This document shows positions 1 through 64,000 of a stretch of 64,000 bases of DNA, one piece after another. The stretch lies in NCBI GenBank assembly GCA_050183625.1, contig JBFXBD010000022.1, forward strand, positions 23,052 to 87,051, read 5' to 3'. Positions within the stretch are counted from its first letter, which is position 1. Each line of letters opens with the position of its first letter. Source of the DNA: Gammaproteobacteria bacterium. GTDB taxonomy: Bacteria; Pseudomonadota; Gammaproteobacteria; JADZEE01. The translations under genes and the position numbers were made by a program. The notes under the pieces are model-generated. The model was given only the letters and a program-made list of their open reading frames with translations, was not told the origin of the DNA and searched no databases.

Positions 1-1003
1 CGAGCGCCGCGGGATCGTCGCGCGGTGCATCCCGCAGCGTCTCGTGGAGCAGGGCGGCGCGCACGCCGTCCAGGCCTGTCGCGCGCCGCAGGTGATCCGG
101 AAAGCTGCGTTTGCCGCGCGGACGCGCCAGCGCCTCGCGCAGCGCCTGTTCGGAGCGCCCGGGTGCAAGGTCGATGCGCAAGGTTGCGACGCCGTCGCGG
201 AGGATCGATTCGCGCAGGTGGCGCGACAGCGCATACACGCACCCGCCCTCGAAGCCGTAGCGCGTGATGACGAGATCGCCCGGCGCGCCGTGCGTGCGGC
301 CGTCCGCCGTCGTACACGAGAGCACCACGTTCTTGGCGATCGATCCCGCGTGGCGTTCGCGCAGGTGCTCGCTGACCGCGCACTCGAAGCCGCAGTTCGC
401 GGGCGCGAGCGGTGTCACCGCCACGCAAGCCGCTTCGAGGATCGGCACCCAGCCGCCATCCGAGCCGAGCCGCGGCCAGCTTGCGCCGCCGAGCGCGAGC
501 ACGGTGGCGCGCGGCGCCACGGCGATGCGGCCGCCGGGTGTGTCGAAGACGAGCGCCTCGTCCTGCCACCCGGCCCAGCGGTGGCGCGGGTGGAAGACGA
601 CGCCCGCGCGCCGCAGCCGTTCCAGCCATCGGCGCAGCAGCGGTGCCGCCTTCATCCCGGCCGGAAACACGCGCCCGGAGGAGCCGATGAAGGTGTCGAT
701 GCCCAGGCCCGCGGCCCAGGCGCGCACGGCCCGGCTGTCGAACGCCTCGATCGCGCCCCGCAGCGCCGCCGGCGGCACGGCGCCGTAGCGCGCGAGCAGC
801 GTGGATCCGGTGTCCTCGTGGGTGAGGTTCAGCCCGCCCTTGCCCGCGAGCAGGAACTTGCGCCCGCACGAGGCCATGGCGTCGTAGAGCGCGACCGGTA
901 CGCTCGCCGCGGACGCGACTTCGGCCGCCATCAGGCCGGCAGGCCCGCCGCCGACGACGGCGACGGAAGCGACGCCATTCTCGCGGTGCCCGGGCGCGGT
1001 CAT
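1..1003 (-). CDS. NAD(P)/FAD-dependent oxidoreductase, HI0933/BaiN-like flavoprotein (C-terminus runs off window start)
   Basis: Manual reverse translation from the ATG at 1001-1003 gives MTAPGHRENGVASVAVVGGGPAGLMAAEVASA, a GxGxxG dinucleotide-binding fold. The downstream sequence resembles HI0933-family flavoproteins. It is absent from the ORF track because no stop lies in the window. Confidence 0.55.
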   Translation of the reverse strand, partial: MTAPGHRENGVASVAVVGGGPAGLMAAEVASAASVPVALYDAMASCGRKFLLAGKGGLNLTHEDTGSTLLARYGAVPPAALRGAIEAFDSRAVRAWAAGLGIDTFIGSSGRVFPAGMKAAPLLRRWLERLRRAGVVFHPRHRWAGWQDEALVFDTPGGRIAVAPRATVLALGGASWPRLGSDGGWVPILEAACVAVTPLAPANCGFECAVSEHLRERHAGSIAKNVVLSCTTADGRTHGAPGDLVITRYGFEGGCVYALSRHLRESILRDGVATLRIDLAPGRSEQALREALARPRGKRSFPDHLRRATGLDGVRAALLHETLRDAPRDDPAAL

Positions 1004-1073
1004 GCCGGCGAGCACATCAGTTGCACCTGCTGTGTCGAATGGATGGCTACAACCGTCGATGCGCGGTGCCCGA

Positions 1074-1838
1074 TCAACGCGCCGTCCACCCGCCGTCGAT
1101 CGGAATGCAGGCCCCGGTGATCGGCCCCGACGCGGGGTTGGCCAGGAAGGCGATGAGTTCGGCGACCTGCAGCGTGGTCGCGGGCGCGCCCATGGGGCTG
1201 CCCCAGCCGACCGCCTCCAGCACACGCTCGCGTTCCAGCGGCGTCCAGTCGGGCGTGTCGGTCGGGGTCATTCCGGCGGGGCAGATGCAGTTGATGCGGA
1301 TGCCGCGGTCGGCGTAGTCGAGCGCGGCGGTCCGGGTGAGCATCAGCAGGCCGCCCTTGGACGCCGAGTAGGCCGCCGTGTACTTCAGCCCGGTGGTGGA
1401 GGTCGTCGAGCCCACGTTGATCACCGAGCCGCCGCCGCGTGCCAGCAGGTGCGGGATCGCCGCCCGCATGAGCATGAACGGGCCGAGCAGGTTCACCGCA
1501 AGGTACTGCGAGAACAGTTCCGGCGCGATTTCGTGAACGGGCAGGTAGCGCGACCGCAGGGCGGCGTTGTTGACCACGATGTCGATGCCGCCGTAGCGCT
1601 CGACGGTGGCGGCGACCAGCGCCTCGACGTGCGCGGCCTGGGAAACGTCGCCGGCAAGCGCGTGGATGTCACCGCCCGTTGCCCGCACGGCGGCCACCGT
1701 CTCGGCCAGGCGCGCCTCGCGCCGGCCGTCGATCATCACCCGCACGCCGCGGCGCGCGAGCACCTGCGCGGTCGCTGCGCCCAGGCCGCTGCCCGCGCCG
1801 GTGACGATGGCGACCAGGCCGGCAAGGGGATCGGTCAT
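1074..1838 (-). CDS. SDR-family short-chain dehydrogenase/reductase
   Basis: Internal Met start MTDPLAGLVAIVTGAGSGLGAA carries the TGxxxGxG motif, with the active-site YSASK and NNAA motifs. The complement of the upstream sequence shows GGAGGA before the ATG at 1836-1838. The longer 410-aa ORF in the track is an N-terminal over-extension. Confidence 0.8.
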   Translation of the reverse strand: MTDPLAGLVAIVTGAGSGLGAATAQVLARRGVRVMIDGRREARLAETVAAVRATGGDIHALAGDVSQAAHVEALVAATVERYGGIDIVVNNAALRSRYLPVHEIAPELFSQYLAVNLLGPFMLMRAAIPHLLARGGGSVINVGSTTSTTGLKYTAAYSASKGGLLMLTRTAALDYADRGIRINCICPAGMTPTDTPDWTPLERERVLEAVGWGSPMGAPATTLQVAELIAFLANPASGPITGACIPIDGGWTAR

Positions 1839-2043
1839 CGGGTATCCTCCGTGGTCACTGGCGCGGACGCGTGCCGTTGCGCGAATATGCGGCATCGCGC
1901 GGTTCGAGTCGACCGGCGCGTAGCTTCGCCGGCGCGACCACGCGCGCACCGGCCGTCCCGGTGTTTCTTCGGCGGTGCGGGATGATCGCCGCACAGGGCA
2001 ACCATGCGCCGGGCTGCGTGCCGGGCAGATGAGGAGCGTGCAG

Positions 2044-4494
2044 ATGTCCGAACCGATATGCAGCGGCCTGACCGTCGTCGAACTGGGCGCGGGCTCCGCC
2101 CCGGGCTCGATCGCGGGGATGATGCTCGCGGACAACGGCGCGCGCGTGCTGAAAATCGAGCCGCCGCAGGGCGATCGGCTGCGCGCCGCGGATCCCTCCG
2201 CGTTCCTGGTCTGGAACCGCGGCAAGGAGAGCGTCATCGCCGACCTGCGCACCGACGCCGGCCGGCGCGAGGTGCGCGAGATCATCGCCGCGGCGGACGT
2301 CGTCATAGAGGCATTCGGCGCCGGCCGGGCGCAGGCCTGGGGGCTGGACTACGAGGCCTTGCGCGGCGCGAACCCCGGCCTGGTGTACTGCTCGGTGAAG
2401 GGATTCGGATCGACCGGCCCGTACGCGCACCTGAGGGCGTACGAGGGCATCGTGGCCGCGAAGGCGGGCGTGTTCTCACTGGGCAACTTCGGCATTGCGC
2501 CCACGCCGATGTTCACCGGCGGCCTGTTCGCGAGCGTGGGCGCGGCACACATGGCGGTCTGCGGCATCGCCGCCGCGCTGCGGGTGCGCGGGATCACCGG
2601 GCGCGGGCAGCGCGTGGAAGCGGCGATGGTGCAGGGCGTGACCCCGATCAACTACTACGGCCTGATGGAATGGCAACTGCACGCGCGGCCGGAACTGTTG
2701 GAAAAGGTGCGCACGGCGCGCTCGCCGCGCGAGGGCGGCATCGTCGCCACGCGCATCATGATGATCGTCTGCACTGGCGACGGGCGCTGGATCCAGACCA
2801 CCATGATGCTGCCGCACCAGGCGCAGGCGCTGGTGCGCGCGGCCGGCCTGGCGCACACGATCAGCGACCCGCGCTTCAAGGATGCGCCCTACTTCGGCAG
2901 CGCGCAGGACGCGCAGGACTGGGAGGACCTGCTCTGGGAGCGCTTTCGCGAACAGCCCTGGAGCCACTGGCGCGAAGCCCTGCTGCGCGAGGCGGACATC
3001 TCGTTCGAACTGATCGGCAGCGACGTGGACGGGCTCGATCACCCGCAGTTCATCCACAACGGCGAGGTCGTCACCCTGGATGATCCGAAGCGCGGGCCGG
3101 TGCGCCAGGTCGGCCCGGTCGCGTTCTTCGATGAAACGCCCGCGCGCCTGGAGCGGTCCGCGCCTGCGCTGGGCGAGCACGGCGCGTTGCCCGCGCGCGC
3201 GGCGCCGAAGCCTTCCGGTGCCGCGGCGCCGCGCCATCCGCTGGAAGGCGTCACGATCGTCGAGTTCGGGTATTTCTATGCGATGCCCTACGGTCTGTCG
3301 ATGGCCACCGCGCTCGGTGCGCGGGTGATCAAGATCGAGCCGAAGAACGGCGATCCGATGCGCTGGAGCTACGGGCCGCCGGAGTACACGGGCTGCAAGA
3401 CCATGGAGGGCAAGGAAAGCCTGGCGATAGACCTGTCCACGCCGCAGGGGCAGGCCGTCATTCACAGGATCGTCGAAAAGGCGGACGCATTCGTCTGCGG
3501 CTTCCGCCCCGGCGTCGCCGAGCGGCTGAACCTCGGCCGCGACACGCTCGCCCGGCTCAATCCGCGGCTCGTGTATTTCCACGGCTCCGGCTACGGCGTC
3601 AGCGGCGACTACGCGTACCGGCCGATCTATGCCAGCGAGGCGATGGCGCTCGCGGGCGGGCATCATCGCCACAGCGGCTACTGGCTCGATCCGGCGCTGA
3701 CCCAGGGCATGTCGATCCCGGAACTCCAGGCGGTGATCCTGCCGCGGCTGCGCAGCCTGACCCCGGGCGATGCCTTCGCCGCGCTGTCGCTGTGCACCGG
3801 CCTGACGCTGGCGCTGCTGCACCAGCAACGCACCGGCCGGGGCCAGTTCGCCACGCGCAGCATGATCGGTGCGAACGCCTTCGGTTATTCGGACAGTTTC
3901 GTCGACTATGCCGGCAAGCCGCCGGTGCGGGTGCCGGATGCGGATCAACTGGGATTCAACGCGCTGTACCGGGTCTACCAGGCGGCGGCGGACTGGGTGT
4001 TCCTGGCGGTCATGACCCAGGGCGAGTGGGCGCGCCTGATTCAAGCGCTTCCAGGCGATCTCGGCCGCGATCAGCGCTTCGCGACCGCCGCCCTGCGCGG
4101 CGAACACGATGCGGCGCTTGCCGACGCGCTCGCCGCCGTATTCGCGCAGCGCCCGGCCGCGCAGTGGGAGGCGCTGTGCACGCCCGCCGGCGTGGCCTGC
4201 GTGAAGGTGTTCATGGTGAGCGACCCGGAGAACATGTCCGGCATGGCCGGCATGTCCGAGTTCAGCTACAACGATCCCGTGCTGCGCGAGACAGGATTCA
4301 TCGTCGATGTCGAGCATCCGATCTTCGGCCGCATCAGCCGCACCGGGCCGCCGGCGACGTTCTCGGAGACGCCGCCCCGGATCGAGGCCGGCAGCCGCAT
4401 CGGCCAGCACACCGACGCGATCCTCGCCGAGTTCGGCTATTCGCCCGCCGAGATCGCCGGCCTGCGCAGCGCCGAAGTCGTCTTCGGCGCCTGA
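2044..4494 (+). CDS. Tandem-fused family III CoA-transferase (two CaiB/BaiF domains in one ~816-aa polypeptide)
   Basis: Two complete CaiB/BaiF-like halves are present. The N-terminal half begins LTVVELGAGSAPGSIAGMMLADNGARVLKIE and the second GVTIVEFGYFYAMPYGLSMATALGARVIKIE. GAGGAG precedes the ATG at 2044. Confidence 0.8.
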   Translation: MSEPICSGLTVVELGAGSAPGSIAGMMLADNGARVLKIEPPQGDRLRAADPSAFLVWNRGKESVIADLRTDAGRREVREIIAAADVVIEAFGAGRAQAWGLDYEALRGANPGLVYCSVKGFGSTGPYAHLRAYEGIVAAKAGVFSLGNFGIAPTPMFTGGLFASVGAAHMAVCGIAAALRVRGITGRGQRVEAAMVQGVTPINYYGLMEWQLHARPELLEKVRTARSPREGGIVATRIMMIVCTGDGRWIQTTMMLPHQAQALVRAAGLAHTISDPRFKDAPYFGSAQDAQDWEDLLWERFREQPWSHWREALLREADISFELIGSDVDGLDHPQFIHNGEVVTLDDPKRGPVRQVGPVAFFDETPARLERSAPALGEHGALPARAAPKPSGAAAPRHPLEGVTIVEFGYFYAMPYGLSMATALGARVIKIEPKNGDPMRWSYGPPEYTGCKTMEGKESLAIDLSTPQGQAVIHRIVEKADAFVCGFRPGVAERLNLGRDTLARLNPRLVYFHGSGYGVSGDYAYRPIYASEAMALAGGHHRHSGYWLDPALTQGMSIPELQAVILPRLRSLTPGDAFAALSLCTGLTLALLHQQRTGRGQFATRSMIGANAFGYSDSFVDYAGKPPVRVPDADQLGFNALYRVYQAAADWVFLAVMTQGEWARLIQALPGDLGRDQRFATAALRGEHDAALADALAAVFAQRPAAQWEALCTPAGVACVKVFMVSDPENMSGMAGMSEFSYNDPVLRETGFIVDVEHPIFGRISRTGPPATFSETPPRIEAGSRIGQHTDAILAEFGYSPAEIAGLRSAEVVFGA

Positions 4495-4497
4495 GCG

Positions 4498-5340
4498 GTG
4501 GCGTCGGTGCAAGCGCCATTCGAAACCCTGGCCTGGGGCTACGGGCTGGTCGAGGGGCCCACGGTCGATGCCGGGGGCAACCTGTTCTTCAGCGATGTGG
4601 TCCAGGGCAGGGTGTACCGCCTGGATCCCGCCGGCGGCGTGCAGACGGTCGTTCCCAAGCGACGCGGCATCGGCGGCCTCGCGCTGCATGCCGATGGCGG
4701 CCTGATCCTGTCCGGGCGCGACATCGTGCACGTGCGCGACGGCCGGACGCGGGTCGTGTTCGCCATCGCCGATCTCCCGGGCTGGAACGACCTCTGCACC
4801 GATCGCGCCGGGCGGATCTACGCCGGTGCGTTGCGGTTCACGGTCTTCGACGAGCATGCGACGCCCGTCCCGGGGGAGTGCTGGTGCATCGCCGGGCCGG
4901 ATCTGGCGCGGGTGGTGTACGGCGACGTCATCCACGCCAACGGCATCGCGCTGTCGCCGGACGAGCGGCTCATCGCTCACGCCGATACCCGCCGGCAGGC
5001 GTTGCTCGTGCACGCGCTCGACGCCCGGGGGCACGCGTCGGATCGGCGCGAGATTGCGGTCGAAGGCCATCCCGACGGTCTCGCCTTCGACGATGCGGGC
5101 TGCATCTGGGTGGCGGTGGCCGGCGCGGGCTGCGTGCACCGGTACACGCCCGAGGGCGTCCTGGATCGGCGCATCGAAGTGCCCGCGCGCTACCCGACCA
5201 GCCTGTGCTTCGCCGGCACCGACCGGCGCGACCTGATCGTCGTGTCCGCGGACAACCTGCAGGTGCCGGACCGGCGGGGTTCGATCTTCCGCCTGCGCGT
5301 CGACGTCGCCGGTGCGCCGGTCCATCCGGCCCGGGTCTGA
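4498..5340 (+). CDS. SMP-30/gluconolactonase/LRE-family protein (putative lactonase)
   Basis: Beta-propeller SMP-30-like motifs are present (GYGLVEGPTVDAGGNLFFSD and HANGIALSPDERLIAHADT). A GTG start lies 4 nt after the CoA-transferase stop. Confidence 0.75.
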   Translation: MASVQAPFETLAWGYGLVEGPTVDAGGNLFFSDVVQGRVYRLDPAGGVQTVVPKRRGIGGLALHADGGLILSGRDIVHVRDGRTRVVFAIADLPGWNDLCTDRAGRIYAGALRFTVFDEHATPVPGECWCIAGPDLARVVYGDVIHANGIALSPDERLIAHADTRRQALLVHALDARGHASDRREIAVEGHPDGLAFDDAGCIWVAVAGAGCVHRYTPEGVLDRRIEVPARYPTSLCFAGTDRRDLIVVSADNLQVPDRRGSIFRLRVDVAGAPVHPARV

Positions 5341-5342
5341 CG

Positions 5343-5765
5343 ATGACGATGCGAGCGAACCGTCCCATCCCTACGCCCACCCCGGAGTCCGCCCCGTTCT
5401 GGGAGCATTGCCGTGCGCACGAGTTGTGGCTGCAGCGCTGCCTGGATTGCGCGCGGCCGTTCTTCTATCCGCGCTTTCATTGTCCGGCCTGCGCGAGCGC
5501 GCGGGTCGAGTGGTTCCGATCCGGCGGGCGCGGCCGGATCTACAGCTTCGTGATCAATCAACGCCCGCCGCCGTGGATGAACGGCCCCTACGTCATCGCC
5601 CTCGTGGAACTGGACGAAGGACCCAGGATGATGGGCAACCTGCTCGGCATCGAGCCCACGCCGGCCCGGGTGCGGGTCGACATGCCGGTCGAGGTGACGT
5701 TCGAGGATCTCGACGAACGCATCAGCCTGCCGCAGTGGCGCCCGGTGCGGGAGCCGCGCGCATGA
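5343..5765 (+). CDS. DUF35 Zn-ribbon/OB-fold protein (thiolase partner subunit)
   Basis: CLDCARPFFYPRFHCPAC is a C-x2-C...C-x2-C zinc ribbon followed by an OB fold. The gene starts 3 nt after the SMP-30 stop, and its stop overlaps the thiolase start (ATGA). Confidence 0.75.
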   Translation: MTMRANRPIPTPTPESAPFWEHCRAHELWLQRCLDCARPFFYPRFHCPACASARVEWFRSGGRGRIYSFVINQRPPPWMNGPYVIALVELDEGPRMMGNLLGIEPTPARVRVDMPVEVTFEDLDERISLPQWRPVREPRA

Positions 5766-6931
5766 CGCTGCGCTACCGTGCGGCGATCGTCGGCGCGGCC
5801 GAGTCCACGTGCCTGGGCGTCGTTCCCGACCAGACGAGCTTTCAACTGGCGCTGGATGCCGTTTCCGGCGCACTCGCCGACTGTGCGCTGCGTCCCTCGG
5901 ACATCGACGGGATCGCAGGCGATCAACCCGCCGTGCTGGCGAAGTACTTCGGCATCGTGCCGGCGTGGGCGGACAATACCCAACTCGGCGGCGGTTCGTA
6001 CCTGCTGCACGTGCGCCACGCGGCCGCGGCGATCGCCGCCGGCCTGTGCACGACGGTGCTGGTGTCGATGGGCTCGAGCGGGCGCAGCCGATTCGGCGAG
6101 CCGGGCGGCAGGCTGAGCGACGTGACCGCCGCGCAGGCCTGGCGCATGACGCCGCTGGACGATCAGTTCGAGACGCCCTACGGCATCGTCGGCCCGACCA
6201 CGACGATGGGGCTGGGCGTGATGCGCTACCTTGCCGACACGGGAACCACGCTCGAGCAACTGGCATCGGTGCCGGTCGCCCAGCGGCGCTGGGCCCAGCG
6301 CGTGCCGCGGGCGATGTACCGCGACCTCATCAGCATCGACGACGTCTTCGCCAGTCGGCCGGTGTGCTATCCGTTCCACCTGCTGCATTGCTGCCTGCAG
6401 ACCGACGGCGGCGGCGCGCTGGTGATCACCACCCCGGAGCGCGCCGCCGATCTGCCGCGACCGCCCGTGTACCTGCTGGGCTCGGGCGAGGGCGTGGAGA
6501 CCCATCTCATCAGCCAGATGGAAGATCTCACCTCCTCGGCGGCGTTCCGCCTGGCCGCGCGCGCGGCATTCGCGGAAGCCGGTATCGCCCGTGGCGAGGT
6601 CGACCACATGATGGTCTACGACGCTTTCGCGCACCTGCCGCTGTTCGCGCTGGAGGATGCCGGGTTCGTCGGCCGGGGCGAGGCGGGCGCCTTCGTCGCC
6701 GAGGGGCACACCTCGCCCGGTGGGCGCTTGCCGCTGAACACCAACGGCGGCGGTCTCTCGTATACTCACACCGGCGCGTACGGGATGTTCCTCATGCAGG
6801 AGGCAATACGGCAACTGCGCGGCGAAGCGGCGCACCAGGTGCCCGGCGTGCGCATCTCCTATTGCCATGCGATCGGCGGGCCGTTCTGGAGCGCCGCGAG
6901 CCTGCTGCTGACCAACCACGCGCCGGGCTGA
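5762..6931 (+). CDS. Thiolase-like protein (SCP-x / nonspecific lipid-transfer-protein-type thiolase)
   Basis: MTLRYRAAIVGAAES is followed by thiolase-fold motifs including the catalytic Cys region and a GGGLSYTHTGAYGMF C-terminal region. The start is translationally coupled to DUF35. Confidence 0.75.
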   Translation: MTLRYRAAIVGAAESTCLGVVPDQTSFQLALDAVSGALADCALRPSDIDGIAGDQPAVLAKYFGIVPAWADNTQLGGGSYLLHVRHAAAAIAAGLCTTVLVSMGSSGRSRFGEPGGRLSDVTAAQAWRMTPLDDQFETPYGIVGPTTTMGLGVMRYLADTGTTLEQLASVPVAQRRWAQRVPRAMYRDLISIDDVFASRPVCYPFHLLHCCLQTDGGGALVITTPERAADLPRPPVYLLGSGEGVETHLISQMEDLTSSAAFRLAARAAFAEAGIARGEVDHMMVYDAFAHLPLFALEDAGFVGRGEAGAFVAEGHTSPGGRLPLNTNGGGLSYTHTGAYGMFLMQEAIRQLRGEAAHQVPGVRISYCHAIGGPFWSAASLLLTNHAPG

Positions 6932-7011
6932 ACGCGACAAGGAGCCAGGCGCGAACGCGCAGGCGGGATGGGCGCGGGTCCACGCGCAGCTCGAGGCACT
7001 CGGAGGCAGAG

Positions 7012-8616
7012 ATGGTTGCGGCAAGTCAGTACGACGTCATCGTCATCGGCGCGGGCGCCGGTGGAGTCTACGCGGTGCACCGCTTCAGCCGGCAGGGGCT
7101 CTCCGTGCTCGCACTGGAGAGCGCCGGCGGGGTGGGTGGCGTGTGGCACCACAACTGCTATCCGGGTGCACGCGTCGACGTGCCGAGCCTGGACTACTGC
7201 TATTTCTTCTCGCGCGAGCTGTATCGCGAATGGAAGTGGCCGGAGCTGTATTCATCGCAGCCGGAACTGGAACGCTACATCAACCACGCCGCCGACAAGT
7301 TCGATCTCCGGAAGCACATCCTGCTCGACAACCGGGTGACCGAGGCGCGATGGCTTGCCGACCGCAGGCTCTGGCAGGTCGATACCGGCGCGGGCAACCG
7401 CTTCACCTGCCGCTTCCTGGTGACCGCGATGGGCAACCTGACGGCGCCGCGCAACCCGGACTTTCCGGGCCTGGACGAGTTCCGCGGCGAGTGGGTGCAG
7501 ACCTCGCGCTGGCCGCAACGCCACGTGGATCTGAAGGGGCGGCGGATCGGCGTCATCGGCAACGGCGCCTCGGGTGTCCAGGTCATCCCGCCGCTCGCCC
7601 GGGAAGCCGAGCACCTGACGGTGTTCCAGCGCACGCCGAACTACGTCGTCCCGCCGCAGAATCGCGCGGTGGACCCGGCCGAGATCGAGGCGATCGCGGA
7701 TCGGTTCGACCAGTACCGCGCGGAAGTCTTCGCCAGCGACGGCGGCACGCACCTGCCGCCGGGCCACGGCCCGGCGGACCGGTACAGCCAGGCCGAGCGC
7801 GAGCGGATCTTCGAGGAGCAGTGGCAGTTCGGCGGCCATCCCATGTCCTGGCTGTTCGACAACGCGCAGACGGACTGGGAGGTCAGCCGGATCATCTCGG
7901 AACTGCACCACGACAAGGTGCGCTCGATCGTCCGCGATCCGGCGGTGGCCGAGAAGCTCTGTCCCTACGAGCACGGCGTGGGCAACCGCCGGCTCGGCGT
8001 CTGCCAGGACTTCTACGAGACGTTCAATCGCGACAACGTCTCGCTGGTCGATCTGCGCGAGAGCCCGTTCGAGCGCTTCACTCCCACCGGCATCCGGACC
8101 CGAAGCGGCCACCACGAACTGGATCTGGTCGTGTTCGCAATCGGCTTCCGCTCCTTCACCGGCACGCTGATTGACGCCGGCATCCGCAACGAGCACGGCG
8201 CCGGCATCACGGACCATTGGAAGCCGGGCTGGAAGACCGTGCTCGGCGTGATGACGACCGGATTCCCGAACCTGTTCATGGCCTGCGGCACGGGCGGGAT
8301 CGGATTCTCCGCCAACGTGTTCCCCTTCAACGAGCAGCAGATGGACTGGATCGGCGACTGCATCGCCTGGATGGACCGCAAGGGCCACGGGACCATCGAG
8401 GCCGATCCGACCGCGCAGGAAGCCTGGGTGCGCCACGTCGCGCAGACGGCCGGCAACCGGCTGCTGATGACGCGCGGCGTCACCGACCGCAGCGTGCACG
8501 TGGATCCCGAAACCGGCACGCGGGTCTGCAATACCTACCTCGGCGGGCTGGTGGACTTCATCGCGCGCTGCGACCGAAGCGCCGCCAACGGCTACGAGGG
8601 GTTCGTCCTGCGCTGA
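7012..8616 (+). CDS. Baeyer-Villiger (type I flavin-containing) monooxygenase
   Basis: YDVIVIGAGAGGVYAVHRF is an FAD-binding GxGxxG motif. The FxGxxxHxxxW-like BVMO fingerprint region follows (FRGEWVQTSRWP), then a second Rossmann motif GRRIGVIGNGASG. GGAGG precedes the ATG at 7012. Confidence 0.85.
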   Translation: MVAASQYDVIVIGAGAGGVYAVHRFSRQGLSVLALESAGGVGGVWHHNCYPGARVDVPSLDYCYFFSRELYREWKWPELYSSQPELERYINHAADKFDLRKHILLDNRVTEARWLADRRLWQVDTGAGNRFTCRFLVTAMGNLTAPRNPDFPGLDEFRGEWVQTSRWPQRHVDLKGRRIGVIGNGASGVQVIPPLAREAEHLTVFQRTPNYVVPPQNRAVDPAEIEAIADRFDQYRAEVFASDGGTHLPPGHGPADRYSQAERERIFEEQWQFGGHPMSWLFDNAQTDWEVSRIISELHHDKVRSIVRDPAVAEKLCPYEHGVGNRRLGVCQDFYETFNRDNVSLVDLRESPFERFTPTGIRTRSGHHELDLVVFAIGFRSFTGTLIDAGIRNEHGAGITDHWKPGWKTVLGVMTTGFPNLFMACGTGGIGFSANVFPFNEQQMDWIGDCIAWMDRKGHGTIEADPTAQEAWVRHVAQTAGNRLLMTRGVTDRSVHVDPETGTRVCNTYLGGLVDFIARCDRSAANGYEGFVLR

Positions 8617-8668
8617 GCCGGCGCGCACATCCGTGCTTGCGCGTTCCAACCCATGAGGAAATGACTGC

Positions 8669-10177
8669 ATGAGATTGCCATTCCTGGCGACGTGGCTGAT
8701 GGTGCTGGGCATCCTGTCGTGCCGCCCGGCTTCTGCGCAGTCGTTCTGGGTCGAGGAGGTCGTCACCGGGCTGAACGTGCCCTGGTCGATGGCCTGGCTG
8801 CCGGACGGGGACATGCTGATCACCGAGAAGTTCGGTGGCCTGCGCGTGGTGCGCGACGGCAAGCTGGTGCCGGAGCCCGTGGCCGGCGTTCCGGCGACCT
8901 ACCGGGGCAGCATCAACGGCCTGCTGGACATCGCGCTCGATCCGGATTTCGCGACCAACCAGCGCGTGTACCTGACCTACGACGAAGGCACCGAAACGCG
9001 CGGGCACGGCGTGCTCTATCGCGCGCGCTGGGATGGTCGTGCACTGGTCGACGGCAAGGTCATCTATCGCACGACGCTTGCGAGCGGGCTGGCACCGCAC
9101 TCCGGGCTCACGCGCCTGGCGTTCCTGCCGGACAAGACGCTGCTGGTCGGCGTGGTCGTGGACGATACGCGCCGGTTCCTGGCGCAGCGCCTGAACTACG
9201 ACCACGGCAAGATCCTGCGCCTGGATCGCGACGGTGGCGCTGTGGCCGACAATCCATTCGCCGCGCAGGACGGAGCCCTGCCGCAGGTGTACTCGCGCGG
9301 ACACCGGGTGATCACGGGGCTCGCGCACGATCCCGTCTCCGGAGCCGTGTGGGAGGTCGAGAACGGTCCGCAGGGCGGCGATGAGCTGAACGTGATCCGG
9401 GCGGGCGCGAACTACGGCTGGCCGGACGCGACCTATGGCATCCAGTACGACGGGCAAACGATCAGCACGGCACCCGAGCAGGCGGGGATCGACAAGCCGC
9501 TGGCCTACTGGGTGCCGTCCATCGCGCCTTCCGGGCTGGCGTTCGTGCGCGGCGGGCGCTACCCGCGGTGGCAGGAGGCGATCCTGGTCGGTGCACTGTC
9601 CGGGCGCCACCTGCGGCTCGTGCACCTGCGTGACGGCAGGCCCGATGCGCAGGAGACGCTGCTCGCGGATCTGAAGGAACGCATCCGGGACGTGCGCGTC
9701 GGGCCCGACGGCTACATCTACCTGCTGACGGACAACCAGCACGGGCGCCTGCTGCGGCTGCGTCCAGGTATGCCGCCGGCCGATGCGCACGCGCGCGTTG
9801 CCCGTGCGCTGCCCGAGCTGACCAACCCGACGACCGATACGATGGACCTGAAGCCCAAGCCGGTGGACGCCGATCGCGGCGCACGGCTGTTCGCGCAGCA
9901 GTGCGCGCAGTGTCACGCGACGACCCCGGGCGCCGGCACACCCGCCGGACCAAGCCTCGCCGGCGTCGTCGGCGCCCGGCCGGCCACCGGCAGCTACCCG
10001 TATTCGGATGAACTGCGCAATGCGGCCCTGCGTTGGGAGTCCCCGATCCTGGAACGCTACCTCGCCGGCCCGGACGTATTCCTGCACGGCAGCCGGATGC
10101 CCGGCCCGGCCGTACGCAGCGCCCAGGATCGCGCCGACCTCATCGGCTACCTGCAGCGCTGCTGCGCCGCCCCCTGA
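8669..10177 (+). CDS. PQQ-dependent sugar dehydrogenase (sGDH/YliI-like beta-propeller) fused to a C-terminal cytochrome c domain
   Basis: There is a signal peptide and a sorbosone/glucose dehydrogenase-like propeller region. The C-terminal roughly 100 aa carry a CAQCH heme-binding motif. Confidence 0.75.
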   Translation: MRLPFLATWLMVLGILSCRPASAQSFWVEEVVTGLNVPWSMAWLPDGDMLITEKFGGLRVVRDGKLVPEPVAGVPATYRGSINGLLDIALDPDFATNQRVYLTYDEGTETRGHGVLYRARWDGRALVDGKVIYRTTLASGLAPHSGLTRLAFLPDKTLLVGVVVDDTRRFLAQRLNYDHGKILRLDRDGGAVADNPFAAQDGALPQVYSRGHRVITGLAHDPVSGAVWEVENGPQGGDELNVIRAGANYGWPDATYGIQYDGQTISTAPEQAGIDKPLAYWVPSIAPSGLAFVRGGRYPRWQEAILVGALSGRHLRLVHLRDGRPDAQETLLADLKERIRDVRVGPDGYIYLLTDNQHGRLLRLRPGMPPADAHARVARALPELTNPTTDTMDLKPKPVDADRGARLFAQQCAQCHATTPGAGTPAGPSLAGVVGARPATGSYPYSDELRNAALRWESPILERYLAGPDVFLHGSRMPGPAVRSAQDRADLIGYLQRCCAAP

Positions 10178-10200
10178 TCGATCCGGAGATGGATCGATTG
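10178..10200 (+). terminator. Possible hairpin after the PQQ-DH stop
   Basis: atcgatccggagatggatcgat is an 8-bp inverted repeat immediately after the TGA, followed by a T-containing tract. Confidence 0.25.
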
Positions 10201-10285
10201 TTTCCGATTCGACGATTCGAGCGAGCGAATCGGGAGCAGGATCCGTCCCCAGGAGATCCATGATGATCGTGAAAAGGGCGCGGGG

Positions 10286-12391
10286 ATGAGCCGGTACGCT
10301 CGGGCCAGTGGTCCGCCCCGACTGCGGCGCCTGGGCGGATGTTTCGCGCTGCTGTGCGTCGCGCTTGCCTGCCGGTGCGCCGATGGCGCCGAAGGTATCG
10401 CGGATCCGTCCTGGCAGCAGTCGGCGCAGCAGCGGCACGCCACGGTTCTCATCACCCGGTTCGTCGAGAACTATCATTTCCGCAAGCACTCGTTCGGCGC
10501 TGATCTGTCGATGCGGATCCACGATCGCTACCTGCAGATGCTGGATCCGGATCGCAGCTTTTTCGTCCGCGAGGACCTGCAGCGATTCGCGTGGTTTCGC
10601 CTGACGATCCCGGAGCTGCTCGTGAACGCGGATCTCGACCCCGCGATTGACGTCTTCCGCACCTTCCAGGCACGTGTGGATGATCGGGTCGCCTTCGTCG
10701 AAGCGCTGCTCGCCGCGCCGATCGATTTCGAAGTCGAGGATCGCTTCCGGACCGATCGGCACCGCGCGCCGTGGGTGGAGAGCCGGACTGAACTCGACGT
10801 GCTCTGGCGCAGGATCGTCAAGATGGACTATCTGGCGCTCGAAGCCGAGGATCGAACCGGCCCGGAGATTGTCGACATCCTGCGCAACCGCTACCGCAAG
10901 ATGGGCGACAACGTCCGGCGCGCGACGGTGCGGGACGTGCACGCCATGTTCATCAATGCGTACCTGTCGACGGTCGACGAAGAGACGGCCTATTCGGGAA
11001 CGCGGCAGGCCGGCACTTCCGCCGCGCCTGCCGGAGCAATCGGAGTCCTCCTGGAGAGTTCCGGGATCGACGTAGTCGTCGCGGCAGTCGTGCCGGGCAG
11101 CGGCGCGGATCGGGCTGACGCGCTGCGCGCCGGCGATGCAATCGTCTCGGTCGGCGAAGGCGAGTCCGGGCCGATGGTCGACGTCGTGGGATGGGGTGCG
11201 CGCGACGTGGCGCAATTGCTGGAAGGGCCGGTCGGTACGCGGGTGCGCCTGCAGGTGCGTCCGCGCGCCTACGGCTCGATTCCGATGTCGATTCGAACCG
11301 AACTCGTGCGCGAGCCGCCGGCCTCGGCGGTCGAACCGGCGCAGCACATCGTTCTCGAAGCGCGCGGTGGCAGCGACACGATTCGGGTCGGCGTCATCGG
11401 CCTGAGATCCTTCTACGCTGACGCCGGCGAGGCTCCCGATCGCGGCGGGCGCGATTCCGGGGCGGCTCGCGACGTCAGGCGATCCATCGACGAACTGGGT
11501 GCCGCCAACATCGACGGGCTCATCCTGGATCTGCGCGGCAATCGCGGCGGCTTGAGCTCGCAGGGCGATGCGGTGGCGGGCCTGTTCCTCGACGGCGGGC
11601 CGATCATGCAGGTGTTTTCCGCCGGCAGGATCACCGTGGCGAAGGATCCGATCAAGGGTCGCGCGTACGCGGGCCCTCTGGCGGTGCTCATCGATCGCGG
11701 CAGCGGTGGTGCGGCGGAGGCGGTCGCGGCCGCCGTCCAGGATTACCGGCGCGGCATCGTCATCGGCGAAACCAGTGCGGGAAGCGCCGGGATCCGCAAT
11801 CTCATCGACCTGGACCGATTCGCGCAGGGCGGGCTGCGCGGGCTCGGCACGCTGCGCGCGACGATCGGGGAGTTCCATCGCGTGTCCGGCGCTCCGGTCG
11901 ACCGGGTGGGTGTCGCGCCGGATGTCGAACTGGCCGGCGCGTTCGGCCCGCGCGGGCGCCGGGAAGCACGCATTGCCCAGCCATCGAGCCCAATCAGGCG
12001 CGCCCGATTCAAGCCCGAACGTCCTGTCGATGTCGATGTGGCGGAGTTGAACCGCCGGCATCTGGAGCGCGCGCAGTCCGACGCGGCGCTGATCGCGATG
12101 GGGCGGCTGCAACGCATGGCCGAACAGTGGCAGGCGCGCACCGAGATCGATCTGCGCCGGGAAGGGTATCGGGCGCAGGCGGCCGCCGTACGGGACGGGA
12201 TCCACGCGGTGCTGCGCGACTGGCGCACCGGCGGGCGCGACGCACCCAATCACGACGCGGACGGGGACGAGGAGGACCTGGGCCGCCTGGAACGCGAGGT
12301 GCAAGCCGCACTGGTCCAGGAAGCGGTCAACATCATGGCCGATTACATCGGCGCACTGCGCAACTCCACTCCCACTGCGTCCCGGCGTTGA
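10286..12391 (+). CDS. prc: Carboxy-terminal processing (tail-specific) protease, S41 family
   Basis: A YHFRKH...LDPDRSFF Prc-like N-domain, a PDZ region and S41 catalytic motifs (GLILDLRGNRGG and GETSAGSAG) are present. It is 701 aa. Confidence 0.85.
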   Translation: MSRYARASGPPRLRRLGGCFALLCVALACRCADGAEGIADPSWQQSAQQRHATVLITRFVENYHFRKHSFGADLSMRIHDRYLQMLDPDRSFFVREDLQRFAWFRLTIPELLVNADLDPAIDVFRTFQARVDDRVAFVEALLAAPIDFEVEDRFRTDRHRAPWVESRTELDVLWRRIVKMDYLALEAEDRTGPEIVDILRNRYRKMGDNVRRATVRDVHAMFINAYLSTVDEETAYSGTRQAGTSAAPAGAIGVLLESSGIDVVVAAVVPGSGADRADALRAGDAIVSVGEGESGPMVDVVGWGARDVAQLLEGPVGTRVRLQVRPRAYGSIPMSIRTELVREPPASAVEPAQHIVLEARGGSDTIRVGVIGLRSFYADAGEAPDRGGRDSGAARDVRRSIDELGAANIDGLILDLRGNRGGLSSQGDAVAGLFLDGGPIMQVFSAGRITVAKDPIKGRAYAGPLAVLIDRGSGGAAEAVAAAVQDYRRGIVIGETSAGSAGIRNLIDLDRFAQGGLRGLGTLRATIGEFHRVSGAPVDRVGVAPDVELAGAFGPRGRREARIAQPSSPIRRARFKPERPVDVDVAELNRRHLERAQSDAALIAMGRLQRMAEQWQARTEIDLRREGYRAQAAAVRDGIHAVLRDWRTGGRDAPNHDADGDEEDLGRLEREVQAALVQEAVNIMADYIGALRNSTPTASRR

Positions 12392-12397
12392 GCCCGG

Positions 12398-12418
12398 GGC
12401 GCCCGCCTTGCGGGCGCG
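12398..12418. terminator. GC-rich hairpin between convergent genes (putative bidirectional terminator)
   Basis: ggcgcccgc-cttg-cgggcgc forms a 7-8 bp stem. It lies exactly between the prc stop at 12391 and the stop of the minus-strand PEP-CTERM gene at 12419. Confidence 0.35.
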
Positions 12419-13249
12419 TCAACGGACTGCGCGACGCCTGAGAACCGGCAGCAGCAGGGCGGACAGCAGCATCGGCAGTGCACCCGGCAACGGCACCGGG
12501 GCGATGATTTCGCCGAACGTCCCGGAGGTGGAACCCGCCAGGGAGACGCCCGGCGGCAGGTTCAGGGTCAGCCGGGCGGTATTGTCCAGGCGGCCGGAGA
12601 TGACGTCGCCGGGCCGGGCATAGAACACGCTGAAGCCGAGGAAGGTGTCGAGGTAGACGTCCGTGTCACCCTCGACTTCGATGGTGACGCTGAGCACGTC
12701 GTCGATCGCGCCCGGCACGCTGTAGGTGTTCAGGTCGCTGCCCTGGATGCCGCCGACCGGACCAAAGAACATCGAGGCATTGACCCGCGGCAGCAGGGGA
12801 ATGCCGGGCGCGAAGTCCAACTCGCCGTCGATCGCCATCTCCAGCGTCACGAGCTGCTTGCCGGGCAATGCAGAGTGCAGTGTCAGCGTGTCGCGGATCT
12901 GGGCGCTCACCTGCAGGATGGCCAGCCCGTCGCCGACCAGATCGGTCGTGCCGGCGTTCTCCAGCATCCCGAGCGCCTTCAGGGTCTGGTTGCCGATGTC
13001 GGCCTGGGCGAAATACTCGAAGGTCGCGCCGCTGTCGGCGACCGTGACGACCGAGCGCGTGTATGGCGGCTCGGTCTCGGTCTGCGTGTCGGCGGACAGC
13101 GGCGGGCTCGGCCGCAGGCGGCCGTCGAGATCGACCACGCCAATCGCCTCGATGCCGGTGTCGTCGCGCAGCACCGCCTGGGCCTGCGTGGCAGCCAGGC
13201 CGGCAATTGTCGCGAGCAAGAGAACGCCCGAACGCGCGATGCCTTTCAT
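12419..13249 (-). CDS. Secreted protein with a C-terminal PEP-CTERM-type sorting tail
   Basis: There is an N-terminal signal peptide (MKGIARSGVLLLATIAGLAATQAQA). The C-terminus VPLPGALPMLLSALLLPVLRRRAVR has a P-x-P motif, a hydrophobic helix and an Arg cluster. Confidence 0.6.
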   Translation of the reverse strand: MKGIARSGVLLLATIAGLAATQAQAVLRDDTGIEAIGVVDLDGRLRPSPPLSADTQTETEPPYTRSVVTVADSGATFEYFAQADIGNQTLKALGMLENAGTTDLVGDGLAILQVSAQIRDTLTLHSALPGKQLVTLEMAIDGELDFAPGIPLLPRVNASMFFGPVGGIQGSDLNTYSVPGAIDDVLSVTIEVEGDTDVYLDTFLGFSVFYARPGDVISGRLDNTARLTLNLPPGVSLAGSTSGTFGEIIAPVPLPGALPMLLSALLLPVLRRRAVR

Positions 13250-13410
13250 TGGGTCCTCCGGGGATCACGTGGCGGCTGGATTCAGGGTAGGAGCCGATCG
13301 AAATCCGGAACAGTTCAGGATTTCCGGAATTCTTGCTTGTTCTTCCGCGCGCCTGCCTCCACGATCCCGGCGACGTATCCGGCTGCCGAGCCGGCATCGC
13401 CGGGCTGGCC

Positions 13411-14322
13411 ATGGACGCACTGACTTCTCTGCTACAGGGGCTCAACCTGCGCGCGCGCGTCGCCTACATCGGCGGCGTGTGCGGGCGCTGGGCTGTCGAT
13501 CACAACTCGCAAACGGCGATCTGGTTCCACCTGCTGGTCAAGGGCAGGGGCTGGGGGTACTCCAGCGCCTGGGATCGCCCGCTGGCGCTGGAGGAGGGCG
13601 ACCTGCTGCTGTTCATGCCGCATGCGCCGACCCACTACCTCTCCTACAGCAGCGAGGAACTGGTGTTCGACGCCGAAGGCGCGGCCAAGGTGCCGATGGC
13701 TGAAGGCTCCAGCGGCTTCGCCTGCGGCCTGTTCGAGCTGGAGGCACCGCAGGCGCCCTGGTGGCGCGTACTGCCGGGCGAGATCCTGATCCGGCGCCGG
13801 GACGCAGGGGACCAGCTCGCGCGGGTGATGCAGATCATCGTCGACGAGGCGCTTTCCGGCCGCCTGGCGAGCGAGATCATGATCGAGCGCCTGATCGACA
13901 GTTGCTTCCTGCTGGTGGTGCGGCACTGCGTGGAACGTGGCCTGCTGGGCGAAGGCCTGCTCGGCGCGTTTTCGGATCGACGCCTGCAAGGGCTGCTCGA
14001 ACGCCTGCACCGCGAGCCGGCGCGCGGCTGGACACTGGCGGAACTCTGCGCGATCGGCGGCATGTCCAAGAGTGTGCTGAGCGAACGCTTCAATGCCGCG
14101 TTCGGCTGCGCGCCGATGGAATACCTCAAGGCCTGGCGCATGCAACTGGCCGCCGGCTGGCTGCGCGGCGGCGGCGGCGACAGCATCGAGCGCATCGCCG
14201 GGCGCTGCGGCTACGAATCCGTACCGGCGTTCACTCGCGCGTTCCGCCAGTTCGCCGGCGTCGCGCCGGGCGCCTACCGCCGTCACGCGACGAAGCCGGA
14301 GGCCGTCGCGGAAGCGGTTTGA
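13411..14322 (+). CDS. AraC-family transcriptional regulator (cupin N-domain plus C-terminal AraC HTH)
   Basis: The C-terminal region WTLAELCAIGGMSKSVLSERFNAAFGCAPMEYLKAWRMQLAAGWL is a typical AraC HTH. The start at the internal ATG 13411 is chosen by domain length. Confidence 0.65.
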   Translation: MDALTSLLQGLNLRARVAYIGGVCGRWAVDHNSQTAIWFHLLVKGRGWGYSSAWDRPLALEEGDLLLFMPHAPTHYLSYSSEELVFDAEGAAKVPMAEGSSGFACGLFELEAPQAPWWRVLPGEILIRRRDAGDQLARVMQIIVDEALSGRLASEIMIERLIDSCFLLVVRHCVERGLLGEGLLGAFSDRRLQGLLERLHREPARGWTLAELCAIGGMSKSVLSERFNAAFGCAPMEYLKAWRMQLAAGWLRGGGGDSIERIAGRCGYESVPAFTRAFRQFAGVAPGAYRRHATKPEAVAEAV

Positions 14323-14349
14323 AGCCGGAAGCCCAAAGCCGTCCCCGCG

Positions 14350-15456
14350 TCATGGTGAACGGTGGGCGCCGTCGAACGAGGCCGCCTTGACCAGCGCGTA
14401 GACGTTGCCGCCCGGGGCGAGTCCGAGCGTGGCGGCGGCCTCGCGGGTGATGCGGGAGCGCAGGCGCGCGCCGCCGATGTCCACGAGCACGTCGGCGAAT
14501 GGCGAGCGCGGGTCGGCGTCGATCTGCAGCACCGTGCCGGGGAATACGTTGCGGATGCTCACCGGGCCGGGCGGTGCGAGTGCCAGCGCCACGTCGCGCG
14601 CGCGGATGCGCACCCGGACCTCGCCTCCCACCGGGACCTGCACCCGCGGGATCACCATGGCGCGGCCGTGCATGTCCAGGTGGGTGAGCAGGTATGACTC
14701 GTCCTGCCCCGTCACGCGCGCCGCGAGCACGACGCCGGCGTCGAAGCTGCCGGTGGCGTAGTCCAGGTTCATGCGTTCGAGCACGTCGCTGGCCGGCCCC
14801 TGCGCGAGCACGCTGCCCGCGGCGAGCATCACCACGTGGTCGGCCAGGCGCGCCACCTCGGTCACGTCGTGGCTGACGTAGAACACCGGCACCGGCATGT
14901 CCGCGCGTAGCGCGACCAGCAGCGCGAGCAGTTCCTCGCGCCCGGCCGCGTCGAGCGACGACAGCGGCTCGTCCATGAGCAGCACGGCCGGCCGTCCCAG
15001 CAGCGCGCGCGCCAGTGCGACGCGCTGGCGCTCGCCGCCGGACAGGCGCGCCGTGCCGCGTTCGAGCAGGTGGGCGATGCCGACCTGCGCGGCGATCCGC
15101 TCCAGTTCGCGCGCCGCGCCGCCGCCCTCGCCGAACGCGCGCCGCGTGGCATAGCGCAGGTTGCCGCGAACGCTCAGGTGCGGGAACAGGCTCGGCTCCT
15201 GGAACACATACCCCACGCCACGGCGGTGCGTGGGCAGGAAGGTTCCGGTTGCGTCGTCCTGCCAGGATTCCGCGCCGATGCGCACGTGCCCGGCCAGCCG
15301 CGCCAGCCCGGCGATGCAGCGCAGCAGCGTGGTCTTGCCGCTGCCGGACGGACCGAACAGCGCGGTGACGCCCGCCATCGGCGCGCTGAACCGGGCCCGC
15401 AGCGAGAAATCGCCCAGCCGGCCCGTGCAGGCGATGTCGATGCCGGTTCCGCTCAT
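14350..15456 (-). CDS. modC: Molybdate ABC transporter ATP-binding protein with C-terminal TOBE/Mop domain
   Basis: Walker [10 protein letters not shown], signature [15 protein letters not shown] and Walker [12 protein letters not shown] are present, followed by a C-terminal Mop domain. The ATG at 15454-15456 overlaps the modB stop (ATGA). The 588-aa track ORF is an over-extension. Confidence 0.85.
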
Positions 15457-16157
15457 GCACGCAGCCGCCGGGCGCGCCGCTCGATCAACATGACGGCCAG
15501 GATCACCAGGAACGAGAACGCCACCATGCCGCCCGCCAGCGCGTGCGTCGCAGCCCACTGGCCGGTCTCCACGTAGTCGTAGATGGCCACCGAAAGGACC
15601 TTCGTCTCGCCGGGGATGTTGCCGCCGATCATCAGTACGACGCCGAACTCGCCCACGGTGTGCGCGAAGCCCAGCACCGCGCCGGTGGCCAGGCCCGGCC
15701 GCGCGAGCGGCAGCGAAACGCTCCAGAACCGATCCCAGGGGCCGGCGCGCAGCGTCGCGGCGACTTCCAGCGGCCGCTCGCCGATCGCCTCGAAGGCATT
15801 GCGGATCGGTTGCACCACGAACGGCATCGAGTAGATCACCGAGCCGAACACCAGCCCTTCGAATGTGAACGCCAGCGTGCGCAGGCCCCACAGCGGGGCG
15901 ATTGCGCCGCCGGGGCCGCCCGGCCCCAGGAACAACAGCAGGTAGAAGCCCAGCACCGTGGGCGGCAGTACCAGCGGCAGGGCGACGATGGCGGCCGCGG
16001 CCTCGCGCCAGCGCCGGCGTGACCGCGCCAGCCACCAGGCCAGCGGCGTGGAGACGACGAGCAGCACGGCCGTGGAGATCGACGCCAGCTCCAGCGTGAG
16101 CCGGATCGGTTCCCACAGTTCCGAAGAAGCCGGCAGCGACGTCGACACCCGGATCAA
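15453..16157 (-). CDS. modB: Molybdate ABC transporter permease
   Basis: A ModB-like permease of 234 aa with an EAA-like loop. It overlaps modA and modC by 4 nt each. Confidence 0.85.
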
Positions 16158-16909
16158 TCGCCGGGGCCGTAGCCGTACTGGACTTTCACCGCGCGCGCCG
16201 CATCGCCGCGCAGGAACGCGAGAAAGGCGCGCGCGGCGGCGGTGTCACCGGCAGCGAGCAGCACGGCGTCCTGGGCGATCGGCGCGTGCAGGGTCTCCGG
16301 GACCACCCAGCGCGAACCGCGCGCGTGGCCGGCCACCTGCGACAGGGCCACGAACCCCAGTTCCGCATTGCCGGTCTCGATGAACTGGAAGGTCTGGGCG
16401 ATGTTCTGGCCCTGGACCAGCTTCGGTTCGATGGCCGCATGTACGCCGAGTGCCTTCATGGTTTCCACCGCGGCTGCGCCGTAGGGGGCCGCCGTCGGGC
16501 TGGCGATCGCAAGCCGCGTGAAGGCGGCCTCCCGCAGCGTCGTATCGCCCTTCACCCGCCCGGAGTCGGCACTGTAGAGCACGAGCCGCCCGGTGGCATA
16601 GGTGAACAGGGTGTCCTTCACGGCCAGTCCCGCCGCGACTGCGTCCGCCGGCCGCTGCCGGTCGGCGGAGAGGAACACCTGAAACGGCGCACCTTGTGTG
16701 ATCTGGGCGTACAACTGCCCCGTGGAACCGAAGCTGTAGAGAACCTTGTGGCCGCTGGCCTGTTCGAACTTCGCGGCGATCGCGTTGGCGGCCTCGGTGA
16801 AATTGGCCGCGACCGCGACCCGCACCTCGTCGGCGCGGGCACCCGCGGCGCAGGTGCCAATCACGACGAGGTTGAGCAGGTGGCCGAGGAAGGAACGATG
16901 GGCCCGCAT
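16154..16909 (-). CDS. modA: Molybdate-binding periplasmic protein
   Basis: A signal peptide and ModA-family motifs ([28 protein letters not shown]) are present. It is the first gene of the modABC operon. Confidence 0.8.
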
Positions 16910-16920
16910 GTAAACGCCCT

Positions 16921-16945
16921 CGATATATTTACATATACATAACGG
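16921..16945. promoter_or_regulatory. ModE-type operator (molybdate-responsive repressor binding site) in the modA / outer-membrane-channel divergent region
   Basis: cgatatatttacatatacataacgg follows the CG(A/T)TATAT-N-TACATAACG architecture of E. coli ModE boxes, recalled from memory. It is the only AT-rich island in this roughly 130-bp intergenic region. Confidence 0.55.
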
Positions 16946-17040
16946 AGCCTATCCAATTAGACTGCGACCCGCAAGGCGCGAGTCCGCACGCGCGGACCTG
17001 CGCCACGCGCCTTCCTTGCCTCACGACGGAGCCGGGATCC

Positions 17041-18420
17041 ATGTCGCGACCGATTCGATGGCCGTTCACCCTGTTGCTGCTGGCCGCCATCGCGGGACCG
17101 GTTCGCGCGGGCGAGGACCCCTGGCGCCTCGGCCAGGCGCTCGGCGTGCCGGCATGGCTGTCGCTCGGCGGCGAGTATCGCGTCCGCCTGGAGAACCTGG
17201 ACAACCAGTTCCGCGCCGGCCGGCGCGGCGGGGACCAGGTATTGGTCCATCGCACCAGCCTGCTGGCCCGGATCGATCTGCCTTCCGCGCGCATCGTCGC
17301 CGAGGCACTGGACGCACGTGCCTCGCTCGCCGATGCCGGCACGCCCCTGTCGACCGCCGACGTCAACCCGATCGACCTGCTGCAGGCGTACCTTGAATTG
17401 ACGCTGCGCGACGCCCCGGTGACGGGCGGCACGAGCGTCCTGCGGCTCGGACGGTTCACGATGGACATGGGCAGCCGCCGCCTCGTGGCGCGCAATCGCT
17501 ACCGAAACACCATCAATGCGTTCACGGGAGCGGACTGGACGATCACCGGCGCCAGCCAGACGCAGACGCGGCTTTTCTTCGTCCTGCCCGTGCAACGACT
17601 GGCCGGCACGAACCTGCTGGAAGCCGAGGCGCAGGCCGACGACCAGTCCGGCGACGTCCGGCTCTGGGGATTTCACCATGCGCGTGGGGGCCTGCCCGCG
17701 AACAGCCGGGGCGAGTTCTACGTGCTCGGGCTCGACGAACGCGACGACGACGCGCTGGCCACGCGCGACCGCCGCCTGTACACCGCCGGCCTGCGCCTGT
17801 ACCGCGACCCGGTGCCCGGCGCGTTCGATTTCCAGATCGAATCGGCACTGCAGTTCGGCGAGTCCAGGGCGAGCGCCAGCGCCGCGGATCGCCGCGACCT
17901 GGATCACCGCGCCCACTTTCAACACGTCGAGGTCGGGTACAGCTTCCAGCGCCCGTGGAAGCCGCGCCTGGTGGTCCAGTACGACTACGCCAGCGGCGAC
18001 GACTCGCCGCTCGACGACGAGAACAATCAGTTCGACACGCTGTTCGGCGCCCGCCGCTTCGACTTCGGCCCCACCGGCGGGTACGGCGCGTTCGCGCGCG
18101 CGAACATCAGCTCCCCGGGGCTGCGCCTGCTGCTGGCACCCTCGGCGCGCGTGAAGATCATGGCCGCGCTGCGCGGCTTCTGGCTGGCTTCGGATCGGGA
18201 CGCCTGGACCGGAGCCGGGGTGCGCGACGCCACCGGCAATTCGGGCAGCTACATTGGGACGCAGGCGGAAGCGGAGATCCGCTGGAGCATCATCCCCGGC
18301 AACCTGGATCTGGAAACCGGTATCGCGCACGTGTCCGGCGGTGGGCTCATGGAACGCCCGCCCGGCAATGGAAACGGCGATCCGACCTACGTCTTCCTCG
18401 CGGCGACCTTCACGTTCTGA
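17041..18420 (+). CDS. Alginate-export-family (AlgE-like) outer-membrane beta-barrel channel
   Basis: There is a signal peptide, an alternating beta-strand pattern and a C-terminal aromatic residue (ATFTF). It lies divergent from modA across the ModE box. Confidence 0.65.
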   Translation: MSRPIRWPFTLLLLAAIAGPVRAGEDPWRLGQALGVPAWLSLGGEYRVRLENLDNQFRAGRRGGDQVLVHRTSLLARIDLPSARIVAEALDARASLADAGTPLSTADVNPIDLLQAYLELTLRDAPVTGGTSVLRLGRFTMDMGSRRLVARNRYRNTINAFTGADWTITGASQTQTRLFFVLPVQRLAGTNLLEAEAQADDQSGDVRLWGFHHARGGLPANSRGEFYVLGLDERDDDALATRDRRLYTAGLRLYRDPVPGAFDFQIESALQFGESRASASAADRRDLDHRAHFQHVEVGYSFQRPWKPRLVVQYDYASGDDSPLDDENNQFDTLFGARRFDFGPTGGYGAFARANISSPGLRLLLAPSARVKIMAALRGFWLASDRDAWTGAGVRDATGNSGSYIGTQAEAEIRWSIIPGNLDLETGIAHVSGGGLMERPPGNGNGDPTYVFLAATFTF

Positions 18421-18526
18421 CGCCGCCGGTGCTGCCTCACCCGCGCGGCGCCGGCGCGGGCTGCAACGGCACCTGAGGCGGGCAAGGCGCCCGGCTCGCC
18501 TCGGCGCCGCAGGCGCGCCGGGGCGC

Positions 18527-18985
18527 TCAACGAACGACGGTCACCGGGCAGTGCGCGTGCGCCAGTACCTGCAGGCTGACGCTGCCCAGCAGCAGGGCCT
18601 TGAACGCGGAATGCCCGCGGCTGCCCATGATGATCACGTCCGCACGGTGCTCGTCGGCGAAGCGGCAGATCTCCTCGGCCGGGTGGCCCCAGAGTTCCGC
18701 CGTCTCCAGCGTCACGCCAGGACCGACGCAGTCCCGAACCTTCGCGAAGACCGGCGCCGCCACCGTCCGCGAAGCGCGCCCTTCCATGCCCGCGGGCTTG
18801 TGCGGGCTGTCGCTGAGCGCCATGACCACGTTCTCGTAGAGATCCGAATGTGGATTGGCGTGAACGATGACCGCGTTGAGCCGCGAGCTGGTGGCGCGCG
18901 CCGCGCGCCCGGCGAATGCCGACGCCTTGATTGCGCCTTCGGAACCGTCCACCGCGAGGACAATCAGGCCGGAAGTCTCGACCAT
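18527..18985 (-). CDS. Universal stress protein (UspA family)
   Basis: LIVLAVDGSEGA and the G-x2-G-x9-G-S region VIIMGSRGHSAFKALLLGSV are present. An AGGAGGAG RBS lies upstream of the ATG at 18983-18985. The track ORF is over-extended at the N-terminus. Confidence 0.8.
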   Translation of the reverse strand: MVETSGLIVLAVDGSEGAIKASAFAGRAARATSSRLNAVIVHANPHSDLYENVVMALSDSPHKPAGMEGRASRTVAAPVFAKVRDCVGPGVTLETAELWGHPAEEICRFADEHRADVIIMGSRGHSAFKALLLGSVSLQVLAHAHCPVTVVR

Positions 18986-19276
18986 GGCGTATCTCCTCCT
19001 ACTCGGTTCCTGACCCAAGTGTAGGCGTTCCCCGCGCGTTTTCCATTCGCCGCCGGCCCCGGTTTCGCAGCTCATCCAGGCGCCCGTTTCATCGGGCCAG
19101 CTACCCATGGGCGCGCGGCCTGTCCAGGTGTTCGGTACCGGAGTACAGTGGGCCGCGCGCGCTGCTCGCGCGCGATTGAAGCGCGATTGAACGTTTACGC
19201 GCGGAGGTCATCGCCCACCTAGGGATTGTATTCGATCCGAAACCGCTGACTCAGGCATCAGTCGCAGGAGGTGCCC

Positions 19277-20884
19277 ATGAGACTGAAAGCGTACCGCCCG
19301 GGCGCCCTCGCGGCGCGTGGGGTGTCGAGATCGACGCATTCGGCGTCTGCCGCCCGCATCATCGTTTTCGTTTTCGCCCTGCTCGCGGCCGCGACGGGTT
19401 GGGCCGACGACGTCGACATCGACACGCCGCGGCTCACGGTCAATGACGACGGCACGTGGCAGTACGACTCCGCGGGAACGATGAGCGGCGCCGAACTCGG
19501 CAGGCTCATCGAAAACGCCATCGGCAAGGGCAACTACCAGCAGACGACGGTGATGCTCAATACCTGCCATTCGGGCGCAGGAACGCAAACCGTGGGCGCC
19601 GAACTCGCCGGGCCGCACAACGTCATCTCGACCTGCGGCCCGGGCCAGACCACGGCCGTGGAGCGCGACCGGGCCAACGGCAAGATTTTTGGCTTCCTGC
19701 CCGCGCTCCTGGATTCGGTCATCGCCGATCCGAAGAAATCCGTCGACGAGCATTTCGACAACGGCAAGGCCGCCGAGCCTCGCCTGCCCAAAACCCCCGA
19801 GCAGGAGGCGGCCGAGAAGGCGCGCTACGAGCGCTACCGCCAGAGCCTGGTCGAGGAGAACACCAGACGCGGCGCGCAGAACAAGCCACCGCTCCAGGTG
19901 CCCCCCGCGTGGGACGAAGGCGGCCGTGACGAGCGAATCCAGGAACCGCAGAGCGGCCAGAGTGCCGACAAGCCCGGCACGAAGCCGCTCGCGGCCGGTG
20001 CGAAAAGCAACCACGCCGTGATCTACCGCACGGACGACCGCGAATCCGCGAAGAAAGAGGCGGAAAAGGCCAGGGAAGCCTTCGCGAAGGCGGGTTTCAC
20101 CAGCGTCGTCGAACTGACGCCGCCCACCGCGGCGGACAACGCGACGATCGGCAAGGCGAGCGGCGGGCCCGCGCCTGCCATCCGGGGTGACATGGCGACC
20201 CCGGGGAACCTGCAGAAGACCCTCGAAGCGCTCAGGCCCAGCATGAACCCGGAAGCACATCTCGCGGTCGTGGTCCTCGCGCACGGCGCGCTGAGCACGC
20301 GCTCGAACAACACCCAGGGCAACGCCGGCGCGGGCAACGGCGCGCGTCATTCCATGGCGAATCCCTTCGACCATATCGGAAGCCATGCGACGGCGAACCT
20401 GCTCGCGGAGGAAGCATTGATCGGGTCCGGCTTCATCGTCGACGACTACCTGTTCTCGCGCTGGGCTCAACCGGCGCTGGTGATACAGACGGCGGAGGAA
20501 TTCAGTCCGGGCCAGCAGCCCGTGCAGGTCGCGCTCAATGGAATCTTCGTGGGCGACATGCGCCTCGGTCCGGATGGATACGGTCACATCGGCTACCACC
20601 GGCTCGATCTGACGGACGACATGATCGCGGCGATCGTCGATGGAACGGACATCACCGATGGCCTGGAACTCTCGTTCGGATTCGCCAGTCCAGCCGACTT
20701 CTTCACGCTCGCCACGCAGGAGGATCTCGCCGCGAATGGCGGCGCCCTCCGCTACGCCGGTACCCGCCTGCTGTTCAACCTCAGCGGGTCGCCCGGGATG
20801 CCCGTCTCCGCCCCGGGAAGCCTCGCGCTATCGGTTCTCGCGGGTGTGCTGTTCATGCGCGACCGGCAGGGGGCCAGACCGTAG
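19277..20884 (+). CDS. Large secreted hypothetical protein with a charged central region and a PEP-CTERM-like C-terminal tail
   Basis: AGGAGG lies 5 nt before the ATG at 19277. There is a signal peptide (IIVFVFALLAAATGWA). The C-terminus is PVSAPGSLALSVLAGVLFMRDRQGARP. No family is recognised. Confidence 0.55.
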   Translation: MRLKAYRPGALAARGVSRSTHSASAARIIVFVFALLAAATGWADDVDIDTPRLTVNDDGTWQYDSAGTMSGAELGRLIENAIGKGNYQQTTVMLNTCHSGAGTQTVGAELAGPHNVISTCGPGQTTAVERDRANGKIFGFLPALLDSVIADPKKSVDEHFDNGKAAEPRLPKTPEQEAAEKARYERYRQSLVEENTRRGAQNKPPLQVPPAWDEGGRDERIQEPQSGQSADKPGTKPLAAGAKSNHAVIYRTDDRESAKKEAEKAREAFAKAGFTSVVELTPPTAADNATIGKASGGPAPAIRGDMATPGNLQKTLEALRPSMNPEAHLAVVVLAHGALSTRSNNTQGNAGAGNGARHSMANPFDHIGSHATANLLAEEALIGSGFIVDDYLFSRWAQPALVIQTAEEFSPGQQPVQVALNGIFVGDMRLGPDGYGHIGYHRLDLTDDMIAAIVDGTDITDGLELSFGFASPADFFTLATQEDLAANGGALRYAGTRLLFNLSGSPGMPVSAPGSLALSVLAGVLFMRDRQGARP

Positions 20885-21262
20885 GGCATGCCACTGTTTC
20901 GCACGTCCGCGGGCAACCATTCGGGCCGTGCGTCGCAGGCACGAACCGCGGTGGCGGATCGATCCGCGGCGACGCCGCGCCGGTTTCCTGGCCTGGATCA
21001 AGTCCGCGGCGTTGCGGCGGCCGGCGCGTCGCTGATCCGCAATACCGGCCGCTGTTAGAATCCCGCAAGCTGTTTCATCCGCGCCGCGCTTGGGCTCATG
21101 CCGCACGCGCCTGCCTGAACGGCGGGCCGTTTTCGTTGTCCGATGCATCTTGTGCCGGTGTCGGGGGCATCGCCGAACAGTGCCGGGGGTCCCGTCGCGC
21201 GATCATCGCGCCGCCGGCAGCCGCGGCTTTTCGGTCGCGGTTCTATTTCGAAGGAGGAGTTC

Positions 21263-22189
21263 ATGCACGCAACCCGAGTGGCGTCCCTGGTGTCGGGCGC
21301 ATTGTTGATGCAGGCCGCCGCGCTGGCTGGCGCGGCGCAGGAGGATCGGCCCGTGACGCTGCGATTCGCCGGCGCGGTCAACGGCAGCGCGTTCGAATGC
21401 GGCAGGCAGTATTCCGGCGTCGGCAGCGGTGGTTCCACGATCGAACCGGGTGACTTCCGCTTCTTCGTCTCGGCCGTCGAATTGATCGGCCGGGACGGCA
21501 AGGCGGTGCCGGTCGCGCTGGACCAGGACGGCGTCTGGCAGTATCGGGACGTGGCGCTGGTCGATCTCGAAAACGGCGCCGGCGCGTGCGGCAACGGCAC
21601 CGCGGCGGTCCACGCCGAGGTCAGCGGCCGGGTTCCGCGCGGCGAGTACACCGGCGTGCGCTTCACCCTGGGCGTGCCCTTCGAGTCGAACCACGGCGAC
21701 CCCACCCTCGCGCCATCCCCGCTCAACCTCACCGCGATGTTCTGGAACTGGCAGGGCGGGTACAAGTTCCTGAAGGTCGACCTGAACAGTGCGGTTCAAT
21801 CCGCGCATGCCATGGCCGGCGCTCATGGCGCCGACGCGGGCGCGCGCCATGCCGGCGGTCACGACGCCGCCAGCGCCCCGGGCTTCGCCCTGCACCTGGG
21901 CAGCACCCAGTGCGCCGCCCGGTCGCAGACCGAGAGCCCCTCCGCGTGCCGGAATCCGAACCGCGTGACCGTGACGTTCGAGGGTTTCGATCCGGACCGC
22001 AATACGATCGTCGCCGACATCGGCGCGGTGCTGGCCGGTACCGATGTCGAGCGCAACGCTCCGGACACGTCGCCCGGCTGCATGAGCTTTCCGAAGGACG
22101 CCGATTGCACCGCGGTGATGAATGCCCTCGGGCTGCCCTACGACGGCATCGCACCGGCCGGCGCGCAGAAGTTCTTCAGCATGAAGTAA
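21263..22189 (+). CDS. MbnP-like periplasmic partner protein (metallo-mystery pair)
   Basis: AAGGAGGA precedes the ATG. There is a signal peptide, several Cys residues and a Trp-rich core (WNWQGGYKFLKVD). It lies immediately upstream of a diheme peroxidase, as in MbnP/MbnH pairs. Confidence 0.5.
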   Translation: MHATRVASLVSGALLMQAAALAGAAQEDRPVTLRFAGAVNGSAFECGRQYSGVGSGGSTIEPGDFRFFVSAVELIGRDGKAVPVALDQDGVWQYRDVALVDLENGAGACGNGTAAVHAEVSGRVPRGEYTGVRFTLGVPFESNHGDPTLAPSPLNLTAMFWNWQGGYKFLKVDLNSAVQSAHAMAGAHGADAGARHAGGHDAASAPGFALHLGSTQCAARSQTESPSACRNPNRVTVTFEGFDPDRNTIVADIGAVLAGTDVERNAPDTSPGCMSFPKDADCTAVMNALGLPYDGIAPAGAQKFFSMK

Positions 22190-22197
22190 GGGCGCTC

Positions 22198-23364
22198 ATG
22201 TCGCATCGTGTAGGCCGCGCCGCGGGCCGCGGGGCGCGGGGCGTGAGGGCCATGCTCGCCGGCGCCGCCATGGTGCTGGCGCCGGTGCTCGTCGCCGGTG
22301 CGCCCGGCTGGGATATTCCCGCCTGGGTTCCGCCGCCGCGCGAGCCCGCCGACAATCCGGCGACGCCCGCCAAGGTCGAACTCGGCCGGCACCTGTTCCA
22401 CGACAGGCGCCTGTCGGCGGATCAGTCGATGGCGTGCGCCACCTGCCACGAGCAGGCGCGGGCCTTCACCGACGGCAAGGCCGCCGCGACCGGTGTGACG
22501 GGCCAGACCGGCAGGCGCAACGCCATGCCGCTGGCGAACGTCGCCTACCTGCCTACGCTCACCTGGGGCAACCCGCAGATCGACTCCCTCGAAGCCCAGT
22601 CGCTGATCCCCCTGTTCGGCGAGCACCCGGTGGAGATGGGAATGGCGGGTAGGGAAGCGCTGCTGTTCGAGCGGCTGCGCGGCGAGCCGATCTACCGGGA
22701 GCTGTTCGCCGCGGCGTTCCCCGAGCAGGCGCGCGCCGGCCCGGCGCAACTGTATTCGCTGGCGACCGTCACTCGGGCGATTGCCGCCTTCGAGCGCACG
22801 CTGCTGTCCTTCGACTCGCCCTACGACCGCTACAAGTACGGCCGGGAGGAGGGTGCGCTCAACGCGGCCGCCCGGCGCGGCGAGGCGCTGTTCTTCGGTG
22901 AGAAGATGGAGTGCTACCACTGCCACGCCGGCCTGAACTTCACCGACAATCTCCAGCATGCCCGGCTGGCGTTTCCCGAGAAGGGCTTCCACAACACCGG
23001 CCTGTACGACACGGACGGCAGGGGCGCATATCCGGCCGGGCACGAGGGCATTGCGGAGTTCACCGGGCGCGAGGGCGACATGGGCAGGTTCCGCACGCCG
23101 AGCCTGCGCAACGTCGCGCTCACCGCGCCCTACATGCACGACGGATCGATCGACACCCTGGAGGAGGTGATCCGCGGCCACTACGCCGTAAAAGGGCGCG
23201 CGGCCTTCGGCGGGCAGGCGCCGAATCCGCTGCGCAGCCCGCTCGTCGCCGGGTTCCAGGTCAGCGATGCGGAGGTGCGCGATCTCGTCGAGTTCCTGAA
23301 GTCCCTGACCGACGAGCGCTTCGTCCGCAATCCAAAGTTTTCCGACCCCTGGCCGGCGCAGTGA
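22198..23364 (+). CDS. Diheme cytochrome c peroxidase family protein (MbnH/MauG-like)
   Basis: Two CxxCH motifs (CATCH and CYHCH) are present, with the CCP/MauG family conserved region PSLRNVALTAPYMHDGS. It starts 9 nt after the upstream gene. Confidence 0.8.
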   Translation: MSHRVGRAAGRGARGVRAMLAGAAMVLAPVLVAGAPGWDIPAWVPPPREPADNPATPAKVELGRHLFHDRRLSADQSMACATCHEQARAFTDGKAAATGVTGQTGRRNAMPLANVAYLPTLTWGNPQIDSLEAQSLIPLFGEHPVEMGMAGREALLFERLRGEPIYRELFAAAFPEQARAGPAQLYSLATVTRAIAAFERTLLSFDSPYDRYKYGREEGALNAAARRGEALFFGEKMECYHCHAGLNFTDNLQHARLAFPEKGFHNTGLYDTDGRGAYPAGHEGIAEFTGREGDMGRFRTPSLRNVALTAPYMHDGSIDTLEEVIRGHYAVKGRAAFGGQAPNPLRSPLVAGFQVSDAEVRDLVEFLKSLTDERFVRNPKFSDPWPAQ

Positions 23365-23367
23365 CCG

Positions 23368-23495
23368 CCCCGGTCATTGCGAGGAGCGAAGCGACGAAGC
23401 AATCCACGCGCCGCCGGTGGCATCCAGGCCGGTGGGTCGCTTCGCTGCGCTCGCGACGACGAAGGGGTGGTTCATGGATTGCGAAGCGAAGCGGT
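23368..23495. repeat. Composite palindromic REP/MITE-like element, copy 1
   Basis: It contains the unit gtcattgcgaggagcgaagcgacgaagcaatcc and the unit ggtcgcttcgctgcgctcgcgacgacgaaggggtggttcatgg, shared with the copies at 35.8, 49.15, 49.8 and 60.95 kb. Confidence 0.7.
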
Positions 23496-23655
23496 CGATA
23501 CGGACTGAGCTGCGTCGGCGCTACGCCGACATGGCGTACGAGCGCGCGCCGGTGCGGTCGCCTGCGACGAATCGTCGCGGTCACGTGCGCGACGCGCGGT
23601 TGTGGCACACTCGGATGAAGAATCGGTCGAATGCCCGCCCGGGCAAGGGAGCCTC

Positions 23656-24477
23656 ATGAAACCTGCACTGCGTACCCTCGGACTGCTGTTCACGCTGGCT
23701 GCCGCCGGCAGCACACACGCCGCACTCGTGACGGTCGACACCGGGCCGCTCACGATCAGCTACGAGGAGAGCGACCTCATCAACGTCGGCACGCCGTCGT
23801 TCGGCGCGACGCATGTCGTATTCAGCCCCGGGCTCTACATCGAAGCGCCGCCGGATCAATCCTATTACTATGACTCGGCCTACTTCGCCGTGCGGCTGGA
23901 CGTCCGGGCCAACCCCGGTTATCGCCTGCTCGGCGCTTCGCTCGCGGCCGACGGCGGAAGCTACGTCGGCGACGACGCCATCGTCGGCATCGACGACGCC
24001 TTCTCGCTCGTGTACTACGGCGCCAGCTGGTTCAGCGGCGCGCTGAGCGGCAGCGGCCCGTGGAGCACCAGCGGCAATGCGCAGATCGCGTTTCCCTACG
24101 TCGGGTTTTCCGGCAGCGCGTGGGTGACCACGGAGAACCACTACAACTACGAAGGTATCGTCGGCTACGAGCAGGAAGCGCGATACGACTACGTGTACAC
24201 CGAGGTCATCGTCGGCTATGCGCCAATCTACGACGGAGAGGGCAACCAGATCGGCGAGGAACCAATCTACGAAGGCCAGTACGAAGAGGTCTTCGTCGGC
24301 TACTTCGACGTGCCGATCTACGGCACGATCTACCAGACCAGCGGCGGCAGCATCCGGCTCGACAGCATCGTGCTCGACCTTCAGGTCGAGGCCGCACCCG
24401 TGCCACTGCCGCCGGCGGCACTGCTGCTGGCGAGCGGGCTCGGCATGCTCGTGCGCCGACGCGCGCGGCGCGGATGA
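23656..24477 (+). CDS. PEP-CTERM domain secreted protein
   Basis: There is a signal peptide (MKPALRTLGLLFTLAAAGSTHA) and a Tyr/Gly-rich body. The C-terminus VPLPPAALLLASGLGMLVRRRARRG is a classic PEP-CTERM tail. Confidence 0.7.
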   Translation: MKPALRTLGLLFTLAAAGSTHAALVTVDTGPLTISYEESDLINVGTPSFGATHVVFSPGLYIEAPPDQSYYYDSAYFAVRLDVRANPGYRLLGASLAADGGSYVGDDAIVGIDDAFSLVYYGASWFSGALSGSGPWSTSGNAQIAFPYVGFSGSAWVTTENHYNYEGIVGYEQEARYDYVYTEVIVGYAPIYDGEGNQIGEEPIYEGQYEEVFVGYFDVPIYGTIYQTSGGSIRLDSIVLDLQVEAAPVPLPPAALLLASGLGMLVRRRARRG

Positions 24478-24503
24478 GAACGTGAATCCGGCTGCGCCTT
24501 GCG

Positions 24504-25520
24504 TCAGCCGAGCGCACGGCGCATCGGCTGGAAGCGGCGCCGGTATTGGGCCGGCGTGAGCCGAACCTCGCGCCGGAACAGGCGGCCGAAGAAGGCCGCG
24601 TCCTCATAGCCGACTTCCTGCGCGATCGCCTCCACCGGCGCGTCGGCGGCTTCGAGCATCTGCTTGGCCTCCTCGATGCGCAGGGTGTGCACGTAGTCCA
24701 GCGGCGTCATGCCGGTGGCCTGCCGGAAGCGGCGCTTGAACGTGCGCTCCGGCAGGCCGGATAGCTTCACCATCGCCGCGACCGGCGCCGGCGCCATGTA
24801 GTGCTCGGCGATCCAGGCCTGGCAGCGGGCAATCGCGGCGTCGTCCACCTGCCGCGTGCGCGCCAGGCGCGCGAAGGGCTGCTGGCCCGCCGCATGCCAG
24901 TCGATGAGGTTGATCCTGGCCACCTGCATGGCCGCATCCACGCCCGCCAGCCGCGCGATGAGGTACAGGGCCAGATCGAGCCATGTGGTGCCGCCGCCGG
25001 CCATGACCAGCCGGCCGCCTTCGCCGGCGACGACCAGTGCGCGCTGGCCCTGGACCTTCACGGCCGGATAGTCGCGCGCCAGGACATCGCACCACGCCCA
25101 GTGGGTGGTGGCTTCGCAGCCCTCCAGCAGGCCCGCCTCGGCGAGCAGCATCGCACCGGAGCAGGCGGTGGCGATCGTGGCGCCCGCCTCGAAGCGCCGC
25201 CGCAGCCACGCAATCTCGGCGTCGAAGCGCCCGGCAAGCGCAGTGCCCGGCGGCAGGTTCACTTCCGGCACGCAGATCACGTCGACTTCAGGGCAATCCT
25301 GCAGCGCGACCCCGGCGAAAACCGGCACCTCGTTCGTGACCATCACGCTGCCGGCGCTGCGCGCGACCAGCAGTGGCTCGATCAGCTGCGTGCCCGGCGA
25401 ACCCTCGACGATCACGCCCCAGTCGCGCCCCGCGGCGGCGAGCAGGTCGACCATGCCGAAGACCACCGATGCGGAGGTCTCCGGAAAAACCAGGATCGCG
25501 ACCTGCAAGGGGACGGTCAT
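24504..25520 (-). CDS. GlxA-family transcriptional regulator (DJ-1/PfpI domain plus AraC HTH)
   Basis: There is an N-terminal DJ-1-like domain (ILVFPETSASVVFGMVDLL...ATACSGAMLLAEAGLL) and a C-terminal AraC HTH. The start is at the internal ATG 25518-25520. Confidence 0.75.
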   Translation of the reverse strand: MTVPLQVAILVFPETSASVVFGMVDLLAAAGRDWGVIVEGSPGTQLIEPLLVARSAGSVMVTNEVPVFAGVALQDCPEVDVICVPEVNLPPGTALAGRFDAEIAWLRRRFEAGATIATACSGAMLLAEAGLLEGCEATTHWAWCDVLARDYPAVKVQGQRALVVAGEGGRLVMAGGGTTWLDLALYLIARLAGVDAAMQVARINLIDWHAAGQQPFARLARTRQVDDAAIARCQAWIAEHYMAPAPVAAMVKLSGLPERTFKRRFRQATGMTPLDYVHTLRIEEAKQMLEAADAPVEAIAQEVGYEDAAFFGRLFRREVRLTPAQYRRRFQPMRRALG

Positions 25521-25632
25521 GGCCGATTCGTCAGGTTCCTTGCCGATTTCACTGCGGGCGCTTCGGCCCGGCGGGCCTAATGTTGCGCCAACCGGAAGCC
25601 GGGGAAAACCCCGCCCGCAACAGGAGACCGCC

Positions 25633-26577
25633 ATGAAGAACCGACGCTCCGCCCTGCCGCAGCCCGCCGATCGCCCCTTCCTCACCGACAGCGGCCTGGA
25701 AACCACGCTCATCTTCCACGAAGGTTTCGAACTGCCGTACTTCGCCTCGTTCGTCCTGCTCGACAGCGCCGCGGGCCGGGAGCGGCTCGCGCGGTACTTC
25801 GCCGAGCACATCCGGATCGCCCTGGACGCGCGCACCGGGATCGTGCTGGAGACCCCGACCTGGCGGGCCAGCGCCGACTGGGGCGCCAGGCTCGGCTACG
25901 ACGCGGCCCAGCTCGCGGCGGTCAACCGGGCCGCCGTCGCCCAGATCGTCGAACTGCGCGCGGCGATGCAGGCGCCGGCCACGCCGATCCTGGTCAGCGG
26001 CAACCTCGGCCCGCGCGGCGACGGCTACCGCGCCGACCGCCGCATGCGCGTCGAAGAGGCCCGTGACTATCACGCGCCGCAGGTCGATACCTTCGCCGGG
26101 ACGCAGGCGGATCTGGTCTCGGTGTTCACGATGAATTACGTGGAGGAGGCGATTGGCGTCGCGCAGGCCGCGCGCGCGGCGGACATGCCGGTCGTCGTGT
26201 CCTTCACGGTCGAGACCGACGGCCGGCTTCCCAGCGGCCAGCCGCTCGCTGACGCCATCCGCGCGGCCGACGACGCCACCGGCGGCTACCCGGCGTACTA
26301 CATGCTCAACTGCGCCCATCCGAGCCATTTCAATCACATCTTCGACGGCGGCGACTGGCAGGCGCGGCTGCGCGGCGTGCGTGCCAATGCGTCCAGGCGC
26401 AGCCACGCCGAACTCGACGAGGCGACCGAACTGGACAGCGGCGATCTCGACGATCTCGCGCGCGGATTCCAGGCGCTCAACGACCACCTGCCGGCGCTGC
26501 GCGTCGTCGGCGGGTGTTGCGGCACGGATCGCCGGCACATCGAGGCGATCCGCGACAGCCTGCTGACGGCGGCGTGA
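25633..26577 (+). CDS. Homocysteine S-methyltransferase family protein
   Basis: It carries LTDSGLETTLIFHEGFELP and a C-terminal GGCCGT zinc-binding motif. CAGGAGA precedes the ATG. It lies divergent from the GlxA regulator. Confidence 0.75.
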   Translation: MKNRRSALPQPADRPFLTDSGLETTLIFHEGFELPYFASFVLLDSAAGRERLARYFAEHIRIALDARTGIVLETPTWRASADWGARLGYDAAQLAAVNRAAVAQIVELRAAMQAPATPILVSGNLGPRGDGYRADRRMRVEEARDYHAPQVDTFAGTQADLVSVFTMNYVEEAIGVAQAARAADMPVVVSFTVETDGRLPSGQPLADAIRAADDATGGYPAYYMLNCAHPSHFNHIFDGGDWQARLRGVRANASRRSHAELDEATELDSGDLDDLARGFQALNDHLPALRVVGGCCGTDRRHIEAIRDSLLTAA

Positions 26578-26777
26578 CTCGCGGCGTCATGCGTCACGCG
26601 GATCGCTCCGGAACGGTGCGGCGAAGGGCGCCGGCCGGGGCGGATGCAATCGCATCCGCCCCGGCCGCGCGTTGGGTGGCGCAGTGCCGGTATCGACTCG
26701 TTGGTCCGGCGTGTGGGTCGTCACGGCCGGCGCGAGTTTCAATGCCGGTTCTTCCAACGGCGCGCAGGGAGCAAACG

Positions 26778-27761
26778 ATGTCGATCAGGGACGATCACCG
26801 GATCCGGCGCACGCGCGCCGCCTGCGCAATCCTTGGTGCCGCGCTCGCAGCCGACGCCGGCGCTGCGGGCCTGCTCGATTCGCTGCGCAACCTCGCCACG
26901 CCTGCCGAGTACGTCGTGCGCGGCCGCCTGCAGACCCGGGACGGCCAATGGCTCACCTGCTTCGACGGCATCCAGGCCGGTTACCTGGGCCGATCCGACA
27001 TGGCGCGGCCCGGGGATGCGCGCGTGGAACCCGCCACCGGCCGCATGCAGTTGTCCACGGCAGCGATCCCGGCCGTGGTGATGACGCGCGAAGGCGTGGT
27101 CGCCCCCAACGACTGCGATGCACTCGCCAGCCGGCAGTTGCTGGTCCTCGCCCCGCCGCCCGCAACGGGGTTGCCCGCGGGCGACGGCCTCATTCGCGAC
27201 AAGTACGGCTGCGGGACGTGGACGGACGCTGAATTCCGGGCGGCCGACAAGGATGCCATCATGGCCTGCCAGGCGCGCGTGTTGACCGAGCGTGAATGGG
27301 CGCGGCAGCAGGCCGGGCAGGCGGCGGGCAGCCCCGGTTCCGCGGCGCCGCCCGATGCAGCGCGACAGGCGACGCTGGAGCAACTGCAGGCCGACACAGC
27401 GGCGAAGTTCGCTGCCATCCAGGCCGGCGCCGGCGCCCCCGCGGCCCCGGCGTCGGCGGCCCCGGCAGCCGAGGATCTCGCCTGGGACGGCGCGAAACTC
27501 TGCGGCCTCAAGCCCGCCTACATGATGAAGCTTCGGGACGAAGCGCTCGCCTTCGTGCGCCTGGATGGGGCCGCCGACCGGATCGTGATGTCCGAGTTCG
27601 CCGGCGGAGAGCGGCGCGAGATTGCGCTGGACGCAAACACCTTCGCCCAGCGTGCCTCGTTCAACGCCTCGGCCATCGGCCAGGGCGGCGACAACTGCGG
27701 CCGTGCGTTCTGGAACGCGGAGGCGTTCAAGGCCGCCTCGGCGGCGATGACCGCGCGTTGA
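26778..27761 (+). CDS. Hypothetical secreted protein
   Basis: There is an ORF with a signal-like N-terminus, an Ala/Pro-rich linker and conserved Cys pairs. No family is recognised. Confidence 0.45.
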   Translation: MSIRDDHRIRRTRAACAILGAALAADAGAAGLLDSLRNLATPAEYVVRGRLQTRDGQWLTCFDGIQAGYLGRSDMARPGDARVEPATGRMQLSTAAIPAVVMTREGVVAPNDCDALASRQLLVLAPPPATGLPAGDGLIRDKYGCGTWTDAEFRAADKDAIMACQARVLTEREWARQQAGQAAGSPGSAAPPDAARQATLEQLQADTAAKFAAIQAGAGAPAAPASAAPAAEDLAWDGAKLCGLKPAYMMKLRDEALAFVRLDGAADRIVMSEFAGGERREIALDANTFAQRASFNASAIGQGGDNCGRAFWNAEAFKAASAAMTAR

Positions 27762-27957
27762 CTCGTACCCGGCACGCCAGGGTGGCGTGCACTACCGGTC
27801 CCAACGCATCTGTCATACCCTTGGGTACGCAGGTGTGATCCTGCCATGAGTATCGTTTCGACACCGTGCGCCTCGGTCTGAAGGGGAACGTCACCGCCGG
27901 TTTCCCTGGCGCGCGCGAATACCGACTGACACCGCACCCAGGCTGAAGGGGGCCACC

Positions 27958-29109
27958 ATGCAACGGCTGATTTTCTCCGCGGACTCGCACATCGTCGAAC
28001 CACCGCAAATGTGGCAGGAGCGGGTCGAACCGGCATATCGCGATCGCGCGCCCCGGATCGAGCGCGATCTGGGCGGTCGCAAGGGCGAGTACTACGTTTT
28101 CGATACGCTCAGGCCCATCGTGGTCACGCGATTCTTCGGCGCGGGCCATCTGCGCAATCACGACGACTGGGCGGCATTCGAGCCCGGTGGCTTTGAACGC
28201 GCGCCGAAGTCGATATTCGACCCGGGTGCGCGCCTGAAGGAGCAGGACGACGATGGCGTCGACGGCGAACTGCTGTTCCCGACCATGGGCATGGTGATGC
28301 TCGCGGCGAAGGACGAACTGCTCAAGGCGGCCTGTTTCCGAGCCGTGAATGGCTACCTCGCCGAGTACTGTCGTCAGGATCCCGATCGCCTCATCGGCGT
28401 AGGGGTCGTGAGCCTGCACGACACCGCCGCCGCCATCAAGGATCTGCAGGACGCGCGCGCCATGGGTCTGCGAGGCGTGCTGATCACCGGGTCGCCCGGC
28501 TCCGGTGGCTTCGGCGCCAGGGAACTCGATCCATTCTGGGCGGTGGCCCAGGATCTCGACATGCCGCTGACCATGCACGATCTCCAGACCCGCGGCCAGG
28601 TCGCCTTCACGATGCAGGAAGGTCGTGAGCGATTCGGGTTTTTCATGCTGCCGATGGAAGTGCAACTCACGCTCGCGGAGATGATCTTCAGCGGATTGTT
28701 CGATCGCTTTCCCAGGCTGAAGGTCGTGTCGGCCGAGAATGACATCGGCTGGCTGCCGCACTTCGTGCACCGAATGGATCACGCCTGTACCAAGATCCAG
28801 TCCGACGCCCGTGTACTGAAGCGGCTGCCGGGCCAGGTCGTGCGTGAAAACGTCTGGGCTTCCACGCAGTTCGAGAACGCCAACATCGTCAACTATGTCG
28901 CCAGGGCCATCGGAATCGATCGGGTGATGTGGGGGTCGGACTATCCGCACCCCGATTCGACGTTTCCCGGGACCCGGCGGTTCATTCTCGACACGTATGG
29001 CGAGCTCGACACGAACGACCAGGCATCGTTCCTCGGCGGCAACGTCACACGCCTGTACCAGGTCGACTTGGAAAGACTGCAAAGCCGGCGCGCCCCGCGC
29101 GCCCGGTAG
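27958..29109 (+). CDS. Amidohydrolase-2 family metal-dependent hydrolase (ACMSD/LigI-like)
   Basis: IFSADSHIVEP N-terminal motif and HPDS near the C-terminus (WGSDYPHPDS) are present, giving a TIM-barrel hydrolase pattern. Confidence 0.75.
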   Translation: MQRLIFSADSHIVEPPQMWQERVEPAYRDRAPRIERDLGGRKGEYYVFDTLRPIVVTRFFGAGHLRNHDDWAAFEPGGFERAPKSIFDPGARLKEQDDDGVDGELLFPTMGMVMLAAKDELLKAACFRAVNGYLAEYCRQDPDRLIGVGVVSLHDTAAAIKDLQDARAMGLRGVLITGSPGSGGFGARELDPFWAVAQDLDMPLTMHDLQTRGQVAFTMQEGRERFGFFMLPMEVQLTLAEMIFSGLFDRFPRLKVVSAENDIGWLPHFVHRMDHACTKIQSDARVLKRLPGQVVRENVWASTQFENANIVNYVARAIGIDRVMWGSDYPHPDSTFPGTRRFILDTYGELDTNDQASFLGGNVTRLYQVDLERLQSRRAPRAR

Positions 29110-29202
29110 CGCGCAAGCGATCAGGGCGGCAGCGACAGAGGCGTCGGCAAGTGCTACGGTAACGGCGCATCGTCGCCAGCCCACCACGCATCGGAGCGTG
29201 CA

Positions 29203-29988
29203 ATGCAGTCGAAGGATCTGTTCAATCTCCAGGGCCGGACCGCGCTGGTCACCGGTGGCTCGAAGGGCATCGGCCTTTACATCGCCGAGGGGCTCGGCGA
29301 AATGGGCGCCAGGGTCATCATCACCGCGCGCAAGGCCGCGGACCTGGAGCAGGCCGGCGCCCACCTGAGCGCCCTGGGCATCGACAACCGCGTAATCGCC
29401 TGCGACGCCAGCAGGCAGGAGAACATCCCCGTCCTGGTCGATCGGGTGCTCGAACATTTCGGCGGGCTCGACATCCTGGTCAACAACGCCGGCACCAACT
29501 GGATCGCACCGGCGGAGGATTACCCCGACGCGGGATGGCGCAAGGTGATGGACCTGGACATCGACGCCCCGTTCCTGCTCAGCCGCGAGATCGGCAGGCG
29601 CATCATGATCCCGCGCCGATCCGGCCGCATCATCAACATCGGTTCCACCGCCGCGATCCAGGGCAACGGCGCAGTCACGCCCGGCGGATCGCATTTCATC
29701 GGCTATCACGCCGCCAAGGGCGCGCTGCACAGCTTCACGCGCGGCCTGGCGGTGGAATGGGGCCATCACAACATCACGGTCAACTGCCTGTGCCCCGGGT
29801 TCATCGCGACCAGGGGCGCGGCCGCCTACCAGGCGACGGTCCTGCCCGGCGTGCTGCCGCTGACGCCGTTGCGGCGCGCCGGCGGCTGCGACGACATCAA
29901 GGGGGCGGCGATCTTCCTGGCGTCGGACGCCGCCGCCTTCATGACGGGGCACACGCTGGTCGTCGACGGCGGGCTGTCGATCATCTGA
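29203..29988 (+). CDS. SDR-family oxidoreductase
   Basis: TALVTGGSKGIGLYIA is a TGxxxGxG motif. NNAG and the YHAAK catalytic motif are also present. Confidence 0.85.
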   Translation: MQSKDLFNLQGRTALVTGGSKGIGLYIAEGLGEMGARVIITARKAADLEQAGAHLSALGIDNRVIACDASRQENIPVLVDRVLEHFGGLDILVNNAGTNWIAPAEDYPDAGWRKVMDLDIDAPFLLSREIGRRIMIPRRSGRIINIGSTAAIQGNGAVTPGGSHFIGYHAAKGALHSFTRGLAVEWGHHNITVNCLCPGFIATRGAAAYQATVLPGVLPLTPLRRAGGCDDIKGAAIFLASDAAAFMTGHTLVVDGGLSII

Positions 29989-29996
29989 GCCTGCCC

Positions 29997-30806
29997 GTGC
30001 TCGAAGCGCCGCGCGCAATTCAGCTTTCGCTGTTCGAGGAACCGCTGCATCCGGCGCCGGCGCCGGATCCGCGCCGGCTGATCCGGGTCGCCGGCCGCCT
30101 CGTGGAGTATCGTTTCGAACGCCGGCGGCGGCGCACGATCCGGATCTCGATCGACGTGGACGGCCTGGCGATCGTCGCGCCGCAACGTACCGCCTGGCGC
30201 GACATCGAGGACTTCGTGCGCGAGAAGTCCGCATGGATCCTGCACAGCCTGGACGAGTGGAGCCGCCGGCCGAAGCCGGTGCTGCTGCGGGGGGCGAGCG
30301 GGGAGACGCTGCCGCTGTTCGGCGAGCCGGTCCGGATCGAGATCGTCCGCGGACGCAGTTCGGTCGAGCGTCAGGCCGGCCGGCTGTGCGTTTCCACCCG
30401 CGACCCCGCGCGCGGCGACGCCGTGCTGGCGCTGCTGATCCGGTGGTTGAAGTCCCAGACGCTTGCCGCCCTGGCACCACGGGTGGCGCACTACGCCGGC
30501 CTGCTCGGCGTGGGCGTTCCGCGCGTGGAGGTCTCCAATGCGCGCACGCAATGGGGCGTGTGCCACGCGAGCGGGCGGATCCGCCTGTCCTGGCGCCTGG
30601 TCCACGTCGAGCCCGCGCTGGCCGACTACGTCGTCGCGCACGAAGTGGCGCACCTGCTGCACATGAACCATTCGCGCCGGTTCTGGTCGGCGGTCGGCGG
30701 GCTCTATCCGCAATGGCGCGAAGCGCGGCGGCACCTGAACCTCGCCGACGCCGCGTTGCCGCGGTTCGCTGCGCGGGCGCGCCAGCCCGGCACCGGAGGT
30801 GCCTGA
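29997..30806 (+). CDS. YgjP-like M48-family metallohydrolase (DUF45)
   Basis: HEVAHLLHMNH is a HExxH-containing motif, with WGVCHASGRIRLSWRL typical of the YgjP/DUF45 family. A GTG start is assumed. Confidence 0.6.
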   Translation: MLEAPRAIQLSLFEEPLHPAPAPDPRRLIRVAGRLVEYRFERRRRRTIRISIDVDGLAIVAPQRTAWRDIEDFVREKSAWILHSLDEWSRRPKPVLLRGASGETLPLFGEPVRIEIVRGRSSVERQAGRLCVSTRDPARGDAVLALLIRWLKSQTLAALAPRVAHYAGLLGVGVPRVEVSNARTQWGVCHASGRIRLSWRLVHVEPALADYVVAHEVAHLLHMNHSRRFWSAVGGLYPQWREARRHLNLADAALPRFAARARQPGTGGA

Positions 30807-30875
30807 TCGGGTTCCGCGACGCGCTCGCGGAGGTGGTCCCTGGGATCCGGCTTGCCCGGCGCGCTCTGCTGCCAA

Positions 30876-32150
30876 TCAGCCGGCCACGCGCCGTTCGGCC
30901 CCGGGCGCGAGCGCCGGCAATGCGTGCTGGTCGTGGACGATCACCGCGCCTGCCTTGAGGATCAGCAGCAGGCGGCTGCGGTCCTTGAGGATGGAAATGT
31001 CCACGAGCGGGTCGCCGTCGACGACGAGCAGATCGGCCAGGAAGCCGGGACGGATGCTGCCCAGTTCGTCGCCGAGCCCCATGAGCGCCGCGCCGTTCCT
31101 CGTCGCCCAGCCGATGACGTCGCGCGCCGCGATGCCGGCCGTCCTGACGTAGAACTCCAGTTCGTCCGCATACATGCCGTGGTCCAGCGGCACCGCGCCG
31201 AAATCGTCGCCGAGCAGCAGTTTGACGCCGGCCTTGTTGGCGGCGGGAAGGACTTCGAGCATGAGATCGGTATCGCGCCGGATTCTGTCGGCCCACGCAC
31301 CGCTGAACATGCGGCTGACGCGGTAGGTGTACAGGCAGCTCGGTACCAGGAAGGTGCCGGCGGCGACGAGCCGGTCGATGCATTCGGCATCGAGCCCGTC
31401 GCCGTGGTCGACGACGTCGATTCCGAGTTCCACCGCGGTCAGGATCGCGGCGCGGGTGGCGATATGCGCCCGCACCTTGACGAGGCGCTCGTGCGCGGCG
31501 CTGATGGCGGCCGCCAGCTCCTCGCGGGTCAGATCCATCGGCGCCGGCACGCCCGGCACCGCATGGCCGCTGGTCAGGAAAATCTTGATGATCTCCGCGC
31601 CGCGGCGCACCTCTTCGCGGACCGCACGGCGATAGGCGTCGGCGCCGTCGGTGCGCACGATCCCGGGCGGGCTGCCCTCCCAGTACCAGGGATAGGACGA
31701 GTCCTGTGAATGTCCGGTGGAACTCACGTCGCGGCTGCCGGCGACGATGCGCGGGCCCTGGAACAGCCCCGCCTCGATCGCCATCTTGGCGCTGGCGTCG
31801 ATGGCGAAGGGCGCACCGCCGCTGACCACGCCGGTGAAGCCCGAGCGCAGCGCGAGCTGCAGGTGGTGCATCGCGCGCATGGCCTGCAGCGGCGGCGGTG
31901 CATCCATGCCGACCGGCAGCAGGGGCGCGCCGCCGACGTTGTGGTACGTGGCGTGATAGTGGCAGTTGATCATCCCCGGCATGACGCTGCGCCCGCCCAG
32001 GTCCAGGCGCAGTTCGTCCGGCAGCGCCGGTGGTGCGCCGTCGAAGTTCACAGCCGAGATCCGATCGCCGTCGATGACGATGGTGGCCGGGCGCGTATCG
32101 GCCAGATCCGCGTCGACGAGCCTGGCGTTCATCAGCGTGAGTCGGTGCAT
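30876..32150 (-). CDS. Amidohydrolase-family protein (metal-dependent hydrolase)
   Basis: MPGMINCHYHA is the HxH metal-binding motif, with downstream His/Asp ligands. It is the last gene of the minus-strand P450-GMC-amidohydrolase cluster. Confidence 0.7.
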   Translation of the reverse strand: MHRLTLMNARLVDADLADTRPATIVIDGDRISAVNFDGAPPALPDELRLDLGGRSVMPGMINCHYHATYHNVGGAPLLPVGMDAPPPLQAMRAMHHLQLALRSGFTGVVSGGAPFAIDASAKMAIEAGLFQGPRIVAGSRDVSSTGHSQDSSYPWYWEGSPPGIVRTDGADAYRRAVREEVRRGAEIIKIFLTSGHAVPGVPAPMDLTREELAAAISAAHERLVKVRAHIATRAAILTAVELGIDVVDHGDGLDAECIDRLVAAGTFLVPSCLYTYRVSRMFSGAWADRIRRDTDLMLEVLPAANKAGVKLLLGDDFGAVPLDHGMYADELEFYVRTAGIAARDVIGWATRNGAALMGLGDELGSIRPGFLADLLVVDGDPLVDISILKDRSRLLLILKAGAVIVHDQHALPALAPGAERRVAG

Positions 32151-32199
32151 GCGATGCTCCCAAGGTTCATGCGGCGACGGCGGGCCGGGCGCCTGCCCG

Positions 32200-34302
32200 C
32201 TATGGTCCGTCGCCGCCGAGCAGGTGATCCAGCAGGCCCTCGTCAATGTACGCCGGGTAGCGATCCGGAGTCACGGGCCGGGCCTCCTGGCCGGCGTAGC
32301 CGAGGCGTTCGCGCACGCCGGCATCCAGGTAGTAGCTTCCAGCCACGGCGTACAGCAGTGCCTGGTGCGCGCCCGGGTCCTCGCGGGAGAGCGCGGCAAG
32401 CCGCGCCGCACCGGTGCCTGAGAACGGCAGCAGCGCGCGCTTCAGATCCGCGATGACGTCGGTACGGACCGACAGGGCGCGATCCAGAAGTCGGCCGTGC
32501 GCGTCGATCGCCGACGGTGCCGGCATCCCTTCCGCCGCGGCGATGAGCGTGTCGGCGAGCAATGCGAAGCGCGCGCGTTCCTCCGCCGCGACCGCCTGGC
32601 CGGCCTGTGCATCCAGGAACGGCACGACCCGCACCTGCGGCGCTGCATCCGCCTCGCGCTCCGGCACGCGCGACTGTGCCCGCCGCGCCGGCACCGGCAG
32701 ATTGGCGCGCCGTTCGAGAAGGTGCTCGGCGGCACGCAGCGCCAGCGCGCAGATCGTGCTGGTGGGGTTCACCGCCGAGGAGGTGACGAACACGCTGCCG
32801 TCGATGATGCCGAGGTTGGGTACGTCGTGCGCCATGCACCAGCGGTCCACGACCGAACTGCGTGGGTCCTCGCCCATGCGCGCGGTACCGACCAGATGCG
32901 CGTTGGCACCCGCCGGATCGAATACGTCCACCTGCCGGGCGCCGGCGCCCCTGAAAACGTCCGCCGCCGCCTGGGCGTTGAACGTCAGGCAGCGGCGGGC
33001 GTCGGCGCTGTAGCGATACTGGAGTTTCGGCGCCGGAATGCCGGCGGCGTCCCGGACCTCCCGGGACAGTACGACTCGGTTTTCCGGTTCCGGCAGATCC
33101 TCGACCATCACCGACCAGTTCATGCTCCGGCCCAGGCGCTCGCGCATCCTGCGGTGATGCTCGGCCCCGTCCGCCTGCTGCGCGAACACGCCGAGCGCGG
33201 TCTGCACCGGGCCGAACGCGCTGGGATGCAGCGCCCACTTGCCGCCGCCCAGGAAGCCGCGCGATGGATCCGACGTCGCGAACTGCAGGCACTGCACGGT
33301 GGAGCCGTTATGGCCCTGCCAGCTCTTCATGTCCTCGTCGAATATGCCCGTGACGAGGGCCAGCGGATGCAGCATCAGGCGCCGGCCGACCAGATCGGAG
33401 CGGTTCGCCAGGCCGTCGGGAAATCCCGCGCAGGCGGAGTTGAGCAGCAGGCGCGGCGTGCCGATGCCGTTGGCGGCGCACAGGACCACGTCGGCGGACT
33501 GAAACCAGGTCCTGCCGCGGGCATCGATCCACTCCGCGCCGGTGGCCAGTCCGCGCTCGTCGACGAGGATCCGATGCGCGTACGCACCGGTGATGACGCG
33601 CGCGCCCAATGCCACCGCGGGCTGCCAGTGGGTGACGTCGATGGAGGACTTGGCGCCTTCGTTGCAACCGGTGTGGCAGGTCCCGCGCTGCACGCATGCG
33701 CGCCGGCCGTTGTAGGGGACGGAAAGGATCGCGTTCGTGTCGGGCCACCAGTGCCAGCCCCGGCGGTGCAACTCGCGCGCAACGCGCAGGCTGCCGGGGT
33801 TGAAGGGCAGGGGCGGCAGCGGCGGGTCCGCGCCCTGGGGATAGGCGGGATTGCCGCCCAGCCCGGACACGCCGATGTCGCGATCGGTACGCTCGTAGAA
33901 CGGCAGCAGTTCCTGGTAGGTGAGCGGCCAGTCGTCGGCGTAGCCGGCCAGGGTGCGCGACTGGAAGTTCACCGGCAGCGGGCGGATCCAGACGGCATTG
34001 AACAGCACCGTGCCGCCGCCGACGCCGTGGAAGTTCAGCACCGCCATGTCGGACTCGGACAAGTCCAGCGGGCAGTCCTCGGGGCTGCCGCGCAGCCCGC
34101 ACAGCGAGGCCCACTGCTTGAGCGCGGTGTGTTCCCAGTCCCAGTGCGCGCCGCGATAGTCCTCGCGCGACTGCCAGTAGCCCTGCTCGAGCGCGACCAC
34201 CGACAGGCCGGCTTCGGCCAGCCGGCGCGCGGCGATGCCGCCGGAAGCGCCCGCACCGATGATGAGGATGTCGGCGTGGCTCGTTCGTGGCTGGGTGGCC
34301 AT
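32200..34302 (-). CDS. GMC-family FAD oxidoreductase fused to a gluconate-2-dehydrogenase subunit-3-like C-terminal domain
   Basis: The N-terminal DILIIGAGASGGIAARRL is an FAD motif, with GMC motifs through about residue 540. The C-terminal roughly 150 aa resemble the small gamma subunit of membrane sorbitol/gluconate dehydrogenases. Confidence 0.7.
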   Translation of the reverse strand: MATQPRTSHADILIIGAGASGGIAARRLAEAGLSVVALEQGYWQSREDYRGAHWDWEHTALKQWASLCGLRGSPEDCPLDLSESDMAVLNFHGVGGGTVLFNAVWIRPLPVNFQSRTLAGYADDWPLTYQELLPFYERTDRDIGVSGLGGNPAYPQGADPPLPPLPFNPGSLRVARELHRRGWHWWPDTNAILSVPYNGRRACVQRGTCHTGCNEGAKSSIDVTHWQPAVALGARVITGAYAHRILVDERGLATGAEWIDARGRTWFQSADVVLCAANGIGTPRLLLNSACAGFPDGLANRSDLVGRRLMLHPLALVTGIFDEDMKSWQGHNGSTVQCLQFATSDPSRGFLGGGKWALHPSAFGPVQTALGVFAQQADGAEHHRRMRERLGRSMNWSVMVEDLPEPENRVVLSREVRDAAGIPAPKLQYRYSADARRCLTFNAQAAADVFRGAGARQVDVFDPAGANAHLVGTARMGEDPRSSVVDRWCMAHDVPNLGIIDGSVFVTSSAVNPTSTICALALRAAEHLLERRANLPVPARRAQSRVPEREADAAPQVRVVPFLDAQAGQAVAAEERARFALLADTLIAAAEGMPAPSAIDAHGRLLDRALSVRTDVIADLKRALLPFSGTGAARLAALSREDPGAHQALLYAVAGSYYLDAGVRERLGYAGQEARPVTPDRYPAYIDEGLLDHLLGGDGP

Positions 34303-34413
34303 CGCTTTCTCCGTAAGTTTGGCGCGCGGCGCACCGCGCCCGGATGCGGGCCATTCTGCTGCCGTGACGCCAGTGCGGCAAGGCGATCGCCGCCGGTTGA
34401 GCGGGGGGCGGAT

Positions 34414-35607
34414 TCAGCCCCGGGCGTTGAAGGCAATGGGGAACCTCGAATACCCCTGCACGAACTCGGTACGCCAGCGCTCGGCGCGGTCCGGCAGCAC
34501 TTCGTAGTCCGGGAAGCGGCGCAGTACCTCCTCGAACAGCACCACCCCTTCCATGGTGGCGTGGTAGGCGCCCAGGCAGCGGTGCGGTCCATGGCCGAAG
34601 CTCAGGATGCGGGCCGGATTGCGGTGGATGTCGAAGCGGTCGGGGTCGGCGAACTGGCGCTCGTCGCGATTGCCGGACGGGTAAAGGAAAATCACCGGCT
34701 GGCCGCGCCGCAGCGCGTGGCCGCGGATCTCGTGATCGCGCGCGACGGTGCGTCCCAGCCATTGGGTGGGCATGTCGTAGCGCAGGATCTCGTTCAAGGC
34801 AGCCGGGATGAGCGCCGGGTTCGCGCACAGTTCGCGGCGCTGGTCCGGATGCTGCCAAAGGCGCAGCAGGCCGGAGGCGAACACCTTCGGAAAGGTCTCG
34901 GTGGCACCGATGAGCATGATCACCATGTGCCCGGCGATCCACTCCGGCGCGCGCGGCCGGCCCTGTTCGTCGACCTCGCGCACCATCGTGCCGACGACGT
35001 CCTCGCCGGCGTTGCCGCCCGCGCGCCGCCGGCGTGCGAGATCCTGCATGTACTCGAAGGCCTCGCGCATGGCCGCCAGCGCCGAGGGCGGGTTGCCCTC
35101 GACGCCCTCCTCGCGCGCGAAGGTGCGCGCGACGAGGTCCACCAGGTAGGCGGCGTCCTCGATCGGAAAGCCGCTGACCGCGCAGGCGACGCGCACGGCG
35201 ACCTGCTGCGACAGCTCGCCGACCGCGTCGATGTTGCCGCGGTCGAGGTGCCGGTCCAGGCATTCGGACGCCCACTGTCGAATGCGTTCCTGCAGCGCGC
35301 GCGCCGCGCGTGGTCCGAAGTAGCCGAACAGGCGCCCGCGAAGCTGCGTGTGCGCGGGCGGGTCCATCGAGTTGATCATCTCGAAGGGTTGCTGCCTGCG
35401 TTCCAGCAGCATCCGATCCGAGGTGCCGGGCACCGAGGTGTAGTTCACGGTATCTTCCGACGCCGTGCAGATGTCCTGGAACAGCGCCAGCGCCCAGGCA
35501 TCGAACCGTTCCATGTAGTAGACGGGCTGCTCCCGGCGCAGGCGTGCATAGATCGGGTACGGATCGTCCATGATCTGCGGCATGTAGGGATCGTACAAAT
35601 CGCTCAT
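34414..35607 (-). CDS. Cytochrome P450
   Basis: FGHGPHRCLG is the heme-thiolate loop, with ETFP as an ExxR-region analogue. It is 397 aa. Confidence 0.85.
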   Translation of the reverse strand: MSDLYDPYMPQIMDDPYPIYARLRREQPVYYMERFDAWALALFQDICTASEDTVNYTSVPGTSDRMLLERRQQPFEMINSMDPPAHTQLRGRLFGYFGPRAARALQERIRQWASECLDRHLDRGNIDAVGELSQQVAVRVACAVSGFPIEDAAYLVDLVARTFAREEGVEGNPPSALAAMREAFEYMQDLARRRRAGGNAGEDVVGTMVREVDEQGRPRAPEWIAGHMVIMLIGATETFPKVFASGLLRLWQHPDQRRELCANPALIPAALNEILRYDMPTQWLGRTVARDHEIRGHALRRGQPVIFLYPSGNRDERQFADPDRFDIHRNPARILSFGHGPHRCLGAYHATMEGVVLFEEVLRRFPDYEVLPDRAERWRTEFVQGYSRFPIAFNARG

Positions 35608-35797
35608 CGTCTGAACCCCCTGTTGCGCAATGTGCGGCCAACGTCATACCTGTTGGCGAAGGATAGGCCATCACGCCCTGGGAATCATGATCGCGTTTCC
35701 GCAGTGCCCTGACGAGGCGAACCGAGAATTTTTCGCATCGGATCCGAAGGCGGTTCATGCTCCCGCGGCCTGCGCAGCCGATCTTCGCGAGGCCGAA

Positions 35798-35945
35798 CCG
35801 GGGCAGTCCCGGCCGATTGTGGCCATGAACGATCGTCGTCGCGAGCGCAGCGAAGCGACCCATGCGGCGCCGAATTGGTCGAGGCCGCCTGGATTGCCGC
35901 GGCCGCTGCGCGGCCTCGCAATGACGGAGCGGTTCATGGATAGCG
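35798..35945. repeat. Composite palindromic REP/MITE-like element, copy 2
   Basis: ccggccgattgtggccatgaacgatcgtcgtcgcgagcgcagcgaagcgaccca...tggattgccgcggccgctgcgcggcctcgcaatgacggagcggttcatggatagcg is nearly identical to the copy at 60.97-61.2 kb. Confidence 0.7.
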
Positions 35946-36173
35946 CGCTCCAGGCCTTCGGAAAATCGACGCGCCGCCCCGGAGCTGTAGCGGCGCTCAA
36001 CGATTTTTTGCGACTCGAACTGGGCGCCGGGTCACAATCGGTGCGGGCGCATCGGGAGAAACTCACCGCGCGAGGCGCTAACATCACCGGACCTCCCGCC
36101 GGCCCAGATCCGCAGGCATCGGCGGCGCAGGCAGGTTCAAAATCGCAGGGGTTCATGAGTCCGCACAGAAGCC

Positions 36174-37232
36174 ATGGTCGAGTTGCTTACGCTGATTGCC
36201 GCTTTCATCGGATGCGCGCTCATCCTGCCGCAGGCCGAGCGCGTTGCCCCATCCCTGGGGATGGTGGACAGGCCGGCGGCGCGCAAGGTGCACGCGCGCC
36301 CGATCGCGCGGACCGGGGGATGGGGTATCGCGCTCGGTGCGTCGATTCCGTTCCTGCTCGCGCAGGGTTCCGGCCCGATGGCGGCGTCGTTCGCCGGGGC
36401 CGCGGCGCTGCTGTTCCTGTTCGGTTCCTGGGACGACGCCCGGAACCTCGGCCATCGAACCAAGTTCACCGGCCAAATCGTGGCCGCCGCGCTGGTCGTC
36501 TATCACGGCGACCTGTGGGTACAGCGGTTTCCGCTGCTCGGTGATCTGCTGCTGCCGGCCTGGATCGGGCGCCCGTTCACGGTGTTCGCGCTCGTGGGCA
36601 CCATGAACGCCGTGAATCATTCCGACGGTCTCGACGGACTGGCCGGCGGGGAGAGCCTGCTCAGCCTGTGCACGATGGGGACGCTGCTGCTGCTGTCGAG
36701 TTCGGCCGGCGACCCCGGGGCGGTGCTAGCCTGCGCAACGGTCGGCGCGACCGCAGCCTTCCTGCGCTGGAATATCCACCCTGCGCGTATATTCATGGGA
36801 GATACCGGCAGCGGATTCCTCGGCCTGGCCCTGGGCACCCTGGCGGTCTACCTGACCCAGGTCGCGGACGTGAGCGTCTCGCCCGCGGCGGCACTGCTGC
36901 TCATCGGTCTTCCAGTGGCGGATCTGCTGGTCGTCCTTGCCCTGCGCGTGCGTGGCCACGAGTCGTGGTTCGCGGCGAGCCGCAACCACTTCCATCACCG
37001 GCTGCTCGACCGCGGCTTCCCGCATCGAGTCACGGTCTGGATCCTCTGGTCGGTGCAGGCCGTGCTCGTTACGAGCGGCTATCTGCTTCGATCCCTGCCG
37101 GACTGGATGCTGCTCGCCTGGTATGTGGCGGTGTGCGGTGCGCTGGTGCTTTTCCTGGTCGCCGCGGAGCGCCGCGGCTGGACCTTCCACGGGGAACTCA
37201 CCGCGGTCCGGGGCGACCTGCCGCCGAACTGA
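36174..37232 (+). CDS. Polyprenyl-phosphate N-acetylhexosamine-1-phosphate transferase (WecA/MraY superfamily)
   Basis: NAVNHSDGLDGLAGG is the signature motif of the MraY/WecA family, and there are about 10 predicted TM helices. Confidence 0.75.
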   Translation: MVELLTLIAAFIGCALILPQAERVAPSLGMVDRPAARKVHARPIARTGGWGIALGASIPFLLAQGSGPMAASFAGAAALLFLFGSWDDARNLGHRTKFTGQIVAAALVVYHGDLWVQRFPLLGDLLLPAWIGRPFTVFALVGTMNAVNHSDGLDGLAGGESLLSLCTMGTLLLLSSSAGDPGAVLACATVGATAAFLRWNIHPARIFMGDTGSGFLGLALGTLAVYLTQVADVSVSPAAALLLIGLPVADLLVVLALRVRGHESWFAASRNHFHHRLLDRGFPHRVTVWILWSVQAVLVTSGYLLRSLPDWMLLAWYVAVCGALVLFLVAAERRGWTFHGELTAVRGDLPPN

Positions 37233-37333
37233 CGACCGCGGGCCACCGCGGCGCTGCCAGGAAAGCGCCGTGCGGGGCGGCAGGACGGATCATCCGGCGG
37301 CATGGCGCCTGCCACGATTGCCGTTGCAGGCCG

Positions 37334-37984
37334 TCACGGTCGCTTGTGCAGGAAGGCGAGGTTCGCGCGCGGGATCTCGCAGCGCCAGCCGTGGTGCAGG
37401 GCGACCGCGCGGAAGGTGTCCGGGCGGTAGAACACCACGTGCGTGGGATCGCGCCGGTAGTGCCATGCGGGGAAGGCCGCATCGTCGGTCTGGAACGTCG
37501 TCATCAGCGCCAGGATCCCGCCGGGCTTCAACAAGCCGTCGAGACGGTCGAACTCCTCGGCCGGGCGGTGGAAATGCTCGGCCACCTCGGTGCAGGTGAT
37601 GAAGTCGTAGGCCGCTTCGAGCGCGGTGCGATCATCGAAGAACAGGGGATCGTAAATCGCCATCCGATGCCCTGCCTCGGCCAGCATCGCCGCCAGCGCC
37701 GGCCCCGGCCCGCAGCCATAGTCCAGCCCGGAACTGCCCGGCGCGAGCCGTGCCAGCAACGGTACCGCCAGGCGCCCGAGGAACGCGCGATAGCCTGCAT
37801 CGTCGACCGCGTTGCGGTGCAGCCGATACTGCTCCTGCTCGACCCGCGGGCAGGGCAACTGCCCCGGGTCGAGAAAAGTCGCCTGGCAGTTCCGGCAACG
37901 CCAGTAATCGCAGCCATCGACGCGCACGAAGTGTGCGCACGGCGTGTCCAGGCACACGGGGCAGGCGGGCATGCGCGTCCTCAT
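37334..37984 (-). CDS. Class I SAM-dependent methyltransferase with N-terminal Cys4 zinc ribbon
   Basis: CPVC...CRNC is a zinc ribbon. LDYGCGPG is SAM motif I and GGILAL is motif III. Confidence 0.7.
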   Translation of the reverse strand: MRTRMPACPVCLDTPCAHFVRVDGCDYWRCRNCQATFLDPGQLPCPRVEQEQYRLHRNAVDDAGYRAFLGRLAVPLLARLAPGSSGLDYGCGPGPALAAMLAEAGHRMAIYDPLFFDDRTALEAAYDFITCTEVAEHFHRPAEEFDRLDGLLKPGGILALMTTFQTDDAAFPAWHYRRDPTHVVFYRPDTFRAVALHHGWRCEIPRANLAFLHKRP

Positions 37985-37999
37985 CGGCGCTCGATCGGG

Positions 38000-40900
38000 C
38001 TAGCCCGCCAGCACCACCACGCCCTTCCCGGCCTGCGCCGAGCGCGGCGGCCGCGGTGCCGCGCGGGTACGCAGGGCTTCCAGCAACTCCGCCTCGCGCG
38101 CCTTGGCGCGCACCCGGAAGCGTTCCTTCACGTGGCCGAAGCCGCGGATCTGCTCCGGTACGCGCGCGAGTTCCACGGCGGTGGCGTGGTTGCCCGCGTC
38201 CAGGGCCTGCAGCACTTCTTCCATGATGCGTTCGTAGTCGACGATGAGCTGGCGTTCCATGCGCCGCTCGGCGCTGCGGCCGAACGGATCCAGGCGCGTG
38301 CCGCGCAGGAATTTCAGGCGCGCCAGCCAGCCGAAGGCAGCCAGCATCCACGGGCCGTAGGTACGCTTGCGCGGCAGGCCGGTGAGCGGATCCGGCCTGG
38401 CGAGCAGCGATGGCGCCAGATGGAACACCAGCCGGTAGTCGCCCTCGAATTGCGCCGCCACGCGTTCGAGAAAGCCGGGTTGCGAGTACAGGCGCGCCAC
38501 CTCGTATTCGTCCTTGTAGCGCAGCAGGCGGAAGTAGTTGCGCGCGCAGGCTTCGGCGAGCGCGGTGGACGCGGGCACGACCTGGGCCTCGCGGCCGCGC
38601 ACCCGCTCCACCAGGGCCAGGTAGCGGCGTGCATAGGCGGCGTCCTGGTAGTCGCCGAGGTACCTGGCGCGGCGCGCGATGATTTCGTCGAGGCCGCCGG
38701 ACAGGCGGTGGCTCTCGGGCTGCGATCCCGCCGGCTCGGCCAGCCTGCGTACCGCGGCAGGATCCAGGGCGGCACGGCGGCCCCAACGGAAGGCCGCGCG
38801 GTTCATGTCCACCGCCGTGGCGTTCAACGCGATCGCGCGCAGGATGGCTTCGGTGGAGACCGGGATCAGGCCCTTCTGGCAGGCGTAGCCGAGCATGAAC
38901 AGGTTCGTGGCGATGGAATCGCCCGTGAGCGCCGTGGCCAGGCGCGTGGCGTCGATGAAGTCGGCCTTGTCCGCGCCCACGGCGTCCACGATCTGCCGCT
39001 TCATGGCTTCCAGCGGCACCTGCGGATCGCCGAACCGGGCCAGATCCCCGCTGCGCGCCTGGGCCGCCGAATTGCGGACGAAGTCGCTGGTGGCGGCCGG
39101 ATCGCCGTTCACCACCGCGCGCGAGACGCCCACCTGCAACTTCGCCAGGCTGTCGTCGGCGACCGCGACGACCATGTCGCAGCCCAGGAGCAGGTTGGCC
39201 TCGCCCGCGGCGATGCGGGCGGCGTGGATCTGCTCGGGCCGATCCGCGATGCGGATGTGCGACCAGACGGCACCGCCCTTCTGCGCCAGTCCCGCCATGT
39301 CCAGCACCGAGACGCCCTTGCCCTCGATGTGCGCCGCCATGCCCAGCAGCGCGCCGATGGTGACGACGCCGGTTCCGCCGACGCCCGTAACCAGGATGCC
39401 GTAGGGCTCGCCGGTGCCGGGGCGATCGGGCTCCGGCAGCGCGCCTGCATCCTCGCCGGCTCCCGCCGCGGCCGCGCTGCGCACGCGGCCGCCCTCCACC
39501 GTGACGAACGAAGGGCAGAATCCGTTCACGCAGGAGTAGTCCTTGTTGCAGGACGACTGATCGATGGCGCGCTTGATGCCGTACTCGGTCTGCACCGGCA
39601 CCACGGACACGCAGCCGGACCGATCGCTGCAATCGCCGCAGCCCTCGCAGACGTCTTCGTTGATGAACACCCGCAGCGCGGGATCGGGGAAGGTGCCGCG
39701 CTTGCGGCGCCGGCGCTTTTCCGCGGCACAGGTCTGGTCGTAGACGAGCGCGGAGACGCCCGGGTACTCGCGCAGTTCGCGCTGGATGGCGTCCAAGGCG
39801 TCGCGGTGGCGCAGCGGTACGCCGGGCGGCAGATCCGCCGCGCCGTAGCCGCGCGGGGTGCCGTCGGTGACGACGATGATGTTGCTCACGTTCTCGGCCT
39901 GGAGCTGGCGCACCAGCATGGGCACGGTCAGCGTGCCGTCCACCGGCTGGCCGCCGGTCATCGCGACCGCGTCGTTGTAGAGGATCTTGTAGGTAATTGG
40001 CGCCCCGGCCGCCACGGCGGCGCGGATGGCGAGGATGCCGGAATGGAAATACGTGCCGTCGCCCAGGTTGGCGAACACGTGCTTCGTCGCGGTGAACGGC
40101 GCCTGGCCGATCCACGGCGCGCCTTCGCCGCCCATCTGGCAGAAGGTGCGGGTGCTTTCCGCGTCGATCCAGGTCGCCATGTAATGGCAGCCGATGCCGG
40201 CCAGCGCGCGGCTGCCCTCGGGCACGCGGGTGGAGGTGTTGTGCGGGCAGCCGGAGCAGTAGTGCGGAATGCGGGCGATCGACACCGGCTTGCCCGCCAG
40301 CGCCTTCTCCTTGGCGTCCAGGAACGCCAGGCGCGCCTGGATGCGCTCTGAGGTGTGGAAGCGGGCGATGCGCGCGGCGATGGCGCGGGCGATCATGGCC
40401 GGTGTCAGTTCCGCCGCCGCCGGCAGCAGCCACCTGCCGTGCGGCAGCGCCCATTCCCCCTTCTCGTCGAACTTGCCGATCACGCGCGGCCGCACGTCCT
40501 CGCGCCAGTTGTAGAGTTCCTCCTTGAGCTGGTATTCGAGGAATTGGCGCTTTTCCTCCACCACCAGGATCTCTTCCAGCCCCTGGGCGAAGCGGCGCAC
40601 GCCTTCGGATTCCAGCGGCCAGGTCATGCCCACCTTGTAGAGGCGGATGCCGATCCCTGCCGCCAGCGGCTCGTCGATGCCCAGGTCCTCCAGGGCCTGG
40701 CGCACGTCCGGATAGGACTTGCCCGAGGTGATGATGCCCAGCCGCGGGCGGGGGCTGTCGATGACGACCCGGTTCAGGCCGTTGGCCCGGCAGTAGGCGA
40801 GCGCGGCGTAGAGCTTGTGGTGCAGCAGCCGTTCCTCCTGCGCCAGCGGCGGATCCGGCCAGCGCAGGTTCAGGCCGTCCGGCGGGAGTTCGATGTCGGA

Positions 40901-41572
40901 GGGGATCACGATGTGCACGCGGTCGGGATCCACGCTCACCGACGCGGAGGTTTCCACCGTGTCAGCCACCGCCTTGAAGGCCACCCAGCACCCGGAGTAG
41001 CGCGACAGCGCCCAGCCGTGCAGGCCGAAGTCCAGGTACTCCTGCACGCCGGACGGCGCCAGCACCGGCATCATCACGGCCTTGAAGATGTGCTCGGTCT
41101 GGTGCGGCATGGTGGACGACTTGGCGCCGTGGTCGTCGCCCGCCACCACCAGCACGCCGCCATGGCGCGATGTGCCTGCGGCGTTGGCGTGTCGGAACAC
41201 GTCTCCGCACCGATCCACGCCCGGCCCCTTGCCGTACCAAAGTGCGAACACGCCGGCGCAGGTGGCGGCCGGATCGAGATTGACCTGCTGGCTGCCCCAG
41301 ATGGCGGTGGCGGCGAGATCCTCGTTCAACCCGGCGTGAAAGCGCACGCGGTGCGCCTCCAGGTGCGGACGCGCGGCACGAAAGGCCAGATCCACGCCGC
41401 CCAGCGGTGAACCGCGATAGCCGCAGACGAAGCCGGCGGTATCGAGCCCGGCCGCCAGATCGCGCCGGCGTTGCATCATCGGCAATCGCACCAGGGCCTG
41501 GATCCCGGTGAGATACACGCGCCCGCGTTCGAGCGTGTACTTGTCGTCGAGGCTGACGCTCGCCAGTGTCAT
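38000..41572 (-). CDS. Indolepyruvate:ferredoxin oxidoreductase family protein (fused alpha/beta, 1190 aa)
   Basis: The N-terminus (YLTGIQALVRLPMMQ) is IOR-type. The TPP-binding region is GDGTYFHSGILAIR. There are [4Fe-4S] Cys clusters (CEGCGDC...CNKDYSC) and a C-terminal gamma-like domain. Confidence 0.85.
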   Translation of the reverse strand: MTLASVSLDDKYTLERGRVYLTGIQALVRLPMMQRRRDLAAGLDTAGFVCGYRGSPLGGVDLAFRAARPHLEAHRVRFHAGLNEDLAATAIWGSQQVNLDPAATCAGVFALWYGKGPGVDRCGDVFRHANAAGTSRHGGVLVVAGDDHGAKSSTMPHQTEHIFKAVMMPVLAPSGVQEYLDFGLHGWALSRYSGCWVAFKAVADTVETSASVSVDPDRVHIVIPSDIELPPDGLNLRWPDPPLAQEERLLHHKLYAALAYCRANGLNRVVIDSPRPRLGIITSGKSYPDVRQALEDLGIDEPLAAGIGIRLYKVGMTWPLESEGVRRFAQGLEEILVVEEKRQFLEYQLKEELYNWREDVRPRVIGKFDEKGEWALPHGRWLLPAAAELTPAMIARAIAARIARFHTSERIQARLAFLDAKEKALAGKPVSIARIPHYCSGCPHNTSTRVPEGSRALAGIGCHYMATWIDAESTRTFCQMGGEGAPWIGQAPFTATKHVFANLGDGTYFHSGILAIRAAVAAGAPITYKILYNDAVAMTGGQPVDGTLTVPMLVRQLQAENVSNIIVVTDGTPRGYGAADLPPGVPLRHRDALDAIQRELREYPGVSALVYDQTCAAEKRRRRKRGTFPDPALRVFINEDVCEGCGDCSDRSGCVSVVPVQTEYGIKRAIDQSSCNKDYSCVNGFCPSFVTVEGGRVRSAAAAGAGEDAGALPEPDRPGTGEPYGILVTGVGGTGVVTIGALLGMAAHIEGKGVSVLDMAGLAQKGGAVWSHIRIADRPEQIHAARIAAGEANLLLGCDMVVAVADDSLAKLQVGVSRAVVNGDPAATSDFVRNSAAQARSGDLARFGDPQVPLEAMKRQIVDAVGADKADFIDATRLATALTGDSIATNLFMLGYACQKGLIPVSTEAILRAIALNATAVDMNRAAFRWGRRAALDPAAVRRLAEPAGSQPESHRLSGGLDEIIARRARYLGDYQDAAYARRYLALVERVRGREAQVVPASTALAEACARNYFRLLRYKDEYEVARLYSQPGFLERVAAQFEGDYRLVFHLAPSLLARPDPLTGLPRKRTYGPWMLAAFGWLARLKFLRGTRLDPFGRSAERRMERQLIVDYERIMEEVLQALDAGNHATAVELARVPEQIRGFGHVKERFRVRAKAREAELLEALRTRAAPRPPRSAQAGKGVVVLAG

Positions 41573-41724
41573 CGTTGCGCTCCGGTGGCCCCGTGGGGCG
41601 GTGGCCTGGCGGCGCAGTCACGGTAGCTGGCGCTTTGCGCCGGGCAGGCCACGCGTGCCGGCAACACCGTGCACGCGCTCTCAGTCTAGCGCAGTCGAAC
41701 CTCGGGGATTCCACGAGCGGCGCA

Positions 41725-42480
41725 TCAGTCGCCGGTCTTGCGCGCCACGTAGAAGCCGTAGCCGACGAACGCCGCGTATCGTTCGTGGAGCGCGATTTCG
41801 CGCTCCTCCGCCGCGACGATCGCGGCCGCGGCCGGCGAGTGCCCGTTGCGCGCCAGGAAGGCTGCGAATCGGGCCTGCATCGGGCGATAGTAGTTTTCCA
41901 GCCAGCATCGTTGTGGGAGCGTGAAGTAGCCCAGCGGGGAAAAGCCGTGCTGCTCCAGCACCGCGATCTTGTCCGACGCCGTCCCCACCTCGGGGTACTC
42001 GCGCTTCCAATGCTGTTCCAGTTCCGCCGGCCGCTCCCGCGTCAGCCAGGTCAGCTCGGATACGGCCAGGATGCCGCCGGGCTTCAGGAAGCGGCGCCAG
42101 GCGCGGATGCCGTTCGTGAAGCCCATGTTGTAGATGGCGCCTTCCGACCAGATCGCGTCCAGGGAACGCGCGGCGAACGGCAGCGCGTGCATCGAGGCGA
42201 GCAGCGTCCTCACCCGCTCACCCAGGCCCTGCCGCTCCACGGCGACCGCGAGCGCGTGGATGAACTCCGGACGGAAATCCACGGCGGTCACGACGGCGTC
42301 GAGTTCCCGCGCCAGCACCAGCGTGGAGGCCCCGGTGCCGCAGCCGATGTCGGCGATTTCCCCCCCGCTGGCCGAACGCAGGCCCGACAGCGCGATCGCC
42401 AGGCGCGTTTCATCGTCGCCGCCCGGACCCAGGCGAACGGCATCCCGGTGCAGATCGACGAGCCGACCGAGGTCATCCAT
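41725..42480 (-). CDS. Class I SAM-dependent methyltransferase
   Basis: DIGCGTGASTLVLA is motif I, with GGILAV downstream. The start is at the internal ATG 42478-42480, preceded by GGAG. The 729-aa track ORF is an antisense over-extension into the RND genes. Confidence 0.7.
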   Translation of the reverse strand: MDDLGRLVDLHRDAVRLGPGGDDETRLAIALSGLRSASGGEIADIGCGTGASTLVLARELDAVVTAVDFRPEFIHALAVAVERQGLGERVRTLLASMHALPFAARSLDAIWSEGAIYNMGFTNGIRAWRRFLKPGGILAVSELTWLTRERPAELEQHWKREYPEVGTASDKIAVLEQHGFSPLGYFTLPQRCWLENYYRPMQARFAAFLARNGHSPAAAAIVAAEEREIALHERYAAFVGYGFYVARKTGD

Positions 42481-42639
42481 TGGCGGGCTCCGTTGCGCGT
42501 GCGCGGCGTCGTGTCCCGCGCCGGCTAGTGTGCGCCGGAACGCGCCTCTATACTGCAGTCCGGTCCGGCGCGGGCAGGCTGCGACAGGGAAGTCGGACAT
42601 CCGCTCCCGGCGCGCCGGCCGATATGGATTGAACTCCCA

Positions 42640-43803
42640 GTGTCGAGACTCAAGTCTCCCAGGATCCTTTATCCCGTCGCAACCCTGCTGGCCGCGACCG
42701 CGGCGGCCGCATTGCTGATCGCGACGGGTCCGGAGCTCGAACACCAGCCGGCCGCCGCGAGCGCGCCGAGCGTGGACTACATCATCGCCAAGGCGGCGCG
42801 CGCGACGCTCAAGGTGCACGCCCAGGGCAGCGTCGAGCCGCGCACCGAAGCCGCGTTGGTCCCGGAAGTGTCCGGCACCGTGGTCGAGGTCTCGCCGCAG
42901 ATGGTCTCGGGCGGCCGGTTCGAGCAGGGCGATTGGCTGGTCCGCATCGACGATCGCGACTACCGCTATGCGTTGGCGCAGGCGCGCGCCGCACTGGAGG
43001 GGGCGGGCGCGGAGCTCGAACACGGCCGCTACGAGCATGAGCGCCTGTCCAAGCTCCTGGAACGCAACCTTGCCAGCCGCACGGCCGCCGATGGCGCGCA
43101 GCGCGCCCTGCGTGCCGCGCAGGCCGGGCACAAGCAGGCGCAGGCGGCAGTCGCGCGCGCGGAACTCGATCTGCAACGCACCGGGCTGCGCGCGCCGTTC
43201 AGCGGCAGGGTGCGCAGCGAGGAAGTGGACGTCGGCCAGTTCGTCGACCGCGGCGAGCGCATCGCGGTGCTCTACGCCACCGACTACGTCGACATCCGCC
43301 TGCCGTTGGCGGATCGGCAGCTGGGCTTCCTCGCACCCGGCGTGCTCGAAGGCGGCACGGCTGCCTCGGCGCCGGTGCGGATCCGCGCCACGCTGGGCGG
43401 GCAGGCGCGCGAGTGGCGCGGGTTCCTGCACCGCACCGAGGGCGAGATCGACCGGCGCAGCCGCATGATTCACGTCGTCGCACGCGTCAGCGGGGCGGAG
43501 AACGCCGGGCAGCCGCCGTTGCCGGTCGGCCTGTTCGTGCAGGCCGAGATCCAGGGGCGCGAGCTGGAACGCGCGTATACCCTGCCCCGGGCTGCGATCC
43601 GCGATGGCCGCCGGGTGCTGGTCATCGACGCGGAGAATCGGCTGCGGTTTCGCGAGGTCGAGATCCTGCGCATCGACGACGAGTCGGTCATCGTGGGCGG
43701 CGGCCTGCGCGACGGGGAACGGATCTGCGTGTCGCAGTTGCAGGCCGCGGTCGAGAACATGGCGGTCAAGCCGTCCGCCGTCGTCGGCGCCGGCGCGGGC
43801 TGA
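42640..43803 (+). CDS. RND efflux periplasmic adaptor (membrane fusion protein)
   Basis: There is an N-terminal membrane anchor, a coiled-coil region and a beta-barrel/lipoyl-like region (RAPFSGRV). Confidence 0.8.
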   Translation: MSRLKSPRILYPVATLLAATAAAALLIATGPELEHQPAAASAPSVDYIIAKAARATLKVHAQGSVEPRTEAALVPEVSGTVVEVSPQMVSGGRFEQGDWLVRIDDRDYRYALAQARAALEGAGAELEHGRYEHERLSKLLERNLASRTAADGAQRALRAAQAGHKQAQAAVARAELDLQRTGLRAPFSGRVRSEEVDVGQFVDRGERIAVLYATDYVDIRLPLADRQLGFLAPGVLEGGTAASAPVRIRATLGGQAREWRGFLHRTEGEIDRRSRMIHVVARVSGAENAGQPPLPVGLFVQAEIQGRELERAYTLPRAAIRDGRRVLVIDAENRLRFREVEILRIDDESVIVGGGLRDGERICVSQLQAAVENMAVKPSAVVGAGAG

Positions 43804-43812
43804 GTCCGGCCG

Positions 43813-46800
43813 ATGAAGTCGCTCATCGCCTGGTTCGTCGACAACCCGGTGGCGGCCAACCTGATCGCGCTGGTCATCTGCGTCGGCGGCATATTGCAGT
43901 TGTTCACCCTGCACAAGGAGGAGTTCCCAAGCATCGACACCGAGACGATTTCGATCCAGGTGCCGTTCCCGGGCGCGGCGCCGGAGGAAGTCGAGAATTC
44001 GGTCTGCGTGCGCATCGAGGAGGCGCTCGAGGGGATCGAAGGCATCAAGCGGGTGATCACGACGGCGAACGAGGGTTCGTGCGCCATTTCCGTCGAGCTG
44101 CTCACCGGCGCGAACAAGAGCAAGGCCCTGGACGAGGTCAATTCAGCGGTCGATGGAATCGATTCCTTCCCGGTGGACACCGAGCGGCCCGGCATCGCCG
44201 AGGTGACGATGAAAACGACGGTCATGGAGCTCGTCGTATCCGGGAACCTGGATGAACGCTCGCTCAAGGAGCTCGCCCAGAGCGTGCGCGACGAGTTGAC
44301 CGAGCTGCCCGGGGTGTCCCAGGTCACGCTGTTGTACGTGCGTCCCTACGAGGTGTCGATCGAGGTATCCGAACAGACGTTGCGACAGTTCGGCCTGACG
44401 CTGGGCGCGGTGGCCGAGGCGGTAAGGGCCGGCTCGGCGGATGTGCCGGGCGGCTCGGTCAAGACCGAAAGCGGCGAAGTCATGTTGCGCGCCAAGGGGC
44501 AGCGCTACGTGGGGACGCAGTTCGAGGACATCCCGGTGATTGCCCGCGCCGACGGAACGGTCGTGCGGCTGGGGGAAATCGCCACCATCGTGGACGGTTT
44601 CGAGGACACCGATCTGCGCGCACGCTTCGACGGCGAGCCGGCGATGGCGCTGCGAATCGAACGTGTCGGTGACGAAGACACCCTGGCCATCGCCGAGCGT
44701 GTCAAGCAGTACCTGAGTGCCAGGCAGCGGGAGTTGCCGCCGGGAGCCAGGCTCCAGATCTGGCGCGACGAGTCGCTCGAACTCGTCGATCGGCTCGACG
44801 TCCTGCTGGCCAACGCGGCCGGGGGGCTGGCTCTGGTGCTGTTGACGCTGGCGCTGTTCCTGAGGTTCCGAATCGCATTGTGGGTCGCGGCGGGCCTGCC
44901 CGTGGCGATGCTCGGGGCGGTGCTGCTGTTTTCGAAGTTCGGCGTGTCGATCAACTCGTTGTCGGTGATGGGGTTGCTGCTCAGCATCGGCATCCTGGTC
45001 GACGACGCAATCGTCGTGGGCGAGCGCGTGCACGCGCGCGAGTCGCAGGGCGAGGACCCACGTACCGCCGCGATCGAGGGCACCAACGAAGTGGCGATCC
45101 CGGTCTTCTTCGGCGTGCTGACGACGGTCGCCGCGTTTTATCCGATGCTCACCCTGCCCGGGCAGATGAATGCGTTTTTCGGCGCCGCCGGCATCACCGT
45201 GGTGCTCTGCCTCCTGTTCTCGCTCGCCGAATCCCAGCTCGTACTGCCGGCGCATCTGGCGCATCGGGGACGCGGCGTGTCGTCGGCGCCGTGGGTGCGG
45301 CGTTGGATTGGATTCCAGGACCGGATTTCCGCGGGTCTCATGCGCTGGGCGCAGGGACCGTACCGGCGCCAGCTCGCGAGCGCATTGCGGTGGCGCTACC
45401 TCGTGCTTGCCATCGCCGCCGCCGCATTCATCCTCACCGGCGGCCTGATCGCCAGCGGACGGCTGATGTTCCAGTTCTTCCCGTCGGTGGAGGGCGATCG
45501 GGTCTACGCCACGCTGGTGATGCCCGAAGGCGCGGCGCTCGCCCAGACCGCCATGGCAGCCAGGCGGCTCGAGGACAGCGCCCGACGGCTGCAGGCGGAG
45601 TTGGATCGGGACAACCCGCTGGACGGCGGGCGCAGCAACTTCGTGCATGTGCTCTCGTCGATCGGAACATCGCTGGGCAAGGGCGCAATCGCCTTCGGCC
45701 AGAGCAGCGGCAGCCACATCGCCGAAGTCGGCATCGAGCTGCCGCATTATCATGAGCGCAACGGGCTGTCCTCCGGGGAGGTGGCGGCGCGTTGGCGCGA
45801 ACTCACCGGGCCGATCAGCGGCGTGGTGCAGCTTGGCTTCAGCGCCCAGGCCTTCGGGGTCGGCATGCCGGTCGACGTGCAATTGCGTGGTCGCGACGTC
45901 GCGCAGCTCGCAAGCGCGGCGGCCGAACTGCGCTCGACCCTCGCGCAGTACGATGGGGTGATGGACATCGCCGATACGTTCCGCCCAGGCAAGCAGGAGC
46001 TGACGCTCAGGATCCGGCCCGAGGCGGAACTGCTGGGCCTGAGCCAGCGTGAACTCGGCCGGCAGGTGCGCCAGGCCTTCTACGGCGAGGAAGCCCAACG
46101 CGTGCAGCGCGGCCGGGACGACGTACGCGTGATGGTGAGATTCCCGGAATCCGAGCGGGTTTCGCTGGGCAATTTCGAGCACATGCGGATCCGCGCCGCC
46201 GACGGTACCGAGGTGCCGTCGCTGAGCGTCGCCGATGCGAACCTGGGCATGGGCTACGCCACGATCCATCGCATCGACGGCCGGCGCGTCGTCAGCGTCA
46301 CGGCCGATGTCGATCGCAGCCGCGTGGCGCCGGAGGAGATCCTCGGCAGGCTGGTCGAGCAGGATCTGCCTCGACTGCTGGAGAAGTACCCAGGGGTCTC
46401 CTATGCGCTCGCGGGGGAGGCGGAGAACCGCGACGAGTCGATGTCCGGGCTCCTGAATTCCACCATCATCGCCCTGCTTCTCATCTTTGCGCTGCTCGCG
46501 ATCCCGCTGCGCAGCTACGTGCAGCCGCTGGTGATCATGAGCGCCATTCCATTCGGCATCATCGGCGCGCTGCTGGGCCACCTCATCATGGGCATGGACC
46601 CGGTGTTTTTCTCGCTGCTCGGGATCGTCGCGCTGTCCGGCGTGGTGGTGAACTCGAGCCTGGTGCTGGTCGACTACATCAACGTCCAGGTCCGCCGCGG
46701 CGTGCCGTTGGAGCAGGCGGTCATGGACGCCGGTGTTCGGCGCTTCCGGCCTATATTCCTCACCTCGGTGACCACCTGCGTCGGCCTCGGGCCGCTGATG

Positions 46801-46983
46801 GCGACCACCAACTTCGCCACCTCCATGTTCGTTCCCATGGCGGTGTCGATGGCGTTCGGCGTCCTGTTCGCGACGGTGATAACGCTCTACCTGATCCCCG
46901 CCCTTTGCCTCATCCTCGACGATCTGCGCCGGTTGCGCGCGGTGCCGGTGGCGGAGCAGGGCGAACCGCCGGGGTTGCGATAG
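43813..46983 (+). CDS. RND efflux transporter permease (AcrB/HAE family)
   Basis: It is 1056 aa with 12 TM helices and two large periplasmic loops. The N-terminus MKSLIAWFVDNPVAANLIALVI is typical. Confidence 0.85.
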   Translation: MKSLIAWFVDNPVAANLIALVICVGGILQLFTLHKEEFPSIDTETISIQVPFPGAAPEEVENSVCVRIEEALEGIEGIKRVITTANEGSCAISVELLTGANKSKALDEVNSAVDGIDSFPVDTERPGIAEVTMKTTVMELVVSGNLDERSLKELAQSVRDELTELPGVSQVTLLYVRPYEVSIEVSEQTLRQFGLTLGAVAEAVRAGSADVPGGSVKTESGEVMLRAKGQRYVGTQFEDIPVIARADGTVVRLGEIATIVDGFEDTDLRARFDGEPAMALRIERVGDEDTLAIAERVKQYLSARQRELPPGARLQIWRDESLELVDRLDVLLANAAGGLALVLLTLALFLRFRIALWVAAGLPVAMLGAVLLFSKFGVSINSLSVMGLLLSIGILVDDAIVVGERVHARESQGEDPRTAAIEGTNEVAIPVFFGVLTTVAAFYPMLTLPGQMNAFFGAAGITVVLCLLFSLAESQLVLPAHLAHRGRGVSSAPWVRRWIGFQDRISAGLMRWAQGPYRRQLASALRWRYLVLAIAAAAFILTGGLIASGRLMFQFFPSVEGDRVYATLVMPEGAALAQTAMAARRLEDSARRLQAELDRDNPLDGGRSNFVHVLSSIGTSLGKGAIAFGQSSGSHIAEVGIELPHYHERNGLSSGEVAARWRELTGPISGVVQLGFSAQAFGVGMPVDVQLRGRDVAQLASAAAELRSTLAQYDGVMDIADTFRPGKQELTLRIRPEAELLGLSQRELGRQVRQAFYGEEAQRVQRGRDDVRVMVRFPESERVSLGNFEHMRIRAADGTEVPSLSVADANLGMGYATIHRIDGRRVVSVTADVDRSRVAPEEILGRLVEQDLPRLLEKYPGVSYALAGEAENRDESMSGLLNSTIIALLLIFALLAIPLRSYVQPLVIMSAIPFGIIGALLGHLIMGMDPVFFSLLGIVALSGVVVNSSLVLVDYINVQVRRGVPLEQAVMDAGVRRFRPIFLTSVTTCVGLGPLMATTNFATSMFVPMAVSMAFGVLFATVITLYLIPALCLILDDLRRLRAVPVAEQGEPPGLR

Positions 46984-47080
46984 TGCCCCGGTTTCGAAAT
47001 CGCGCCGCCGGTACGGCGGCCGGCAGGGGTGGTGCGGAAAGGGCCGGCAGCGGTCCGGCGCAACGCAAAGCGGGTGCCAT

Positions 47081-48187
47081 GTGAACGTGTCGCGGGACCG
47101 AGGGCAGGCCGCCGTGTTCCTGGCCTCCTGGGCGATGGCCGCGTGCGCGCACGCGAGCTATGGCCAGATGAAGTTGAACGGCGCGTTCCTGCTGCTGGGC
47201 TTCATCCTGGTCGTCCTGTACGCACTGGTCCTGAACCTTGCATTGATAGTCGGGATCTTTCGCTTCCGGGTGGCGCTGGTCATCGGCACCGTCATGTCGC
47301 TTTCCTTGGCGTGGCTGCTGCTGCTCGCGTGTGCGTCCCCGGACGAACGGGCGGGATTCTTCAAGATGCTTTCGGGCGGTTCCGGGCGCGTGATCCTGGT
47401 CGCGACCGGCGCGGTGCTCCTTCCCTTCATTGTCATCGCGCCGTATGCGCAGCACCTGGCCGCGCGTCGCGGCGAACGGTTGCCGCGATGGATGAAGGCC
47501 TGGATGGCGGCGCAGCTTGCGCTGCTGCCGGCATTCATAGTGCTCGCGTTCACGGAGCGGCACTTCTGGCGGCAGGAGTTCGAGGCGGCGCGTGCGCAGG
47601 GCGAGCGTGCCAAGGCGGGGGATATGCGCCGGTTGTTGGACGATGCCGAGCGACGGCACGAGCGCATCTGGGGTACCGGATGGCACTATCCCTGGTTGCA
47701 GGCGCCCGCGGGCGTCTCATTCGGCCCGCAAGGTGGATGGACCCTGGGCCTGGCGCTGGGCGTGGACGCATCCGCGCTGATCGCCGCGGATGAACCCCTG
47801 GCGGAGTCGGACCGGGTGGCGTTGCGCATGCTCATGGACCGGCGCTTCGCGCACTACGCGGTGGCCAATATCCGCGCCAGGCTGGTGTGGGACGCGCTCG
47901 TGCCGGGGAGCTTTTCCACTACGATCCGTCCGCGGCAGGTGTCGGAGGACGCGATACCGGCGTTGTTGGATCGATTCGAGAAGTACGGCGACGGGCGCAT
48001 TTGTCCCGATGGCCGGATGGCGGATGCCGACCGTGCCGCGTTGAATGCGCTGTTGCTGGCCAAGGCGCGTGGAACGGACAGCAACGCGGATTACGCGCTG
48101 CTCCTGGCCAAGGGGGCCGGGAGCACCCGGGACGTTCGTCCACCCTGGGACGATTTTCTGCGGCGTGTCGAGCGGCTCTGCAGATGA
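47081..48187 (+). CDS. Hypothetical membrane protein (N-terminal TM helices plus soluble C-domain)
   Basis: There is an ORF with 4-5 hydrophobic helices and no recognised family. The start codon is uncertain (GTG 47081, ATG 47135 or ATG 47168). Confidence 0.4.
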   Translation: MNVSRDRGQAAVFLASWAMAACAHASYGQMKLNGAFLLLGFILVVLYALVLNLALIVGIFRFRVALVIGTVMSLSLAWLLLLACASPDERAGFFKMLSGGSGRVILVATGAVLLPFIVIAPYAQHLAARRGERLPRWMKAWMAAQLALLPAFIVLAFTERHFWRQEFEAARAQGERAKAGDMRRLLDDAERRHERIWGTGWHYPWLQAPAGVSFGPQGGWTLGLALGVDASALIAADEPLAESDRVALRMLMDRRFAHYAVANIRARLVWDALVPGSFSTTIRPRQVSEDAIPALLDRFEKYGDGRICPDGRMADADRAALNALLLAKARGTDSNADYALLLAKGAGSTRDVRPPWDDFLRRVERLCR

Positions 48188-48245
48188 TTGGGAGCAGCGT
48201 GCGGTACACGCATCGACGGCACGCTCTCGCAGACGGGAACTGCGC

Positions 48246-49091
48246 ATGCACGATTTCATGTACGGGATGAACAGCGCGTTGATCGCCGCCGTGCTGTTCG
48301 CATCGATGGTGGCGGCACTCGAAGTCGGATACCGCGTCGGCCGGGTGCGAATGGACGGGATCGGCGAGCCGGTCCGATCGCATGTCAACGCGGTGCAGGG
48401 CTCGATGCTCGGCGTGCTGGCGCTGCTCCTGGGGTTCACCCTCTCGCTGGCGTTGCAGCGCTTCGACAGCCGCAGCGAGGCGGTGGTCTCCGAAGCGAAC
48501 GCCATCGGCACGGCCTACCTGCGCGCGGCGCTGCTGCCCGGTGGTCCGCGCGAAGAGGCCGTCGAAGCGCTGCGGGCGTATCTGGACGTGCGCGTGCGTG
48601 CGGGGGCGGTGTCGCTCGATCACGAGCCGACGCGGCTGCTGCTGGCACATGAAGCCAATGCCACGCTGGACAGGCTTTGGAACATCGCTGTGCGCGCGGC
48701 CGAGGTGGACAAGAGCCCCGCCACCACCGGCCTGTTCATCCAGGCATTGAACGAAGCGATCGACGCCTGGGGCCATCGTGACGCTGAGCTCAGCCGCCAC
48801 GTTCCGGAGCCGATCCTCCTCCTGCTCTATGTCACCTTCGTGATAACGGCCGGCGTGGTCGGCTACGGCACAGGCCTGGCGAACCACCGGCCGCCGGGGG
48901 TGACCTACCTGCTGCTGGGTCTCATCGTGGTGCTCGCGTTCATCATCGTCGATCTGGACCGCCCCCGGCGCGGCCTGCTACGGATCGATCAGTCGAGCCT
49001 GCAGCACCTTGCGCAGGCGATGGATGCCGCCGCGCAACCCGCAGCGCCTGGAGCGGCCGCGCCGCGCACGGCCGTGACCGGGCGCCCATGA
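48246..49091 (+). CDS. Hypothetical membrane protein
   Basis: Hydrophobic helices lie at the N- and C-termini with a helical middle region. No recognised family. Confidence 0.45.
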   Translation: MHDFMYGMNSALIAAVLFASMVAALEVGYRVGRVRMDGIGEPVRSHVNAVQGSMLGVLALLLGFTLSLALQRFDSRSEAVVSEANAIGTAYLRAALLPGGPREEAVEALRAYLDVRVRAGAVSLDHEPTRLLLAHEANATLDRLWNIAVRAAEVDKSPATTGLFIQALNEAIDAWGHRDAELSRHVPEPILLLLYVTFVITAGVVGYGTGLANHRPPGVTYLLLGLIVVLAFIIVDLDRPRRGLLRIDQSSLQHLAQAMDAAAQPAAPGAAAPRTAVTGRP

Positions 49092-49149
49092 CCGCGCCGC
49101 GCCGCGTCCGTTGCGAGCCCGAACAGGGTCGGCCCCCGGGAGATTGAGT

Positions 49150-49275
49150 CCATGATCCGGCACATCGTCATTGCGAGCGTAGCGAAGCAATCCATACGGC
49201 GCCGATGTCGTCCAGGCTGCATGGGTTGCCACGGCCGCTGCGCGGCCTCGCAACGACGGCGGTTCAAGGATAGGT
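49150..49275. repeat. Composite palindromic REP/MITE-like element, copy 3
   Basis: It contains tcattgcgagcgtagcgaagcaatcca and ggttgccacggccgctgcgcggcctcgcaacgacggcggttca units. Confidence 0.65.
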
Positions 49276-49331
49276 AAGCGGCCATCGCTGACCACGCGCC
49301 TCCCGGGGGGACCGCCGACGCGATCTCCGCG

Positions 49332-49787
49332 ATGCGGATCTGGGTCGACGCGGACGCCTGTCCCGCGGCCGTCCGCGAGATCCTGTTCCGCGCCGCGGCA
49401 CGGACCCGGATCCTCACGACGCTGGTCGCGAATGCCGCCATCCGCGTCCCGGCCTCGCCGTGGATCGCCTTTCGCAGGGTGGCGCGCGGGTTCGACGAGG
49501 CGGATCGCGCGATCAGCGCGGCACTGCGGGCCGGCGACCTCGTGATCACGGCCGACATCCCGCTCGCCGCCGATGCGGTCGGGCGCGGCGCGTTCGCGCT
49601 GAACCCGCGCGGGGAACTGTACACGCGCGAGAACGTCCGGGAACTGCTGAACATGCGCGACTTCATGGACACGCTGCGCGGCAGCGGCATCCGCACGGGA
49701 GGCCCGCCGCCAATGACGCCCGCGGATCGCAAGGCCTTCGCCGACGCCCTGGATCGGTTCCTGGCCGGGCGCACGCCCGGCCCCTGA
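49332..49787 (+). CDS. YaiI/YqgE-like UPF0178 (DUF188) protein
   Basis: The N-terminal [11 protein letters not shown], with [10 protein letters not shown] downstream, matches the DUF188 family. Confidence 0.7.
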
Positions 49788-49789
49788 CC

Positions 49790-50016
49790 GGCGGATTGCG
49801 GCCATGAACCGCCCCTTCGTCGTCGCGAGCTCAGCAAAGCGACCCACGCGGCCTCGATGCCGCCTGCAGCGCGTGGATTGCTTCGTCGCTTCGCTCCTCG
49901 CAATGACGTGCGCGGTTCATGGATAGGCCGCGCAGCGGTCGCGGCAATCCATGCGGCCCGGACGGATTCGGCGCCGCATTGGTCGCTGCGCTCGCGACGA
50001 CGAAGGGGGCATGGCT
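49790..50016. repeat. Composite palindromic REP/MITE-like element, copy 4
   Basis: Three units are chained (ccatgaaccgccccttcgtcgtcgcgagc..., gcgtggattgcttcgtcgcttcgctcctcgcaatgacg, and ggtcgctgcgctcgcgacgacgaagggggcatgg). This generates LLRRFAPRND-type pseudo-ORFs. Confidence 0.7.
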
Positions 50017-50193
50017 TCAGTCTGCAGGAGCCACCCGGTTCGGCTTTGCGATGATGGTGCTCCCCTCGGTCAGTCGGTCCTTGGATGGAGCGGACCGACG
50101 CCGCCGAGGTGCACAGGCGTATCGCGTCCGTCCGCGGAATCGTGCAACATACCGACCCGAACGGGTCCTTGGCGCGCAACGCAGGAGAACGGC

Positions 50194-50658
50194 ATGCGTC
50201 TGGTATCGCACGTATCCATCGGCGTCCGTGACATCGAAAGATCCCTGCACTTCTACCGCGACCTGCTCGGGATGGAAGTGATCATGGACCGCAGCCGCTC
50301 GCTCGGAAAAATCGACGGGATCTATTCGGACGACAAGGAGCATTTCCGGCGCGAGATCTTCCTGCGCTGGCACGGCAACGAGGACATCGACAACGTCTTC
50401 ATCAGCATCTCCACGCCGGAGGGCCAGTCGGATCGCAAGCCGCTGCGTTTCGAGGACCTGGGTATTCATCACGTCGGCTTCTGGGTCGACGACCTGGAAG
50501 CGCGCATGGACCGGCTGCGCAAGGCTGGATGCAAGGTGGTCTACTACGGCGAGTCAGACGGCGAGGAATTCGCCGAGAACAAGGCGCACCGCGTCGTAAG
50601 TGCCATCGTCGAGGATCCGGACGGCACCCTGCTGCAGTTCGATCAGCGCTTCACCTGA
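50194..50658 (+). CDS. VOC-family (glyoxalase/bleomycin-resistance/dioxygenase fold) protein
   Basis: HVSIGVRDIERSLHFYRDLLGMEV is the VOC N-terminal motif, and a second half carries HHVGFWVDDL. AGGAGAA precedes the ATG. Confidence 0.75.
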   Translation: MRLVSHVSIGVRDIERSLHFYRDLLGMEVIMDRSRSLGKIDGIYSDDKEHFRREIFLRWHGNEDIDNVFISISTPEGQSDRKPLRFEDLGIHHVGFWVDDLEARMDRLRKAGCKVVYYGESDGEEFAENKAHRVVSAIVEDPDGTLLQFDQRFT

Positions 50659-50738
50659 CAGCCGCGGATACGGCGCGCAAACGCCGGCGGCGCACGTGAA
50701 GCGGGCGCGCGTTTCCGTTGGAATCCCGGAGGTAGGCA

Positions 50739-51596
50739 ATGCGTGAGACGGCCGATCGCGGAACGGGCGCAAGCGCCATTCCGCGCCTGGATTCCGGATC
50801 CGCGGCTGAAGCGATCGTCCATCATCTCCAGCGCGACGGATGCTGCATCGTCGAGCGTTTGATCGATGTCGCGACGATCCGCGCGGTCAACGAGGATCTC
50901 GCGCCGCACGTGGCCGCGACGCTGCCGTCGCACTTCGAGGCTTCCGGTCGCAGGACGCGGCGCACCGGCGCGTTGATCGCGAAGTCCAGGGCTTCCCACG
51001 CCATCCTCGCCCATCCAGCGGTGACGGCCGCGGCCCGGCTTCTGCTCCAGCCCTGTTCCCGGACCATCCAGTTCGCCGTCACGCAGCATATCAGCGTCGA
51101 TCCGGGGGAACGGGACGGTGCCCTGCACCGCGACGAGTGTGCCTGGGACCTGCCGCCGTTCGCGGTGCCGCTCGAGGTGGAACTGTCGACGATCTGGGCG
51201 CTGGACGACTTCACTGCTGAGAACGGCGCGACTCGAATCGCGCCGGGCAGCCACCGCGGCGATGCCGCGGTCGAATCGTTCGCAGCGATGACGCTGCCTG
51301 CTGAAATGCCCGCCGGCTCGGTGGCGATCTACACCGGCAAGACGGTGCATCGAAGCGGCGCAAACCGGTCCGATGCTCCCCGGCGTGCGCTCCACGTCAC
51401 CTATTGCGCCGACTGGCTGCGGCAGAAGGAGAACCAGTTTCTCTCCACGCCGCCCGAAATCGCCCGGGATCTGGACCCGGACCTGCGCGCGCTCGCGGGT
51501 TACGCGATGGGCGCGTTCATGCTCGGCTACACGCGCAACTTCGAGGATCCGCAGGTTGCACTGTATCCGGAACGGTACATGCCGCTCGGCGGCTAG
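50739..51596 (+). CDS. Phytanoyl-CoA dioxygenase (PhyH) family Fe(II)/2-oxoglutarate oxygenase
   Basis: HRDE is an HxD/E iron ligand motif. The distal His lies in GKTVHRSGANRS. Confidence 0.7.
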   Translation: MRETADRGTGASAIPRLDSGSAAEAIVHHLQRDGCCIVERLIDVATIRAVNEDLAPHVAATLPSHFEASGRRTRRTGALIAKSRASHAILAHPAVTAAARLLLQPCSRTIQFAVTQHISVDPGERDGALHRDECAWDLPPFAVPLEVELSTIWALDDFTAENGATRIAPGSHRGDAAVESFAAMTLPAEMPAGSVAIYTGKTVHRSGANRSDAPRRALHVTYCADWLRQKENQFLSTPPEIARDLDPDLRALAGYAMGAFMLGYTRNFEDPQVALYPERYMPLGG

Positions 51597-51838
51597 GCGG
51601 CATAGACCTCGGGGCTTGCGCGCCGGCGCAGGCCGGGGGCCAGCATGAGCAGGCCGGAGATCCGCAACGGCAGGCATGATTCCTCCCTCCGATCCAGCCA
51701 CCGTATCCGCGCTGCTGCGTCTACGGATCTAACCGGGCTCGCGGGGTGAAGTGTTCTGATGGAACGCACCATTCGCTATAGTGTCCAAGGTTCTTGGCTT
51801 CAGCGCGTTGCAGAGCCCAGCCGACAGGAGAATCCCGC

Positions 51839-52327
51839 GTGGCAAAGTTGAAAGTCAACGGTCGGATCGTCGATGTCGAGGTCGAGCCGGACACCCCCCT
51901 GCTCTGGGTGCTGCGCGAGCAGCTCGGCCTGACCGGTACCAAGTACGGCTGCGGTATCGCCCAGTGCGGTTCCTGCACCGTATTGATCGGTGGCACTGCG
52001 ATCCGAAGCTGCGTCATGCCGGTCTCCGCGGTCGCCGCGGATCAGGACGTCGTCACGATCGAAGGGCTCTCGCCGCAGGGCAACCATCCGGTGCAACAGG
52101 CCTGGGCGGAGCTGGACGTACCGCAGTGCGGTTATTGCCAGGCCGGAATGATCATGGCGGCAACCGCGCTGCTCAACGCCAATCGCTCGCCCACGGACGA
52201 CGACATCGACGCCCAGATCACGAACATCTGCCGCTGCGGCACCTACAACCGCGTGCGCGCGGCCATCAAGCTGGCGGCGCGCAGCGGCGTGGCAGCCGCG
52301 GTTTCAGCAAGCGAGGAACGTTCATGA
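51839..52327 (+). CDS. iorA: [2Fe-2S]-binding small subunit of a molybdenum hydroxylase (IorA-like)
   Basis: [11 protein letters not shown] is the plant-type ferredoxin cluster motif. [11 protein letters not shown]...CRCGTY is the second cluster motif. CAGGAGAA precedes the GTG at 51839. Confidence 0.8.
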
Positions 52328-54510
52328 GCGGCATCGATGCATCGGCGCGGGTTTCGCGTCGCCAGTTTCTCGCCGGCGCGGCGGGCACCGGCCTGTTGTT
52401 GGGCTTTCATTTCCCGATGCGTGCCGCGGCCGAGGCCGGAAGCGCGGCCGCCGCGCTTCCCGAGATCAACGCCTGGGTCCAGATCGAATCCGACGAGCGC
52501 GTGATCATCCGCATCGCGCGCTCGGAGATGGGGCAAGGCACCCTGACCGGCCTGGCGCAGCTCGTGGCCGAGGAGCTGGAATGCGATTGGTCGCGCGTGA
52601 CCACGGAATATCCCACGCCCGGGGCGAACCTGGCGCGCAATCGCGTCTGGGGCGACTTCATGACCGGCGGCAGTCGCGGCATCCGGGCCAGCCAGGAGTA
52701 CGTGCGCAAGGGCGGCGCAGCGGCGCGCATGATGCTGGTACAGGCCGCCGCGAACCAGTTCGGCGTGCCGGCATCCGAGTGCCGCGTGGAGCGCGGCGTG
52801 ATTACCCACCCGGCGTCGAATCGTCGCACGACGTACGGCCAGGTGGCTGCCGCCGCCGCGAAGCTCGAACCGCCGGCCGACGTGCCACTGAAGGATCCCG
52901 GCGCGTGGACCGTGGCGGGCCGGTCGGTCAAGCGCCTGGACACGCTCGACAAGCTCACGGGCAAGCAGGTGTTCGGCGTCGATCTGAAACTGCCCGGGAT
53001 GTTGAATGCAGCAATCAAGGACTGCCCGGTGTTCGGCGGAACCTTGAAGAGCTTCGACCCGGCGGCGGTGCAGAAGATGCCCGGCGTGCAGAAGGTCGTG
53101 CGCGTCGGCGATTCCGCGGTGGCCGTGGTCGCGGATACCTGGTGGCGCGCCAAGACCGCGCTCGACGCGTTGCCGATCGTCTGGGATGAGGGGCCGAATG
53201 CGTCGATATCCAGCGCCGACATCGATGCGCTGGTTGCGAGCGGCCTGGATGCGGAGCAGGCGGTCGTCGGCAATCAGGCGGGCGACGTGAAATCGGCCAT
53301 CCGCACCGCGGCGAAAACCGTCGAAGCGGTGTACAGCTTTCCGTTCCAGAATCACGCCACCATGGAACCCATGACGGCAACCGCGCGCTGGACACCCGAG
53401 CGGTGCGAGGTCTGGTGCCCGACCCAGAACGGCGAGGCCGCGCTCGCCGTCGCCATCGAAGCGTCGGGCCTGCGCGCCGAGCAGTGCGACGTCCACAAAT
53501 TTCATCTCGGCGGAGGGTTCGGCCGGCGCGGCCAGTCGGACTACGTACGCCAGGCGATAGCGATCGCCAGGCAGGTCCCCGGCACGCCGGTCAAGCTCAT
53601 CTGGACCCGGCAGGAGGACATGCTGCACGGCTATTTTCACCCCACCACCCAATGCAGGCTGACCGGCGCGCTCGACGCGCACGGCAACCTGACCGGCCTG
53701 CACATGCGCATATCAGGGCAGTCGATCCTTGCGGCGCTGATGCCGCAGAACGTGCAGAACGGGCGTGATCCCGTCGTCTTCCAAGGGCTGCTGCCCGAGG
53801 GTTCGGAGGGGCGGCTCGGCTACGACATTGCCAATCTGCTGATCGATCACGCCATGCGCAACCCGCACATCCGCCCGGGGTTCTGGCGCGGCGTGAACCA
53901 CAACCAGAACGCAATCTACCTGGAGTGCTTCATCGACGAGTGCGCCCACGCGGCGGGACGCGATCCCCTGGAGTTCCGGCGCGCGCTGATGGCAAATCAC
54001 CCCAGGCACCTGGCGGCGCTGAATGCCGCCGCGGAGCGCGCCGGCTGGGGCAAGCCGGCGGCGCCGGGGGTGCACCGCGGCCTGGCGCAGATCATGGGGT
54101 TCGGTTCCTACGTCGCGGCCGTAGCCGAAGTCTCGGTGAGCGCGGCGGGCAAGCTCAGGATCCATCGCATCGTCGCGGCGACCGACACCGGCGTCGTCGT
54201 CAACCCCCAGCAGGTCGAAGCGCAGGTGGAAGGCTCGTTCGTCTACGGCCTGTCCGCCGTCCTGTTCGGTGCATGCACCGTGGCCAATGGACGGATCGTG
54301 GAGACCAACTTCGATACCTACCCCGTGATGCGCATGGACTCCATGCCCGCCGTGGAAACGGAGCTCCTGGCCTCGGGCGGGTTCTGGGGCGGCGTCGGCG
54401 AGCCGACCATCGCGGTCGCCGGGCCTGCCGTGCTGAACGCGATCTTCGCGGCGACAGGCAAGCGGATCCGTCGCCTGCCGTTGAAGGACCAGGACATCCG
54501 TCCAGCCTGA
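52324..54510 (+). CDS. iorB: Molybdopterin-binding large subunit of xanthine-oxidase-family hydroxylase (IorB/membrane aldehyde dehydrogenase-like), TAT-exported
   Basis: [11 protein letters not shown] is a twin-arginine signal. It is 728 aa with aldehyde oxidase / xanthine dehydrogenase MPT-domain motifs. The start overlaps the iorA stop (ATGA). Confidence 0.8.
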
Positions 54511-54518
54511 GCACTGCC

Positions 54519-54815
54519 ATGCGCGACACGCTGGTACTGGTTGCGACCATGCTGTCGCCGCTCGCGGCGGCAGCGGGGGGCACCGGTGATCGCGCGCCGC
54601 CGGGTGCTGAGTCCTGCTACGGCTGTCATCGCTCTTCGGGCGCGGACCCGGGGCCCGTGCCCTCGCTCGCGGGATTGTCCGCGGCGTCGATTGCCGAGGC
54701 GATGCGGGCGTTTCGCGCGGGCGAGCGCACACCGACCGTGATGGATCGCATTGCCAGGGGATACTCGGCAGAAGAAGTCGAGCGCCTCGCGACCTGGCTG
54801 GCATCGCAACGCTAG
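54519..54815 (+). CDS. Small monoheme c-type cytochrome (FccA/SoxE-like)
   Basis: It is 98 aa with a CYGCH heme motif after a signal-like N-terminus. It starts 8 nt after the iorB stop, and a flavoprotein gene lies 7 nt downstream. Confidence 0.65.
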   Translation: MRDTLVLVATMLSPLAAAAGGTGDRAPPGAESCYGCHRSSGADPGPVPSLAGLSAASIAEAMRAFRAGERTPTVMDRIARGYSAEEVERLATWLASQR

Positions 54816-54822
54816 CGGGACC

Positions 54823-56100
54823 GTGAACGCAGGAGCAACGCCCTTTTCACGCCGCGCCTTCCTGGCTGGCGCGGGAACGTTCGCGTCTCTGGCGATCTTA
54901 CGGCGCGCGCGTGCGGACCGAACCGCGCGGGTGGTCGTCGTGGGCGGAGGATTCGCTGGCGCCAGTGCCGCACGCCGCCTGGCGCTACGGGGCTTGCGGG
55001 TCCATCTCGTCGAAGAGGACGGCAACTACACCGCTTGCCCATTCAGCAACAGCGTCGTGGCCGGCGTGCGTGATCCCGAGCGGCAACTTTTCGGCTATCG
55101 GGCGGTCGAGAAAGCTGGCGTCAGCCGTGTCCGGCTCCGGGCGGTCGGAGTCGATGCCGATCGACGGCGCGTCACCCTGAGCGACGGTTCGACACTGGAC
55201 TACGACCGCCTGATCCTGGCTCCGGGGATCGAAGTACGCCTGGATGCGCTGCCCGGCTACGACGCGGCGGCCTCCCGGCGAATGCCGCACGCGTGGCAGG
55301 CGGGCGCGCAGACGCTGCTGTTGCGGCGCCAGCTCGAAGCGATGAACGACGGCGGCACCGTCGTCATCGTGGTGCCACCGAATCCGTATCGGTGCCCGCC
55401 GGGACCATACGAGCGGGCAAGCCTGATCGCGCATTACCTCGAGACGCGCAAGCCGCGCTCGAAGCTGATCGTGCTCGATGCGAAGGACACGTTTTCCAAG
55501 CAGCCGCTGTTCGTGGCGGCCTGGAAGGACCTGTATCCGGGGATCATCGAGTACGTGCCCCTGTCGGACGGTGGGAAGGTGATTTCCGTCGATGCCAAGT
55601 CGCTCAGCGTCGAGGCCGAGTTCGGACGGCACCGTGCTGATGTGGCGAACGTGATTGCGCCGCAACGCGCGGCGCGCATCGCCGATCAGGCCGGCGTGGC
55701 GGATCGAAGCGGTTGGTGTCCGATCGATCCGATTACGTTCGAGTCGCGGCTGATCCCGAAGATCCACGTGATCGGCGATGCGGCGATCGGCGGCGCAATG
55801 CCCAAGTCGGCGTTCGTCGCCAACCAGCAGGCGATTGCCTGCGCGGCCGCGGTCGCGGACCTGATTGCCGGCGTCGTGCCGGCCACGCCGAAGCTCGTGA
55901 ACACCTGCTACAGCCTGGTCGCGCCCGACTACGGCATATCGATTGCCGGCGTGTTTGCACCCAACGCGGACGGCGTGCTGGCCGAAGTGCCCGGTTCGGG
56001 GGGACTCAGCCCGATCGATGCGCCACGCGCGGTGCGCGCGCTGGAAGCGCGTTATGCCCAGGCGTGGTTCGATACGATCACGCGCGATGTCTTTGGTTGA
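54823..56100 (+). CDS. fccB: Flavocytochrome c sulfide dehydrogenase flavoprotein subunit (FccB/SoxF-like)
   Basis: SRRAFLAGAGTFAS is a TAT signal. VVVVGGGFAGASAARRLA is an FAD motif, with FccB-type C-terminal region. A GTG start at 54823 is assumed, because the longer ATG start would overlap the cytochrome gene. Confidence 0.7.
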   Translation: MNAGATPFSRRAFLAGAGTFASLAILRRARADRTARVVVVGGGFAGASAARRLALRGLRVHLVEEDGNYTACPFSNSVVAGVRDPERQLFGYRAVEKAGVSRVRLRAVGVDADRRRVTLSDGSTLDYDRLILAPGIEVRLDALPGYDAAASRRMPHAWQAGAQTLLLRRQLEAMNDGGTVVIVVPPNPYRCPPGPYERASLIAHYLETRKPRSKLIVLDAKDTFSKQPLFVAAWKDLYPGIIEYVPLSDGGKVISVDAKSLSVEAEFGRHRADVANVIAPQRAARIADQAGVADRSGWCPIDPITFESRLIPKIHVIGDAAIGGAMPKSAFVANQQAIACAAAVADLIAGVVPATPKLVNTCYSLVAPDYGISIAGVFAPNADGVLAEVPGSGGLSPIDAPRAVRALEARYAQAWFDTITRDVFG

Positions 56101-56555
56101 TGCGCGCCTGGATGCCGATGGCCATGCTCGTGCTCTCGACGGCGCAGGCCGAGGAAGGCGAACGCGCCGGTACGTCGCTCACCGGTCGTCCGGGTGATCC
56201 CGCCCGAGGCCGGGAGATCGTCGTCAGCCGTGAGCACGGCCTGTGCCTGCTCTGCCATTCCGGACCGTTTCCGCAGGAGCGCTTCCAGGGCGACCTGGCG
56301 ACGGACCTGAGCGGTGCGGGCACACGGTGGACCGCGAGCGAACTCCGCCTGCGACTGATGGACCCGCAATCGTTGGACCCCGCCTCGATCATGCCGGCGT
56401 ACTATCGAACCGAGGGACTGACCCGCGTCGGCGCGGGCTGGCGCGGGCGTACCGTTCTCAGCGCCGGGCAGATCGAAGACGTCGTCGCTTTCCTGATGAC
56501 GTTGCGCGATCCGAACGCGTCGGAACCGGGCGCGAACGGGGAGGGTGGGCGATGA
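56100..56555 (+). CDS. soxX: SoxX-type monoheme cytochrome c
   Basis: CLLCH is a heme motif, and LRLRLMDPQSLDPASIMPAYYRTEGLTRV matches the SoxX C-terminal signature. The ATG overlaps the fccB stop. Confidence 0.7.
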   Translation: MRAWMPMAMLVLSTAQAEEGERAGTSLTGRPGDPARGREIVVSREHGLCLLCHSGPFPQERFQGDLATDLSGAGTRWTASELRLRLMDPQSLDPASIMPAYYRTEGLTRVGAGWRGRTVLSAGQIEDVVAFLMTLRDPNASEPGANGEGGR

Positions 56556-57028
56556 AGCCCCGGACGTCCAGGCGCCGTCTGACGCGGCGGGAGCTGATTG
56601 CACGTGGGAACGGCGTGGCGCTCGCACTGCTGCTGAGCTCTGCGAAAGCCGATCCGGAGGGCCTCGCGGCGGCGATTGCCGAGTTCACCGGCGGGCGTGC
56701 GCCGAGTCCGCAGCGCGTGACACTCGACATCCCCCCGCTCGTCGAGAACGGTAATTCGGTACCCGCGACCGTCACGGTGGAAAGCCCGATGTCGCAGGCC
56801 GACTACGTACGCCGCATCGCCCTGTTCGCGCAGAAGAACCCACAACCCCTGATTGCCGTGTTCACGGTCGGTCCGCGGTCAGGCCGTGCGAAAGTGTCCA
56901 TCCGCTTTCGCCTGCGTGGCTCGCAGCAAGTGGTGGCAGTGGCGGAGCTCTCCGACGGCAGCTACTGTTCGGCGAGCGCCGAAGTGCTGGTCACGCTCGC
57001 CGCCTGCGTCGAGAGCGAACCGGCCTGA
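56552..57028 (+). CDS. SoxY-homologous sulfur-carrier protein with a non-canonical AACVE C-terminal arm
   Basis: There is a TAT-like N-terminus and a full SoxY core (EFTGG...VENGNSVP...SPMSQADYVRRIALFA...VVAVAELSDGS). It ends ...VLVTLAACVESEPA rather than ...VTIGGCGG. GGGGAGGG lies upstream, and the start overlaps the soxX stop. Confidence 0.75.
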   Translation: MKPRTSRRRLTRRELIARGNGVALALLLSSAKADPEGLAAAIAEFTGGRAPSPQRVTLDIPPLVENGNSVPATVTVESPMSQADYVRRIALFAQKNPQPLIAVFTVGPRSGRAKVSIRFRLRGSQQVVAVAELSDGSYCSASAEVLVTLAACVESEPA

Positions 57029-57045
57029 ATGCGGGGAACTCCGGG

Positions 57046-57366
57046 GTGAACCGCGCGTTGATCAATCTGCCGCGGACCGCCAGGCGCGGCGACATCGTCG
57101 AAATCCGGGTGCTCATCGCGCATCCGATGGAATCCGGATTTCGCGCGGGGGCCGATGGCGCACTGCTGCCGCGCAATATCATCACGCGTTTCACCTGCCG
57201 CTATCGGGGGGTCGAGGTGTTCAGCGCCGAGTTCTATCCCTCGGTCGCGGCCAATCCGTTCCTTTCGTTTCCGCTGATTGCCGAGGAAAGCGGCGAGCTG
57301 TTGTTCACGTGGACGGGCGACCACGGCTTCGAGCAGTCCGAGACGGCCACGTTGGCGGTCGAATGA
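57046..57366 (+). CDS. soxZ: SoxZ sulfur-carrier complex subunit
   Basis: RGDIVEIRVLIAHPMESGFR and FTWTGDHGFEQSETATLAVE are typical SoxZ motifs. It is 106 aa. Confidence 0.8.
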   Translation: MNRALINLPRTARRGDIVEIRVLIAHPMESGFRAGADGALLPRNIITRFTCRYRGVEVFSAEFYPSVAANPFLSFPLIAEESGELLFTWTGDHGFEQSETATLAVE

Positions 57367-57410
57367 GAGGTGGGGTTTTCGAGGGCGCGCCGATACGGCC
57401 TGGGCCGTCG

Positions 57411-58244
57411 ATGCGACGGATCCGAGTGTTCGTGGCGTCTGCCGAGGGCAGGAGATGCCTGATTGCGTCGTTGGTTCTGCTCGCCTCGATGCTCGGCTGC
57501 GTACGAGCGGTGACGCCCGCGAGCGGGAGCGCGAAGGCGATCCCCACCAGCGAACGTCGCTCGGGATTCGAGTTCATGCGGGCCGAGACCCAGTCGCTGC
57601 AGCGCGACGACACGGCCAACCCCGGCATGCTCTGGGTTGCCGACGGCGCGGCCCTGTTCTCTGCGCCGGCAGGGACGAGCAACCGTGCTTGCGCGGATTG
57701 CCACCCGGATCGCCTGGCCGGGGTCGCGGCGCGGTATCCCGCGTACGATCCCGGGAAGAAGGCGGCCATCGATCTCGCGCAACGCATCAATACCTGCCGC
57801 ACGCGGCAGCAACGGGCACGGCCGCTGGCACCGGAGAGCCGGGATCTGCTGGCGCTCAACGCCTTCGTCGCGCATCAGTCGCGCGGCCTGCCAATCCAGG
57901 ACCCGGCGCGCGATCCGCGCCTCGCTCGGGCGATCGTCAATGGGCGCACGCTCTACATGCAGCGGATCGGACAACTCAACCTGTCCTGTGCTCAATGTCA
58001 CGACCGGCACTGGGGCCGCAGGCTCGCCGGCAATGTCATTCCGCAGGCGCACCCGACCGGCTATCCGCTGTATCGCCTGGAGTGGCAGGGGCTGGGTTCG
58101 CTGCAGCGCCGCTTGCGCAACTGCATGACGGGCGTACGTGCCGAGCCCTACGACTACGGCTCGCAGGAAATGATCGATCTCGAAGTGTTCCTGGCGTCCC
58201 GCGCCGCCGGGCTTGCGATTGAAACACCCGCCGTGCGCCCATGA
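57411..58244 (+). CDS. soxA: SoxA diheme cytochrome c
   Basis: CADCH and CAQCH are heme motifs, and RLRNCMTGVRAEPYDYGSQEMIDLEVFLA matches the SoxA C-terminal signature. Confidence 0.8.
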   Translation: MRRIRVFVASAEGRRCLIASLVLLASMLGCVRAVTPASGSAKAIPTSERRSGFEFMRAETQSLQRDDTANPGMLWVADGAALFSAPAGTSNRACADCHPDRLAGVAARYPAYDPGKKAAIDLAQRINTCRTRQQRARPLAPESRDLLALNAFVAHQSRGLPIQDPARDPRLARAIVNGRTLYMQRIGQLNLSCAQCHDRHWGRRLAGNVIPQAHPTGYPLYRLEWQGLGSLQRRLRNCMTGVRAEPYDYGSQEMIDLEVFLASRAAGLAIETPAVRP

Positions 58245-58290
58245 ACGGGGCATCGGATCCTTGTCCCGCGATCGCGCATCCGGAGCAACG

Positions 58291-59499
58291 ATGGTGACAG
58301 GCACGCAGGAGCTGCGCCGGCACGCGCGCCCGCTTGTCGCCGCCACGCTCGGCATGGGCTTCGGGCTGCAGCTTGCACTTTACGCCGCGGGCCTGTTCGG
58401 ACCGGCGCTGATCGCGGAGTTCGGCTGGACGAAGTCGCAGTATGCCCTGCCCGGCGTACTCGCCTTCGTCACGGTGTTCGTGTTTCCGTTGGCCGGCCGG
58501 CTGACCGATCGGCTCGGTGTGCGGCGGGTCGCGGCCATGGGGATCGCGGGTGTCGCGGCTGTTACGGTCGGCATGGGCCTGATGACCGGGCCGTACTGGC
58601 AGTTCCTCGCGCTCAGTCTCGGCAAGACCGTCTTCGGCACGATGGCCACGACGGCGGTGTTCACGCGCCTGGTCGCAGAGCGCTTCGACGCTGCGCGTGG
58701 CGTCGCGCTGGCCGTAGTGATCAGCGGTCCGCCCCTGATCGCCGCGGGGGCGATCCCCCTGCTCGATGGAATCATCGCCGACCAGGGCTGGCGCACGGCC
58801 TATTTCGTATTGGGCGGCATGATCCTGGCTGGCGGCGGTCTGGCCCTGCTGCTCGCGCCGCGAACCGGCGTCAACCACTTCCGAGGCGCGGCGCGGCCGG
58901 ACAGCTTCCGCGCCGATTTCCGGCGGATTGCGCGGCGCAGGGTGTTCTGGGTGCTTCTGGCCGCGATGTTCCTGGTCAACATGCCCCAGGTGCTTGGCGG
59001 TGCGCAACTCAAGCTCATGGCGATGGACAGCGGCGCCACCTCCACCATCGCCGTGGCGATGATGTCGACGTACGCAATCGGCGTGGTGTGCGGCCGCCTC
59101 GCTTGCGGCCTTGCCCTGGACCGGCTGCCCGCGCATCTGGTCGCCTTCGGATCATTGATGCTGCCGGCTGCGGGCTTCCTGGCGCTTTATTCACCCTTCG
59201 ACCCGGCATGGATCCTGATCGGTGGCATGGCGATGATCGGTCTCGCGCAGGGCTCCGAGGGCGACATCGCAGCCTATATGGTGGCGCGCCACTTCGATAT
59301 CGCGAACTACAGCTTCGTCCTGTCGATGGTGTCCTCCGCGCTCACCGCCGGCGCGGCCACCGGCTCGCTCGTGCTGACCGCCATGCTGCACGTGACCGAC
59401 GATTTCACGCCCTTCGTCCTGCTGGCCGCCATCGTGTCTTTCCTGGGCGCTTCGACCTTCCTTCTGATCGGGCGCCCATCGCGTACGGAGGCGACTTGA
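58291..59499 (+). CDS. MFS transporter
   Basis: There are 12 predicted TM helices with an MFS-like repeat architecture. It is paralogous to the next gene. GGAG precedes the ATG at 58291. Confidence 0.7.
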   Translation: MVTGTQELRRHARPLVAATLGMGFGLQLALYAAGLFGPALIAEFGWTKSQYALPGVLAFVTVFVFPLAGRLTDRLGVRRVAAMGIAGVAAVTVGMGLMTGPYWQFLALSLGKTVFGTMATTAVFTRLVAERFDAARGVALAVVISGPPLIAAGAIPLLDGIIADQGWRTAYFVLGGMILAGGGLALLLAPRTGVNHFRGAARPDSFRADFRRIARRRVFWVLLAAMFLVNMPQVLGGAQLKLMAMDSGATSTIAVAMMSTYAIGVVCGRLACGLALDRLPAHLVAFGSLMLPAAGFLALYSPFDPAWILIGGMAMIGLAQGSEGDIAAYMVARHFDIANYSFVLSMVSSALTAGAATGSLVLTAMLHVTDDFTPFVLLAAIVSFLGASTFLLIGRPSRTEAT

Positions 59500-59592
59500 A
59501 CGTTTGCTTGGCTTCGGCCACGCGGTTTCTTCGGATCCCTGGTGACGGACCGTGCCTTGGCGTTCGAACCTCCGCACCAAGTCGCCCGGCCG

Positions 59593-60837
59593 ATGACCGG
59601 TCGGGCGTACGCGGTGATGGTCGTGACCTATAGCGAGGAATTGCGCAGGCATGTACGCCCGCTGATTGCGGCGTGCATCGGCCTGGGCTTTGGGGGAGCG
59701 CTCAGCGTCTACACACAGGGTCTTTTCGGCCCGTCCCTGATTGCCGAATTCGGCTGGAGCAAGTCGCAGTTCGCACTGGTGGGCGTCACGAGCTTCGCCT
59801 TCGTGTTCATCATTCCGATCGCCGGGCGGCTGACGGATCGCTACGGGGTGCGACGGGTGGCTACGGTGGCCACGCTCGGGCACCCGGCCGTCACCTTCGC
59901 CCTGGGACTGATGAATGGAAACTTCACGCTGTTCCTCGCGCTCATGATGGCCAAGACGTGCCTGGGCGCGATGGCGACCACGACCATCTACACGCGCCTG
60001 GTCGCCGAACGGTTCACCGTGGCGCGCGGCTTCGCGCTGGCCGTGGTGACCAGTGGCCCGCCGCTGGTCGGCGCCATCGCCGCGCCGATCCTTGCCGGCG
60101 TCATCCAGGCGCACGGCTGGCGAGCGGGCTTCTTCACCCTCGCCGGCGCGATCCTCGCCGGCGGCGTGACGGCCCTGCTGCCGGTGCCGAAACGGGAGCA
60201 ACCGGCAAATCCGGGCAGGCGCCGGGGCAACGCCTTCCTGGTCGATTTCCTGGCGCTTGCCCGCGCCCGCGTGTTCTGGCTGCTCCTGGGCGGGATGTTC
60301 CTGTGCAACCTGCCCCAGGCCCTGGCGGGCACGCAGCTCATGCTCATGGCGCTGGACAGCGGTGCAACCCACGAAATCGCCGTCGCGATGATGTCCAGCT
60401 ACGCCCTGGGGGTCATCACCGGCCGCTTCGCCTGCGGCCTGGCGCTGGATCGCGCGCCTGCCAATCGGGTGGCGTTCGTGTCGTTGATCCTGCCCGCGCT
60501 CGGCTTCGCCGCGCTGTATTCGCCCTATGACGCCGGCTGGTTCCTCGTCGCGGGGATGGCGCTGGTGGGCCTGGCGCAAGGCGCCGAGGGAGATATCGCC
60601 GCCTATGTCGTCTCGCGCCACTTCGAGCTGGCGCACTACAGCTTCGTGCTCGGATTCGTGTCCGCATCCCTGGCAGCGGCGGCGGCGACCGGCGCCCTGC
60701 TGCTCAGCCTGATGTTGCGGGTGGAGGAGAGCTACATGCCGTTCCTGCTGGTCTGCGCCGTCGCCACCTTCGGTGGTGCCGCGACGCTGCTCATGATCGG
60801 CCGGGGGACACCGAAGCCCGTCGTCATCTCGCATTGA
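59593..60837 (+). CDS. MFS transporter (tandem paralog)
   Basis: It is about 45-50% identical to the upstream MFS gene (ELRRH...GLFGP.LIAEFGW.KSQ). The start codon is uncertain (GTG 59542, ATG 59593 or ATG 59617). Confidence 0.65.
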   Translation: MTGRAYAVMVVTYSEELRRHVRPLIAACIGLGFGGALSVYTQGLFGPSLIAEFGWSKSQFALVGVTSFAFVFIIPIAGRLTDRYGVRRVATVATLGHPAVTFALGLMNGNFTLFLALMMAKTCLGAMATTTIYTRLVAERFTVARGFALAVVTSGPPLVGAIAAPILAGVIQAHGWRAGFFTLAGAILAGGVTALLPVPKREQPANPGRRRGNAFLVDFLALARARVFWLLLGGMFLCNLPQALAGTQLMLMALDSGATHEIAVAMMSSYALGVITGRFACGLALDRAPANRVAFVSLILPALGFAALYSPYDAGWFLVAGMALVGLAQGAEGDIAAYVVSRHFELAHYSFVLGFVSASLAAAAATGALLLSLMLRVEESYMPFLLVCAVATFGGAATLLMIGRGTPKPVVISH

Positions 60838-60937
60838 CGGCCGGGTCGATCGCCGCGGTTCCCCACAGGCGAACCTGACGCGCGGCTTCGCCCTGACTGA
60901 AACCCAGAGGCTTCACTACGCCGGCAGATTGAAGCCA

Positions 60938-61212
60938 CGAACCGCCCCTTCGTCGTCACGAGGCCGCACCCGGGCAGCCCCGGCCGATTATGGCCATGAA
61001 CGATCGTCGTCGCGAGCGCAGCGAAGCGACCCAAGCAGCCTTGATGCCACCGGCACCGCGTGGATTGCTTCGTCGCTTCGCTCCTCGCAATGACGGGGTG
61101 CGGTTCATGGATAGCGCAGCGAAGCAATCCATGCGGCGCCAATGACGGTAACGCCGCATGGATTGCCGCGGCCGCTACGCGGGCTTGCGATGACGGGGCC
61201 GGTTCATGGATG
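60938..61212. repeat. Composite palindromic REP/MITE-like element, copy 5 (longest, four or more units)
   Basis: It shares the ccggccgatt(a/g)tggccatgaacgatcgtcgtcgcgagcgcagcgaagcgaccca unit with copy 2 and the gcgtggattgcttcgtcgcttcgctcctcgcaatgacg unit with copies 1 and 4. Its last unit (ggttcatgg) supplies the stop codon of the adjacent gene. Confidence 0.7.
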
Positions 61213-63357
61213 GCGCCGTGACAGCGCGAGGCCGAGGCAGGGCACGCCAAGCAGCAACAACGTTCCCGGCAACGGCACGACCGTCGGGCCGGCGGCCGTG
61301 ATGAACGCGAAGTCTCCGTTGCCCAGGTGCTGCCCGGACAAGGCGTTGTACAGGCCCGGATCGCCCGCGGTCGCGTTGAATATCGTGCCGGTGTCAGGCA
61401 CCAGCGTCGCCCAGACTGCGAACGGATCCAGTCCAGACAGGACCTGCGGTCCACCGCCTCCGAAGAGATCACTGCTCGCGTAGCCACCGCTCAGGAGCGG
61501 CTGGAGAAACCCAGTATCCGTCTCCGAAGGATCAACGCCCAGCCGCGGGTTCAGGAGTATTTCGCCGGTCAGGTTGATGAACAGCAGCATGTCGAAGCCG
61601 GTGTAGTCGTCACTGTAGCCGGCGGGCCCGAGGTCCATGCGGTACAGGACAAAGCCGGCATCGTCCGGCGCCGCAGCGCGTACCGCGTCGAAATCCGGCA
61701 CCAGTGCATCGATCCCCGAGAGCAGGCCATAGAGTTCCGCGCCGCCCGTCAGATCCGCGATAAGAGGCGTGCTGATGCCGCCGGCGATGAACGGATTGTC
61801 GCCACGCGGACCGGCGAACGAACTCGTGCTGGCCCCCGCAACCGCGCCCGGACCGCCACCGGCGGCGTTGCTGCCGAGGATCAGCCTGCCATTCGCGCCG
61901 GTGCTGGCGCCGCCACCGCCATTGGCGTTGACCGTCGCACTGCCCGCGCTGATCACCGTCCCGTACAACTTGACCGTGCCCCCGGCGCCGCCGCTGCCGA
62001 CGCCACCGTTGCCGCCGACCGCGCCGGTGCCGCCCTTGCCACCGGTGCCGCCACTGCCGCCGTCGCCCCCGTCGCCGGCATCCGGGCAGGCGAAGCATCC
62101 GACTCCGCCGGCGCTGCCCGAAGTACCGAGCCCGCCCCCCTGCCCCTGGCTGAAGATCGTGAGCCCGTCGTTGAGTCCGGCATTGCTGCTGGTGCCGCTG
62201 GCACCGCGCGCATCCAGCACGCTCCCGGCACCCACATTGACCCGTCCCTGCGCCATGATCTCGAATGCACCGCCGCCGCCGCCGCCGGCACCGCCATCGC
62301 CGCCATCGCCGCCGTGCCCCCCCGGACCGCCGGCGCCGCCGTTGCCACCCGTGCCACCGCTGCCACCGGTCAATCCACGCGCTCCGCCGCCTCCACCGCC
62401 ACCGCCGGCGCCGCCGCCGCCCTGGCCGCCGGCGCCACCCGTGCCGCCGCTTGCACCACCACCGCCACCCCCCCCGCCGCCACCGGAAATCGTCAGCCCC
62501 GTGCCGGCATTGCTCCCCGCAGCGCCGTTCGTGCCGTTGTTCCCCGTCAGTCCGGCATTCCCGGCGGCACCGAAGGTGCCGTTGCCGCCATCCTGGCCAT
62601 CGCCACCGCTACCGAAATAGTCGGTCGCCGAGGCACCGGGGTAGCCAGAGGAACCACCATTGGCGCTCAGCGTGACGCTCAGGGACGCCGTGGAACGACC
62701 CAGACCGCGATTGCCTCCGGCACCACCCGCCCCGCCGTTGATGCCGGAACCACCTGCCACTCCCAGGTGACCGGCACTGCTGTTGCCACCTCGCGAACCG
62801 GAGTTTCCGTTAGCCCCGTTGGGCGATGGTCCATAGAACCAGCCCGTGCACGAGGGAAGTGGGAAAGCGAATTCGCATTCCGTAAAGCCTCCCTGCCCGC
62901 CGACGGAACCGATGCCGCCGGTGCCACCGGCACCACCCGCCCCACCTGGACCGCCCGCGCCACCACCGCCTCCATTGCCGCCGCCCGCGCCCGCTGTGCG
63001 GCCGCTCGCGGCGAAGTTGAATGTCACGCCAGTGCCGATATTGACGTTGTTGCCGGCCAGCAGCGACGCCCCGCGCGCGCCGGTGCCGACCACCGTATCG
63101 TTGGCGTTGATGTTGAGATCGCCGGCGAAGCGGAACTGCATGATGCTGCCGCCGGATTCGATGCTGGTGAAGAACCGGGTTCCGTTGAAGAACCCGCCGC
63201 TGCCGACGCCATTGATCGTGCCGGCGCCGGTATCGATCGTGATGAGCGCGGCGTGCGCGCTGCCCGCCGAACAGAGCCCCGACACCAGTGCCGAGACGAG
63301 CAACATCCGGGTACGTGCCGGCGTTTCCGGGTGCGTCGTTATTGTTCTGGTTTCCAT
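61204..63357 (-). CDS. Glycine-rich secreted protein with PEP-CTERM sorting tail (717 aa)
   Basis: There is a signal peptide (MLLVSALVSGLCSAGSAHA), long GGxGG/GAGG low-complexity tracts, and the C-terminus VVPLPGTLLLLGVPCLGLALSRRHP. GAGAGGG lies upstream of the ATG at 63357. Confidence 0.65.
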   Translation of the reverse strand: METRTITTHPETPARTRMLLVSALVSGLCSAGSAHAALITIDTGAGTINGVGSGGFFNGTRFFTSIESGGSIMQFRFAGDLNINANDTVVGTGARGASLLAGNNVNIGTGVTFNFAASGRTAGAGGGNGGGGGAGGPGGAGGAGGTGGIGSVGGQGGFTECEFAFPLPSCTGWFYGPSPNGANGNSGSRGGNSSAGHLGVAGGSGINGGAGGAGGNRGLGRSTASLSVTLSANGGSSGYPGASATDYFGSGGDGQDGGNGTFGAAGNAGLTGNNGTNGAAGSNAGTGLTISGGGGGGGGGGASGGTGGAGGQGGGGAGGGGGGGGARGLTGGSGGTGGNGGAGGPGGHGGDGGDGGAGGGGGGAFEIMAQGRVNVGAGSVLDARGASGTSSNAGLNDGLTIFSQGQGGGLGTSGSAGGVGCFACPDAGDGGDGGSGGTGGKGGTGAVGGNGGVGSGGAGGTVKLYGTVISAGSATVNANGGGGASTGANGRLILGSNAAGGGPGAVAGASTSSFAGPRGDNPFIAGGISTPLIADLTGGAELYGLLSGIDALVPDFDAVRAAAPDDAGFVLYRMDLGPAGYSDDYTGFDMLLFINLTGEILLNPRLGVDPSETDTGFLQPLLSGGYASSDLFGGGGPQVLSGLDPFAVWATLVPDTGTIFNATAGDPGLYNALSGQHLGNGDFAFITAAGPTVVPLPGTLLLLGVPCLGLALSRRHP

Positions 63358-63383
63358 CGCCCGGACCCTCTCTTACGTTTCAT

Positions 63384-63440
63384 GGATTAGTATGCCGCAA
63401 AAAAAGGTTAATCCAATCGATCGGCAAATAACAGCGCGCA
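63384..63440 (-). promoter_or_regulatory. Possible sigma70-like promoter for the Gly-rich PEP-CTERM gene
   Basis: On the gene strand, TTGGAT-16 nt-CATACT lies in the only AT-rich patch (63.36-63.5 kb) upstream of the gene. This is speculative. Confidence 0.2.
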
Positions 63441-64000
63441 GATGAAGTTTTCGGGAGCAATCATTGGGCACAGGCGCGAGAGTTTTTCGCGATCGCGCCT
63501 GTCGGGATCGCGGTGAAACTTTGTGTCGTGAGCCAGGTGCTTCTTGGCGTGAAAAGATCATTGCGCGATTTGCAGGCGATTGCCGGGCTCCCGAAATCGC
63601 CCGCATGGACGGTGTGCCATCGAGCATCCGCCGCCCGCGTGGATCAGTTCTCACGCCGACTGCAATCGAGGCATGCCATGGTGAGCGCAAACGTCTCCAG
63701 GCAGGGTGCCTGGTTCTCCTGCTACACATCGAGTCATGCGCGATACCATGAAAATCTCAGCGCAAGCGTGGAGGCGGGCGATCAGGAAGGTGCGGGAGTT
63801 GCATGCCGAGGATCCATGGAAACCTTGCAGAGGTGATCGAAGCCACCCCACGCGACGCCGTGCGGCTCAGTGAGTGCCTTCGCCATGCCCCGTTCCTCGG
63901 CTGGCCCGGCGTGGAAGTCATCGCGGTGGATCACGCCGCGGGAACGGTGGTACTGCGCACGTACTGGCGCGAGTAACTCGACAATTCGCTGCAGTCCGCG

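Follow-up and report, generated by a model that had tools for sequence, protein, structure and literature searches.

Gene families, active-site residues and a possible catabolic pathway at a bacterial CoA-transferase/DUF35/Baeyer-Villiger monooxygenase locus

Five neighbouring genes of an uncultured gammaproteobacterium, all in the window (the whole stretch of 64,000 nucleotides that was analysed), raise the question of whether their enzymes act in one pathway and, if so, in which order. An earlier note had read them as a coherent route from a ketone via lactone, hydroxy acid and CoA ester to C-C cleavage. The gene content behind that proposal stands: GC3 frame analysis, ORF calls and Pfam/NCBIfam scans confirm five co-directional genes of the named families at 2044-8616 on the plus strand, in the order two-domain family III CoA-transferase, SMP-30/SGL hydrolase, DUF35 protein, SCP2-thiolase-like protein and type I Baeyer-Villiger monooxygenase (BVMO). 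The packing of 3-4 nt once claimed for them holds approximately for three junctions. The CoA-transferase and SGL genes are separated by 3 nt (12 nt if the latter starts at 4507 instead of 4498), the SGL and DUF35 genes by 2 nt, and the DUF35 gene overlaps the thiolase-like gene by 4 nt (ATGA). It does not hold for the last junction, an 80-nt gap (6932..7011, plus strand) with GGAGG located 8 nt before the BVMO start. The sole in-frame alternative start, a TTG at 6862, would give a 70-nt overlap; it has no homology or gene-call support. No terminator-like hairpin was found in this gap (fold z-score -0.96) or after the BVMO gene.

Two Logan contigs from independent assemblies, L001 (window 1564-7640) and L002 (window 3052-7640), match the window with 100% identity, so that binning or assembly error does not account for the linkage that extends from the CoA-transferase into the 5' part of the BVMO. 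Across the cluster and its flanks, both GC content and GC3 are uniform. The tight spacing is real, yet it represents ordinary operon architecture and is not statistically remarkable. It is reasonable to read the five genes as an operon, in which case they would be co-transcribed.

The thiolase-like protein (5762..6931, plus strand, 389 aa) lacks the catalytic cysteines of thiolases. In the Pfam scan it matches Thiolase_C_1 only, with no match to Thiolase_N. In alignments with true thiolases from L016 and L060 as controls, the position of the nucleophilic Cys is taken by Gly77/Gly78 (GGGS, against AC(A)TG in these controls) and that of the HDCF motif by Y286-D-A-F289 (YDAF). His336 occupies the position of Tyr344 in Ltp2 and Gln352 in Sal. 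The Gly, the YDAF motif and His336 are invariant across the 120 closest homologues. With both catalytic cysteines missing, the protein would not be expected to carry out the BbsAB-type step, in which a 3-oxoacyl-CoA is thiolysed. In the invariant absence of Cys together with YDAF the protein resembles the DUF35-dependent retro-aldolases Ltp2 and Sal, and it can be regarded as a putative beta-hydroxyacyl-CoA retro-aldolase. Consequently, where the DUF35/thiolase pair had been likened to both Ltp2/ChsH2 and BbsAB, the aldolase side of the comparison is retained and the thiolase side is lost.

Ltp2-ChsH2 from Thermomonospora curvata (PDB 6OK1) and Sal-Shy from Comamonas testosteroni (PDB 9MYR) are retro-aldolases of steroid/bile-acid side chains; the roles of the active-site residues in enzymes of this type were taken from PMC12329534. 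Both share with the window protein the SCP2-thiolase fold, the Gly replacing the nucleophilic Cys and the catalytic-base Tyr in YDxF/Y (YDHF in Ltp2, YDCY in Sal), and both rely on a DUF35 partner with zinc ribbon and OB fold. The DUF35 protein of the window (5343..5765, plus strand, 140 aa; Pfam zf-ChsH2 and OB_ChsH2_C) likewise combines a C4 zinc ribbon (CLDC 33-36, CPAC 47-50) with an OB fold and is presumed to be the structural partner of the thiolase-like protein. Of the characterised PDB structures, those of the Ltp2/Sal pairs match both proteins best: DUF35 matches best to Shy-DUF35 9MYR_B (E=2e-24) and ChsH2-DUF35 6OK1_B (E=3e-20), and the thiolase-like protein matches Ltp2 6OK1 (E=8e-47) and Sal 9MYR (E=1e-39). 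The closest structure to the latter, however, is the uncharacterised 'thiolase' 4U4E (E=2e-100). Moreover, the window DUF35 is a free protein, whereas in the Ltp2/Sal systems it is fused C-terminally to a MaoC hydratase, and no hydratase or steroid-degradation genes are found near the window locus. Aldolase activity of the YDAF subfamily is an extrapolation, since the second catalytic residue differs from that of both characterised aldolases (Ala288 versus His in Ltp2 and Cys304 in Sal; His versus Tyr/Gln). YDAF and His336 together would be a third active-site variant beside those of Ltp2 and Sal.

The CoA-transferase (2044..4494, plus strand, 816 aa) starts with an ATG preceded at 8 nt by GAGGAG and contains two CoA_transf_3 stretches (Pfam, E=4e-149). 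Alignment to 4ED9 and YfdW/Frc shows that the N-terminal half (residues ~1-385) is devoid of the catalytic Asp, with Ser164 in its place. The C-terminal half (residues ~396-816) retains it as Asp576 (codon 3769-3771), which aligns with Asp169 of Frc/YfdW, and G575-D576 is invariant among 120 homologues. An AF2 model (pLDDT 95.2, pTM 0.96) retrieved only single-domain chains in Foldseek, the best being BbsEF (TMt 0.81). The enzyme belongs to the known two-domain class of DddD and PtmU4, a likeness of domain layout and catalytic Asp position drawn from the descriptions of those proteins: all three carry tandem CoA_transf_3 domains in one chain of ~800 aa, with the essential Asp in the C-terminal domain only. 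The neighbours typical of dddD-type loci and thioacid cassettes (acyl-CoA synthetase, sulfur-carrier proteins) are absent here. Both characterised members go beyond CoA transfer (lyase; sulfur transfer), so that the role of the window enzyme is uncertain.

The SGL protein (4498 or 4507..5340, plus strand) is a six-bladed beta-propeller hydrolase of the SMP-30/gluconolactonase/LRE type (Pfam SGL, E=9e-47), with 280 aa from GTG 4498 or 277 aa from GTG 4507, the start in public gene calls. It is predicted to be cytoplasmic, has no signal peptide, and its metal and catalytic residues (Glu16, Asn94, Asn145 and Asp190) are intact in alignment with XylC 7PLB and SMP30 4GN7. The BVMO (7012..8616, plus strand, 534 aa) is a type I, FAD/NADPH-dependent enzyme of the PAMO/STMO group (E=1e-133 and 2.5e-128, with CHMO/OTEMO at ~E-110 among the other PDB matches). 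It contains the motifs GAGAGG (13-18), GGVWHHNCYPGARVD (42-56) and GNGASG (183-188), and its fingerprint reads FRGEWVQTSRWP, with Gln in place of the central His. Asp66 and Arg337 of PAMO are kept as Asp56 and Arg327. The nearest 50%-cluster representative is merely 52% identical. The divergent gene at 1074..1838 (minus strand) is, as had been proposed, a classical SDR of 254 aa (Pfam adh_short/adh_short_C2, E=1e-53 to 1e-55; TGAGSGLG at residues 13-20, YSASK at 157-161), with GGAGGA upstream of its ATG.

On these grounds, the locus may tentatively be read as a co-transcribed catabolic module for a carboxylic acid or ketone substrate, in which CoA transfer and retro-aldol cleavage come first and the BVMO and hydrolase last; this is put forward as a possibility somewhat short of an even chance. 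The CoA-transferase, with its single active site in the C-terminal half, would charge a beta-hydroxy carboxylic acid with CoA taken from an acyl-CoA; this donor is plausibly the acetyl- or propionyl-CoA released in the next step. The DUF35-bound thiolase-like protein would then cleave the beta-hydroxyacyl-CoA by a retro-aldol reaction, in which Tyr286 would be the base and His336 probably the acid; this would release a ketone or aldehyde together with a short acyl-CoA. Subsequently, the PAMO/STMO-like BVMO could insert oxygen beside the carbonyl, and the metal-dependent SMP-30-type hydrolase could open the resulting ester or lactone. The divergent SDR may oxidise the freed alcohol or, alternatively, prepare the substrate. 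A substrate already bearing a beta-hydroxyl fits best, since the operon contains no acyl-CoA dehydrogenase, hydratase or 3-hydroxyacyl-CoA dehydrogenase (HADH).

The ketone-first order of the earlier note (ketone formation by the SDR, lactone formation by the BVMO, opening by SGL, activation by the CoA-transferase and thiolytic cleavage by the DUF35/thiolase pair) suits the same gene set. The succession of BVMO, lactonase and CoA activation is established logic for alicyclic ketones. It has also been proposed for SAR202 (PMC5395668). Furthermore, BbsAB of the anaerobic toluene pathway (7PXP among the PDB matches) is a DUF35/SCP2 pair that does act as a true thiolase, and BbsAB with BbsEF likewise joins a family III CoA-transferase to a C-C cleaving enzyme of this type. 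However, BbsB possesses the catalytic cysteines that are invariantly replaced in the window protein, BbsEF consists of two polypeptides whereas the window CoA-transferase is fused, and the scores against the NCBIfam BbsA and BbsB models lie far under the cut-offs (26.7 versus 250 and 106 versus 750). Lactone opening would give gamma- to omega-hydroxy acids, not the beta-hydroxy or beta-oxo acyl chains that C-C cleavage needs, and the operon lacks the enzymes to convert them; the route starting with CoA transfer takes fewer outside enzymes. With no synteny to support it either, the ketone-first order is considered improbable. The pathway could also begin with SGL opening a beta-hydroxy lactone (e.g. 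a mevalonolactone-type delta-lactone), followed by CoA activation, aldolase-like release of acetyl-CoA and a hydroxy-ketone, and oxidation by the BVMO to an ester that is hydrolysed by SGL again or by another esterase. This uses all encoded enzymes without outside steps, agrees with the retro-aldol reading and is compatible with the gene order; BVMOs of the PAMO/STMO group typically turn open-chain ketones into esters. Yet it is a product of purely chemical reasoning, and the nearest SGL homologues are stand-alone genes annotated generically as sugar lactonases, which leaves this version quite unlikely as well.

A coherent route that is conserved elsewhere is not borne out by the genomic comparison. 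Among 79 genomes with the CoA-transferase family, none has a BVMO within 10 kb of that gene, one has an SGL, and none contains the five-gene combination. The coherence of the pathway thus rests on a single locus. For the SGL, the thiolase-like protein and the CoA-transferase, the closest homologues have neighbourhoods unrelated to the window locus, and the usual neighbours of the CoA-transferase family are SDR, Amidohydro_2, ACAD, crotonase, P450 and DUF35/thiolase-like genes. The five genes might accordingly form a lineage-specific set of enzymes of broad use in catabolism or detoxification, co-located and perhaps co-transcribed, but acting on different substrates and in no single linear pathway. 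In line with this, the nearest relatives of each gene lie in different phyla and neighbourhoods: Actinomycetota for the CoA-transferase (55-63% identity), Chloroflexota for the thiolase-like protein (63-73%), Acidimicrobiia and Myxococcota for the widespread SGL (60-69%). Both the YDAF pair and SGL are found alone elsewhere, the 63%-identical SAR202 homologues of the thiolase-like protein being located next to housekeeping genes, which suggests a general function independent of the other operon genes; the BVMO is also set off from the other four genes by 80 nt. On the other hand, three junctions of at most 4 nt, one of them the ATGA overlap, point to co-expression and, as a rule, to a shared function, and the GC and GC3 values are uniform. 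In addition, the two-domain CoA-transferase, DUF35 and a Cys-less thiolase-like gene lie within 10 kb in 27 of the 79 genomes (immediately adjacent in ~15). This only recurring larger subset speaks for a functional link between the CoA-transferase and the aldolase-like enzyme, though the subfamily usual there is YDGF and not the YDAF of the window. Such an assemblage without a common pathway is doubtful, but it carries some weight. DUF35 and the thiolase-like protein are the only obligate pair among the five genes, as all the close thiolase-like homologues that were inspected are directly preceded by a DUF35 gene.

For the last steps of the preferred module, in which BVMO and hydrolase follow retro-aldol cleavage, parallels exist in the ketone operons for cyclohexanone (chnB/chnC) and acetone (acmA/acmB) and in the OTEMO step of camphor degradation. 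As in the chnB/chnC and acmA/acmB type, genes for a hydrolase and a dehydrogenase accompany that for the type I BVMO in the window. CoA activation is joined to Baeyer-Villiger oxidation in the OTEMO pathway as well, and OTEMO is itself a match of the window BVMO (E=1e-110). The known ketone operons use an alpha/beta-hydrolase instead of an SMP-30 beta-propeller, CoA activation in known BVMO systems is accomplished by a ligase instead of a transferase, and the DUF35/aldolase-like pair is extra in the window. No operon composed of CoA-transferase, SGL, DUF35, thiolase-like protein and BVMO was found in the literature searched.

Downstream, 52 nt past the BVMO stop and with no terminator-like structure between, lies a gene (8669..10177, plus strand) for a periplasmic PQQ-type glucose/sorbosone dehydrogenase-cytochrome c fusion of 502 aa with a signal peptide (Pfam GSDH, E=1e-106, and Cytochrom_C). 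It is possibly a sixth co-transcribed gene, and its membership in the module is uncertain. Upstream, the 205-bp divergent region (1839..2043) encodes no regulator, in agreement with the earlier note, and shows no match to the sigma-70 consensus or to an Rfam family; it contains one imperfect 18-nt palindrome at 1916-1945. The next gene after the SDR (2-1015, minus strand) was identified by family as a TIGR03862 HI0933-like flavoprotein.

Mechanical ORF lists for the window are full of spurious frames because of its high G+C content (~70%), and coding frames were therefore chosen by third-position G+C, after which start codons were inspected and gene families were assigned with Pfam and NCBIfam. 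The operon opens with a two-domain CoA-transferase (2044-4494, plus strand, 816 amino acids) carrying two CoA_transf_3 domains (Pfam). It is followed on the same strand by an SMP-30/gluconolactonase-like (SGL) hydrolase (4498 or 4507-5340, 280 or 277 amino acids, Pfam), a DUF35 protein with zf-ChsH2 and OB_ChsH2_C domains (5343-5765, 140 amino acids, Pfam), a thiolase-like protein with a Thiolase_C_1 domain (5762-6931, 389 amino acids, Pfam) and a flavin monooxygenase of the Baeyer-Villiger type (BVMO, 7012-8616, 534 amino acids, Pfam/NCBIfam). An SDR (1074-1838, minus strand) is divergent from it. The five-gene cluster proposed in the earlier note is thereby recovered, and its family calls for the operon genes are borne out by both Pfam and NCBIfam. 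The gaps or overlaps of 3-4 nt that it gave are seen in most of the operon: 3 nt between the CoA-transferase and SGL genes (12 nt if the start in the database is used), 2 nt between SGL and DUF35, and a 4-nt ATGA overlap between DUF35 and the thiolase-like gene. The BVMO gene, however, lies 80 nt beyond the thiolase-like gene.

A Shine-Dalgarno sequence (GGAGG) precedes the BVMO start ATG at 7012, and no terminator-like structure was found in the 80-nt gap or 3' of the BVMO gene. The Rfam scan of the region matched no family, and the search for intergenic terminators, promoters and RNA elements returned nothing over background. An imperfect 18-nt palindrome (78% complementary, 1916-1945) is located in the 205-bp intergenic region between the SDR and CoA-transferase genes and is a candidate operator; no regulator gene is present beside this divergent region. 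The physical linkage of the operon is real, since the window is identical over 1564-7640 and 3052-7640 to two Logan contigs (L001 and L002, respectively) that were assembled independently from two sequencing runs. Both contigs stop at 7640, within the BVMO gene, and this shared end suggests a branch in the assembly graph (strain variation). A chimera at this point is unlikely, because the alignment of the BVMO to phenylacetone monooxygenase (PAMO) runs across it unbroken. A search for sequence left of the window gave no recorded SDR product with this start, and for the CoA-transferase only the 6-kb Logan contig.

The thiolase-like protein is the most unusual member of the cluster. In SCP2 thiolases, a nucleophilic Cys acts together with an acid/base Cys within an xDCx (HDCF) motif (PMC12329534). 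Neither residue is found here. At the position of the nucleophile (xxCxxG) the protein reads L75-G-G-G-S79, and the acid/base Cys is missing from Y286-D-A-F289. The histidine of the thiolase G-H-P loop is present as His336 in NTNGGGLSYTHTG and aligned to the GHP of the control thiolases. Among the 120 closest homologues, out of thousands of matches in the family search, Gly77, the YDAF motif and His336 never vary, and either Thr or Gly occupies position 78. Pfam Thiolase_N gave no match in this protein. Two true thiolases from other loci (L016 and L060), included in the same alignment as controls, displayed the expected ACATG/ACASG, HDCF/HDAL and GHP motifs, and the alignment therefore tells the two kinds apart. 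Judged by these motifs, with both cysteines lost, the "thiolase" is not a thiolase.

The best PDB match of the protein is 4U4E (E=2e-100), an uncharacterized structure deposited as "Thiolase", followed by the two DUF35-dependent retro-aldolases of steroid side chains, Ltp2 (6OK1, E=8e-47) and Sal (9MYR, E=1e-39). In Ltp2 the nucleophile position is occupied by Gly and the motif is YDHF, where Tyr is the base and His forms the oxyanion hole, with Tyr344 as second catalytic residue (PMC12329534). Sal likewise has Gly at the nucleophile position, and combines a YDCY motif containing the catalytic Cys304 with Gln352 (PMC12329534). When aligned to 6OK1 the window protein keeps the Tyr (Y286), but has Ala288 in place of the Ltp2 His and His336 at the position of Tyr344. 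The alignment to 9MYR gives a similar picture: the Tyr is kept, whereas Ala288 replaces the Sal Cys and His336 replaces Gln352. The protein shares the catalytic-base Tyr with the aldolases and differs from both at the second catalytic position. It is probably a β-hydroxyacyl-CoA retro-aldolase of a third active-site type.

The DUF35 protein contains a canonical C4 zinc ribbon (Cys33, Cys36, Cys47 and Cys50) and an OB fold (Pfam zf-ChsH2 and OB_ChsH2_C). Among solved structures it is closest to the DUF35 domains of Shy and ChsH2, the partners of Sal and Ltp2. Its gene and the thiolase-like gene share 4 nt, and a complex of the two proteins is predicted.

The CoA-transferase polypeptide was confirmed to contain two CoA_transf_3 domains in tandem, each half matching family III chains of ~400 amino acids. 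Alignment to solved family III enzymes places Ser164 of the N-terminal half at the position of the catalytic Asp, while Gly575-Asp576 (PGDAF) of the C-terminal half is aligned to the GDS of YfdW/Frc. Asp576 is invariant, and the pattern with an Asp in the C-terminal half only is kept across 120 homologues. A very confident AlphaFold2 model built from the homologue alignment (pLDDT 95.2, pTM 0.96) has halves that each superpose on family III chains of ~400 residues, the best being BbsEF (TMt 0.81). The copy of the PDB that was searched holds no two-domain family III structure. From the model we infer that the enzyme would form an intramolecular, interlocked pseudo-dimer. The only characterized two-domain members are DddD, a CoA-transferase/lyase, and PtmU4, which is involved in thioacid formation (PMC6006322; PMC5395668). 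The idea that the fused architecture might be new was considered and rejected, as the class is already known from DddD and PtmU4 (PMC6006322).

The closest solved relatives of the BVMO are phenylacetone monooxygenase (E=1e-133, full-length) and steroid monooxygenase (E=2.5e-128). The type I fingerprint FxGxxxHxxxW[P/D] is found at residues 157-168 as FRGEWVQTSRWP, in which all fixed positions match except for the central His, which has been substituted by Gln. Among the 150 best cluster representatives the motif is seen in 122, of which 78 have His and 11 have Gln at this position. Because the position varies among relatives, the central His is not a strict requirement in this BVMO clade, and the substitution was rejected as a sign of altered chemistry. 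The second type I motif, [A/G]GxWxxxx[F/Y]P[G/M]xxxD, is present as GGVWHHNCYPGARVD (residues 42-56), the Rossmann GxGxxG motifs are GAGAGG (13-18) and GNGASG (183-188), and Asp56 and Arg327 are aligned to the catalytic Asp66 and Arg337 of PAMO. The BVMO stands rather apart: its identity to the best 50%-cluster representative is 52%, and to the second-best 44%. In the SGL protein the six-bladed propeller domain spans residues 19-251 (Pfam E=9e-47), and the metal-site residues Glu16, Asn94, Asn145 and Asp190 are aligned to those of XylC and SMP30. Together with relatives at 60-69% identity it forms a tight and widely distributed group, which is annotated only generically as sugar lactonase.

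The conservation of the gene set was surveyed in 79 GTDB species-representative genomes containing a CoA-transferase homologue (46-55% identity), mostly from Actinomycetota and some from Acidobacteriota. Within 10 kb of this homologue, a BVMO homologue occurs in none of the 79 genomes and an SGL gene, a distant one, in a single genome. The five-gene combination is also found in none of seven neighborhoods of the closest CoA-transferase, thiolase-like and SGL homologues, and a metagenome scan with the BVMO returned only two loci, both distant (36-40%). The closest CoA-transferase homologues (63% and 60%) are surrounded by SDRs, Amidohydro_2 proteins and acyl-CoA dehydrogenases, one of them with a DUF35/thiolase-like pair 6 kb off. 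The closest thiolase-like homologues (one at 73% identity, and very abundant marine Dehalococcoidia/SAR202 sequences at 63%) always have DUF35 directly upstream and otherwise unrelated neighbors; the closest SGL homologues stand alone. Literature searches on the gene combination and on Rv1866 gave nothing relevant.

In 27 of the 79 genomes, the two-domain CoA-transferase has a DUF35 gene paired with a Cys-less thiolase-like gene no more than 10 kb away, and in about 15 the pair is directly adjacent; these pairs are mostly of the YDGF subtype. The conserved functional core consists of the CoA-transferase and the DUF35/aldolase-like enzyme, to which the BVMO and SGL have been added specifically in this lineage. 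When the two close-homologue neighborhoods are included (81 loci), the other families that flank the CoA-transferase most often are SDR (53 loci), Amidohydro_2 (41), acyl-CoA dehydrogenase (40), crotonase (20), acyl-CoA synthetase (20) and P450 (17), which is a typical setting for the catabolism of hydrophobic carboxylic acids.

In Actinomycetota, DUF35, a YDGF-type Cys-less thiolase-like gene and the two-domain CoA-transferase recur in this order as a tight three-gene unit (L046-L048, L052, L055, L060, L061, L074 and L075, at ~8.2-10.0 kb in each locus). This points to an uncharacterized conserved module, distinct from the YDAF subtype of the window. Marine Dehalococcoidia/SAR202 metagenomes contain the YDAF-type pair itself in very large numbers, at ~63% identity to the window protein (loci L085 and L086, 10001-11182, and L087, 10001-11197; homologues P0123-P0240). 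One SAR202 cluster of it was seen on 67 contigs, with 103 indexed blocks. The SAR202 pair is always by itself, next to housekeeping genes (uvrA and an alaX-like gene, for example).

As the operon lacks any dehydrogenase or hydratase able to install a β-oxygen, and the cleaving enzyme needs a β-hydroxyacyl-CoA, a route starting with CoA transfer would be the most economical. A β-hydroxy acid would be converted into its CoA thioester, possibly at the expense of the acyl-CoA that the following step releases, so that the cycle would run without ATP. Subsequently, retro-aldol cleavage would generate an acyl-CoA and a ketone, the ketone would be oxidized by the BVMO in a Baeyer-Villiger reaction, the product would be hydrolyzed by the propeller hydrolase (SGL), and the released alcohol could be acted on by the divergent SDR. 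The model parallels Ltp2, where a 17-ketosteroid is released from a CoA-activated side chain. A lactone-first variant, in which the SGL protein would precede the CoA-transferase, the aldolase and finally the BVMO, fits the gene set equally well. The earlier note had placed the BVMO first, followed by the lactonase, the CoA-transferase and thiolytic cleavage, an interpretation that holds in part. Its order is less likely than transfer first, as thiolysis is not expected and an opened lactone gives no β-functionalized acyl chain. Given the lack of conservation of the combination, the genes may instead be a co-located mosaic that does not form a pathway. A steroid or bile-acid origin was considered because of the BaiN-like flavoprotein, the BaiF-family transferase, the Ltp2/Sal-like aldolase and the STMO-like BVMO; it was not adopted, since the annotated part of the window (~1-38 kb) holds no other steroid-degradation genes and each of the families is broad.

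Known kinds of enzyme are combined in a new way in this cluster, which contains an uncharacterized active-site variant of the DUF35-dependent thiolase-fold lyases. Extending the transfer-first route, we tentatively propose, at low confidence, that the DUF35-associated YDAF/His336 proteins, including 4U4E and the abundant SAR202/Dehalococcoidia "thiolases", may constitute a third mechanistic class of thiolase-fold β-hydroxyacyl-CoA retro-aldolases. Together with a single-site two-domain CoA-transferase they could run an ATP-independent cycle, in which the released acyl-CoA re-activates the next acid and β-hydroxy acids are turned into ketones, here passed directly to the BVMO and the propeller hydrolase. 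If this is true, many genes now labeled "thiolase" or "acetyl-CoA acetyltransferase" would encode aldol-cleaving lyases with a distinct catalytic pair, metabolic reconstructions would change, and the solved 4U4E would gain a function. The Cys-less motifs occur in all 120 closest of the thousands of matches, the abundant ocean SAR202 proteins included. For the two-domain CoA-transferases, with thousands of members and two characterized, the recurrent link to DUF35 and the aldolase-like enzyme offers a large subgroup a concrete, testable role. The grouping of a BVMO, a propeller lactonase and a C-C lyase at one locus also supplies biocatalysis with a ready-made set of enzymes. As only one lineage shows the cluster, its immediate biological significance is modest. 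General interest is moderate to low; for specialists the value is in a new annotation for a large "thiolase" clade and in a testable partner for the two-domain CoA-transferases.

Several genes flank the operon. A periplasmic PQQ-type glucose/sorbosone dehydrogenase with a signal peptide, fused to a cytochrome c domain (8669-10177, plus strand), begins 52 nt past the BVMO stop with no terminator-like hairpin in between, and may be co-transcribed with the operon; its family converts cyclic hemiacetals into lactones. On the other side, a TIGR03862/HI0933-like (BaiN-family) flavoprotein gene (2-1015, minus strand), cut at the window edge, lies directly downstream of the SDR gene, and the divergent unit therefore comprises the SDR and the flavoprotein. 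Further along, a ModABC-type molybdate ABC transporter (TOBE-domain ATPase, permease and SBP_bac_11) is encoded on the minus strand within 14350-18420, with a divergent outer-membrane porin of the alginate-export family in the same interval. An MbnP-like protein followed by a di-heme cytochrome c peroxidase (MbnH-like) is found at 21152-23364 (plus strand), a pair usually tied to copper acquisition. An Amidohydro_2 and SDR pair is located at 27958-29988 (plus strand) and a GMC oxidoreductase and cytochrome P450 pair at 32200-35607 (minus strand). Amidohydro_2, SDR and P450 are among the commonest flanks of the two-domain CoA-transferase elsewhere, and are found here 24-30 kb off.

Follow-up and report, generated by a model that had tools for sequence, protein, structure and literature searches.

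The 64-kb stretch of DNA that we analysed (the window) comes from an uncultured gammaproteobacterium and includes a gene for a secreted protein (gene 1) that is closely followed by a gene for a di-haem protein (gene 2). An earlier note on this DNA proposed that these are a stand-alone MbnP/MbnH pair, in which MbnH converts a tryptophan of MbnP to kynurenine to build a copper site. Is this such a pair, and what might it do in a region with no other copper gene nearby, which is the only unusual point about it? In our view, the two genes very likely form a two-gene mbnP-mbnH operon and are thus an instance of the known "metallo-mystery pair", which would encode a periplasmic copper-binding MbnP whose kynurenine is made by MbnH.

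Both genes are on the + strand, where the earlier note had placed them (Table 1). Direct translation reproduces the 308-amino-acid upstream protein that it described, as well as the di-haem homologue with the motifs CATCH and CYHCH. Two details need correction. The gap between the genes was given as 9 nt, but the stop codon of mbnP and the start codon of mbnH are separated by 8 nt (GGGCGCTC), as mbnH begins at 22198 and not at 22199. And the upstream protein was called Trp-rich, but it has just three tryptophans (W92, W161, and W163) along with six cysteines, so this homologue is not Trp-rich. Because mbnH starts only 8 nt past the mbnP stop codon, the two genes are probably co-transcribed. 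A ribosome-binding site (GAAGGAGG, at 21250–21257) lies 5 nt before the ATG of mbnP. We also considered an upstream ATG at 21143, but the N-termini of homologues give no support for it. Judging by inspection, MbnP has a Sec-type signal peptide at about residues 1–24 or 1–25, which ends in ALAGA and is followed by AQ.

Table 1. Features of the mbnP-mbnH locus. Positions are counted from the first nucleotide of the window.
Feature	Position	Strand	Remarks
Intergenic region before mbnP	20885..21262	.	378 nt; presumed promoter and 5' UTR
mbnP	21263..22189	+	ATG to TAA, 308 aa; precursor of MbnP-family periplasmic copper-binding protein
His144 codon	21692..21694	+	Invariant in both alignments; aligned to His of 'NHS' in 7L6G; candidate Cu ligand
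Met159-Phe-Trp161-Asn-Trp163 codons	21737..21751	+	WxW motif with the invariant Met beside it (candidate Cu ligand)
Variable loop rich in His/Met/Gly/Ala, residues 179-203	21797..21871	+	QSAHAMAGAHGADAGARHAGGHDAA; between the WxW and His211 strands
His211 codon	21893..21895	+	Invariant, HLGST motif; aligned to His of 'VHVGST' in 7L6G; candidate Cu ligand
mbnH	22198..23364	+	ATG to TGA, 388 aa; precursor of MbnH-family di-haem MauG-like enzyme
First haem c motif, C80-A-T-C-H84	22435..22449	+	Direct translation; C80, C83, and H84 at least 97% conserved (80 sequences)
Trp123 codon, inter-haem Trp of the bCcP/MauG superfamily	22564..22566	+	At least 97% conserved; aligns with W of 'FWDG' in cytochrome c peroxidase 4AAO
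Second haem c motif, C239-Y-H-C-H243	22912..22926	+	Direct translation; C239, C242, and H243 at least 97% conserved (80 sequences)
Tyr329 codon, putative axial Tyr ligand of the E (electron-transfer) haem	23182..23184	+	At least 97% conserved (80 sequences); aligned with Tyr of OB3b MbnH

Whether gene 1 fits the models of the MbnP family had been set beforehand as a test that could refute the proposal. It scores well above the cut-offs of both NCBIfam TIGR04052 ('MbnP_like_WxW'; 284.3 bits, cut-off 140) and Pfam PF20243 (149.2 bits, cut-off 27). Its sole relative of solved structure is MbnP (PDB 7L6G; E = 1.3e-37, 36% identity). Furthermore, an AlphaFold model of the protein (pLDDT 78.9, pTM 0.77) matches the chains of 7L6G alone (TM 0.72–0.78, E = 3e-23 to 2.5e-21), with the next match at E = 0.07. 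This establishes both the family and the fold. An identical sequence, from a Gammaproteobacteria MAG, is in NCBI under the name 'MbnP family copper-binding protein'. The family is large: among 8000 candidates that were scored, 3174 match at E ≤ 1e-5.

Gene 2 exceeds the cut-off of the MbnH model as well (TIGR04039; 454.1 bits, cut-off 362.85), so that both proteins pass curated family models and the proposed MbnP/MbnH arrangement stands. In contrast, gene 2 is below the cut-off of the MauG model (TIGR03791; 172 bits, cut-off 443.85). It also matches the general CCP_MauG domain (PF03150; 169 bits). Residues 23–386 match the structure of MbnH (PDB 6E1C) at E = 3.2e-107, versus about 1e-35 for canonical peroxidases. 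We computed conservation over 80 MbnH sequences (Table 1). Besides both haem c motifs, the inter-haem tryptophan, whose role in the bCcP/MauG superfamily has been described (PMC11892367), is conserved. The conserved Tyr329 is a putative axial ligand of the E haem, which would give that haem the His-Tyr ligation of MauG-type enzymes; His-Tyr rather than His-Met at the E haem separates these from canonical peroxidases (PMC11892367).

To judge which residues of MbnP are conserved, we used two alignments, with 29 and 37 sequences; the 29-sequence alignment includes the 7L6G chain. Conservation of the target tryptophan was another test that had been fixed beforehand. W161-N-W163 aligns with the WNW of 7L6G, and the WxW motif and Met159 are invariant in both alignments. 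So are the other candidate copper ligands, Met274, His144, and His211. All six cysteines (46, 109, 217, 229, 273, and 282) are invariant too, including in 7L6G, and the set of cysteines of the 'four-Cys motif protein' is present. In 7L6G, the kynurenine (Kyn174) is within the WxW motif, and the copper site is formed by Kyn174, a histidine, a methionine, and solvent; the substitution W174Y significantly lowers copper binding (PMC11951088). In close Methylosinus precursors, the first tryptophan of WxW is at 175–176 and the second is at 177–178. The position of the first makes W161 a likelier target than W163, which is not proof.

The kynurenine chemistry, the copper binding, and the exact tryptophan and histidine in our proposal draw on the literature on the proteins of Methylosinus trichosporium OB3b. 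Both MbnP and MbnH would be exported to the periplasm via Sec-type signal peptides. MbnH would take two c-type haems and, with H2O2, would reach the bis-Fe(IV) state, as the characterised Methylosinus enzyme does. Bis-Fe(IV) MbnH would oxidise one tryptophan of the WxW motif, most likely W161, to kynurenine. The kynurenine, Met159, either His144 or His211, and water would then form a mononuclear copper site, and MbnP could serve as a periplasmic copper binder that helps to acquire, buffer, or pass on the metal. What MbnPH does for the cell is not settled even for the model organism (PMC11951088).

The link of this pair to copper is by association, via the neighbourhoods of its relatives. Across 85 loci (with the window included), MbnH's reading frame adjoins MbnP's in 83, PCuAC is encoded directly upstream of MbnP in 77, and DUF2946 is upstream of MbnP in 54. 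In species-representative genomes, the relatives that occur most often are operons of the form DUF2946(CruR)-PCuAC-MbnP-MbnH. The closest relatives (62–69% identity) are found among genes for CopC, CopD, ZnuABC, Redoxin, PepSY_TM, and a TonB-dependent transporter (TBDT). The lack of a TBDT within 5 kb is common (24 of the 40 relatives with sufficient flanking sequence), and the lack of PCuAC is rarer. The earlier note overrated the novelty of the locus: pairs of this kind were described in 2013, this exact protein is already named, and most of the well-flanked relatives do not have an adjacent TBDT.

The strands that carry WxW and His211 are separated in MbnP by a loop that differs in length and composition from one family member to another. 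Residues 179–203 of the AlphaFold model have pLDDT below 50. The wider loop (residues 174–206) has 33 residues, with four histidines and one methionine, versus 16 residues with no histidine or methionine in MbnP from OB3b. The composition of this long loop, rich in histidine and methionine, is typical of periplasmic copper proteins. We considered that the clade of this MbnP, with its long disordered loop and no PCuAC upstream, might be a self-sufficient variant, in which the loop is a built-in arm that captures Cu(I) and feeds the kynurenine site. We consider this doubtful, but if it were true, then a bare MbnPH pair would need no dedicated importer or chaperone to scavenge copper in the periplasm or to buffer it.

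Across the loci, those that lack PCuAC have a median of 5 histidines plus methionines in the loop, and those that have PCuAC a median of 1. We rejected the loop as a marker of pairs that lack PCuAC: 11 loci with PCuAC also carry at least four such residues, so there is no clean correlation. Phylogeny further confounds any link between the type of loop and a missing PCuAC, and some of the relatives that are linked to PCuAC have long loops rich in histidine and methionine.

The earlier note was right that neither MbnT nor methanobactin genes are adjacent. Pfam scans of the sizeable reading frames gave no Plug or TonB_dep_Rec domain, and neither these scans nor a profile built from relatives' transporters found a TBDT; this holds not just for the adjacent genes but for the entire window. 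Within about 8 kb, all of the sizeable reading frames fell into other families or into none, and no domain of methanobactin biosynthesis (MbnB or MbnC) was among them; the gap upstream of mbnP has no convincing MbnA-like small reading frame. Six-frame searches of the window with profiles for DUF2946 (from 54 relatives) and PCuAC (from 77 relatives) had best E values of 0.04 and 0.18, with neither hit in the upstream gap. Single-sequence probes from relatives for CopC, CopD, Redoxin, a BNR-like protein, PepSY_TM, DsrE, TonB, and TBDT had no match in the window. Nor did we find any copper-homeostasis gene or site for a copper-responsive regulator within the 64 kb. Thus, the pair stands alone: none of TBDT, PCuAC, DUF2946/CruR, CopCD, PepSY_TM, or Redoxin was found in the window.

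The nearest neighbours encode a universal stress protein (Usp), a porin, a ModAB-like transporter, two orphan secreted proteins, and an AraC-type regulator, which are unrelated to the pair. That nothing in the window ties the pair to copper counts against our main explanation. We asked if the two flanking orphans are partners that are conserved with the pair, but they have no homologue in 84 related loci and match no family. The window also contains genes for sulfide dehydrogenase and of the SoxA/TsdA type.

Given these surroundings, we considered that the kynurenine chemistry might be the same but that the role might not involve copper: the pair could handle another metal, or function in periplasmic redox or peroxide sensing. 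Every copper partner gene has been lost from the window, genes for ModA/ModB-like transport, a porin, and a universal stress protein are nearby, and a review describes the biological function of MbnP as unresolved (PMC11951088). However, this seems hard to reconcile with the invariance of all the candidate residues of the copper site, with the long loop rich in histidine and methionine, or with the relatives, of which the closest are beside CopC/CopD and most others are beside PCuAC. Also, the window is only 64 kb of the genome. We consider a role unrelated to copper to be unlikely.

Another possibility is that a larger copper operon is decaying, and that the pair is what remains of it and has ceased to function or to be expressed. 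The PCuAC, DUF2946, Redoxin, PepSY_TM, and TBDT genes of the relatives are all missing, and where the relatives carry an upstream partner gene, this locus has a featureless gap of 378 nt. The earlier note described this gap as non-coding with no recognisable gene, and our searches agree. Its GC content is flat over codon positions (0.68, 0.67, and 0.71), it has no match in Rfam at E ≤ 1, and profiles built from relatives find no remnant of PCuAC or DUF2946 in it. Against decay, the gap has no detectable pseudogene fragment of PCuAC or DUF2946. Furthermore, both reading frames are intact, have strong codon bias (third-position GC is 0.88 for mbnP and 0.90 for mbnH), and keep all of the conserved residues, and the ribosome-binding site of mbnP is a good one. 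Decay therefore seems very unlikely.

We also asked if the gap hides a small gene, such as for an MbnA-like peptide, an upstream reading frame of the DUF2946/CruR type, or what is left of PCuAC. We rejected these candidates: the reading frames in the gap have no coding bias, and the profiles came up empty. A reading frame with a TTG start (21090–21308) contains CILC, which we attribute to chance, as it has no signal peptide, has no RAPP motif, and overlaps the start of mbnP. Similarly, we looked for a regulatory RNA or a promoter and recognised neither: no sigma-70 consensus promoter was found in the gap, and it shows only weak terminator-like hairpins (such as at 21109–21127) and repeats at the level expected by chance. 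No 10-mer from the gap is present in the upstream regions of all four of the closest relatives. One recurs in three of the four with at most one mismatch, but it consists of G and C only, and we do not consider it to be a conserved operator.

Finally, gene 2 might be a plain cytochrome c peroxidase that detoxifies periplasmic H2O2, with gene 1 an unrelated secreted protein that is next to it by chance; gene 2 does have the general CCP_MauG domain and does match canonical peroxidases, but it passes the MbnH-specific model, is far more similar to 6E1C, has the conserved Tyr329 that aligns with the tyrosine of OB3b's MbnH and would give the His-Tyr ligation that marks the MauG type, and co-occurs with mbnP at nearly all of the loci, so we give this idea hardly any credence.

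We return, then, to a periplasmic copper-binding MbnP that is very likely modified by MbnH. This is a known system, already annotated, in a stripped-down context. The pair is one more member, from an uncultured gammaproteobacterium, of a family with thousands of members, and it has little significance beyond its correct annotation. It does show that MbnP and MbnH can persist without their usual partners from copper operons. And a minimal pair with a loop rich in histidine and methionine could be a convenient construct for studying the biochemistry of copper acquisition by MbnP.

How does the pair compare to characterised systems? MauG, which takes part in the biosynthesis of tryptophan tryptophylquinone (TTQ), belongs to the same di-haem superfamily, has the conserved tyrosine, and carries out long-range oxidation of tryptophan in a partner protein (PMC11951088, PMC11892367). 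However, gene 2 is far under the cut-off for MauG, there are no genes for methylamine dehydrogenase, and the product would be kynurenine instead of TTQ. In gammaproteobacterial methanotrophs, MopE and CorA likewise bind copper outside the cytoplasm, as secreted or periplasmic proteins, and have at the copper site a kynurenine derived from tryptophan; their genes are adjacent to those for di-haem peroxidase homologues (MCA2590 and CorB) (PMC3621798, PMC11951088). But MopE and CorA resemble MbnP neither in fold nor in sequence, and their copper site has two histidines instead of a histidine and a methionine (PMC11951088).

The operons of the type DUF2946(CruR)-PCuAC-MbnP-MbnH, sometimes with TBDT or PepSY_TM, from Burkholderiales and other bacteria encode a homologous MbnP (50–61% identity) and MbnH. 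MbnPH-like genes have been reported in copper-regulated CruR operons (mBio 2022, PMC9426467). Unlike those operons, the window has no CruR upstream reading frame (DUF2946 with CxxC and RAPP), PCuAC, TBDT, or PepSY_TM, so the copper-responsive post-transcriptional control of the CruR operons cannot apply here.

The best match is to MbnP and MbnH from M. trichosporium OB3b (7L6G and 6E1C; TIGR04052, TIGR04039, and GenProp0940). There, the pair is part of a methanobactin operon; here, it is outside of one, and its surroundings have no MbnT, MbnI, or MbnR. The host of the pair in the window is a gammaproteobacterium that is uncultured, and its MbnP has a loop that is 17 residues longer and is rich in histidine and methionine, while the OB3b protein has no such loop. 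Back in 2013, pairs of the MbnP/MbnH type were already reported to be conserved "far beyond" the producers of methanobactin (PMC3621798). The order of the genes and their tight pairing are the same in OB3b and in the window. The two MbnP proteins share the fold (TM 0.72–0.78), the WxW motif, the invariant methionine and histidine residues, and the set of cysteines, and the two MbnH proteins align over nearly their full length (residues 23–386) and share both CxxCH motifs, the inter-haem tryptophan, and the conserved tyrosine.

We searched the family databases with the products of the two genes. That of mbnP had only one match in Pfam, MbnP (PF20243; 149.2 bits, with a gathering score of 27), and only one in NCBIfam, the equivalog model TIGR04052 (MbnP_like_WxW; 284.3 bits, cut-off 140), which it matched over nearly its full length. 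Its sole solved relative is 7L6G (E = 1.3e-37, residues 27–299), which was deposited under the name "metallo-mystery pair system four-Cys motif protein" and is MbnP from Methylosinus trichosporium. An AlphaFold model built from 37 homologues (mean pLDDT 78.9, pTM 0.77) matched six chains of 7L6G (E = 3e-23 to 2.5e-21, TM 0.72–0.78), and the first match in the PDB after these had only E = 0.07. The family is very large, with at least 3174 proteins at E ≤ 1e-5 among 8000 candidates scored. The product of mbnH matched TIGR04039 (MbnH family di-heme enzyme) at 454.1 bits (cut-off 362.85); against the MauG model TIGR03791 it scored only 172 bits, below the cut-off of 443.85. Its top solved relative is M. 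trichosporium MbnH (6E1C; E = 3.2e-107, residues 23–386), with weaker matches to canonical cytochrome c peroxidases (about 1e-35) and MauG (about 1e-27). With TIGR04052 and TIGR04039 both above cut-off, the reading of these genes as an MbnP/MbnH "metallo-mystery pair", made in the earlier note from the sequence alone, is supported.

In the MbnP structure, copper is bound by kynurenine 174 together with one His, one Met, and a molecule of solvent; the Trp at 174 belongs to a conserved WxW motif, and copper binding fell significantly in a W174Y mutant (PMC11951088). In the window's MbnP, this motif is W161-N-W163. We made two alignments: the first had 27 homologues as well as the 7L6G chain, and the second had 36 homologues. 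In both, W161, W163, M159, H144, H211, and M274 are invariant, as are six cysteines (46, 109, 217, 229, 273, and 282). So the protein passes the MbnP family models and has the conserved tryptophan, the two points on which the earlier note had let its reading depend. The note also described this protein as Cys-containing, which is correct, and Trp-rich, but it has just three tryptophans. W161, the first Trp of the motif, is probably the one that is modified, because close Methylosinus precursors have the first Trp of WNW at residue 175–176 (and the second at 177–178). W161 also shares a strand with the invariant Met159, two residues away. In MbnH, the haem motifs that had been noticed, CATCH and CYHCH, are at residues 80–84 and 239–243. 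We aligned 80 MbnH sequences, namely the window's, the M. trichosporium OB3b chain, and those of 78 ORFs in the related loci; at least 97% of them conserve Trp123, Tyr329, and the two CxxCH motifs. Trp123, the inter-haem tryptophan, aligns to the W of "FWDG" in peroxidases, and Tyr329 aligns to a Tyr of OB3b MbnH. In MauG-type enzymes, the electron-transfer haem is His-Tyr, not His-Met as in ordinary peroxidases (PMC11892367).

The closest homologues of the window's MbnP (62–69% identity) are metagenomic and lie in metal-homeostasis neighbourhoods, with ZnuABC, CopC, CopD, a BNR-like protein, and Redoxin upstream; downstream are PepSY_TM or a TonB-dependent transporter (TBDT) with TonB, and then DsrE, a response regulator, and HiPIP. 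Scanning species-representative genomes gave 80 loci (48–61% identity), mostly from Burkholderiales. We clustered the ORFs of 85 loci (the window, 4 metagenome loci, and the 80 genome loci). MbnH adjoins MbnP in 83 of the 85, the copper chaperone PCuAC (PF04314) is encoded directly upstream of mbnP in 77, and a DUF2946 protein (a CruR-type copper-sensing upstream ORF) is encoded upstream in 54. Examples of these upstream genes in the related loci L005–L084 are at 8329–8871 of L047 and at 8329–8727 of L024. PCuAC is missing from this position in the window and its four closest metagenomic relatives, in two Thiothrix-type loci, and in one Comamonadaceae MAG. Forty loci are flanked by 5 kb or more on the upstream side and 6 kb or more on the downstream side, and a TBDT occurs within 5 kb in only 16 of these. 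So it is common for the pair to lack the methanobactin transporter MbnT but uncommon for it to lack PCuAC (8 of 85 loci). These contexts agree with the published copper-repressed operons headed by CruR (DUF2946), which contain PCuAC, TBDT, PepSY_TM, AhpC_TSA, and "MbnPH-like genes" (PMC9426467).

We scanned the sizeable ORFs of the window with Pfam and NCBIfam. Plug or TonB-dependent receptor domains are absent from the ORFs of the 64 kb, and a TBDT profile built from the relatives had no match in the window, so the absence of MbnT near the pair, as first noticed, holds. Profiles for PCuAC and DUF2946 had no match in the six-frame translation, and neither did single-sequence probes for CopC, CopD, Redoxin, the BNR-like protein, PepSY_TM, DsrE, TonB, and TBDT. 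Among the loci examined, only the window, with 64 kb of its genome seen, is without every partner.

Features of the window, with ORFs assigned by Pfam and NCBIfam
Feature	Position	Strand	Details
ORF without convincing family match	12419-13264	-	GC3 skew coding-like
ModB/ModA-like ABC transporter genes	15453-16948	-	BPD_transp_1, SBP_bac_11
Outer-membrane porin	17041-18420	+	Alginate_exp family
Universal stress protein	18527-19108	-	
Secreted protein	19271-20884	+	537 aa; no Pfam/NCBIfam family; tail ...VPLPPAALLLASGLGMLVRRRARRG
Gap	20885-21262		378 nt
mbnP	21263-22189	+	308 aa; ATG 21263, TAA 22187-22189
mbnH	22198-23364	+	388 aa; ATG 22198, TGA 23362-23364
Secreted protein	23602-24477	+	291 aa; no Pfam/NCBIfam family; tail ...VSAPGSLALSVLAGVLFMRDRQ
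AraC/DJ-1 regulator	24504-25835	-	
Homocysteine S-methyltransferase	ends at 26577	+	
ORF without convincing family match	26514-27761	+	GC3 skew coding-like; Ala-rich, possible signal or anchor sequence
Amidohydrolase	27958-29109	+	
FCSD flavoprotein, then SoxA/TsdA-type cytochrome c	54751-58244		
ORF without convincing family match	61204-63357	-	Coding signal weak; second-position GC 0.65; long overlapping ORF on opposite strand

The window is about 69% G+C, and GC at the third codon position is 0.88 in mbnP and 0.90 in mbnH. A ribosome-binding site (GAAGGAGG) ends 5 nt before the ATG of mbnP. The two genes are as close as had been noticed, but the spacer is 8 nt (GGGCGCTC) instead of 9, and translation from 22199 would lose the frame. 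The gap before the pair is non-coding, as the earlier note stated, since its GC is even across the three codon positions (0.68/0.67/0.71). Within it we found no Rfam match, consensus promoter, or credible small ORF. None of its 10-mers occurs upstream of the pair in every one of the four closest relatives, and one G+C-only 10-mer recurs in three of the four. The gap resembles an unremarkable promoter with a 5' UTR.

The two flanking secreted proteins end in tails that resemble PEP-CTERM/exosortase sorting signals (sub-threshold matches to PEP-CTERM-type models, E = 0.016–0.3); neither has homologues in the 84 related loci. The transporter genes adjoin the divergently oriented porin gene, and the closest relative (L002) has a similar SBP_bac_11/ABC cluster upstream of its pair. 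The flavocytochrome c sulfide dehydrogenase (FCSD) and SoxA/TsdA-type genes suggest that the host MAG is sulfur-oxidising.

The best-supported proposal is that the canonical mechanism applies to the window's pair. Both proteins would be exported by Sec (signal peptides judged by inspection). MbnH would carry two c-type haems and reach a bis-Fe(IV) state with H2O2, it would oxidise a WxW tryptophan of MbnP to kynurenine, and MbnP would then bind one copper via Kyn, His, Met, and water. The steps after export are carried over, by conservation, from work on the Methylosinus proteins. We also considered that the same chemistry might serve another metal or a redox role, that gene 2 might be a plain peroxidase beside an unrelated gene 1, or that the pair might be left over from a larger operon and be decaying. 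All three seem unlikely given the specific model scores, the conservation of Tyr329, the near-universal pairing of MbnP with MbnH, the intactness and strong codon bias of both ORFs, and the location of the relatives' pairs among copper genes.

The MbnP/MbnH system is already known, and the window's MbnP is already correctly named (an identical NCBI entry, from a 93-kb contig, is [quoted passage not shown]). Its stand-alone context and a His/Met-rich loop merit one line of annotation, not a follow-up programme. The loop (residues 179–203, QSAHAMAGAHGADAGARHAGGHDAA, window 21797–21871) is rich in His, Met, Gly, and Ala and is predicted to be disordered (pLDDT < 50); the model places it between the WxW strand and the His211 strand, next to the predicted copper site. 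Periplasmic copper proteins typically have His/Met-rich loops, and this one is consistent with a copper role for MbnP, though it is no test of one. Two Thiothrix/Thiotrichaceae MAGs (L074 and L078), with no PCuAC upstream, have a different insertion of 52 residues at the same position, which is Lys/Ala-rich and helical-looking (…KEKLATLEKIAAARAAAAKTGKPPAKKPAQAA). The wider loop (residues 174–206) has 33 residues in the window, with 4 His and 1 Met, and 31–40 residues with 5–8 His plus Met across the window's clade. Most Burkholderiales homologues have a short, plain loop here, and most PCuAC-linked relatives have about 22 residues with 0–2 His plus Met. A His/Met-rich loop is not exclusive to the clade, because 11 PCuAC-linked loci also have at least 4 His plus Met. 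In contrast, the crystallised OB3b MbnP lacks such a loop: its wider loop has 16 residues and no His or Met.

Follow-up and report, generated by a model that had tools for sequence, protein, structure and literature searches.

The window analysed here, a stretch of 64 kb of DNA taken in full, carries eight genes on the plus strand between positions 51839 and 58244, and GC3 frame analysis together with translation places exactly these eight inside the bounds. Matches to profile HMMs place them on the plus strand in the order IorA-IorB-cytochrome c-FccB-SoxX-SoxY variant-SoxZ-SoxA; the identities that an earlier note had proposed from the sequence for IorAB, FccB, SoxX, the SoxY variant, SoxZ and SoxA were borne out in this profile search of each open reading frame. 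A single long gap precedes the cluster, an intergenic region of 242 nt (51597..51838, + strand), which holds a ribosome-binding site, AGGAG, located 8 nt 5' of the GTG start codon of iorA at 51839. Neither a sigma-70 consensus nor an FNR-like box was found in 51597..51838, and this region is the probable promoter region of the cassette.

The genes are tightly packed. The measured junctions bear out the three ATGA/TGATG overlaps read earlier at iorA/iorB (ATGA, −4), fccB/soxX (TGATG, −1) and soxX/soxY (ATGA, −4), and gaps of +8, +7 and +17 nt separate iorB from the cytochrome c gene, the cytochrome c gene from fccB, and soxY from soxZ, respectively. At the soxZ/soxA junction a SoxA start at 57363 gives an overlap (−4), and one at 57411 a gap of +44 nt. 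The gene spacing of 0–45 nt given in the earlier note holds as far as compactness is concerned (−4 to +17 nt), while its upper value is obtained only with the later SoxA start at 57411, evidently the one chosen there. The description of the eight genes as one compact co-directional unit stands (gaps of −4 to +17, possibly +44 nt). No terminator-like site was found between the cassette genes, and this, together with the gap sizes, is consistent with one transcript. The arrangement is far beyond chance: all related loci that were examined share this gene order.

The first two genes encode a molybdoenzyme of the xanthine-oxidase family. Its IorA-like small subunit (51839..52327, + strand; 162 aa; PF01799, Fer2_2, and PF00111, Fer2) has motifs for two [2Fe-2S] clusters and no signal peptide, and all eight cluster cysteines are kept in 70–72 of 72 orthologues. 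The IorB-like molybdopterin-binding large subunit (52324..54510, + strand; 728 aa; PF02738 and PF20256, MoCoBD_1 and MoCoBD_2) carries the twin-arginine signal SRRQFLAG, a motif retained among orthologues. Residue Q342 of IorB is kept in 69/72 orthologues, the motif GGGFGRR in 71–72/72 and the catalytic E693 in 72/72, and 205 of the 728 positions are at least 97% conserved. No gene for an FAD-binding subunit of the CO-dehydrogenase type was found in the cluster. With its two [2Fe-2S] motifs, MoCo domains and Gln/Glu residues, and with no FAD subunit, the enzyme is a two-subunit Mo hydroxylase of the IorAB type, another example of which is the isoquinoline 1-oxidoreductase of Brevundimonas diminuta; none of the NCBIfam equivalog models for IorAB scores up to its cutoff. 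Full-length alignment of IorB with 8GY3_C, the large subunit of the Gluconobacter membrane-bound aldehyde dehydrogenase (E 4e-83), points to the closest solved relative. Both enzymes combine a two-[2Fe-2S] small subunit with a Tat-exported MoCo subunit, possess the catalytic Gln and Glu and lack an FAD subunit. The third subunit of the 8GY3 enzyme is a cytochrome c, presumably trihaem, whereas the cassette form has no dedicated cytochrome subunit of its own and is always encoded with SoxXY'ZA. A Pfam scan found no XdhC/PaoD-type maturation gene in the cassette or the 64-kb window.

The following gene encodes a monohaem cytochrome c (54519..54815, + strand; 98 aa; PF00034) with the haem motif CYGCH, the CxxCH being kept in all 38 detected orthologues. 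It always adjoins the gene for its partner FccB, the flavoprotein subunit of flavocytochrome c sulfide dehydrogenase (54823..56100, + strand; 425 aa; Tat signal RRAFLAG; PF21706 and PF09242, FCSD_central and FCSD-flav_bind), which matches 5N1T_A (E 6e-131) as well as 1FCD. In FccB the cysteine that links FAD (Cys72) and the redox-active pair (Cys191/Cys362), kept in 61–64 of 64 orthologues, are accompanied by the motifs YTACPFSN, FRCPPGPYER and TCYSLV; with the monohaem cytochrome c gene 7 nt upstream, the features of FccAB are complete. Across cassettes this module is optional and movable, being present in 57 of 70 and absent from 13.

The remaining four genes are of Sox type. SoxX (56100..56555, + strand; 151 aa; TIGR04485, 66.8 bits against a cutoff of 61) is a monohaem cytochrome with the motif CLLCH, whose CxxCH is kept in 80/80 orthologues. 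SoxA (57363..58244, + strand; 293 aa from 57363; TIGR04484, 224 bits against a cutoff of 110) is a dihaem cytochrome whose start is ambiguous between 57363, 57411 and 57432, the last being implied by a related NCBI record; its orthologues have short signal peptides. It matches Rhodovulum SoxA 1H31 (E 7e-45), with Cys254 and Arg250 aligning with the active site of that protein, and the two CxxCH motifs, the haem-ligand residues Cys145 and Cys254, and Arg250 are kept in 78–79 of 79 orthologues. The cassette thus encodes a SoxXA with the active-site Cys ligand of the canonical system and with three haems in total, which are the only haems in the six-gene form of the cassette.

The carrier encoded between the two cytochromes (56552..57028, + strand; 158 aa), here termed SoxY', has a Tat signal and the arm ...VTLAAC152VESEPA. 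It scores 181 bits on NCBIfam TIGR04487 (cutoff 172) and 101.7 bits on TIGR04488 (cutoff 125), the model for true SoxY with the GGCGG arm, and by these scores is a member of TIGR04487, "SoxY-related AACIE arm protein", the name that NCBI also gives to an identical protein. Its C-terminus, ...VTLAACVESEPA, replaces GGCGG and conforms to the AAC-[IVLT]-E arm, so that the earlier description of this SoxY as a variant was correct: in place of the canonical GGCGG swinging arm stands AACVESEPA. In an alignment with Paracoccus SoxY (2OX5), the counterpart of Cys152 is the arm cysteine. Among the cassette orthologues the arm has Cys in 81/81 and Glu at +2 in 80/81, and, of the 120 closest homologues, all but a few end in VT[LI][AP]AC-x-E/D followed by a short tail. 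In the SoxB-SoxYZ structure the GGCGG arm threads into a narrow active-site channel of SoxB; the AAC[VILT]E arm of SoxY' is bulkier than GGCGG. The gene for the carrier partner SoxZ (57046..57366, + strand; 106 aa; no signal peptide; TIGR04490, 83.4 bits against a cutoff of 76; PF08770) always follows that of the SoxY variant. Export to the periplasm is predicted for all eight products: IorB, FccB and SoxY' bear Tat signals, SoxX and SoxA have Sec-type leaders, and IorA and SoxZ, which have no signal, are presumably carried out by their partners, as is SoxZ of the canonical system.

The defining hydrolase and dehydrogenase of canonical Sox, the SoxB thiosulfohydrolase and the SoxCD sulfane dehydrogenase, are missing from the window. 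The Pfam scan of its approximately 47 genes found no SoxB, SoxC, SoxD or second SoxY/Z and no Oxidored_molyb or Mo-co_dimer protein of the SoxCD type, and tblastn with a genuine SoxB query matched nothing in the window and nothing closer than 10 kb to any cassette locus; the absence of SoxB and SoxCD recorded earlier for the window is therefore confirmed. Two MFS genes lie 3' of the cassette, at +46 and +93 nt. They do follow it directly, as had been observed, but they are not members of the system, having no counterparts at other loci. No conserved neighbour, transporter or regulator pointing to a substrate was found among the cassette loci.

Comparison of loci demonstrated that in the 73 best ones with enough upstream sequence, IorAB is encoded directly upstream on the same strand without exception (73/73), and the same gene order, with FccAB variable, is also found in annotated records. 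The loci span Alpha- and Betaproteobacteria and have unrelated flanks, and their hosts include many methylotrophs or soil heterotrophs. One locus, L050, retains only IorAB-SoxY'Z and represents the tightest core seen. The pairwise-identity matrix of IorB correlates with those of SoxY, SoxZ and SoxA at r = 0.73–0.78, and the Sox matrices correlate with each other at r = 0.74–0.82 (SoxX pairs left out). The cofactor and catalytic residues of the cassette proteins are essentially invariant. The xanthine-oxidase-family enzyme at the head of the cluster, taken in the earlier note as part of the system, is thus an integral partner and not a chance neighbour, being linked in 73/73 loci and tracking the Sox proteins in its divergence. 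It had also been considered that this linkage might prove to be a common, characterised arrangement; by synteny comparison it is common, and relatives of the SoxY variant are encoded by at least 561 species-representative genomes, but the arrangement is uncharacterised. Soil metagenomes contain the family in very high abundance.

The arrangement had been described before, in 2013, and its carrier already bears a curated family name. In Starkeya novella the "second sox cluster", Snov_1975-1982 (Kappler & Nouwens, PMC3797975), comprises a xanthine-oxidase-family Mo enzyme of two genes, a SoxF-like flavocytochrome c of two genes, SoxX, SoxY, SoxZ and SoxA, without SoxB/SoxCD, as does the window, and its locus-tag numbering is consistent with the window gene order; the host (the window belongs to a metagenome-assembled genome labelled Gammaproteobacteria), the flanks and the MFS pair 3' of the window cassette are different. 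Three Ancylobacter loci (L016, L019 and L061) have the window gene order, with 56–76% identity for most proteins. The S. novella cluster showed very low expression on thiosulfate and also on methanol (PMC3797975), and the former fits a substrate other than thiosulfate. In Bradyrhizobium diazoefficiens USDA110, sox locus II contains a second soxY homologue, soxY2, which the passage of PMC5748708 citing Masuda et al. 2010 describes as dispensable for thiosulfate oxidation; its membership of the AACIE-arm family is only putative, USDA110 does not appear among the homologues listed, and the eight-gene cassette itself is present at three Bradyrhizobium loci (L028, L073 and L084). Within the extent of these sources, the literature agrees with the previously suggested role outside canonical thiosulfate oxidation. 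The two cultured hosts checked, S. novella and Bosea sp. WAO, also possess a complete canonical Sox system.

With the Sox system of Paracoccus pantotrophus the cassette shares a type-I-like dihaem SoxA, a SoxX, the active-site Cys and Arg, a SoxYZ-type carrier with an aligned arm cysteine, and an optional FccB/SoxF flavoprotein. It differs in having the arm AAC-x-E followed by 0–6 residues instead of a C-terminal GGCGG, and a xanthine-oxidase-fold Mo enzyme instead of SoxB and the sulfite-oxidase-fold SoxCD, the two Mo folds being unrelated. A further parallel is offered by SoxYZ-like carriers that are consistently associated with periplasmic PQQ dehydrogenases (PMC12997753). There too a cysteine carrier derived from SoxY/Z is tied genetically to a periplasmic dehydrogenase and not to SoxB; features of that system's own are a fused SoxYZ, a rhodanese, a SoxH-like hydrolase, the PQQ-enzyme partner and the lack of SoxXA. 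Window proteins match its model, TIGR04557, at 63 and 38, under the cutoff of 140.

From the observed gene content, intact active sites, linkage and co-divergence, we infer a substrate, a chemistry and an action of IorAB on the carrier. The explanation tentatively preferred, with a probability of roughly 0.4, is that the cassette is a self-contained carrier-based module for periplasmic sulfur oxidation that needs neither SoxB nor SoxCD and in which IorAB processes sulfur bound to SoxY'. FccAB would oxidise sulfide, and SoxXA would attach a sulfur nucleophile oxidatively to the AAC-x-E arm of SoxY'Z at Cys152, so that the carrier holds a persulfide or related adduct. IorAB would then take the place of SoxB and SoxCD and oxidise the sulfur held on the carrier, drawing the oxygen from water; a four-electron product, Cys-S-SO2-, may yield sulfite and free carrier with no hydrolase needed, which would account for the absence of SoxB. 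The two [2Fe-2S] clusters of IorA would hand electrons to the c-type haems of SoxXA and FccA, and from there they would enter the respiratory chain. The bona fide sulfide dehydrogenase found in 57 of 70 cassettes suggests sulfide or sulfane as the input. The invariable IorAB linkage, the L050 core, the co-divergence, the lack of SoxB within 10 kb and the invariant residues speak for such a module, and the lack of a cytochrome belonging to IorAB, the reliance of the six-gene form on SoxXA haems and the bulkier, non-GGCGG arm may be read in the same way. On the other side are the 13 cassettes without FccAB and the complete canonical Sox in S. novella and Bosea sp. WAO, where SoxB/SoxCD could act in trans. 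The enzyme family is a further difficulty: we know of no xanthine-oxidase-family enzyme that oxidises sulfur or acts on a protein-bound substrate, the characterised members known to us hydroxylating C-H bonds of aldehydes or heterocycles, oxidising CO or using aroyl-CoA.

C-H hydroxylation beside a heteroatom, the sole chemistry that we know for the family of IorAB, would be retained if SoxXA loaded SoxY' with an organic thiol or a compound of the thiocarboxylate type, or if the carrier (per)sulfide added to an aldehyde, with IorAB hydroxylating the tethered C-H and hydrolysis freeing the product. The linkage and co-divergence arguments hold equally for such organosulfur or C1-sulfur chemistry, which the earlier note had suggested, the closest solved relative of IorAB is an aldehyde dehydrogenase, many hosts are methylotrophs or soil heterotrophs, and roles linked to organosulfur compounds or alcohols have been suggested speculatively for divergent SoxY proteins in a recent survey (PMC11237559). 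We nevertheless regard it as unlikely, as no conserved neighbour, transporter or regulator indicates a candidate substrate, expression in S. novella is very low on methanol too (PMC3797975), and the frequent sulfide dehydrogenase points to inorganic sulfide. The full-length alignment of IorB to an aldehyde dehydrogenase that has a cytochrome c as third subunit, and the three haems that SoxXA offers to an IorAB without such a subunit, would also suit an ordinary periplasmic aldehyde/heterocycle dehydrogenase that never touches SoxY'Z. Such an enzyme would simply use the cytochromes of SoxXA as its partner, or share its regulation with a truncated Sox/Fcc sulfide module, for instance to dispose of both sulfide and an aldehyde. 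This reading is quite improbable, since it leaves unexplained the carrier with an invariant arm cysteine in 81/81 loci, the locus with IorAB and SoxY'Z only, and the loss of SoxB at every cassette.

The sulfur relay could instead serve the enzyme, with SoxY'-persulfide restoring to exported IorB its terminal sulfido ligand (Mo=S), which is labile, in parallel to the proposed maintenance role of the rhodanese/SoxYZ-like/SoxH-like trio beside PQQ dehydrogenases. The consistent association of SoxYZ-like carriers with those dehydrogenases (PMC12997753; TIGR04557 match) would favour this. So would the lack of an XdhC/PaoD-type maturation gene and the core of IorAB and SoxY'Z. A set of four to six genes, among them those of a catalytically intact SoxXA, is a heavy cost for the repair of one enzyme, the sulfuration of the Mo cofactor is a cytoplasmic step that precedes export, and such a relay has no known precedent, all of which make it very unlikely. 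The lowest probability, scarcely below that of the relay, is given to a redundant accessory duplicate of canonical Sox that has little function of its own and depends on SoxB/SoxCD from another locus: complete sox clusters co-exist in S. novella and Bosea sp. WAO and expression in the former is very low (PMC3797975), but strong purifying selection at every active site, the 205 highly conserved positions of IorB, the distinct and conserved arm motif, the obligate IorAB link and the abundance of the family in soil metagenomes argue against it.

The window holds an intact copy of a widespread, named eight-gene cassette, predicted to be periplasmic, the chemistry of which is testable.

Because the G+C content of the window is about 69%, genes were called by third-position GC and not by ORF length, and these calls, together with HMM searches, placed eight plus-strand genes within 51839–58244. 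From 5' to 3' they encode IorA (162 aa, two [2Fe-2S] clusters; Fer2 and Fer2_2 domains), the molybdopterin-binding subunit IorB (728 aa; MoCoBD_1 and MoCoBD_2), a monohaem cytochrome c of 98 aa, an FccB-type flavoprotein (FCSD_central and FCSD-flav_bind), SoxX (TIGR04485, 66.8 bits against a cutoff of 61), the variant carrier SoxY' (TIGR04487, 181 against 172), SoxZ (TIGR04490, 83.4 against 76) and a dihaem SoxA (TIGR04484, 224 against 110), so that each Sox protein proposed in the earlier note lies above its TIGRFAM cutoff. The compact, co-directional unit described there was likewise recovered, with its first six junctions measuring −4, +8, +7, −1, −4 and +17 nt. The soxZ/soxA junction is −4 nt with a SoxA start at 57363 and +44 nt with a start at 57411, apparently the one chosen in that note; a related NCBI record implies 57432, and the short signal peptides of SoxA orthologues bear on the choice. 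A search for terminator-like sites between the cassette genes found none, all weak hits being intragenic. The cassette is preceded by a gap of 242 nt, and AGGAG stands 8 nt ahead of the first start codon. Tat signals were found in IorB, FccB and SoxY' and Sec-type leaders in SoxX and SoxA; IorA and SoxZ carry no signal peptide and are presumably co-exported with their partners.

The carrier is indeed a variant, as had been supposed: while passing TIGR04487, it falls below the cutoff of the model for true, GGCGG-bearing SoxY (102 against 125 bits). Its C-terminal end is ...VTLAACVESEPA, and when it is aligned to Paracoccus SoxY (2OX5), Cys152 falls exactly on the arm cysteine. Of the 120 closest homologues, nearly all have a C-terminus of the form VT[LI][AP]AC-x-E/D with a short tail, and an identical protein from a Gammaproteobacteria-labelled metagenome-assembled genome already bears the NCBI name "SoxY-related AACIE arm protein". 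An SPM-x-x-D-x-V insertion relative to Paracoccus SoxY was considered as a SoxY'-specific loop and dropped, because the canonical GGCGG SoxY of Indioceanicola has one too.

The absence of SoxB and SoxCD from the window was confirmed by a Pfam scan of some 47 likely genes spread over the 64 kb, in which neither a metallophosphoesterase/5'-nucleotidase-type SoxB, a sulfite-oxidase-fold SoxC, a SoxD nor a second SoxY/Z was found. With the genuine SoxB annotated on a Methylosinus trichosporium OB3b plasmid as query, tblastn gave no match in the window, nor any within 10 kb of the cassette at any locus compared. The source of this query, used for that purpose only, is a canonical sox fragment on plasmid pOB3b1 (L092, about 8236–11430) with SoxZ, SoxB and DsrE-family genes, in which soxY is apparently truncated and adjoins an IS6 transposase.

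When the SoxY' alignment was scanned against 185,579 species-representative genomes, relatives were found in at least 561 of them; soil metagenomes are also very rich in this family. Among the best 80 loci, IorA-IorB is found immediately upstream, in the same orientation, in all 73 whose contig is long enough (tblastn), a tally in which two long-read assemblies with frameshifts and one locus truncated by its contig edge are counted. The closest IorB homologues are 71–78% identical to that of the window, and the two that were checked, from Bosea sp. WAO and Ferrovibrio, both lie inside such cassettes. Belnapia and Variibacter keep all eight genes and their order between unrelated flanks. Besides this eight-gene form, a six-gene form that lacks the cytochrome c and FccB genes is seen in 13 of 70 loci, which average-linkage clustering of IorB and SoxA identities scatters over several places; the Fcc pair follows SoxA in Duganella and Roseomonas marmotae, and one locus is reduced to IorAB-SoxY'Z. 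Since the Fcc pair is absent or relocated in some loci, the core of the cassette is IorAB with SoxXY'ZA, and FccAB is a movable accessory.

Residue conservation was scored over 38–81 orthologues per protein, with assignments taken from alignments to Rhodovulum SoxA (1H31), flavocytochrome c (5N1T and 1FCD) and Paracoccus SoxY (2OX5). The eight cluster cysteines of IorA are kept in 70–72 of 72 sequences; in IorB, Gln342 is conserved in 69/72, the catalytic Glu693 in 72/72 and each position of GGGFGRR in 71–72/72. The haem motifs of SoxX and SoxA are retained in 78–80 of 79–80, the SoxA haem-ligand Cys145 in 78/79, and its active-site Cys254 and Arg250 both in 79/79; the carrier cysteine of SoxY' is invariant (81/81) and followed two residues on by glutamate in 80/81, and FccB keeps its FAD-linking Cys72 and the redox pair Cys191/Cys362 in 61–64 of 64. 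IorB is the most conserved protein of the cassette (mean pairwise identity 69%; 205 of 728 positions at least 97% conserved). Its pairwise-identity matrix correlates with those of SoxY, SoxZ and SoxA at r = 0.73–0.78, the Sox-versus-Sox pairs without SoxX giving 0.74–0.82. Kept active sites and correlated divergence indicate that the cassette is inherited and constrained as one unit. IorAB is thus, among the best 80 loci compared, an obligate and co-diverging partner of the AACIE-arm carrier, with SoxB never nearby. Several conserved cysteines of IorB (C361, C388) were considered as a disulfide-exchange site and set aside as uninformative without a structure.

Broad conservation does not extend to the flanks. 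Clustering of 1,042 flanking ORFs from 78 loci yielded no specific recurrent neighbour family, the commonest being a generic ABC ATPase (25 of 78 loci). An OmpR-type response regulator and a HAMP histidine kinase adjoin the cassette in 9–12 loci of several families, although not in the window (among the related loci from other genomes, the pair flanks L005, L014, L019, L030, L035, L038, L041, L048, L056 and L061, and the regulator occurs also at L064 and L079); in those lineages the two may serve the cassette as its dedicated regulator. FNR/FixK-like boxes, none of them in the window, lie 85–137 nt upstream of iorA in L015, L016 and L058 and about 80 nt upstream in L028, L034, L039, L053, L055, L064, L067, L069, L073, L076, L077, L081, L084 and L086. 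Rubrivivax, Ancylobacter and Duganella have an exact TTGA-N6-TCAA box, and Bradyrhizobium-type loci have TTGATTTGAACTGTTCCAA in common. These boxes hint at low-oxygen induction of the cassette in the lineages that bear them. Searches for a sigma-70 consensus at the window cassette, and for Rfam families and tRNAs as regulatory signals, found none. Two paralogous MFS_1 transporters (58291–59499 and 59593–60837, plus strand) do follow SoxA directly, with gaps of 46 and 93 nt, as the earlier note stated; neither they nor the other neighbours have counterparts beside the cassettes compared, and the transporters are probably not part of the cassette. Both weakly resemble lactate and oxalate/formate-type carriers, below model cutoffs.

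Several other features of the window were recorded. A ModABC-like molybdate ABC transporter (14350–16909, minus strand; TOBE-domain ATPase, permease and SBP_bac_11 binding protein) is encoded some 35 kb upstream of the cassette. At 8669–10177 (plus) a soluble glucose/sorbosone dehydrogenase domain is fused to a C-terminal cytochrome c domain, another periplasmic dehydrogenase-cytochrome fusion, and at 21143–22189 and 22198–23364 (plus) an MbnP-family protein adjoins an MbnH-like dihaem cytochrome c peroxidase, a pair linked to copper acquisition. The 1,190-aa fused 2-oxoacid:ferredoxin oxidoreductase-type protein at 38000–41572 (minus; TPP_enzyme_C, POR and DUF6537) is one of the indolepyruvate oxidoreductases, enzymes that share the abbreviation "Ior" but have no relation to the cassette's IorAB. 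ORFs 41725–43473 (minus) and 42529–43803 (plus) overlap, both with high third-position GC and Pfam matches (methyltransferase and HlyD-type adaptor), the adaptor preceding an AcrB-type RND pump at 43813–46983. A 717-aa glycine-rich secreted protein (61204–63357, minus) has an N-terminal signal peptide, a C-terminal PEP-CTERM-like sorting signal (VPLPGTLLLLG...SRRHP) and no Pfam match; its glycine-rich repeats also open a long but spurious reading frame on the other strand.

In the papers searched, SoxAX was found tied to a xanthine-oxidase-family enzyme solely in the work on Starkeya novella (PMC3797975), while searches for "AACIE" and for ior and sox gene names together found nothing. The second sox cluster of that organism (Snov_1975–1982) agrees with the window cassette in locus-tag numbering and number of genes, and the compared set includes Ancylobacter loci. 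Proteomics detected neither the SoxAX nor the SoxYZ of this cluster, its transcript levels on glucose, methanol and thiosulfate were very low, and the authors assigned it no function (PMC3797975). This 2013 report, the recurrence and the product names that RefSeq routinely gives the cassette mean that the linkage is real yet common and already noticed, though no characterisation of it was found. A 2024 survey of SoxY diversity dropped sequences without a "GGC" motif (PMC11237559), and the AACIE-arm family was thereby left out.

The best reading of the cassette is that IorAB acts on carrier-bound sulfur in place of SoxCD and SoxB. As the SoxXA active site is intact, SoxXA should form a sulfur-sulfur bond, coupling a sulfur nucleophile to the SoxY' cysteine; FccAB would oxidise sulfide, and IorAB would be the one enzyme left for carrier turnover. 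A four-electron oxidation of the carrier persulfide could give a Cys-S-SO2- species, which might release sulfite with no need of a hydrolase, and this would account for the universal absence of SoxB. The glutamate at Cys+2 may occupy the place of the C-terminal carboxylate in GGCGG. No member of the xanthine oxidase family is known to us to oxidise sulfur or to act on a substrate bound to a protein; that IorAB would be the first, its substrate being a sulfur (or sulfur-carbon) adduct held on the arm of a SoxY-type carrier, is a tentative proposal, to which we give a probability of about 0.45.

The same carrier might instead tether an organosulfur or C1-sulfur substrate, on which IorAB would perform the C-H hydroxylation usual for its family. 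The closest solved relative of IorB, over a full-length alignment (8GY3, E 4e-83), is the membrane-bound aldehyde dehydrogenase of Gluconobacter, and IorAB could accordingly be a free-substrate aldehyde dehydrogenase merely sharing cytochromes with the Sox module: the Gluconobacter enzyme has a trihaem cytochrome c subunit, whereas IorAB lacks a cytochrome subunit and SoxXA offers three haems. Such sharing has to be set beside the invariable pairing of IorAB with the AACIE-arm carrier. The Sox part might also, by analogy with the SoxYZ-like/rhodanese/SoxH trio beside PQQ dehydrogenases, act in the periplasm as a relay that supplies sulfur to restore the Mo=S ligand of IorB. Finally, the cassette could be an accessory duplicate relying on SoxB in trans. 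Bosea sp. WAO has a six-gene cassette as well as a complete canonical soxXYZABCD, the only cluster discussed in the passages of PMC5894208 retrieved by term search. Bradyrhizobium genomes are among the carriers of the cassette, and the second soxY of Bradyrhizobium diazoefficiens, soxY2, is dispensable for thiosulfate oxidation (PMC5748708); the USDA110 soxY2 is a candidate member, although a homologue search started from a Bradyrhizobium sequence of the family gave no confirmation. A decaying duplicate is ruled out by the invariant active sites and by constraint as one unit.

Both the observation of the earlier note and the structural part of its interpretation are upheld. The window feature is a new copy, from an uncultured lineage, of a known cassette, and the copy alone adds little; the comparative result, an IorAB obligate with the AACIE-arm carrier and a SoxB never near, sharpens a question that culturable hosts (Ancylobacter/Starkeya novellus, Bosea sp. 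WAO, Bradyrhizobium and Methylobacterium) make directly testable. Action of IorAB on carrier-bound sulfur would be a third route of Sox carrier regeneration, besides SoxB hydrolysis and SoxCD oxidation, and one widespread but mostly overlooked in soil Alpha- and Betaproteobacteria. Genome and metagenome surveys tally the SoxA, SoxX and SoxZ of the cassette as thiosulfate-oxidation genes. If the molybdenum hydroxylase works on the carrier, sulfur-cycle gene inventories would mis-assign a distinct pathway, and the substrate range of the xanthine oxidase family would extend to a new kind.
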